DNA of 35,595 nucleotides, from contig JBNGIO010006255.1 in NCBI GenBank assembly GCA_049999805.1, positions 185,701 through 221,295 of the forward strand, written 5' to 3'. The notes beneath the pieces are model-generated. The model was not told the DNA's origin. It ran no database searches and worked only from the letters and a program-made list of their open reading frames with translations. Both the position numbers and the translations under genes were made by a program. Positions 1 through 35,595 of the stretch are shown one piece after another. How positions within the stretch are numbered: position 1 is the first letter of the stretch; every line of letters begins with the position of its first letter. Origin of the DNA: Folioceros fuciformis (lineage: Eukaryota).

Positions 1-1626
1 GTCACAGAGTGCGGGTGAGGCGAATGGGGTTCGAACTCTGGGTGACGTGGGGGGCCTCGGATTCCGGATGGGTTTGTTGTTTTCCGCAATTATCCGAAGG
101 GATCGTTGGCGGAGCGGGATTGGGATGGGGGGATTGGCACTCCCACTGTCACTGGCACGGCCACAAATTGTGCCCTGACCTGACCCAAATTTCCTTTCCT
201 CTCCTTTCCTTTCCTTGGCTTCGTCTCGTGGAGGAAGCGAGAGGCCAAATTACAGAGGGGCACGGGGCGATTGTCTTAACTGGGGCTGATTGTTCCAGAA
301 GCTGCCGCTGCCGCTGCTCCTGCCGCCGCCAGTTATGGGAAATGCGACGCTGCCACGTTGCGTCGGGGTCAGTGGTGAGGCCCTAAGGGTAATGGCATTG
401 TAAGGGTAATGGAGGGCATGAGCATTGATAAGGTAAGCCGAGGTCCCACCCACCGTTTGGCCAGCGCGCTGCCAACGTGGTGAGCAGGGCCGAGGAGCAA
501 GGCTCTCACGTTCCCATGAGGAGGGTCGTTTTCCCACAGTGCAACTTGCAATTCCAGGGAAAGTGCACCACTGTGAGTAGGTGCGTTCACAGGACCCAGC
601 CTAGCCTACCATTCAAGCCTGCTCCTCATGTCCACCTTCCGTGGCTGCAGCACCCTGCACTTGCAAGCACTTGCTGCCCTTGTGACTCTTCTCTCCCTTC
701 TTGAGCCCACCACCAACCCACCGTCCCCTCATCCCTCCTTCCCTCGCTCCCTCCTCCCCCCCTTCACGTCATCCTCCTTCCTCTCCACGACTCGTGCTCC
801 ATCCCAGACGTGATACCTAGCTAGCTAGCTACCTATCTGCTGCCTCCTGTCGATGCCTGTGCGGCGACTCGCGTTTCGTCTCGCCTCGTCTGATGCTCTA
901 CTCCAGCAAACGTGGGGAAGGAAGGAATGTTTTCGCTGTTCCCGCGACTCGAACTCCGCATCACCCGATTCCCAGAGTTATACTTGTTAACCCACCGGGA
1001 CGTATGAGAGAGGGAACACCTGTTTTGGAACATAGTGAACTAGACTTCACGAGCGTTTGTTTTCTCTCTCCCCGGGTCAGGCATGCATGGACCTTACAGA
1101 TCCTCCCACGTTTGCACAAGAGAGAACACAATGCACAGCACAGAGGAGGGTGCCCATGCCCGGCCCTGAGCCTCAGGGAACGGGATTCCTGCTCATCCGG
1201 ACCACCGCGAGCTGAGATGGGGATTTAACCAAATCTACCGTCACAGAACTTGATAGCCAGGGCAACAAATGCAACCTCACAAGGAGACCTGCCCCATTTG
1301 AGTCTCCCATTTATCACTCGAGATGCGCAGGCTGTGCACACCAGTTCACACACCAGTTCACGGAAGTGCATAATTTCCGAGGTGGAGAAGGACACACGGA
1401 TTCACCATTCCCACTCATCCTGGGACGCCCAGAAATTAGGATCAGGATTGATGAGAAACAGATCGACGTGACAGTGGGGTTGTCTTCTTGCCTGCAAATA
1501 TCTTGGTGGTGCTGTTCTAAGTGGGTACGATCCTCATAGTTTTCCGAACTCCATAGATGGGCTCTGTGACGTAATGAGTCCCATCTCCCCCCTTCCCCGC
1601 CCCCCCCCGGCTTGACACGTTTGCGT

Positions 1627-1726
1627 NNNNNNNNNNNNNNNNNNNNNNNNNNNNNNNNNNNNNNNNNNNNNNNNNNNNNNNNNNNNNNNNNNNNNNNNNN
1701 NNNNNNNNNNNNNNNNNNNNNNNNNN
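1627..1726. other. Assembly gap (100 N), true size unknown
   Basis: Run of exactly 100 N, a conventional placeholder. Sequence 1-1626 may not be contiguous with the rest. Confidence 0.98.
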
Positions 1727-2626
1727 TCCTTGTGGGTTTCAACCTACCACTCACCGTTCTTTCCACGTTGAAGATTTTGTATTTTTATGTTAATAAAAGA
1801 AAAAGAAAAGTAGGCGTGGAAGTTTCTTTTTAATAAAATGCGCTGTCAAAGTGACCTCCTGCACATAGCCACCCACTCATCATGAGATCGTGTGGAAGAA
1901 CTCCCGATGGCATGGGGCATGCTATGGGGTATGGAGTCTGTAGCCGTAATCCGGGACAGGGACGCACCGGAGGAGAAGTCGAGCCTGCTTCTGTCAAGAT
2001 AAGTGAGAGATAAAGAAGATAGATAAGAAACAATATTATATGGAGATGCTTGGTGTGCGAGACAGACGCAGACAAGGCACGAAGAGGAGGCGAGGGAGGA
2101 CCAGGGACAGACCCGTCTATTGATGATTGGCATGAGAGCATCCGTCCAACCAGATGGTCTTGCGTGTGCCGGTCACGGCGGTTTGGCCTGTGAGCGGGTG
2201 GTGTCAGAGCACGCTCAGCATAGGATATTGGTCCCCGGGAAGGACTGGTGTCTTCCCATGGCTCCTGTTGCGGTTGGTGCTTGATAGCCACTATGGCTCG
2301 ACAGATCATGTTCAGTCCGGACCCTTGTTCACGCCTTCCCATCAATCACCTCGTCCGTAGGGCAGGAGCAAAGATGGAATGACGGGATGCGGTCAGGGAG
2401 GAGGCTGCCGTGGGAAGAGGAGAAGTGCGTGCTCGTAGGGGCATCGAGAATGGGAAGTACATTGAGCTATACCTTCCTCTGCTAGGAATCGAAGAGAAAA
2501 AAGTTCCCGACCAGGTGGGAATTGCCATCCACCTGAAAGAATCGTGATACCACTTACAAATACGGCTTGCTCTACCACCACGACGGGGTGGCATGCGCCT
2601 GCAGCCAGGGATGGGACGTGACATGG

Positions 2627-4984
<2,358 letters not shown>

Positions 4985-5493
4985 GGTGCACCGAATGCTG
5001 TGCGAGCGAACGCCGGTAGGCTGGAAAGCTGAGATCCGCCGAAGAGAAAGCCCTGATCGACGCGCTCGATTCTCTCTCTCTCCCTCGAGATAAATAGTGT
5101 GCGGAAAAAGAACTTGAAAAAAAAGTCTCCCTTCCGCGGCTTCCACTCCTGCAACAGTGCATTGCATTCGATGATAAGAGATCTCTTTTTCCAAATGACA
5201 GGATAATGGAAAACCGCCTCGAGTTCACATATGTGAAGTGCACTCGCTCGCTTCCCCAACAGATTCCCACGACTTCATCCTGGTGCCGGTGGCACCGGAA
5301 TGCTCGATATTGGCCAAGCATCTTCCCGTGTTTTCTGGCGCTGCCTTGTCGCTTGCTGCTGGAATGGACGCCTGGATGAGCGGAAGGTCAATTCGCTGGG
5401 TGAGTGGAGGAGTAGGAGGAGGAACACAGACTGCTGTTTTGCTCCACTGCCCATTCTGAATGCAGCTGGGCGAGCTGGTTTGAGAGCTGAAGC

Positions 5494-7481
5494 ATGGCAG
5501 GAAGCTGCTCTGTCGCCGGTGGGAGCAGCAATGTTATGGCACTATTCCCACACAACAATAGCGGAGCCTTGAGGGGGCATTCGGGGAAGATTGGAGTTTG
5601 CAGCTCCAGCGGGTCTTGGGATGGGGAAGCGTTGGGCAGAGTCGTGAGGCTAGCTGCCCGGCGTCATTTTGCAGCTGCTAGACGTGGGTTGGGATTCAGA
5701 ACGTGTGGACGAGTTGTTGGAGCACGCTTGGAGAGTCAGGGACCTAGCCCAGTTTCTTTGTTGATCACCAAGGAGGAGGAGAAACTGAGCCGAGGAACTC
5801 TTCTCTGGAGGGCTGCCAAGCCTCCCATTTACTCAGTTGCTCTCATTCCCTGCTCGGTCAGTGATAGTCCCTTGACATGTATGACTCCAATCCCTGTGTT
5901 CTCTTTGGATGTCCCAATGCTAATGACCTGGATGAGCAGGTTGCGGCAGCAGCTGCCTATGTGGAATCAGGACAATTCCTCGGACCTCAGTATCTGCTCA
6001 TGCTGCTGTCAGGAGCTCTCATCATTGCCTGGCTGAATTTAAGGTGTGACTAAGTATGTAGGTTCATGTCCATCCATGCCCATGGCATCAGTCGTTTTAC
6101 AGGGTGGACTTACTCTGTTGCCCTTGGCTCCTGCAGCAACGATGTTTTTGATTTCGAGGCAGGCATAGATGGAAACAAGAAGGAGTCCGTGGTCAACATC
6201 ACAGGAAGGTCCACACTGCACCACATGTTTCAGTCTCGATCAATGACCAGTGCAGTCGTGAGAATGAAGCCTGACAGGAGATCTGTTGCAGGTTAAAGGA
6301 AGTGTATCTGGCTGGAAACATTTGCCTGGCACTGGGTTTGGGAGGGTTTTTGTGGGCTGCTCAACCAACAGGCAACATGTGGATTCCAGCTCTTGCAGCT
6401 CTGTCTGTTTCTTGTGGTTTTTTATACCAGGTTCGAAGCCATCCCATCTCCACCCCTCGCCCCGAAACCCAGCCCTCCTCACAGACGTTAACTTCAAAGC
6501 CTTGTGATGCTTACCAGGGGCCACCGTTCCGCTGGGGTCACCTGGGGCTGGGAGAACCCCTGGTATTTGTTGCAGCAGGCCCTTGTATCACCACGGCTTT
6601 CTACCTCGGGTTCGCTCCCGTCAGGTTTGTGAAAGAGCCCATATTTTCTGCTCAGGGATCGTCTCCATTCGATGACTCACGTGTTGCTGAATCAGTAGCC
6701 TGGCTTGTCATGCAGTGGATCTTTACCTCTTTCTGTCACAATAGCTGGTTGTTCCGTTCTCGTCGGCATAACAACCAGCCTCATCCTCTTGTGTAGCCAC
6801 TTCCATCAGGTATTGTCTGATGCGTGCTAGCGCGCGATGTCCTTATTCCACATCGTTCGCCGATTTATAGTGACCACCTTTTTGCTCGCACTGCCAGATA
6901 GAGGAGGACATTGCCGCCAACAAGATTTCCCCCCTTGTAAGCCAGCTGGACGCTATCACCTCGAAAGTCTCTTGATGCTCAATTCATGCTACATTTCCTG
7001 ACCACTGCAGTGTCGTAACAGGTTCGGTTGGGAACGTTTAACGGATCAAGAGTTGTTGCTGCCTCAGTAGTGGGACTGTATTCTGCCTTAGCTGGGATGG
7101 TGGCTCTGAAGGCGCTGCCACTTTCGTGTGCGGTGCGTTTATGAATTTTAGCTCCCTTGGCTTCCAGGTTGTGTATCAACTATCCCCTTCCCTGACTTGG
7201 AATTGTGGCCACAGGTGACTTCGCTGCTGACGATTCCAGTAGGAAAGCTGGTGATCGACTTCGTGACAGAGAATCATGCCGTGAGTTGGCCTAAAAGTGT
7301 CGTCTCCTTCCAGAACTTCATGAAAGAATCTTGACTTGTGTTGTTGCAACCACGCACGCAGGACAAGGAAAAGATCTTCATGGCCAAGTACTTCGCTGTG
7401 AGGCTACATGTGGCGCATGGGATGGCTTTGGTCGCCGGATTGCTACTGTCTGCAGGGGTGCCACTTTCACATTTATGGTGA
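5494..7481 (+). CDS. menA: 1,4-dihydroxy-2-naphthoate phytyltransferase (UbiA family, phylloquinone synthesis), multi-exon, with probable plastid transit peptide
   Basis: Exons encode LLWRAAKPPIYSVALIP, IIAWLNLSNDVFDFEAGIDGNKKESVVNITG, YQGPPFRWGHLGLGEPLVFVAAGP, LILLCSHFHQIEEDIAANKISPL, VRLGT and DKEKIFMAKYFAVRLH...LW* (TGA 7479-7481). These match plant ABC4 and cyanobacterial MenA motifs. The Ser/Arg-rich N-terminus looks like a transit peptide; the start codon is less certain. Confidence 0.93.
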
Positions 7482-7558
7482 CGTCTTCGGCACCTCATAA
7501 CCCACATTGGGGAATGTATGTAGACATTTCTTTGTATATTCATGGGTGACTACAGGAG

Positions 7559-10164
7559 TCAAATGACTGTCACAACGCGATTGCTCACGACATTCTTGCC
7601 GAAGCATCCAGTCGGACCTCCTGTAGGCCCATTTTTACCTAAGTACGGAGCCATGTCCCCTGTTTCTAAAAACACCTCCTGACTTTTATCACCGCGCCAG
7701 ATTATTAAATGCAATACCTGCCCGACGACTGATCCTTCCACTAGTCTCTGTAGTTGGACGCTGCTGGACACATCCGATCCATCGACTCGGACAATGACAT
7801 CTCCGGATCTCAGGCCCGCAATGGCAGCTGGGGAATCTGGAGACACCTACATTGCAAACATATGTCAGCCTGCGTCGAATAAGCCTTAACACTGGCTGTG
7901 CTGTGATTGTGGTTGTCCCCGACCTTTACAATCAGGACACCCTGAGCTTCTGTTATTGGGACTCCTGTGTTCGGGTCAGCGTTGTAGTGTCTTGCGAGGT
8001 CAACAGATAATGTGGCCTGTAATCCAAGGACACAAGACGCCAATATGAGTGAGGAGAAACGAATTGGAGGCTAACACAAAATGAAAGGCTCACCATCTGA
8101 ATTCCAAGAAAGGGGTGCTCAACCGGCTTCCCTTGGCCTAGCGCTTCCATGATCTTTCTTGCCTGCATCATCTCCACCGAGACCTTGATAAGATTCAACA
8201 TATCAAGCACCACGATATCGACAATGTACAAATCAGTACCTTATTGATAGGGATCGCGAAGGATATGCCCTCGGCATCTGCTCGAATCGCTGTATTGATG
8301 CCAATGACCTGTGCGAACAGGGTGTTTGAGGAACAGAAAATCCATGACATCCTCTCTTCAATCATCATCATATCATATGCGTGTGGCAGCCTGACCTCCC
8401 CAAACTCGTTGACAAGTGGTCCCCCTGAATTCCCTGGGTTGATGGCACAGTCTGTTTGAAGGAAGTCCAACCTTTTATCAGGTATGCCCACCTGGAAGCA
8501 GAAGGAACCTGTTAAGTCTAGCCAGCTGACCTGCAAATGGTATGTTAATGACAGACAAACCTCTGCAGCTGTGCGGTGCAGGTTACTGATTATGCCTAGG
8601 CTAACGGTGTTGTCAAGCCCAAAGGGATTCCCGACCTGCGCCCATTTAAGTCATCAGGAGATTACTAAGCTAGAGTTGGATGTAACCGCCGCATTTCACC
8701 AGCTAAGAACAGATTGCTGAGTGGGAGGAGTAGTTGTTTTGTCTACAGAGACACACTCAAACAGTTTACCGCTATGACCCAGTCACCAAGCTCCACGGTG
8801 CGACTGTCACCAAGAAGAGCAGTAGGAAGAATATCGCCTTCAGCATGTGGAACCTGCATTCCAATTGAGAATTCTATCATGAGGACAGGTGCATTTGCTT
8901 CCAACAGAACAACTACCCGTTTTACAAAGAAAAAGGCTGACCTTGATAAGAGCTATATCTGTGATGTCATCTGTACCTGCCACCTCACCTTCAAAACTTC
9001 TGCCATCAGTGAATGTGACCTATAAAACAAAGATCCTGCAAGTTAAAGGGTGAGAAATATCCAAAAAGATTTCAGAATCAACTGTGGCCATGTTTTCATC
9101 ACACCAAACCGCATGCTTGTATCTACCTTCACTCTATCTGCACCCTTCACAACGTGTGCATTTGTAACAATCATCCCTTGATGACCGTCAAATACGAATC
9201 CACTCCCTCTGCAAATAGAGCAACCCGATTTGAAAGCGTTAGCAGAACATCTGGATCAGATAGGGTTTGAGGAAACAAATGGACTGCAAGGAAGCGTCAG
9301 TATCTGACTGGCCACGCTCCCGTCGAAACTTGCGAGGAACCTGAAGCTCTGTCTCCCCAAACCATTGCCGGAAAAGGTGATCACGGTTTTCTACTACTTC
9401 CTGCTCTCCGGTGGGAAAGTCCCTGATGATGATTGAGGGAAATGAGCTCAGCTGATTTGGAAGACTTCCCTATGCATTAGCAATGATCTTGCAGGAAATA
9501 CCAGAGATCGCAGAAAAAACATCACTAACCTTTCGGTGTCAAGACGCACCACTGCAGGTCCTACGCTGTTAGCAGCACTTTTAACAAAGGAATTACTTTT
9601 CCTCCTACGGCTTGGTCCAATTCCTACAAAGGAAACACTGGAATGGGCCTTCCCTTCCATTCCTACTTGACAACGTTTCTCCAGCTCATAGGGCATCGTT
9701 GACTTATACACGGCAACTTTCCTCTGTGCACCTTGCATCTCATTATTGGCACTCTCCCTCATTAGCCTGCTGGTGTCCACTATTGGGACAACAAGTAGAC
9801 GCCCATGTCTCCCTTCAGAGAAAATGATGTCAGAAGAAGAGTGATTCAGCTGCTCTACCGCCAAGGAGTGTGAAGCACCAGGTGAACTACAAACAGTAAT
9901 CATAGCCCCAGAAGCTCCATAGACAAAGCACAGGGCAAAGTATAGACAGTTGCACAACTTTTTCAAGGCAACCATCTTCAATAGGTCCACCAACGATGGA
10001 CATTTTGGATATGTCGTGGGACAGTTCAATTTCCCAGCACAGCTCACTCCAGCTGCAAAAAATATAAGGGGCGTCAGACGCTAATTCCAAGGACTCAGAA
10101 TCACCGCCTCTGCCGAACAGCTGCAACGAGCTTAGGGCCATGCTCATCTCACCCTGGTGGCACA
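7559..10164 (-). CDS. Deg/HtrA serine protease with one PDZ domain, cyanobacterial HhoA-like, about 11-12 exons; N-terminus uncertain
   Basis: Spliced product: [22 protein letters not shown]...RERGQGSGFVFD...TNAHVV (His), TDIALIK (Asp), [53 protein letters not shown] (Ser), [63 protein letters not shown] intron at about 10053-10152 joins an upstream exon in frame; the first in-frame ATG is at about 10164. Confidence 0.9.
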
Positions 10165-11200
10165 TTTGGCGGAGACCAGATAAGGACTTGCACACGAATT
10201 GTTCTGGACCTGTCGGATTGGTCCACGTTTGCCTGAAGAATGAGCCAGAAGAGAATCCGTTACCACCGAAGATCTGAACCTTGCGATGCAATGTGAGCTG
10301 AACCGGAAAAGTTACCTCCCGAATTTAGGCCATTCTCTTCGTCCGAGTACGGGCCCCGACGTGCGAAATGCATGCCAGGATAAATTGGCCTTGCAAGATA
10401 GCAAGCACCAGCTTGCGGCAACAGGCTCGGCTGACGATTGCGCGCTCCTCCAGCACTCTAAGCGCAGAGTCATGCTTTCCCTTTGACAAGAAAGACCAAA
10501 CTTTGTGCCGTGAAGCAGTAATCATGCCTTCCTCCTTCCTTGGAGAAGAACGTTCGAGTGGACCAATAATTCTCGGCGTGGGAATTTTCGAGCGTGGAAA
10601 GATTGATTCCTTGGCCCGTGACGTGACTGGCTGGAGCAACTGCTGTGCAAGTTTTACACAAGTGAGCGCACCGCATAGAAGATTGACTGCTATCGAGAGA
10701 TATTTTATCAACAAGTTCAACATCCAACCATCCGCAACAATTGTTCGAGAGCACTGAATTCAGTGCAATCTCTACGTGGCCCAATCCTGCTCACATTTTC
10801 TACATGCAGATTCCAACGAATGGTTGATTTAACTCAAACCAAGTGCCCCCTCAGAAGCTTTTCGTCCCCAGCACTCGGCAGTCCCGACCAACTAAGATAC
10901 AAAGAACGCTGCACCAAGAGCACAAAGAGAAGGAAGAGAGGGGTGTGCTTGGGTCTATACAAGGTTCAACATCTGCAAAGCATTTTGCAGCTTTTGCATC
11001 TGTTGGACTTACCACACTGATTTGATCCTAGAGTAATGGTGATGACTGTCGCCGCCCCACCTCAAGTGCCATCCTCAACCACGGACAACCTCACGACAAG
11101 ATGCATAAAGCGCAAACCAACTGAGCCAATGTGTGCCACTGGCGCTTCTTCACAATCTGAAAGTAGATTCCTAACCACTAGACAGCTTGAGTTCATCCTG

Positions 11201-12355
11201 TTAGAAATAGATCTGCCTACACTGCACTTGTGTCGTCTCCAGTGGGCAATAAGGGCACTTGAACGTTCTAGAATTGCCCTTGGCAAGCTTCTGGATGGAC
11301 TGCTTGCAGAGGACATGGCCACAAGGCATAAGCATGGGAGGGTTTTCAGCTGTGCTCTGCTCCCTAGACACTGGGCAAGCAAATATCGAATGAAACTGAA
11401 ATTCCTTGTCAAGCTCTATTTCTACTGGAAGCTGCTTCATCGCTAGCCACTCATGCTTCTTCTTTGCCATGACTGAGGCCAGCTTGAGAAGCGTGGGCAA
11501 AGCCTGAGAGCCTGCAGTTATGACCACGTGAAGGGGGCTCTCGTATGCCTGCCCTAGGAGACTACAGCACTCCCTGGTGAACTCCAGGGCCACAGCATCC
11601 CAATGAGCCGCAGCAAGCAAGTCCGAATAAGGCGAGGATTCAAGCCTGCCGGCAAACAGCAGGCAACCCATGAGCCTCTGTATGTCTAACATGTGCTGCG
11701 AGGCGAATAGTTCAAAGCAGCTCCGGCCATACTTGAGGGCCGCTGCACGTCCACTAGTGTGGAGCACATGCACGAACTGCAGCTGGTGCAGCTTAAACTC
11801 CAACGACGATCCTTTCTTGTGCAAATCCTCTGTGTGCGCCCTAGCCCACCCAAGAGCTGCCTCCAAATTCCTGTTCTTCATCTGTTCCAGAACCTGATAC
11901 ATCTCATAGAAAGGTGCTTTAAGAGCCAAGGCATCGTGTTGCTGCGTTTCCTGGACAAAGCGGTCCCCAAGATCAAACAGACCCTGCCTGTAGAAGTGGA
12001 GAGCCACTATCTTGTTGATGACATTGCTGTCAAAATCAATTTCCCTGTAAGCTTTGGCGATGTCCAGATTGAACACCTTGTCAAGCACCTTCCCATACTT
12101 GCTGACAGCCAGATTCACCTCTTTCTGCGAAGCCGCAAGCTGGTTGGCAGGTCCCATTTCCGTAAGTCTGGCCTGAAGCTCAACCAGGTAAGGCCTGCAA
12201 TCTGTCGCCTGATTTTCCACCGTCTCCAGAAGCTGCTTGGCTGTTTGCTCAATCTCCTGAATCATCCTGTCTATGACATCCTGAGTCTTGTTATTCGACA
12301 GCTTTTGCTTCTTCGAAACCCGCTCAAATGCATCACGGATGGAAGATAAATCCAT
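11201..12355 (-). CDS. RMND5: RMND5/RMD5/GID2 homolog, RING subunit of the CTLH (GID) E3 ligase complex; intronless CDS, 384 aa
   Basis: LisH (INKIVALHFYRQGLFDLGDRFVQE), CTLH (ALGWA...LEFKLHQLQF), CRA and Gid-type RING (FHSIFACPVSREQSTAENPPMLMPCGHVLC...FKCPYCP...QIYF*). Confidence 0.96.
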   Translation of the reverse strand: MDLSSIRDAFERVSKKQKLSNNKTQDVIDRMIQEIEQTAKQLLETVENQATDCRPYLVELQARLTEMGPANQLAASQKEVNLAVSKYGKVLDKVFNLDIAKAYREIDFDSNVINKIVALHFYRQGLFDLGDRFVQETQQHDALALKAPFYEMYQVLEQMKNRNLEAALGWARAHTEDLHKKGSSLEFKLHQLQFVHVLHTSGRAAALKYGRSCFELFASQHMLDIQRLMGCLLFAGRLESSPYSDLLAAAHWDAVALEFTRECCSLLGQAYESPLHVVITAGSQALPTLLKLASVMAKKKHEWLAMKQLPVEIELDKEFQFHSIFACPVSREQSTAENPPMLMPCGHVLCKQSIQKLAKGNSRTFKCPYCPLETTQVQCRQIYF

Positions 12356-13928
12356 GCCACCCCACGTGCCTGCACCTGGTCACCCCAAACCTGCCCAAGA
12401 AGGAGGCCCAATTGGCCTGAGACAGTTTATGCTTCCTTCACGCCCGCTCCCATGCATCAGCAGCGGAAGATGCACCCATCCTACCTCAAAACCAGCCCGA
12501 CACTGAAATTCAGTTTGTCTGAGACTGGTGAGTGCCTTTTCATGCAACAATTCAGCCATGCCCTGTGGATACCTTCCTGCTTCTACCCTCCAGCAGTGAT
12601 CCCACCCAGTTGCACGCATCCACGCCCTTCAAACAGGTCGTCCTCGCAGACCATTCCGTACGTCTGAGCCTGAGCCTCGAAACAAAAAAGATCAGGATCT
12701 CAACAGGCGACACTAGAGGCCTCCCAGGCACATACCCACAACACCACTGCTAAGATTCAGCCGACACCACCCTCTACGCCCCATCAATCCCAAGCAGTTA
12801 CACAGTAGCCTCTCCAAACCCTGAATTCATCTGTGAACAAAGCAAACGATAACACAAGCCAGCACAGCCAATGGACATGACCAACACCACAAAATCTCCG
12901 CTATACCTCAGCAAGAACTGCATCACACAACCCAGCAGGGTCCCCTAGCAAGCAACAGGGAAGCTTCGTCTCACCAGGCCCTCCACAGTGACATGCGCCA
13001 GCCACTGCTACCCAGCCGCCTACCCTTCCTCCCCAATCCAGCCCCGAGTGCAGCTGTACGCCCGCTGGAGGATTCCAGGCTAAGGCTGGTATCCTCAGCT
13101 TTGACGCCACAAATTCATGCACGCTTCCATGGGCGTGGACCTCGACTAGGGTTAAAAAGAGCCATGTGAAGATGGCCTGTATGTAACCAGATTCCAACCA
13201 AGCACTTCGGCCGCACATCTAGTCAAGCTCATTAATCTTGCCGCCACTTGGATTCTTCAGGATTTCTCGGGCGCAATTATCGAATTATGTAATGCAATCA
13301 ATAGCGACATCATATTTTGAAATCTTGCGACGAGTCTTCTCGCCTCCCCAAAATTTGCTAATCGCTGCGAATTCGCTCGCGACTCAAAGCCAGTTAGCGT
13401 TCCGCTCGCCCCCTTTCGCAAGCACAATCGCACTGATGCTCACAGATTTCACCACACGCTACATTTGCTCCATGACGATTTCACGAGCCATAGAAATTGC
13501 TGCTGTTCTTCCGGTATCCTGCGCACATGGATCCTCAAAGAGCTATGAACTTGATCTGCAACAGCCTCAGAAGGAAATCATCACCGGATCGACAGCTGCC
13601 TGCAGCCAGAAGATCGTGATGGCAACCGCATGTGAAGGCACGATCTGCGGTTACCGCATTCAAGGTCTGGCTGTCAAATTCGATCGAGAGTAGGCGAAGG
13701 CGTTAGTGAGACCAGCTGCCGTTCGCACCACGGCTGCGATTGCCAGCGACCACGAGTGAAGGAGGAGGAGGTGGCCGTAGAACGGTTTCGATTATCTTCA
13801 GTTTCTACAGAGAACCATGACATCGGGAGCGTCAATTCCTTTTTCTCACAGCCAGAGCATTTGCAACACGTTGTCCACAAGGATGCTCAGACGGATGAAG
13901 GCAATGCATCGTCTTTGGACACAGTGAC

Positions 13929-16900
13929 TCACGTATGTAGTATTCTGTAACCAGACCTGCGACATGAGGTATCTTCCTCCACTCCTATCACACGTTGTAC
14001 ATTGAGAGCATTACGCGCCTTCGTCAGCTCCGAAGTTAGAACTTCTAGCAACTCATACAACAAAGTTTGGAGTTCATGCCTGGTATCTCTCACCAGAAAA
14101 GTATGAATCTCTTGATCGTGCTCGATCCAGGTCTTGCCAGGCTCCTTCCTTGCACCTGCTCGTTGTCTCAAGTCCTCTATCTCCTTCGCAGATTCCCACA
14201 TGTCGGCATCGGCATATATAGTTGTCATCAGAGAATACGCAGCAGCTTGTTCAGCCTTGGACTCTACTGCACAATTGAAGGCCCGCCTTCCCAGTGCCAC
14301 GTTCCCGTGTGTTCGGCAAGCGGCAAGCAAACACAACCATATTTTTGACGAAGGCTGCATCGGCATTTCCAGAATCAAACATTCTGCTCTGTCGAAGATT
14401 CCTGCCCGAGCAAAAAGGTCCACCATACAGACATAATGCTCCAGATCTGGGTAAATGGCATGATCTTTGGTCATGCTCTCAAAATAAAACTGTCCTTCCT
14501 CCACCATGCCAGCATGACTGCAAGAGCTCAGGAGTGCCATAAATGTTAGTCTATCTGGTTTCATGCCTGAACGGCACGTATCTTCATATATTTGAACACT
14601 CTTCACGAAGTCTCCTTGGCGAGCATACCCAGCCAGTAGGGCAGTCCATGACACCACGTTGGGCTGGACTACTGAGTTGAACACAAGTTGAGCGTCCGCC
14701 ATACTTCCACATCTTCCGTATGCATGGATCAGACTATTTCCCACTGACAGACTGTCTTGTAGTCTGTTGTCTCTTATAATCCGATGAACCTGCCGGCACT
14801 TATCCAAAGCTCCAGTACTGCAGCATGCTTCCAGCGCGGAGAGCGTTGTTGCTTCGTTTGGTTCCACGCCTTCTGCTTGCATTTGTTCGTAAACCTGCAA
14901 GGCCTTTTCTCCTTGTTCCTGGCGAGCATACGCTGCAATCATCGCGTTCCACAAAGCAACATCTGGGTGGACAATTCCATCAAAGACACGTTTCGCGTCC
15001 GCTATACTTCCACACTGTGCATACATACTGACCAAAGCACTGGACACGGACAAATCTGAATCAAAACCCAAGAGACAGGCCTGGGCATGAATTTCCTTCC
15101 CGTTCCGAAGAGCCTCCATTTTCACCTTGCTCCCAGGAACGGATGACCCTTCAACGGTTCCGGCAAGGATGCAACATGCGTGAAGTGCACCAATCAAAGT
15201 CCATGCATCGGCCGTGAACCCCTCGTGGAGCATTCGGCGAAAGATTTGCAAGCACTTTTCGCCCTGTTGTTGCTCAGCATATGCTGCGATCATAGCATTC
15301 CATGACACAGCATCACGGTGAGATGATTTGTCAAACATGTCCTGTGCATCTCTGAGGGATCCACACTTTGCGTACATACTGACCAGAGAGCTGGCAACAA
15401 ACTTGTTGGTGTCGAGCCCCCTTTCGGCAGCTTGTGCATGTAGTTGCTTGCCCGTCCGCAGAGACTCAACTTTGACTGCCTGCCCCTGCAAAAACGTACT
15501 TCCCTCATTTTCAGAAAGAGAACTGCATGCTTGGAGGGCACCGACGAAGGTCCGAGCATCTGGTTCCACGCCTGTCATGATCATTTGCCTGTAAGTCAGC
15601 CATGCTTCTTCTCCTTGGCCCCGATGAGTGTAAGCTGCAATCATCGAATTCCATGACACCAAGTCTCTGTACGACAACATGGCAAAAACATGTTCCGCGT
15701 CCTTCATGCAGCCACACTTGGCATAAACACGAAACAGAGTGCTTGTGACCAACACATCAGAGCCATAACCTAGCCGTGCCACTTGCATGTGTACATCCTT
15801 TCCCTTCTGCAAGGACGCCACTTTGACAACACCGCCACAAACAAGCGCTCCGTCCTCCTCTTCTGCGAGGATGCCAATCGCTTGAAGCACACTTACCAAA
15901 GTCCAAGAATTTGGCAAGATACCTTCTTCCTGCATCTTGGAGTACATCTGCAGAGCCTTTACTACTTGACGATGATGCACATACGCTGTGATCATCGCAG
16001 TCCACGAAACAACATTCCTCTGAGACAGGTTACCAAACACCTGTTCCGCAAGGGCAATACTCCCACACTTGGCATACACACTCACCAAGGTGTTGCATAC
16101 GGACACGTATGAATCCGAACCCCATAGCACAGCTTCAGCAAATATTCCCCTCCCTTTCTCCAAGGCCCCTGACTTCACACACTGGCCATCCACAACAACA
16201 CCTTCCTCCTGCTCTGCAAGCGCACCACACGCTTGAAGCGCACTGACGAATGTCTGAGCACTCAACCTGACACCCTCCGCCTTCATGGCTGCATATAACT
16301 GCAACGTCCTCTCTCCTTCACCCTGCTGAGCATACGCCGCAAGCATCACATTCCATGACACAACATCGCGATGAGTTAGTCTGTCAAACACCTGCTGTGC
16401 ATCAACGAGGCTCCCACATTTGGCATACATGCTCATCACAGTGCTAGCAACATAAGCGTGCGACCCAAAACCACGTCTCACAGCATCGGCATGGATCCGC
16501 TTACCCTCTTTCAGGTCCCTCAGCCTGCTGCAAACCTTGAGTACGCTAACAAACGTATACTCATTCGGCTCCATACCTTCCTGCTGCATCTGCTCATAAC
16601 ATAGCAGAGCCTCCCGAAACCTCCCGGCCTCGCTATACCCTGAAATGACGGCCGTCCACGAGAACACCGTCCTCCACACCAACCTTCGAAACAGACAGAG
16701 CCCATCAGCAAAGCCCCCACACTTGATGAGCGTGGCAACCACAAGGTCACCCAGAAACCTGTCCGACTCCAGCCCATCCTCAGCCAGACGAGCATGCACC
16801 AACTTAGCCTGCTCGAAATCCTTCTTCCTCCTGCAATCCTGCAACAGACTCGCATACAGGCGCACAGAAGGCACACTTCCACCGCCGCCCACTCTCTCCT

Positions 16901-17072
16901 TCTCAAAAACTCCCCCCACCTTCGCAGCCTGCGTCTCAGTCTTCGAGCCTTCCTTCAAGTCCCAACACATCGCAGCATTCACGGAGGAGTGGTGCCAAAC
17001 AATTTTCTCCACACCTCCTCCTCCTGTCATCCATGGCAAGCCTCTGAGGCCGAGCAAATCAAAATTCACCAT
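13929..17072 (-). CDS. PLS-class pentatricopeptide repeat protein, E+ subgroup, with four 51-aa long-L motifs (candidate organellar RNA-editing specificity factor)
   Basis: Intronless 1047-aa ORF. P/L/S triplets (YAKCGS...VF; VVSWN.MI..Y), P2-L2-S2 (ALLSSCSHAG; HYVCMVDLFARAG), E1, E2 and a PG-box KEPGKTWIE...HTF. It ends without HxE/CxxC. Confidence 0.95.
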   Translation of the reverse strand: MVNFDLLGLRGLPWMTGGGGVEKIVWHHSSVNAAMCWDLKEGSKTETQAAKVGGVFEKERVGGGGSVPSVRLYASLLQDCRRKKDFEQAKLVHARLAEDGLESDRFLGDLVVATLIKCGGFADGLCLFRRLVWRTVFSWTAVISGYSEAGRFREALLCYEQMQQEGMEPNEYTFVSVLKVCSRLRDLKEGKRIHADAVRRGFGSHAYVASTVMSMYAKCGSLVDAQQVFDRLTHRDVVSWNVMLAAYAQQGEGERTLQLYAAMKAEGVRLSAQTFVSALQACGALAEQEEGVVVDGQCVKSGALEKGRGIFAEAVLWGSDSYVSVCNTLVSVYAKCGSIALAEQVFGNLSQRNVVSWTAMITAYVHHRQVVKALQMYSKMQEEGILPNSWTLVSVLQAIGILAEEEDGALVCGGVVKVASLQKGKDVHMQVARLGYGSDVLVTSTLFRVYAKCGCMKDAEHVFAMLSYRDLVSWNSMIAAYTHRGQGEEAWLTYRQMIMTGVEPDARTFVGALQACSSLSENEGSTFLQGQAVKVESLRTGKQLHAQAAERGLDTNKFVASSLVSMYAKCGSLRDAQDMFDKSSHRDAVSWNAMIAAYAEQQQGEKCLQIFRRMLHEGFTADAWTLIGALHACCILAGTVEGSSVPGSKVKMEALRNGKEIHAQACLLGFDSDLSVSSALVSMYAQCGSIADAKRVFDGIVHPDVALWNAMIAAYARQEQGEKALQVYEQMQAEGVEPNEATTLSALEACCSTGALDKCRQVHRIIRDNRLQDSLSVGNSLIHAYGRCGSMADAQLVFNSVVQPNVVSWTALLAGYARQGDFVKSVQIYEDTCRSGMKPDRLTFMALLSSCSHAGMVEEGQFYFESMTKDHAIYPDLEHYVCMVDLFARAGIFDRAECLILEMPMQPSSKIWLCLLAACRTHGNVALGRRAFNCAVESKAEQAAAYSLMTTIYADADMWESAKEIEDLRQRAGARKEPGKTWIEHDQEIHTFLVRDTRHELQTLLYELLEVLTSELTKARNALNVQRVIGVEEDTSCRRSGYRILHT

Positions 17073-17261
17073 GAATCTCGACCAAAGACATCAATCCAGC
17101 TTTCGTCCTACAGCGGTTCGATTCAGTCCAGGCGCGGCAAGCAGCTAGTTCATTTTGGCGGACTGGAATCCCGGGTCCGAAGCGGGTCCCATTGGCTAGG
17201 CGGGTATGCGGAGGGAAACGCTTTCGGTCCGGGAGCCGAGGATGCTAATAATTGCAAATAT

Positions 17262-20200
17262 TCATCGAGTTGGGACAACCTGAGCCAATCTGGCCTGACG
17301 GACAACAACTACAGTCCGGACGTTATGCAATCCGTCCGTCCAGACGATGGAGCCGAAGGAGTAGTCGCGGGAAGGAGGAGCCCCGGTTGCGTTCGCCGAG
17401 AGAACAAGGGTGAAGGAGATCCGGTGGCCGAGGCTGGTGAAAGGCAGCACCGAGGGCGTCACGGCCGCGGCGTAGCCCGTTGGGGGCGTGATGACGACGG
17501 TGTAATTCACCACGGGGGCAGGCCCCACGTTGGTCAGTGTTCTCACCACCGACTCGGATTGGATCAGCCCGTTCACTGTGATGGTCGGGTAGTTGAGGTC
17601 GTGGATTCTGATGGGCACCACAGGGCACGGCAATCCCGTCACCGTCACGATTGCTGTCTCGTTGTATGGAGCTGCCGTGCACAGGAAGGCCACGAATTCT
17701 GCAGGACTGATGTCGTATACCAGTCCGGGGTCCGCGGCATTCACGGGGTTCAGCATTCCTGCTCCGTGGGCGAATGGGGTGCTCATGTTGCCGAAGACGT
17801 CGGTGATGAAGTTGTCGCCGGCGTTGTCGCGCACCGTGGCTGCATGGACGGAGGCGGGAAGAAGGTGAGGGCGTGGAATGAAGAAAGGGGGTTGGCTGAT
17901 GACTAGGTCCTAGCCGGCGAGTGGTGGTGGAGTTGATGGTACCTGTGGTCATGAGAGCTGATTTGATGGCAGCAGGGCTCCAATCTCTGTGCAAAGCCTT
18001 CACCAGAGCGGCCACACCTGAGACGTGTGGAGTTGCCATGGAGGTTCCAGACATGATGTTGAACTCGAGCATCCTGTTGTCGATTCCGTCCTCAGCAGGA
18101 GAGCTGATCGGAGACCATGCTGCTAGGATTTCCACCCCCGGGGCTGTTAAGTCAGGCTGCGTGCAAAGTTGAGGGTTGGTAGGATGTGAGGCAACTTCAG
18201 CATGGAATAAGCAAGCTGGAGAGGCAGGGAGTGAGGTTGTGGGTACCTTGAGGATGTCTGGTTCTGATGGATTCGGTCCTTGTGACGAGAAGTAACCCAT
18301 GACTGGCGCTGGAATGCTTCCCAAGATGGTTAGAGTTTCCAGAGTCGCAGTAGGAGCTCTGTGCATTGGAAGCATCTGTTAGGATCATTCCCATATCCAA
18401 GGAGTTCAACGAAGATAAAGAACCAGCGAAGTGGTGGTGCTGACAAGGTGGCCTGAATGTAGGACAGAACGGCCTCGCCTTGTAAGAAAGGAATTTGAAT
18501 GGCCGGTAGTTCATATGTGAAGGAGCCGAAGTAGTCGTTGGGCAGAATGACGCCTGCCGCTCCAGCAAGTACCGGGCCAGTCAGATTTGCAGAGGTGAAG
18601 TCATCCACGATACATAACAAAATTGCTCCAGAAACCTTGGCTGGATCCAGGGTGCCAGGAATCCCACAACTTCCTCTGCAATACCCAGCACCCGGTCACA
18701 TGAGATGAAATGGATGGCGTTCAATCTGGCAAAGGGTGAAAGAAGGGAACCGGTGGACATGGGCAAGGAAATCTGGCTACGAGCTTACGGAGCTGCGGGA
18801 TTGATAGGAGTGCTTTCGAACCCAGAGCTGCCAGCATACACAAGGGGGTACAGTTTGTCCGTAAGGTTGACCATGTTTGTTCCATAGCCCTAGTGAAAAC
18901 ATGACATAATATGTCAGTTGCAAACCTTGGAGACGAGCCGTTTATGAGGTGGAGGAGGACGAGTGGGTGAGTGAGTGAGTGCTCACCTTGTAGACATCGC
19001 CGCTACCCAGTGTGATGGTGGCTTGGAACCGACGGTCAATGGTGTTGGCACCAACCGTGGTTATCCAAGGAGCCAAATTGACGACACTGGAAGGATCGGG
19101 TCCTGCGTTTCCAGCAGCAGCGGCCACGAAAATGCCTTTCTGAGTGGCGTGCAACGTGCCGATGGCGATGGGATCTTTGAAGTAACTGGGTTGTTTCGAG
19201 CCAGCAAGTGAAAGGGAGATGATGTCCACGCCATCCAAGATGGCATCGTCAAATGCGGCGAGAATGTCAGCATCCGAGCAGCCGGCCTCCCAGCCATTGA
19301 TCCAGCAGATCTGTAGACCACGTGATGGAGAGTGATCAACAGCTCAAAACAATGCTATACAACTGGTGAGCACGACGACCACATTCACCTTGTAGATGGC
19401 AAGGTGGGCCAGAGGGGCCCCGCCTCTAGCGTCTCCGACAGCCAGACCGCCGAGGCCCGCCCCCTGCACCAGCGACCCTGCTGCTGTGGAGGAAACATGG
19501 CTGCCATGGCCTTGCTCGTCTCGAGCCGACTTGATGGATCCTCTGATGTCCAAATGCTCCGCTAAGAAGCCATTGTAGTAGTATCGCGCCCCTATCAATT
19601 TGCTGGCCACCAGCGATGTTCATCGTCAGCGGGCAAAACAAGACATGGCTTCATTCACAACATTGGAATGGAAAGAATGGAGCGATTGCTTTGACGGACA
19701 GGTCCGCTCACTTGTTACATGTAGAGACATTGAACTGCTCTCCCTCGATGCAAGCTCCTTTCCACCGCGGGGGCGGAGGTGGCATTCCCTCGGCTGAGAA
19801 ACTCCTTGCCTCGGGCCACACCCCTGCACAGGTCCGAATCTCACGCATTTCTTCAAATGGAACACAAGGGATCGGGATCCAGCGAATGTCACGCATCCTC
19901 TTCAAATGTGGCACAGGGCCACGCAATCCAACCTGACGTCATGCAATGCACGGTGACCTTCTCTTACCGCTGTCAAACATTCCTATGATGACGCCGCTGC
20001 CAAAATTGGAGGCCTGCCAGGTACCAGTAGGGTTGACAGGGTCTAATCCCAGAAAGCTGTAAGATCTGGTGGTGGCGAGCTTCCACAAATTGCTACGGAA
20101 AACAGACAACACCCCGGGCACCCCTGTGGAAGGTAGAGAACACAAATTCCGATCACTCAGCACAAACAAACCTGCACATCATCCCTTCCACACAATCAAT

Positions 20201-20703
20201 TCGGCGAGGACGAAAGCACCTAACACGGCGTCCGCTTCGTCCTCCGACAACGAGGCTGCGAAGCCATTGAATCCCTTACTGTAACTGTAGTGCACTCTCT
20301 TTCCGCTCTCTTCATGGCTCCTGCGAATTCAAAACCTGCCGATCAGATTCACCCCAATCCAGACAGACCACGCAGCAGCAGCCAACCGATCCAGACTGCT
20401 TACTCCCCGAGAGCACTGCTCAGCGTGTGCAGGTGCAAATCCCTGGCCTCGTGGCTTTGCAAATCCTCAACCTTGTCGCCCATATACACAATATGCACCT
20501 GTACATTAACCCACCACCCAATGCGGACAAGCATTGGTTTCTCTCAGCCCCTGCACATCGAGGGCCCCCTGCTCCCGACCAACGCGCATGCCGGCAACAA
20601 CATGATTGTGGCTTACCTTCCTCCTGACCTGAACCGCACCGCCATTGCCAACCAGCAGGAGGAGCAAGAGCAAGCCCGTGAGGAATGTGCTTGAGCTCCA
20701 CAT
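17262..20703 (-). CDS. Secreted subtilisin-like serine protease (S8A plant subtilase), about 12 exons
   Basis: Signal peptide [19 protein letters not shown] (ATG 20703). I9 prodomain ([30 protein letters not shown]). Catalytic Asp ([13 protein letters not shown]), His ([15 protein letters not shown]), oxyanion Asn (AAAGNAGP) and Ser ([10 protein letters not shown]). PA domain and a C-terminal Fn3-like region (DLNYPTI; RTLTNVG; FGSIVW). Exons join via GT-AG with no disruption noticed. Confidence 0.94.
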
Positions 20704-21200
20704 CCTGCACCGCGTGCTGCTGCATTCCACACGGGGCTCAACTCCGCAGCACGCCGACCGCTTCGTCCAAAGTCGCTCACTAGGCCCTGGATTCTTCCCG
20801 GGACCTTCTACCCTGCCCCGGCCCAAATTGCGTGCTAACCTGTGCTATTGTCTATCGGACACGAGACTCAAGCGTGTTCAGTCTTCAGCGCGCTTTGTCG
20901 TAAGGATTGACTCACTTTAGGCGCGAACGACGACAACGTCTCGCAGATTCGCCTCTGTCTCCGGGAAAGCGAATCATGCCTGAGCGGAATGACCGCAAGC
21001 GTCGTTCGGGTTCCGAGCCGGTGCCGCATCTCCTCAGCCTAGCGGCAAGCTACACCGCAGTGACGGAGTCGGTTCATCAGAAACTGGACAACACGTGCCG
21101 CTCAACACACAACGGGGTGTGTGTGTGTGGGCAACGCATCTGCACACAGTCGGACGAACCTTGCTTCTACGACCTGGACCGGGCCGGCCCTTTCTGTTCC

Positions 21201-21438
21201 CAGGAGCCAACGACTTTGGCAGAACCTGCGAGGAAAATCTGTCGTGCATGCATCTTCGGACCAGCATCAGCCTGCAAGCAGAATGTGGATTTCAAACCCA
21301 AGCCCATTCATTTCAACTCCAAGGAGCCAACTACTTTTGCAGAACCTGCAAGAACAAATCTGTCATGCATACAGCTTCGGACTAGCATCAGCCTGCAAGC
21401 GGAATGTGGATTTCAGACCTAGGCCCAGGGCTTTCAAC
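21201..21438. repeat. Imperfect tandem duplication, two copies of about 120 bp
   Basis: AGGAGCCAAC.ACTTT.GCAGAACCTGC.AG...AGCATCAGCCTGCAAGC.GAATGTGGATTTCA.ACC.A.GCCCA starts at about 21201 and again at about 21321. Confidence 0.9.
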
Positions 21439-22446
21439 AGTACACAGATGCGGCTCCAACACCTAAGCATGGCGGATACGTCTACAAACTACGGCAACTG
21501 AACGATGTGAGATCGCATGGTCTTGAAGAAACAAACAAGTTGGTGAAACATCCGGCAGTATCTTGCTCAGTCCAGAGCTCGGGACTTGCCAGCAACACTT
21601 GTGGAGCTTCTGAGGTGCGGTGCAAGTGATATGACGCGGTCATTTGATATTTCCAGATATTGACAAGGATGAGGTATTGGCAGGCTTTGCGTAATGACAA
21701 CCCAGCAACGTGATGACCGGCCGATTTTCACATTTCGCTGCCAACATTCCGTGCCATTTGCCTCAAAGTATGGCATACCAAAGAGGATACAGGGCACGTA
21801 CTGTTATATTTTTTTTTCAGGACGCGCTTTTTTCTTGTGGATGCGTAGGTTTGTTATAACAGTACTGTACATAGCTCCTGAAATATTGTACATAGCTCCA
21901 TTTCAGGAGTATCTCAAGGTATATATGGAATAAGGCTATACCAAGGTAACGATGGCTTTAGGACCTTCCCAAAGTGGTAATTGCTCACTATGATCATTTA
22001 ATTTTTTTCAAGGGTATTTGAAGGTATATACCCTCAATGGCTATGACAATTGCAAGGGTGCTGCCAAACCAAGGATAGCGGCCTCAGGATTGATTGGGAT
22101 TCATTGATTATGAATGCCTTTGCTTTCTTGCCTCCCTTTCTATTGTTGCATGAAGTGCTTAGGCTTGGCCCCATGTGTGCCTTTGCTTTCTTGCCTCCCT
22201 GTCCAATATTGTCCAAGGAAAGCTGTCATTGTCCATGCAAAGCCGACCTAAATTCCCTCCATATTATATTGAGAAGCCTACTGGAATGGAAAGTGCGCTA
22301 TGATGTATTATATTCATGGTCTCCTTCCGTCGAGACAACGAGAGGGAATAGACTTAAAAAAATTGAGCTGTGGGTAAACAATCTTTGTATCGCCCGTACA
22401 CATCAGCCGCCAGTACATGACACCTGCCATCGATCCGCTCACAAGT

Positions 22447-25176
22447 TCAAATGCGATCCTGACAGGAACAAATTCCGGCGGCGAAATGGTGGACCCGTCG
22501 TGAATCTCTAACAACAATTGCTCGGTCTTCCAGTCGTGACAGGATCTTGGTACTGTTGTGACAGTCGTTGCACATTCGAAGATTTTTGGTGACTAGCAAT
22601 GGAGTCCCATGTGGGGTGTTAAGGAGGCCAAACGCCAGGGCCAGCTTCTCGGCGTGTCCACACAAGGCGTCTTCCTTCTCCTGCTCAGGCATGGCCTTGA
22701 GGACCAGCTCTGTTTGTGGGACATGACCCCCTTCCTCCTTCAGCCTCAAGTTCATCCTGCTCAGCCTGGGTGAGATGTCAGACCTGTCGTCCCCCACAGT
22801 GAACTCGTGCACTTTGTTGTTCAGCTCGATGCATACCTTGGCAGGAGTCTTCCAGGCGCAAGCACTCGTTCTCAGGTTCTCGATTGTGTCTACTTCATCC
22901 CACATGCCTGCCTGTGCATAAGTGCTGCCTAGAAGGACATAAGGTGTAGCGTTGTCAGGTTCCAGTTGGACAATGCGGTCGAAACATCGTCTTCCTCGCT
23001 GCACGTCACCATGACTCTTGCAGGCAGTGAGGAGGGAAGTCCAGGCCACTGCGTACTGTTCGAACGGCATTGTGAGCAGAAAGCTCTCGGCCTCGTCCAG
23101 CCGGCCTGCTCGACCCAGGAGATCCACCATGCACGTAAAGTGGTAGTCGCTGGGGATGATGCCGTAACCCTGCACCATCATGTTGAAGTAATGCTGGCCC
23201 TCACGCACCATGCCTGACTGACTGCAAGCTGCGAGAAGAGAAATAAAGGTGGCTTCGTCTGGCTCAACGCCCTGCTGGCGCATCTCGTTGAAACACTCGA
23301 TGGCCTGCTCGCCGTCACAGTGTTCGGCATAGCCGTTCAGCAGAGCACCCCAGGCCACCACATCCCTGGTGGGCAGACTCTCGAAGACCCTGCGGGCATC
23401 ACCCAAGCTCCCGCACTTGGCGTACATGTCCACCAAGCAGTTGCCGACTGATGCATCTGAGACCAATCCCCTTGCTTCTATTTGTGCATGAAGGTGTCTT
23501 CCCTTGTACAGAGCTCCAATGCTGCCACAAGCCCGCAGAAGACACACCAAGGTGACAGCATCCGCTAGAGCCATGGCCCCATGCTGCATACTTCCATATA
23601 GGGCCAGGGCTTCTTGTCCGAAGCCATGCTGAGCATATCCGGAGATCATTGAAGTCCATGTCACCACATCTCTGTTTGGCAGCCTGTCAAACACGGCGCG
23701 AGCTTCCCCTAAGCTCCCGCATTTTGCATACATGTCCACCAGGCAGTTGCCCACAACAACATCACCTTCGAGTCCACTTTGCTTCATTTGTTCATGCAGC
23801 TCCTTCCCCTCGTTCAGAGCTCCGATGCAAGCACAAGCCCTCAAGAGGCACACGAATGTGACACAGTTAGCTGCAGTCATGCCCTCCCGTTTCATACTGC
23901 TATACACAGCAAGAGCCTCTCGACCCATTCCATGCTGCGCATATCCTGCAATCATAGCAGTCCATGACACCACATCTCTTTTCCGTAATCCGTCAAACAC
24001 TCTGCGAGCATCCACCAAGCTCCCACATTTGGAGTACATGTCAATAAGGCAGTTCCCGAGAGCTAAATCACCTTCCAGCCCTCGTTCTTGAATATCAGAA
24101 TGGATTCGCCTTCCCTGCTCCAGAGCACCAATGCAGGCACATGCCTGCAGAAGGCACAAGAAGGTAACACTAGTGGCCACGGTATTACCCTGCTCTTGCA
24201 AACTCTCATACAGAGCCAAGGCCTGGGCACCCAGCCCATGCTGCGTGTAGCCCGCAATCATGGCATTCCACACCACGGCACTCCTTGTCGGCAGCCTGTC
24301 AAACACTCTGCGAGCGTCTTCCAAGCTCCCGCATTTCGAATACATGTTCACAAGGCTGCTGCCAAGAAAGAAGTTAACACTCACATTGCTGGCCACAATA
24401 TCGGCATGCACCTCCTTCCCAGACACTACATCCCCTGCTGCAGCACATGCCTTCAGGACAGCCACGAACACATGGTTATCCGCACTCACACCTGACACTC
24501 GCATCCGTCGATACAGGTCAATAGCCTGCCCAGGCTCTCCAAGTCGGGCATGGGCCAGTATCATGGCACCCCACACATACCCATCTGGCTCAGCCACCTT
24601 GGCGAACGCCTCCGCTGCATCTTCCATTCTCCCATGCGCAGCATACATGCCAATCAAATGATTGCCCACAAACGCGTCCGACCCGTACCCACTTCTCAGC
24701 GCAAGGGTATGTACTCTCCTGCCAAGACGCAAATCCTTCTGTTCCCTGCACCTCCTGAGAAAACGACCAAAGAGAGAGCGATGCACATAAGTTCCTCGAT
24801 GCACCAGGACGTCTAAACCATCCACAGCCTGCTGCAGCTCCCCCTCCTCACAAACTTTGCTCAAGCTCTCACCCATGGAATCCCCTTCGTACTTACCATC
24901 CTTCTCACCACGGGTCCCGGGAGACCAGGCAGGCCTATCCCAGTCAGACAGGCGCAGAGTCCCGTTAGGGACCTCGTGTCGGAAATCAAGATGGCGGGGA
25001 CCTGTACGTCCCTTGTCCAACCACAGTCGCTCACTGGGCTTCACTTCTGGTGCAACGTAGACTGCTCCAGCACAACAAGCTGGGCGGGAGCTTCGATGGC
25101 CTGAACAACCCAGCAGCCAAGCTGGGCCGCTGTTGGACCCACATCCCGCATTCGTCACAAACGTTCCTGGCATCAT
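22447..25176 (-). CDS. PLS-class PPR protein with a DYW:KP (DRH-like) deaminase domain; candidate U-to-C RNA editing factor, about 909 aa from the first ATG
   Basis: Intronless ORF with regular L-S-P triplets and P2-L2-S2-E1-E2, then WKTPAKVCIE (KPA-type box instead of PG-box), HEFTVGD, LCGHAEKLALAFGL, KNLRMCNDCH and HHF..GICSCQDRI*. The supplied ORF starts at a TTG (25293); the first ATG is at 25176. Confidence 0.93.
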   Translation of the reverse strand: MMPGTFVTNAGCGSNSGPAWLLGCSGHRSSRPACCAGAVYVAPEVKPSERLWLDKGRTGPRHLDFRHEVPNGTLRLSDWDRPAWSPGTRGEKDGKYEGDSMGESLSKVCEEGELQQAVDGLDVLVHRGTYVHRSLFGRFLRRCREQKDLRLGRRVHTLALRSGYGSDAFVGNHLIGMYAAHGRMEDAAEAFAKVAEPDGYVWGAMILAHARLGEPGQAIDLYRRMRVSGVSADNHVFVAVLKACAAAGDVVSGKEVHADIVASNVSVNFFLGSSLVNMYSKCGSLEDARRVFDRLPTRSAVVWNAMIAGYTQHGLGAQALALYESLQEQGNTVATSVTFLCLLQACACIGALEQGRRIHSDIQERGLEGDLALGNCLIDMYSKCGSLVDARRVFDGLRKRDVVSWTAMIAGYAQHGMGREALAVYSSMKREGMTAANCVTFVCLLRACACIGALNEGKELHEQMKQSGLEGDVVVGNCLVDMYAKCGSLGEARAVFDRLPNRDVVTWTSMISGYAQHGFGQEALALYGSMQHGAMALADAVTLVCLLRACGSIGALYKGRHLHAQIEARGLVSDASVGNCLVDMYAKCGSLGDARRVFESLPTRDVVAWGALLNGYAEHCDGEQAIECFNEMRQQGVEPDEATFISLLAACSQSGMVREGQHYFNMMVQGYGIIPSDYHFTCMVDLLGRAGRLDEAESFLLTMPFEQYAVAWTSLLTACKSHGDVQRGRRCFDRIVQLEPDNATPYVLLGSTYAQAGMWDEVDTIENLRTSACAWKTPAKVCIELNNKVHEFTVGDDRSDISPRLSRMNLRLKEEGGHVPQTELVLKAMPEQEKEDALCGHAEKLALAFGLLNTPHGTPLLVTKNLRMCNDCHNSTKILSRLEDRAIVVRDSRRVHHFAAGICSCQDRI

Positions 25177-26067
25177 GCAGAACGCTGTGTGCGGTGACTG
25201 AACTCCGGCTCTCAAGCTGTCAGACCCCAACAAGCCCGATTCGGTGGTCCTGGTCCATTTCGTCCACGATTCCCACCGCCAACCCGTATGCAAAGGCGCA
25301 GAAGAAGTCGTATTCTCTAGGACGGCAAGCTCGAAACCGCAAATTCTGTTCCGTCTAGCCCATACCTGTTGCTGTTTGCATCATCTTTTGCATTTGCGCT
25401 TAGCTCTTGACCCCCCTCTGCAAGAGACCACCGTTGCCAACTCTATGGCCAATGGGAATTAGACAAACGTATTTTGGTTTTCGATCCCCAAGACCAACAG
25501 ATCAAACTTCAGGGGATTCGATCATCGCTTAGGCTTGCGCTTTGTTGTTTCGCTTGAAGCGCCTGTTTCGCGCACTACCCTTGGATGATGTTTTGCCACT
25601 GAAAAAACGACTGGCTAGATTGGACTCTGCTAGCTGGAGGCGTCTTTAGTTTGGTACAAGCTGAGAATTCCTCGTCCCGTGGCCTCCCCAGTTTCGATGA
25701 CGCTATCTTCCTGATCAGCCTTGCATGCCACGTGAACCCCTTTCATATCTATCTGGACATCTGCAAAACAACCTTGGCGAAACACGAGAACCAACTCCTG
25801 ACGGGCCACAAAAAGAGAAATGGAAAAGCGCAGGGAAGCGCAACAATCAAATTGATTCACCCCTGGTGATCTTGCGGGAAAGGGAATTCCTCACGACCCC
25901 TGGCATCGTCAAGTTCCTCCTAAATTTGAGGAAGGAGCGCAGACTGGCACCACCCAATGTTCTCGACGGCCATCAAGAACTAGACATGTTGGGTGCCAGC
26001 TCGTCAATCCTGATTTCAAATACGTACAATTAGAAGCTCAATTCAGCTTTTATCGATGCGGAAGGAT

Positions 26068-29000
26068 TCAGTTTGACCATGTCGTGTCAGGGGCGCAGCT
26101 CATTTCAGAAGCATGATCGAGCTTTGCGTTTAGTCTTTGAAGGAGTGATTTTATGTCTGCAATCTGTTCGTGGGTTTTGCCACCCGCCACAAACTTGTGC
26201 ACTTTCGCTGCGTGCTCAATCCAGCTCTGCCCAGGCTTCTTCCATGCCCCTGCTTGCTGTCTCAAGTCCTCTATAGTGCTAGCATCCTCCCACATATGAC
26301 CTTGAGCGTAAATGCTGGACATCAGCAAGTAGGCTGAGGAGTGCCGCGGATCCAATCTTACTGCATGCTCAAAGGCACTTTCTGCAATTGCTACATTATT
26401 ATACTTCCGGCAGGCAGCAAGTAGAGACAACCACATTGGCAGCGCAGGTTCCTCAGGCATTTTCAGAAGCAAGTCCTGCACCTGGAGTAAATGGCCTGCC
26501 CGGCCCAGGAGGTCAACCAGGCATGTATAGTGTTGCATTGTAGGAGTGATGCTGTGAGCGTGGACCATCGACTCGAACAACTGGATTCCTTTGTCCACCA
26601 CCCCTGCATGGCTGCATGCAGCAAGCACACATAGAAATGTGACACCATCGGGCTTCACACCTGCCACCTTCAGCTCCTCAAAGCACTTCAAGCTCATGGT
26701 GTAGTCCCCCTGTCTGGCGTAACATGCAATTAAGGCATTCCACGCTCCTACATTGTGCTCGGTAGCTGTGTTGAACACATGCTGTGCTTCCTCCATGCTG
26801 CTGCACATGCCGTATGCATGCACAAGCGACGTCGTCAGCTTTGGGCAGCACTCAACCCCACTTTCAATGATGTCTTCATGGAGCTGCCTGCACATTTTCA
26901 GGTCTCCCACATTGCTCGATGCTTTGAGTAAGAACATAAACGTGGCCTGATCTGGACTGATGCCAGCAGCTCTCATGGCGCTGTAAACTTGCAGTGCCTT
27001 GTCCTGGTCTTCTTGCTGAGCATAACCTGAGATTATAATCGTCCACATGACCACATCTCGGTCAGGCAGTGCATCAAAAACTTGCTGGGCCTGTAACATG
27101 TCTCCACATTTGGCATACATGTCAACCAGAGTGGTAGCCACGATCAGATCTGTTTGACAGCCGCTCCTCACAACCTCGGCATGGACTTCTTTCCCCAACT
27201 GTAACCACTCTACCTTCAATAGCTGTCCATCCTTAGGTGTTTCAGCTTCCCCAGCTGCCAGGCTCCCACAGGCTTTGAGAACGGCTGCAAAGATCCAATT
27301 GTCTGGCCTAACGCCTGCCTTCTGCATTTCAGCATAAAGTAACCAAGCTTGGTCAAACTGTTCATGCTCAGAATAACCAGAAATCATTGCACCCCAGGAC
27401 ACAAGATCAACCTGAGCTAAAGTGTCAAAGACACGCCTAGCATCTACCAAGCTCCCACATTTTGCATACATGGCAACCAGAGTGTTGCCAAGGAACATAT
27501 CTGATCCAAAGCCTCCCTTGACCAGTTCTGCGTGAATGTGCTTACCCTTTTGCACGGCCTCAACATGGAGTTGCTGGATCTTGCTATCTTCCTCCTCTTT
27601 CATGGCAGCCAGCCTGTAACAGGCTTTTAGAGCACTGGCAAACGTCCAACTGTCCGGTCTCACACCTTTCACATGTAGCTGAGTGAAGAGCTCCAAGGCC
27701 GCTTCAGCTTGTTCTTGCTGGACGTAGCCTGCGATCATTGCATTCCACACTACAACATTCTTATCGGACAACAGATCAAACACAAGTTTTGCACTTGCAA
27801 GGTCTCCACCATTTGCGTAGACATGGACCAAAGCACTGCACACATATCGGTCTGCCTCATAACCCCTTCTAACCATTTCAGCATGTAACTTTTTACCCTT
27901 CCAAAGGGTCCACACTCTAACCGCCTGTCCGTCAAGCAGTGCCTCCTCTTCTGAGGCTGCAAGGTTCCCACATGCCTTGAGGAGGCTGGCAAAGGTTCGA
28001 TTGGTGGGCCTGACACCCTCCTCTTGCATTTCCACATACAGTTCTAACGCCTTATCACTTTCGTCCTGCTGCGCATAACCTCCGATTAGTGCATTCCACG
28101 AAACAGAATCACGTTTGACCAATTTATCAAACACAGCCCTTGCATCTACCATGCTCCCACACCTAGCATACATGTGCACCAAAGCGTTGCCGATAAATGC
28201 ATCCGCTTCCAGACCCCTTCTCACGACTTCGGCATGCACATCCTTTCCCTTCTTCAGATACTGCTCTTTTACTGGATGCCCCTGTACAAGAGTGTCATCT
28301 TCCTTCGCTGCCAGGCTACTATAGGCTCGGAGGATACAAGGGTACGTCCGGTGGGTTGGACTCACCCCTTCGATTTGCATTTGTGTGTACAATTGCAGAG
28401 CCTTATCCCCCTGCTCATGCTGGGAATATCCGGCGATTAGTGCATTCCACAACGCCACATCGTGATGGGGCAGAGCATCAAAGACGCGCTGGGCGTCCTT
28501 CATGCTGCTACATTTTGCATACATGCCCACCAAACTCGCCCCAACAAACAAATCTGATCCGTACCCCCTCTCAATAACGTCAGCATGGATCCGCTTGCCC
28601 TCTTCCAGGTCCCCAATGCTGCCACAAGCTTTGAGTAAGCTCACAAGAGTGTTCCTGTCTGGCGGCACACCTGCCTTTTGCATCTCACAATAGACTTTCA
28701 AAGCCTGTCGGCACTGGCCAGTATTTGCGTACCCCGAGACGAGGGCAGCCCAGGATATGACACTGGGGATAGCCAATTGCTGAAATGCCTTGAGGGCGTC
28801 CGTTAATCCGCCACACTTAACATACATGTCAACAACCCTGTTCCCCAAATAGTCATCCTCCATCACAAGGCTTCCCAGGAGCCCATGCAAACGCCTTGCC
28901 TCAGCCAGAGCTCTCCTCTTGCTGCAACCTTGCAAGAGAAACCTGTACGTGTCCACGGGAGCAGCTACTCCTTGCTGGTGCATAAGGGTCATGAGGTCCA

Positions 29001-29127
29001 GAGCCTCCACCATTTTCGCTTCCGTACACAACCTCTTCACTTGCTCCGATGCCTTGGAATCCACATCCACGAATGTCGTCAAGAAATCCCGCTGCATTTC
29101 TGGCTTCCTTATCTGCAGAGCGCACAT
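26068..29127 (-). CDS. PLS-class PPR protein, E+ subgroup, with four 51-aa long-L motifs
   Basis: Intronless ORF (supplied start is TTG 29145, first ATG 29127). PLS triplets, P2-L2-S2, E1, E2 and a PG-box WKKPGQSWIE...HKFVAGG. It stops before the zinc-binding HxE/CxxC motifs. Confidence 0.95.
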   Translation of the reverse strand: MCALQIRKPEMQRDFLTTFVDVDSKASEQVKRLCTEAKMVEALDLMTLMHQQGVAAPVDTYRFLLQGCSKRRALAEARRLHGLLGSLVMEDDYLGNRVVDMYVKCGGLTDALKAFQQLAIPSVISWAALVSGYANTGQCRQALKVYCEMQKAGVPPDRNTLVSLLKACGSIGDLEEGKRIHADVIERGYGSDLFVGASLVGMYAKCSSMKDAQRVFDALPHHDVALWNALIAGYSQHEQGDKALQLYTQMQIEGVSPTHRTYPCILRAYSSLAAKEDDTLVQGHPVKEQYLKKGKDVHAEVVRRGLEADAFIGNALVHMYARCGSMVDARAVFDKLVKRDSVSWNALIGGYAQQDESDKALELYVEMQEEGVRPTNRTFASLLKACGNLAASEEEALLDGQAVRVWTLWKGKKLHAEMVRRGYEADRYVCSALVHVYANGGDLASAKLVFDLLSDKNVVVWNAMIAGYVQQEQAEAALELFTQLHVKGVRPDSWTFASALKACYRLAAMKEEEDSKIQQLHVEAVQKGKHIHAELVKGGFGSDMFLGNTLVAMYAKCGSLVDARRVFDTLAQVDLVSWGAMISGYSEHEQFDQAWLLYAEMQKAGVRPDNWIFAAVLKACGSLAAGEAETPKDGQLLKVEWLQLGKEVHAEVVRSGCQTDLIVATTLVDMYAKCGDMLQAQQVFDALPDRDVVMWTIIISGYAQQEDQDKALQVYSAMRAAGISPDQATFMFLLKASSNVGDLKMCRQLHEDIIESGVECCPKLTTSLVHAYGMCSSMEEAQHVFNTATEHNVGAWNALIACYARQGDYTMSLKCFEELKVAGVKPDGVTFLCVLAACSHAGVVDKGIQLFESMVHAHSITPTMQHYTCLVDLLGRAGHLLQVQDLLLKMPEEPALPMWLSLLAACRKYNNVAIAESAFEHAVRLDPRHSSAYLLMSSIYAQGHMWEDASTIEDLRQQAGAWKKPGQSWIEHAAKVHKFVAGGKTHEQIADIKSLLQRLNAKLDHASEMSCAPDTTWSN

Positions 29128-29785
29128 TCCAGCGCCTGCGAACAATACTGTAATCTCAAGACAACTTCACCCCCTACAAAACCAAGATACAAATTCACAG
29201 CAGCAAGCTCAACCCCACCTGACATCTCCACGGCTCCCGAGGAATTCCAGCCACGTCCCAGTCTCAGGCCCCTCATTTCCCACTGATGCAGGCCATCCTT
29301 TCCGCAGGCATTCAGCCCGGTGCGTGACCAACAACGTGCAAACGGGATTCAGCTGGTAAACGCCCGCCCGACTTACCTCCCCCAACCAAGTCATCCACCC
29401 AAAGCAGTAAGCCCGAGAGAGAGCCCGCCATAGCTAACTTAACGTAGCTAAACGCGACGCGCCAGGACGTCACCCCATGTCCCATGCAAATCCATGCTCC
29501 AAGAATAAATGACCGCCGTAATCTTTACTGCCTATCACGAATTGTCTATAATTTGGCTCCTGGCATATGTAGCCTTGGTTAGGCGAAAACAATCGCAACC
29601 TGGCGACAGCATTTCGAAAGTTTTATCAGCAATTCCTACTTCACATAGGACCAAGAAGTAGGCCGATCCTGGTCGGTCCCACCACATTTCTGTCCTACAT
29701 AGGCTCAGCCCCGAAATTCGTCCCATCACACTTTGTCCCAAAGCCCGTATTCGCAATCAACGAGAGAGCCTCACACAGCAACACG

Positions 29786-30276
29786 ATGAACACGACGCCA
29801 AACGAAATTCGGGGCTTCCAAGGCATTACAGAGCTAGTTCACAGCCCTCTGACCAGACAGGGCGTTGTCCATAGCACTCCTAGAGTTCCCGCCGCAGACG
29901 TAGAACGTGCGCACACTCACCGCCGCCCCATCGAGGTGCTGTACGTCCTGGAAGGCAAGCTGCAAGTGGGATCGTTGGACACCACCAGCAAGCTCTACAA
30001 GCAGACGCTCTTCGCTAAGGAAGTGTTCGTCTTCCCTCTGGACCTGCAGCACTTCCAGTGCAATCTCGGTGCGCGGTGCGCGCTTTGGCCTACTCCTCCT
30101 TTGACAGCGCCAATCCCGGCACCGCGAGCGGCCCGGCCACCCTCTCGGGCTCGGGGCATGGCGCCGCCGTGGTTCTTGTAAAGGCCTTCAAGATCTCCAC
30201 CGACATTGTGCACCAGCGCCAACTCCCATTCCGGGACAAAAATTCCTCTTCCTCTCCCCTGAGTAACTCAACGTAG
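29786..30276 (+). pseudogene. Germin-like protein (cupin) pseudogene
   Basis: Fragments in different frames: SIALLEFPPQT*NV (in-frame TAG), HTHRRPIEVLYVLEGKLQVG (degenerate PHTHPRASE germin box), LYKQTLFAKEVFVFPLDLQHFQCN, then a frameshift to ALAYSSFDSANPG...VLVKAFKI. No intact signal peptide or N-terminal exon seen. Confidence 0.82.
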
Positions 30277-30560
30277 CCTATTGAATAGGCTGTATCTTTC
30301 TATGTTCTCTTCATAACTTTAGGAGAAGGTGTTGCTACTACCAAGGCGTGACATCTGCGTTTGTATGAATTGAGCAACATCCCTAACCTCGTATGTCTTG
30401 TAGGCATAGTATGGCATACCACAAAGGACAGAGGGGAGGTGTCAGAATTTTAGTACTATCTCCCTGGGTATATGCTAGCATGTACCTATTTTTGTTGCTG
30501 TGGATGTGGAGAGCTATTCGCCGCGGGGCCTTCTCCGAAAAGGTCATGCACCCACAGCAG

Positions 30561-30593
30561 CCCTAAACCCTAAACTCTAAACCCTAAACCCTA
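30561..30593 (+). repeat. Short interstitial plant telomere-type tract, about 4.7 copies of CCCTAAA
   Basis: CCCTAAA CCCTAAA CTCTAAA CCCTAAA CCCTA. Confidence 0.9.
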
Positions 30594-30635
30594 CACCTGC
30601 CACCACCCTAGCTAAATCTTTCGCCGCCCATTCTC

Positions 30636-30865
30636 TGCCTTTCCTACTCGGGGTTTAGGGTTTTGCATGCCTTTCCTACTCGGGGTTTAGGGTTTTGCAT
30701 GCCTTTCCTACTCGGGGTTTAGGTTTTGCATGCCTTTCCTACTCGGGGTTTAGGATTTTATATGCCTTTCCTACTTGGGGTTTAGGGTTTTGCATGCCTT
30801 TCCTACTCAGGGTTTAGGGTTTTGCATGCCTTTCCTACTTGGGGGTTTAGGGTTTTGCATGCCTT
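30636..30865 (+). repeat. Minisatellite, seven copies plus a partial copy of a 32-bp unit TGCCTTTCCTACTCGGGGTTTAGGGTTTTGCA
   Basis: Units start at 30636, 30668, 30700, 30731, 30763, 30795, 30827 and 30860 (partial), with few substitutions or 1-bp indels. Confidence 0.95.
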
Positions 30866-33754
30866 CTACCTCCCGAGCTCATACAAGTTCATGTGCGGTG
30901 TTTGGCTACTGATCATAACCTGAAGGTAAATTTCCGCAAGAAGATATCTTTCATTGAACAAGTCTGATACGTTCACGATAAGCTGAAGATTGAAGGTGAG
31001 TAGGGTACTCCAATCACAATGACATGGAAGTATGATTTGTATAGCATGCTATGAGTCATTAGGGATGCCAATGACAAAGAAGAAAAACAGCATCTGGTTG
31101 ACCAAAAAACACATGTGCCTTGTATCGCGAGTGTGCCTTTGCATGTTTGGCAAAAGGTTGATGAGTTCTTCAGTCTATAGGAAAGGAGAGAGCTACCAGA
31201 ACAAGGTAGCAGGAAGAAGGTGAGCAAACGGGGGAAAACGAGGAGAGGGAAAACAGATGTTGAGCTAACAATTAAAGACCCAAACCTTATAATAAAACCA
31301 ATGCATGCTATTGCATGGAGGGTCTTTCAAGGTATGCCTCTTTCAGGGGATCAGATCATGATGTCCGCACAAGAGAAAGTTGTCCAAGAGGAATTGAAGG
31401 TGAACGGGATGAAAACCTGGATAACGAAGGCCAAAAAATTGAACATCATTCATATTGCTTTATGTTCATGTTTACGATGCGCTTCCTTTGCAGAAGTTGA
31501 GCTGGAAGACCTGAAGACATCGCAAAGTTCCACCCTGTTTTTTATCACATCATAAGTATCCACACACAAATGTGCTATTGCATGTCATGGGCGTGCACTT
31601 GGGTGCACCAAGTCCTAATCTTCAATGCGTTGTCGGTACGCTATGCAGACACTCCGCCAGGCAGAGGAATACAAGGAGAAAGTTATTCCGAATACTTTTA
31701 AAGAGCACATCAATGCTGCTCGGAACTAGGAGCGAGCAAAGGATTTGCAATGAGAATGAGCAGACAAGAACAAAGATGCAAAACTCTCAACCTTCCAAGT
31801 CCCTAGCAGTAAACTGAAAGTGAGGTATCAATTGATAAATGGTGATCTTAGAGAAATGGCTGCATACTTGAGTAAGTGAGAGTATATGTTGCTCATATTG
31901 GATATGCCAAGAGGAAACTACACAGAACCATGGGACAAGGAGTTTATAGCGAATGACCTGGAGAAGGTAATGGAAGGACTTTTCAAAGTCACCGAGACCT
32001 GAATTATTTTAGATGGCATTAATGATGTATTTTGAAATTGTTGCAAGCTAGAGAAATGCACGACATCACGTCCGCTAACACCTTGAAAGAAGGGACTAGA
32101 TATCGAACTTCAAGTACTGTACTGGTTCTTCTTTCCCACTTTGTCATTGCATTAAGTGTTTCTAAACCAAGGCACACGTATCTAGATGTAGAGGTGGAAG
32201 GCAGCATGTTTGACAATGTGGATGGTAGGACATTGCCTAGCCGCACTAGCCTATTGGAACTGATGCTTAATACACCCTCACCTCAAAAAGTGTGCGATCA
32301 CTCTACTTGATGGGTGTGCGGAAAACAACTATGAAAAGCAAAGAAGGTTGTACGAGTCAAGACGGAGGCAGGCCAAGCACATTAGTGGTCGGAGTCAACG
32401 AGGGTTGGAGAGGTATATTGTTTCAAACTATTGATTTGGACAACATTACAAGAAGAGGTGTACCACCCAATGCAGAAATGTGAGAGGAGGCAAACGCTGA
32501 GACTTCAGCACCATCTTAAAGTTTCAACCTGAAACCACCTTCAGAAACTCTCATGGCAAGTAACTTTGAGCATTAGCGCAAGCAAAAAAAGAAAGCGTCA
32601 AAGACTCTAAATGCCAAGTGCTCCAAGGTTCGTATATCAAATGACTTTCGAAAAAATTGTTGTGCAAAACAATGTCTAAGGGCACTGGGAAAGGTAAGGT
32701 TCAGGGACATGAGGTATCAATTCCTCAAGTTGTGCAAGGAGGAGCAGGAAATGCTATTGTAGTCACTTTTGGAGGTCGAACACGAACCAAATGGACGAAT
32801 TCGCATTCGGGTGGAGACATATCTCGTTGGAAAGGGTAGACTGTATTGTTGTCGGGATGATTTCAGGAGAGTTTTTTGTATCGAGTCCAATTGGTACGAA
32901 GCTGCGAAAGAACGTGTTGTGGGCAACATTGTCTGGTCCAAAGCTATTTGTGTTCAAAAGAGACTAAATGATCATGCTGCGCCCACCTATGCATGGATGG
33001 ACCAATTGTTCGTTCTTATTGTCGAAAAAATGCCCAATGTTGATTCCTACCACTTGCTAGATTCATATACCAAGGAAAAGATATTCTAGGATTACAAACA
33101 CCAAATGTAACGAGCAGAGCAATGCAATATCTCTTATTCATATTCGTACTTTTGTGAGCTGTGGGCAGAGTATTTCCCGAGAGTGAAGATTCACGAAACA
33201 ATAGATTTTCATTGTGCACAACATGCGGTTATTTGAAACAAAACATGCGCTCCGAATTAGACAAACGTAAACAAGGTGCGTGTTATTCCATTTTTGCTGG
33301 TTTTGTTTTCGACGAGCTCATAGAATGAATATGGGGTGCGCTAGTAGATGGGCGCACCCATGGGGGAGTGCATTGGCATGTCGGCATTTTTTATCTTAGA
33401 TGGGGTGTCCCATATGTGCGTGGTTTTATTGGCAAAGAATTTCGAGGCAGACTTCAAGCTGCATCGACAATGATTGAAAGTCGAGTAGAAGAAATGCATT
33501 AAACATCGAGTAAAGTGTTATGGTGATCCGGGAAATTATATAGGGCTATCTTTAGACAAAATGGACAAACAGAAAACGCAACTCCCATACTTTGTCCGTC
33601 TACCAAAGGATCTATCAGATGTTGGACTAATTGATGTGCACACCGTTGGGTGTATTGTGTAAAACTACACTATGACACCCCAAATATATGTTCAGTATGG
33701 GAACATAAGGAACGATGCAAATCTTCCTATCGGAATTGTACATCATGTCATCTC

Positions 33755-33821
33755 TACTTACAAGGCTCTACTGCCAAACATGTTGTACTTACAAGGCTCT
33801 ACTGCCAAACATGTTGTACTT
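33755..33821 (+). repeat. 31-bp tandem duplication inside the transposase (frameshifting)
   Basis: TACTTACAAGGCTCTACTGCCAAACATGTTG occurs twice in tandem. Confidence 0.92.
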
Positions 33822-34156
33822 GCAACTAGATAGCACAGCACGAGAGAACAAAAATGCATTGCTATTTTTGTACCTCAATATGTTGGTGGAGCTTTGTATT
33901 TTCAAGAAGATTAAAGGTTGCATTTCTTCTAGTGGGGTACACTCATGACCAAGTAGACCAAATGTTCTCGCAGTCTTCAACAGTGCTAGGAAGGAAAGAG
34001 GCTCTAACATTGCCAAAGATGCTATCTATTATGCAAGGAGTGTATGCTCCACAGCCAAAAGGTGTTTGAAGTGAAACGGGTTCTAGATTTTTGTAGGTAT
34101 GTATGGCCAATACCATATGGTAGAGCAAGGTATTAGTCTAAAGTGGTTGTGCAGCA

Positions 34157-34234
34157 ACTTCACAACATTTCATTTCAGCACCAATTCAAAATCACACTTC
34201 ACAACATTTCATTTTAGCACCAATTCAAAATCAC
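34157..34234 (+). repeat. 39-bp tandem duplication inside the transposase
   Basis: ACTTCACAACATTTCATTT(C/T)AGCACCAATTCAAAATCAC occurs twice. The second copy has a CAG-to-TAG stop. Confidence 0.92.
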
Positions 34235-35595
34235 AAGGGAAGACAAGGGACTAGAGTTCTTGAAATTTGTTCCAAATACATCTATATATGCAGCGATGTT
34301 AGTTCACTTGCAAGTTCGAAGCAAGAAGCCAACACTAGCGCCGACAAACTCTCTTACTGCAATTCGTGGAAAACTAAAGACCAAGTTGAGACAACATTTG
34401 GGGCCATGTGATGAACAGTGGTGGGACTCGTTATGGGCTGAACAAGAAACGATTGTTCAAATTGTGACATTAGGTTCTGACAGGTGTCTACATGACCCTT
34501 GGTAATGGTAAGACCGTACGCAAGCAAAATTAATTCATCAACCGATAAGTATCCCAACTGCAAAAGTTGTTCTCAATCCTGGTTTAAGGGAAAATGCAAG
34601 GAGAGACATATATGTTGGACCATACAAACCTGATCTAGCTCGTCGTGAAGTGCAGAATAGTGTAATTGGTGATGTAGCAGAGATCGAGCCAAGGCAAATA
34701 ATTGTTGTTCCTTGCGAAAACGACCCTGATAACAAACCATTTTGGCTTGCAAAGGTCCTCTTTGTTGACTTTGACTATGATATGCCTTTCATTAAGGTAC
34801 ATTAGTGGGTAACGAAATGTACAAATGCTTTTAAAGGACGTTATCTATAGGAAATGATACTACCAGACCAAGAGCCTCCAGATGGCCATAGAGGTGGATG
34901 ACGACGGATTCCAAGTTGGAGGTTGTGAAAACATATTGACAAACTATATGTTGCAGAAACGTACATTCTTGCATATGGGTTTGAGCTATCTCGCCACAAA
35001 CAACTTCATCCGCGCATAAGAAATATCATCTGATAGAACTTGTAACCCATATGCACTGCCCAAGGAACACCTAAAGAAATGGCATCCAGAATCCTCTGGA
35101 AGAATAGGAAGTTGGAGATGGAGGTTCCCAATTTGAATTTGAATTTGGATTTTCAATTTGAATTTTGAATTTTGAAAAGTAGAATTGAAATTCAATCACA
35201 AAGTCTTTGGCAGGAATTGTCTATTTCTTACGTCCATTGTTGAGTGCACCGGTTGATTGGTCAAATCAGCAACTCAATATTACGGTGTGCCAGTATGCCG
35301 ACACATCCAACAATTAATATTACACTGCATGTATCTCAATATTTTAGTCCGTTGATGAATAACACTCATAACTAGATTTTAGTGCTACTTTAGGATTGGA
35401 TGTGAAAATGTCCATTAATACCGCATATGTGAAATTTTAGTCATCCCTTATTGTGATCATTTTTGTACTCAATAGAACACCAGCTCAGCAGTGTCTGTTG
35501 TAACTGTAAGCTTGTATTCTTTTGCTTTCTGTGGAATAGACCTTCTCCTAAGGGAGCATTCTCTTGAGTGCATCCTCTTGGAAGTGCATTCTCTT

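Follow-up and report, generated by a model that had tools for sequence, protein, structure and literature searches.

The window, by which we mean the whole 35,595-nucleotide stretch of DNA that was analysed, carries on its reverse strand, at 22447-25176, an uninterrupted open reading frame of 909 codons that is closed by a TGA stop codon at 22447-22449, as read from the ORF list and its translation (Table 1). The 909-residue product is composed of five P-L-S triplets of pentatricopeptide repeat (PPR) motifs followed by a P2-L2-S2 triplet, the E1 and E2 motifs, and a C-terminal DYW-type domain of 133 residues. Pfam searches with the complete protein return PPR (E value 4.1e-82), E_motif (7.9e-09) and DYW_deaminase (PF14432, 1e-34), and the last match, at 118.7 bits where the cut-off is 24, spans positions 1-91 of the 93 in the profile. 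Two further PPR genes, both of the E type and both without a deaminase domain, adjoin this gene.

Table 1. Coordinates of the PPR gene and its parts, numbered from the first letter of the window
Feature	Positions	Strand	Basis
Protein P0001, PLS-class PPR protein with E1, E2 and DYW:KP-type domain	22447..25176	-	ORF, Pfam
N-terminal 97 residues without PPR motif	24886..25176	-	Motif parsing; array begins at residue 98
142-nt GT..AG segment within the ORF, approximately residues 94-141	24755..24896	-	Missing from X3 contig, kept in X1
PPR array, residues 98-708	23053..24885	-	Motif parsing, Pfam PPR families
Segment between PPR array and DYW domain	22849..23052	-	Pfam E_motif PF20431 (residues 722-778), motif parsing
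DYW:KP-type deaminase-like domain, residues 777-909 (133 long)	22450..22848	-	Positions, alignments to 9kfx, 7w86 and 7o4e
Codons H65-A66-E67 (zinc ligand, KP-typical alanine, catalytic glutamate)	22648..22656	-	Domain numbering
Codon Lys88	22585..22587	-	Domain numbering
Codons C93-x-x-C96 (catalytic zinc ligands)	22561..22572	-	Domain numbering
Codons of terminal D-R-I, followed by the stop at 22447-22449	22450..22458	-	Translation

Motif parsing, with boundaries placed by hand at lengths of 35/35/31 and so forth that add up exactly to residue 776, resolves the array into a degenerate P motif followed by L and S motifs, four complete P-L-S triplets and the P2-L2-S2 triplet. Every repeat has the canonical length. 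For the S and P motifs, the fifth and last residues read ND, GD, SS, NT, ND, TN, ND, TD, ND, GD and TY, and these PPR code residues yield a motif of low information (U at four S motifs, A, G). The 97 residues that precede the array possibly serve as an organelle targeting peptide.

The DYW-type domain was numbered by the published scheme, in which K/T1 through 133 correspond to residues 777-909. This places T1, P2, A3, K4 and C6 at the start of the domain, HAE at positions 65-67, K88 and the cysteines C93 and C96 farther along, and D131, R132 and I133 at the terminus. In the translation, KTPAKVCIE occupies the position of the PG box, and in protein numbering the HAEK sequence comprises H841, A842, E843 and K844, with C869 and C872 as the cysteines of CNDC. 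The original prediction had singled out these same traits, along with the zinc ligands and the CSCQDRI ending, and all of them are visible in the translation of 22447-22860, which holds the last 137 codons.

All catalytic residues are conserved. In the 176-row alignment on which our tree is based (64 rows on its KP side and 112 on its PG side), E67, C93 and C96 are each present in 176/176 rows and H65 in 175/176, and a lysine stands at position 88 in 64/64 KP-side and 110/112 PG-side rows. The residues invariant in alignment A1, which contains 44 sequences (H65, E67, K88, C93, C96, H97, H120 and C129), are likewise all kept here. A second zinc site is made up of H97, H120, C127 and C129, which match the four ligands named for OTP86 (PMC7611903).

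Structural comparison places the domain among known DYW deaminases. By sequence, PDB chain 9kfx_A is matched with an E value of 1.6e-49, and like the Pfam match this lies far outside what chance would give. The last 170 residues were modelled with AF2 at a mean pLDDT of 86.0, and Foldseek searches with this model recover DYW:PG structures with E values from 1.4e-17 to 1.7e-09, including 9kfx_A (1.4e-17, TM 0.80) and 7o4e_B (TM 0.84 by target length).

Within the DYW family, the phylogeny puts the domain on the KP side. It lies inside a clade of 24 rows (SH-aLRT 97) whose termini include DRH, GRP and DRP, and the branch that separates the KP and PG sides has a support of 92 in the 176-row tree and 97 in a random subsample of 56 rows. 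The branch leading to our domain stands, without finer resolution, at the base of the clade and outside the DRH cluster of the 176-row tree. A GRP-type identity was considered and rejected, as D131 is present and the GRP rows form a clade of their own (support 97). When the domain was held with the PG side in an AU test (56 rows, 136 columns), the log-likelihood was 24.43 lower and the placement was not rejected (p 0.136), the tested group having been chosen after the tree was seen.

Profile HMMs gave the same assignment. Trained on half of each side of the tree, so that the KP and PG sets are the two sides of one tree and not curated reference sets, they score the domain at 202.0 bits for KP versus 163.8 for PG. 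The resulting difference of +38.2 resembles that of the KP rows held out from training (median +39.0, 32/32 positive), whereas the held-out PG rows are negative in 56/56 cases, with -47.7 as their median. If the domain's own clade is removed from training, the scores are 179.6 for KP and 163.6 for PG.

The residue characters point in the same direction. Alanine occupies position 3 in 47/64 KP-side rows versus 6/112 PG-side rows, and the domain has A3 and lacks the PG glycine; P2, A3, K4 and C6 each agree with the majority on the KP side or in the 24-row clade. Position 66 is alanine in 22/24 clade rows and alanine or cysteine in 54/64 KP-side rows, and serine in 110/112 PG-side rows. M92, where the PG type has valine, is found throughout the clade (24/24), as are G64 and V113, our domain included; V119 occurs in 22/24 clade rows, with phenylalanine at this position in 99/112 PG-side rows, and R132 in 19/24 clade rows. 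The last residue is tryptophan in 105/112 PG-side rows, and here the protein ends in DRI. Finally, the shortened segment that had been noted after HEFTVGD is real, since alignments to the DYW:PG-type chains 9kfx and 7o4e leave a gap of four residues in our domain directly after this sequence. Residues occupy the xHP-segment columns, which follow domain position 22, in 112/112 PG-side rows, in 32/64 KP-side rows and in 1/24 rows of the domain's own clade.

On the HMM scores and residue characters we rejected the reading as a PG-type editor, and the sequence evidence supports the KP-type assignment that had been proposed, even though the AU test formally leaves a PG-side position. The protein combines a PLS-class PPR array, E1/E2 and a C-terminal DYW domain with HxE(x)nCxxC, a KP-type N-terminal box (PMC11845758; PMC11332814), HAE, a length of 133 residues with loss of the xHP segment, a terminal triplet that is not D-Y/F-W, and grouping with KP sequences. 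Lengths of 132 and 133 residues for KP domains (PMC11845758) and the loss of the xHP segment (PMC9478123) have been described. The gene is thus an additional member of the already described PPR-DYW:KP family, which is credited with converting U to C in organelle RNA.

An unusual character of this member is its ending. CSCQDRI is followed directly by the stop codon, and the DRI terminus occurs in 0/206 comparator proteins. Position 133 is held in the other 23 clade rows by histidine (14), proline (6), tyrosine (2) or asparagine (1), and 10 of these rows end in DRH. Two more differences are Thr at position 1 of the box, where Lys is absent from 15/64 KP-side rows and is therefore conserved without being invariant, and Ser at position 116, where relatives have Ala. 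We regard the DRI ending, Thr1 and Ser116 as private variants of this copy, in a family whose termini vary widely, as published descriptions of KP proteins also state. The isoleucine is a small variation and does not define a new kind of enzyme.

Over the domain, the best comparator is 75% identical and ends in DRH. Searches for an orthologous protein in which conservation of DRI could be assessed yielded none: the best match among proteins of near-equal length is 68% identical over the last 170 residues, none of 13 matches among shorter proteins exceeds 76% identity, and the best match in a representative library reaches 69%. A protein atlas holds Streptophyta-level DYW/E-motif clusters only, with no structure entry.

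The gene is also present in RNA-like contigs. We examined contigs from three runs presumed to be RNA, namely X3 (an independent study with the same organism label), X4 and X6 (another organism label), and from the DNA run X1. Record 12 of X3 is identical to 22369-23132 on the reverse strand over 764 letters with 0 mismatches, and it reaches across the whole DYW domain and 78 nucleotides beyond the stop codon. Over the intergenic region 19673-22340, depth is 0-3.5 in X3 versus about 10-14 in X1, and in a neighbouring gene a GT..AG joint at 12668/12974 is found in X3, X4 and X6 and is absent from X1. Contigs of X6 that cover 22546-23132 differ at 38 of 587 letters, which suggests from sequence comparison that they represent a related copy in a relative. 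No long contig of X3 or of X1 covers 23133-23726; this gap is a repeat-driven assembly break and says nothing about expression.

Record 13 of X3 joins 23727-24753 to 24896-25562 and is otherwise identical to the window over 23727-25562, whereas record 8 of X1 is continuous through the 142 nucleotides concerned. The GT and AG ends of this segment appear when the cut is shifted by one position. The segment encodes, in frame, the recognisable first PPR-like motif, which would be expected of a gene whose coding form is the unspliced one. Its removal shifts the frame, leaving an upstream ORF of 112 codons and an ORF of 733 codons that begins at Met177, inside an S motif. We also considered whether the spliced mRNA could encode a different full-length protein, and rejected this because an in-frame upstream ATG is lacking. 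The contig without the 142 nucleotides is the only RNA-like contig that spans residues 94-141, and contigs lose rare variants; neither an isoform ratio nor the share of unspliced, protein-coding mRNA can be read from them.

Several features of the locus bear on its lineage. The RMD5 homologue encoded nearby shares 89% and 82% identity with two sets of database records, but only 71% with a lycophyte record and with liverwort records. The E+ class of PPR proteins is enriched in hornworts, which fits the two adjoining E-type genes, and each hornwort genome carries 1,583-2,308 PPR genes, of which DYW:KP genes are a catalogued subgroup (PMC13386178). The domains nearest to ours are of the DRH and GRP types, both described in hornworts (PMC9478123), and DYW:KP genes more generally are described in hornworts, lycophytes and ferns. 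We consider it likely that the gene is nuclear and belongs to a seedless land plant, with a hornwort as the best fit, and that it encodes an ordinary PPR-DYW:KP organelle RNA editing factor of the group whose members mostly end in DRH.

What such a protein may do is best judged from designer proteins. Designers with KP domains turn U into C, in a manner that depends on HAE and CxxC (PMC9478123; PMC11845758), and Lys88 is reported to be essential for this conversion (PMC11845758; PMC11713852). Among seven KP designers, however, editing was seen only with KP2 and KP3 (GRP type) and with KP6 (fern type), and the DRH-based KP1 did not edit (PMC9478123), so U-to-C editing is least documented for the DRH subgroup. 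The GRP-type designers edit exclusively from U to C (PMC9478123), and KP6 edits in both directions in human cells (PMC11845758). As of February 2025, activity had been established for no natural KP protein (PMC11845758), and among the papers listed by our literature search none was an assay of a native one.

For the native protein we infer organelle targeting, a target site, a direction of editing and turnover, with U-to-C activity suggested by analogy with the designers. On the same analogy, the PLS array would recognise roughly 17 nucleotides that lie upstream of a single organelle RNA site or of a small number of such sites, and E1/E2 together with the C-terminal motif would bring the pyrimidine to be edited into the zinc site formed by H65, C93 and C96, with E67. 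Attack of Lys88 on the uridine C4 would then produce a Schiff-base intermediate, which would resolve to cytidine. The statement in the original prediction that the amino donor is unresolved is dated, because papers from 2024-25 implicate Lys88 of the active site (PMC11845758; PMC11332814; PMC11713852). Its description of the gene as an intact native U-to-C factor holds for the unbroken reading frame and the catalytic residues; the U-to-C part goes beyond this, and splicing of the 142 nucleotides breaks the frame.

The direction of editing cannot be read from the sequence, since KP6 works both ways and the domain has G64 and V113. An unlikely alternative is that this KP-clade domain edits C-to-U in vivo, or in both directions, and is not a dedicated U-to-C enzyme. 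The zinc site and Glu67, which are needed for deamination, are intact, and the changes E64G, L113V and F133H shift KP6 toward C-to-U (PMC11845758), the last at a position that is unusual here. G64 and V113 are nevertheless shared by the whole clade and are not distinctive of this copy. Moreover, the domain carries C6, T17 and V119, which shift KP6 toward U-to-C (PMC11845758), and Lys88, which reportedly holds back C-to-U and is indispensable for U-to-C (PMC11845758), and designers of the related GRP type work in the latter direction only. The effect of F133H also bears out the earlier suggestion that the terminal DRI lies at a position relevant to activity or direction; for KTPA, we found no evidence that Thr in place of Lys1 matters, and 15/64 KP-side rows likewise lack this Lys. 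Because position 133 altered direction in KP6 and DRI is absent from the comparators, we retain as very unlikely the idea that Ile133, perhaps aided by Thr1 and Ser116, gives this natural KP enzyme an altered direction or turnover. Such a shift could mean dual activity, C-to-U activity, or better product release than in DRH paralogues. If it were true, a naturally occurring DRI protein and its DRH counterpart could be compared to learn what determines the direction in which pyrimidines are edited.

We think it quite unlikely that this copy yields little or no full-length protein, whether as a young, decaying paralogue or through mostly unproductive splicing. The frame-breaking contig, the private residues at otherwise conserved places and the lack of an orthologue in protein database searches would all be accounted for by such a condition. 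Against it stand the unbroken 909 codons free of stops and frameshifts, the canonical repeat lengths, the complete set of invariant residues and the in-frame PPR motif within the removable segment, and the contigs, which drop rare variants, cannot supply isoform ratios. In addition, the neighbouring PPR gene has a similar frame-breaking joint in two organism labels, and such a joint may therefore be a regular feature and not a mark of decay. Many PLS proteins act by recognising a site while another DYW protein supplies catalysis, and two E-type genes without a deaminase adjoin this one; for the present protein a division of labour of this sort is highly improbable, as its domain is complete, with every catalytic and structural ligand, and has no need of a catalytic donor.

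To our knowledge, U-to-C editing is the sole pyrimidine conversion that lacks a well-understood natural enzyme. The present gene carries all the residues thought necessary for it, and an intact native KP gene that appears in RNA-like contigs is a usable test object, given that assays of native KP proteins are lacking (PMC11845758). The gene is nonetheless one of a very large, catalogued family, and its sequence sets it apart from its paralogues only by Ile133. Position 133 is known to tolerate many residues, and the practical value of the gene is that of an extra natural variant for a mutational series at this position.

The closest known relatives of the domain are those of the hornwort DRH subgroup, which was named by Gerke et al. 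(2020), as cited in PMC9478123. It shares with them the length of 133 residues, a K/x-P-A-K-x-C box, HAE, the loss of xHP, M92, V119 and D131-R132, but ends in D-R-I instead of D-R-H and has Thr1 for Lys and Ser116 for Ala. Judged by sequence, it clusters with DRH-type domains, yet if their name is taken strictly it counts as a variant next to them. The active designers KP2 and KP3 (GRP) and KP6 (fern) belong to the same domain family and length class and have the same HAE, CxxC and Lys88, and the residues C6, T17 and V119 that favour U-to-C in KP6 are present in our domain. These designers are consensus designs, whereas ours is a natural gene, and unlike the GRP types, which have Gly at position 131, it is of the DR type, as is KP1. 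With the DYW:PG domains of OTP86 (7o4e/7o4f), DYW1 (7w86) and a synthetic PPR-DYW protein (9kfx), the domain shares the fold, two zinc sites, the glutamate and the lysine. It differs from them in lacking the PG glycine, in having HAE in place of HSE, in being three to four residues shorter after GD, and in having M92 for valine, V119 for phenylalanine and no terminal Tyr-Trp.

The studied gene encodes a protein with PPR repeats (Pfam match E 4.1e-82), an E motif (residues 722-778, Pfam) and a DYW_deaminase domain (PF14432, E 1e-34, 118.7 bits versus a cut-off of 24, profile positions 1-91 of 93). From residue 98, the motif order is a degenerate first P, L-S, four P-L-S triplets, P2-L2-S2, E1 and E2. 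The original prediction had read KTPAKVCIE, HAEK, a CxxC motif and CSCQDRI in the domain, and each is found in the translation, the CxxC motif as CNDC. The shortened segment that it placed after HEFTVGD is present as well, our query being 4 residues shorter than the solved chains 9kfx_A, 7w86_A and 7o4e_A in HMMER alignments (E 1.6e-49 for 9kfx_A). The studied gene is a real and complete KP-type PPR editing-factor gene with a predicted function.

Features of the window considered in this analysis
Feature	Window position	Strand	Details
RMD5 / RING-Gid-type E3 ligase homologue (CTLH complex subunit)	11204-12355	-	single coding exon
PLS-type PPR ORF	13929-17090	-	1053 codons stop to stop; PG-box remnant KEPGKTWIEH
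Studied ORF	22447-25176	-	909 codons uninterrupted; TGA stop
Repeat array with E1/E2		-	residues 98-776; hand cut to canonical lengths, exact fill
Deaminase-like domain	22450-22848	-	residues 777-909 (133 residues)
142-nt segment, GT..AG	24755-24896	-	missing in an X3 contig; boundaries with the cut shifted one base
PLS-type PPR ORF	26068-29166	-	1032 codons stop to stop; PG-box remnant KKPGQSWIEH
224-nt segment, GTAAGC..ATGCAG	27322-27545	-	in PPR ORF 26068-29166

Comparators came from a word-indexed search with the last 170 residues (49 matches among 283 candidates), from its repeat on shorter proteins (13 matches), and from HMMER run exhaustively against 1.84 billion cluster representatives (best 150 of 2,775 matches at E <= 0.001). 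A tree of the 176 of 197 proteins with a complete domain (IQ-TREE quick mode, 136 columns; the other 21 were left out) separates 64 rows from 112, with an SH-aLRT of 92 for the dividing branch. The larger side is PG-like, with HSE in 104 rows and, in nearly all, a length of 136-137 residues and a DYW or DFW end, and all 53 HAE/HCE rows fall on the smaller, KP side. On the KP side, the query belongs to a clade of 24 rows (SH-aLRT 97), branching at the base of this clade without supported order and outside the GRP clade. The other clade members end in DRH (10), GRP (4), DRP, DRY, DSP, VDH, DHH, DAH and others. The accessible part of PMC9478123 describes DRH and GRP subgroups among hornwort KP proteins, with the KP domains of tracheophytes clustering separately.

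Individual columns are consistent with this split. In the numbering that the available text of PMC11845758 uses, where residue 1 is the K of 'KP', the query reads T1 P2 A3 K4 C6 T17 E47 G64 H65 A66 E67 K68, and then K88 C93 C96 V113 S116 V119 D131 R132 I133. A3 is shared by 21/24 rows of its clade, 47/64 of the KP side and 6/112 of the PG side. The corresponding clade and KP-side counts are 22/24 and 41/64 for A66 (S in 110/112 PG-side rows), 24/24 and 54/64 for M92 (V in 74/112), 22/24 and 50/64 for V119 (F in 99/112), and 19/24 and 20/64 for R132 (Y in 83/112, F in 25/112). Columns of the xHP segment are occupied in 1/24, 32/64 and 112/112 rows, respectively. Profile HMMs trained on half of each tree side, these sides being those of our own tree rather than curated references, score the query at 202.0 bits (KP) versus 163.8 bits (PG). 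Every held-out row favours the model of its own side (32/32 KP, median +39.0; 56/56 PG, median -47.7), and KP is still preferred, 179.6 versus 163.6, when the query's clade is excluded from training. An AU test counts against the KP reading: on a random 56-row subsample, with the PG-side group named only after tree inspection, the best tree joining the query to PG was not rejected (lnL 24.43 lower, p 0.136). A topology test is weak at 136 columns; what carries the predicted KP assignment is the deletion in common, together with the diagnostic residues. The tree and HMM scores bear out the original call of a DYW:KP-type domain.

The catalytic domain appears intact. Across a 44-sequence alignment, eight residues (H65, E67, K88, C93, C96, H97, H120, C129) never vary and C127 hardly does, and the query retains all nine. 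In OTP86, a second zinc with a structural role is bound by H924, H947, C954 and C956 (accessible text of PMC7611903), and these ligands align to H97, H120, C127 and C129. We modelled the last 170 residues with AlphaFold2 from this alignment (mean pLDDT 86.0, pTM 0.74), and Foldseek matched the model at E <= 0.001 to six DYW structures and one bacterial cytidine deaminase toxin. The DYW structures are 7w86, 9kfx_A (E 1.4e-17; TM 0.80 on query length) and four 7o4e/7o4f chains (E between 3.6e-11 and 5.9e-10), of which 7o4e_B has the highest TM on target length, 0.84.

The three PPR genes lie on one strand within ~15 kb, with the studied gene between the other two, which possess an E motif, lack a deaminase domain (E/E+ type) and carry insertions in several L motifs. 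The RMD5 homologue shares 89% and 82% identity with two database records and 71% with its best named matches (a lycophyte, liverworts), followed by Selaginella (63%) and Physcomitrium (62%). Minus-strand reading frames at 17262-18378 contain GTSMATPH, and we take them to resemble a subtilisin-like serine protease; a minus-strand fragment at 8195-8650 with GNSGGPL presumably resembles an exon of a trypsin-like or DegP-type serine protease. Undetermined bases at about 1600-1700, which show up as consecutive X when 1314-1784 is translated, are probably an assembly gap. At 23675-24341, summed contig depth reaches 3,123 to 22,456 across four runs, versus tens elsewhere, and hundreds of contigs stop or jump there. 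This S-motif region is common to very many paralogues, which points to a very large PPR family in these organisms. The available portion of PMC13386178 gives 1,583-2,308 PPR genes per hornwort genome and E+ enrichment in hornworts only. A hornwort would fit best as the source of the window.

Whether a full-length protein is made bears on the original claim of an intact native U-to-C factor. Contigs from three RNA-like runs (X3, labelled with the probable source organism but from a different study, and X4 and X6, with other organism labels) share a joint at 12668/12974, upstream of the RMD5 homologue, that removes a 305-nt GT..AG intron (minus strand). Because the DNA run X1 lacks this joint, and because X3 depth over intergenic 19673-22340 is 0-3.5 versus ~10-14 for X1, we argue that X3 is RNA; no run is recorded as RNA, and the kinds of X3, X4 and X6 are otherwise tool guesses. 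One X3 contig matches the window over 22369-23132 without difference, spanning the whole domain and 78 nt beyond the stop. Another joins 23727-24753 to 24896-25562, again without difference, and so lacks the 142-nt segment, which encodes the first PPR-like motif in frame (about residues 94-141). Its removal shifts the frame: the upstream ATG yields 112 codons, and the long frame resumes at Met177 within an S motif, with no in-frame ATG 5' of Met177 in the spliced form. This counts, though not strongly, against a gene that is intact and expressed as full-length, and the possibility that little or no full-length protein is made appears quite unlikely to us. Contigs give no isoform ratios, and hence no amount of coding mRNA can be stated. 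The 224-nt segment, missing in long X3 and X6 contigs (two organism labels) and present in X1, is the same kind of event, breaking its frame 4 codons past the joint. Since two PPR genes are affected, such frame-breaking, intron-like segments may be a regular feature of the lineage, possibly unproductive splicing. X6 contigs placed on 22546-23132 (38 differences in 587 letters; last codons outside the listed piece) and on 23417-24755 suggest a related copy in a relative.

Regarding activity, the accessible text of PMC9478123 reports that designer proteins KP2 and KP3 (GRP type) and KP6 (fern type) convert U to C in E. coli and human cells, and that HAE-to-HAA or CxxC-to-AxxA changes abolish this conversion. 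With activity limited to these three of seven designers, KP1, which is based on DRH, falls outside the active group. Lys88 is essential: when it is replaced, U-to-C conversion and the crosslink between protein and RNA are lost, and C-to-U increases (PMC11845758; PMC11713852, both in available part). Every residue involved is present in the studied protein, which would therefore use the same Lys88-dependent chemistry. As to natural KP proteins, the available text of PMC11845758 records no activity of any kind, and our literature search, covering sources in part, found no assay of a native one. What stands of the original claim is the complete domain with all catalytic residues; its U-to-C direction is borrowed from designers. 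We conclude that this is probably an ordinary KP family member, most likely acting from U to C, and that a protein that only binds is very improbable. C-to-U or dual activity seems unlikely, being favoured by G64 and V113, which match KP6 changes toward C-to-U (E64G, L113V, F133H), but opposed by C6, T17 and V119, which match changes toward U-to-C (L6C, V17T, D116A, I119V; both sets from the accessible part of PMC11845758). Carrying residues of both sets, the sequence does not reveal direction.

Several residues are private to the query within its clade: T1 (K in 19/24 rows), D20 and D21 (most rows have E), S116 (A in 20/24) and I133 (H 14, P 6, Y 2 and N 1 in the other 23). We found no support for the proposal that KTPA in place of KKPA affects activity. 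There is a basis for supposing an effect of the terminal residue, as position 133 shifted direction in KP6, and the terminal Trp of DYW:PG structures flanks the structural zinc and sits close to nucleotides -1 and -2 (PMC7611903, available part). A DRI ending occurs in 0/206 comparator proteins (the HMMER portion being the best 150 of 2,775 matches), and Ile is the last residue in 4/206. The KP side displays about 40 different terminal triplets among 53 rows. Judged by sequence, the DRI ending is private within a family of varying endings, and the predicted editing factor joins a known, catalogued kind.
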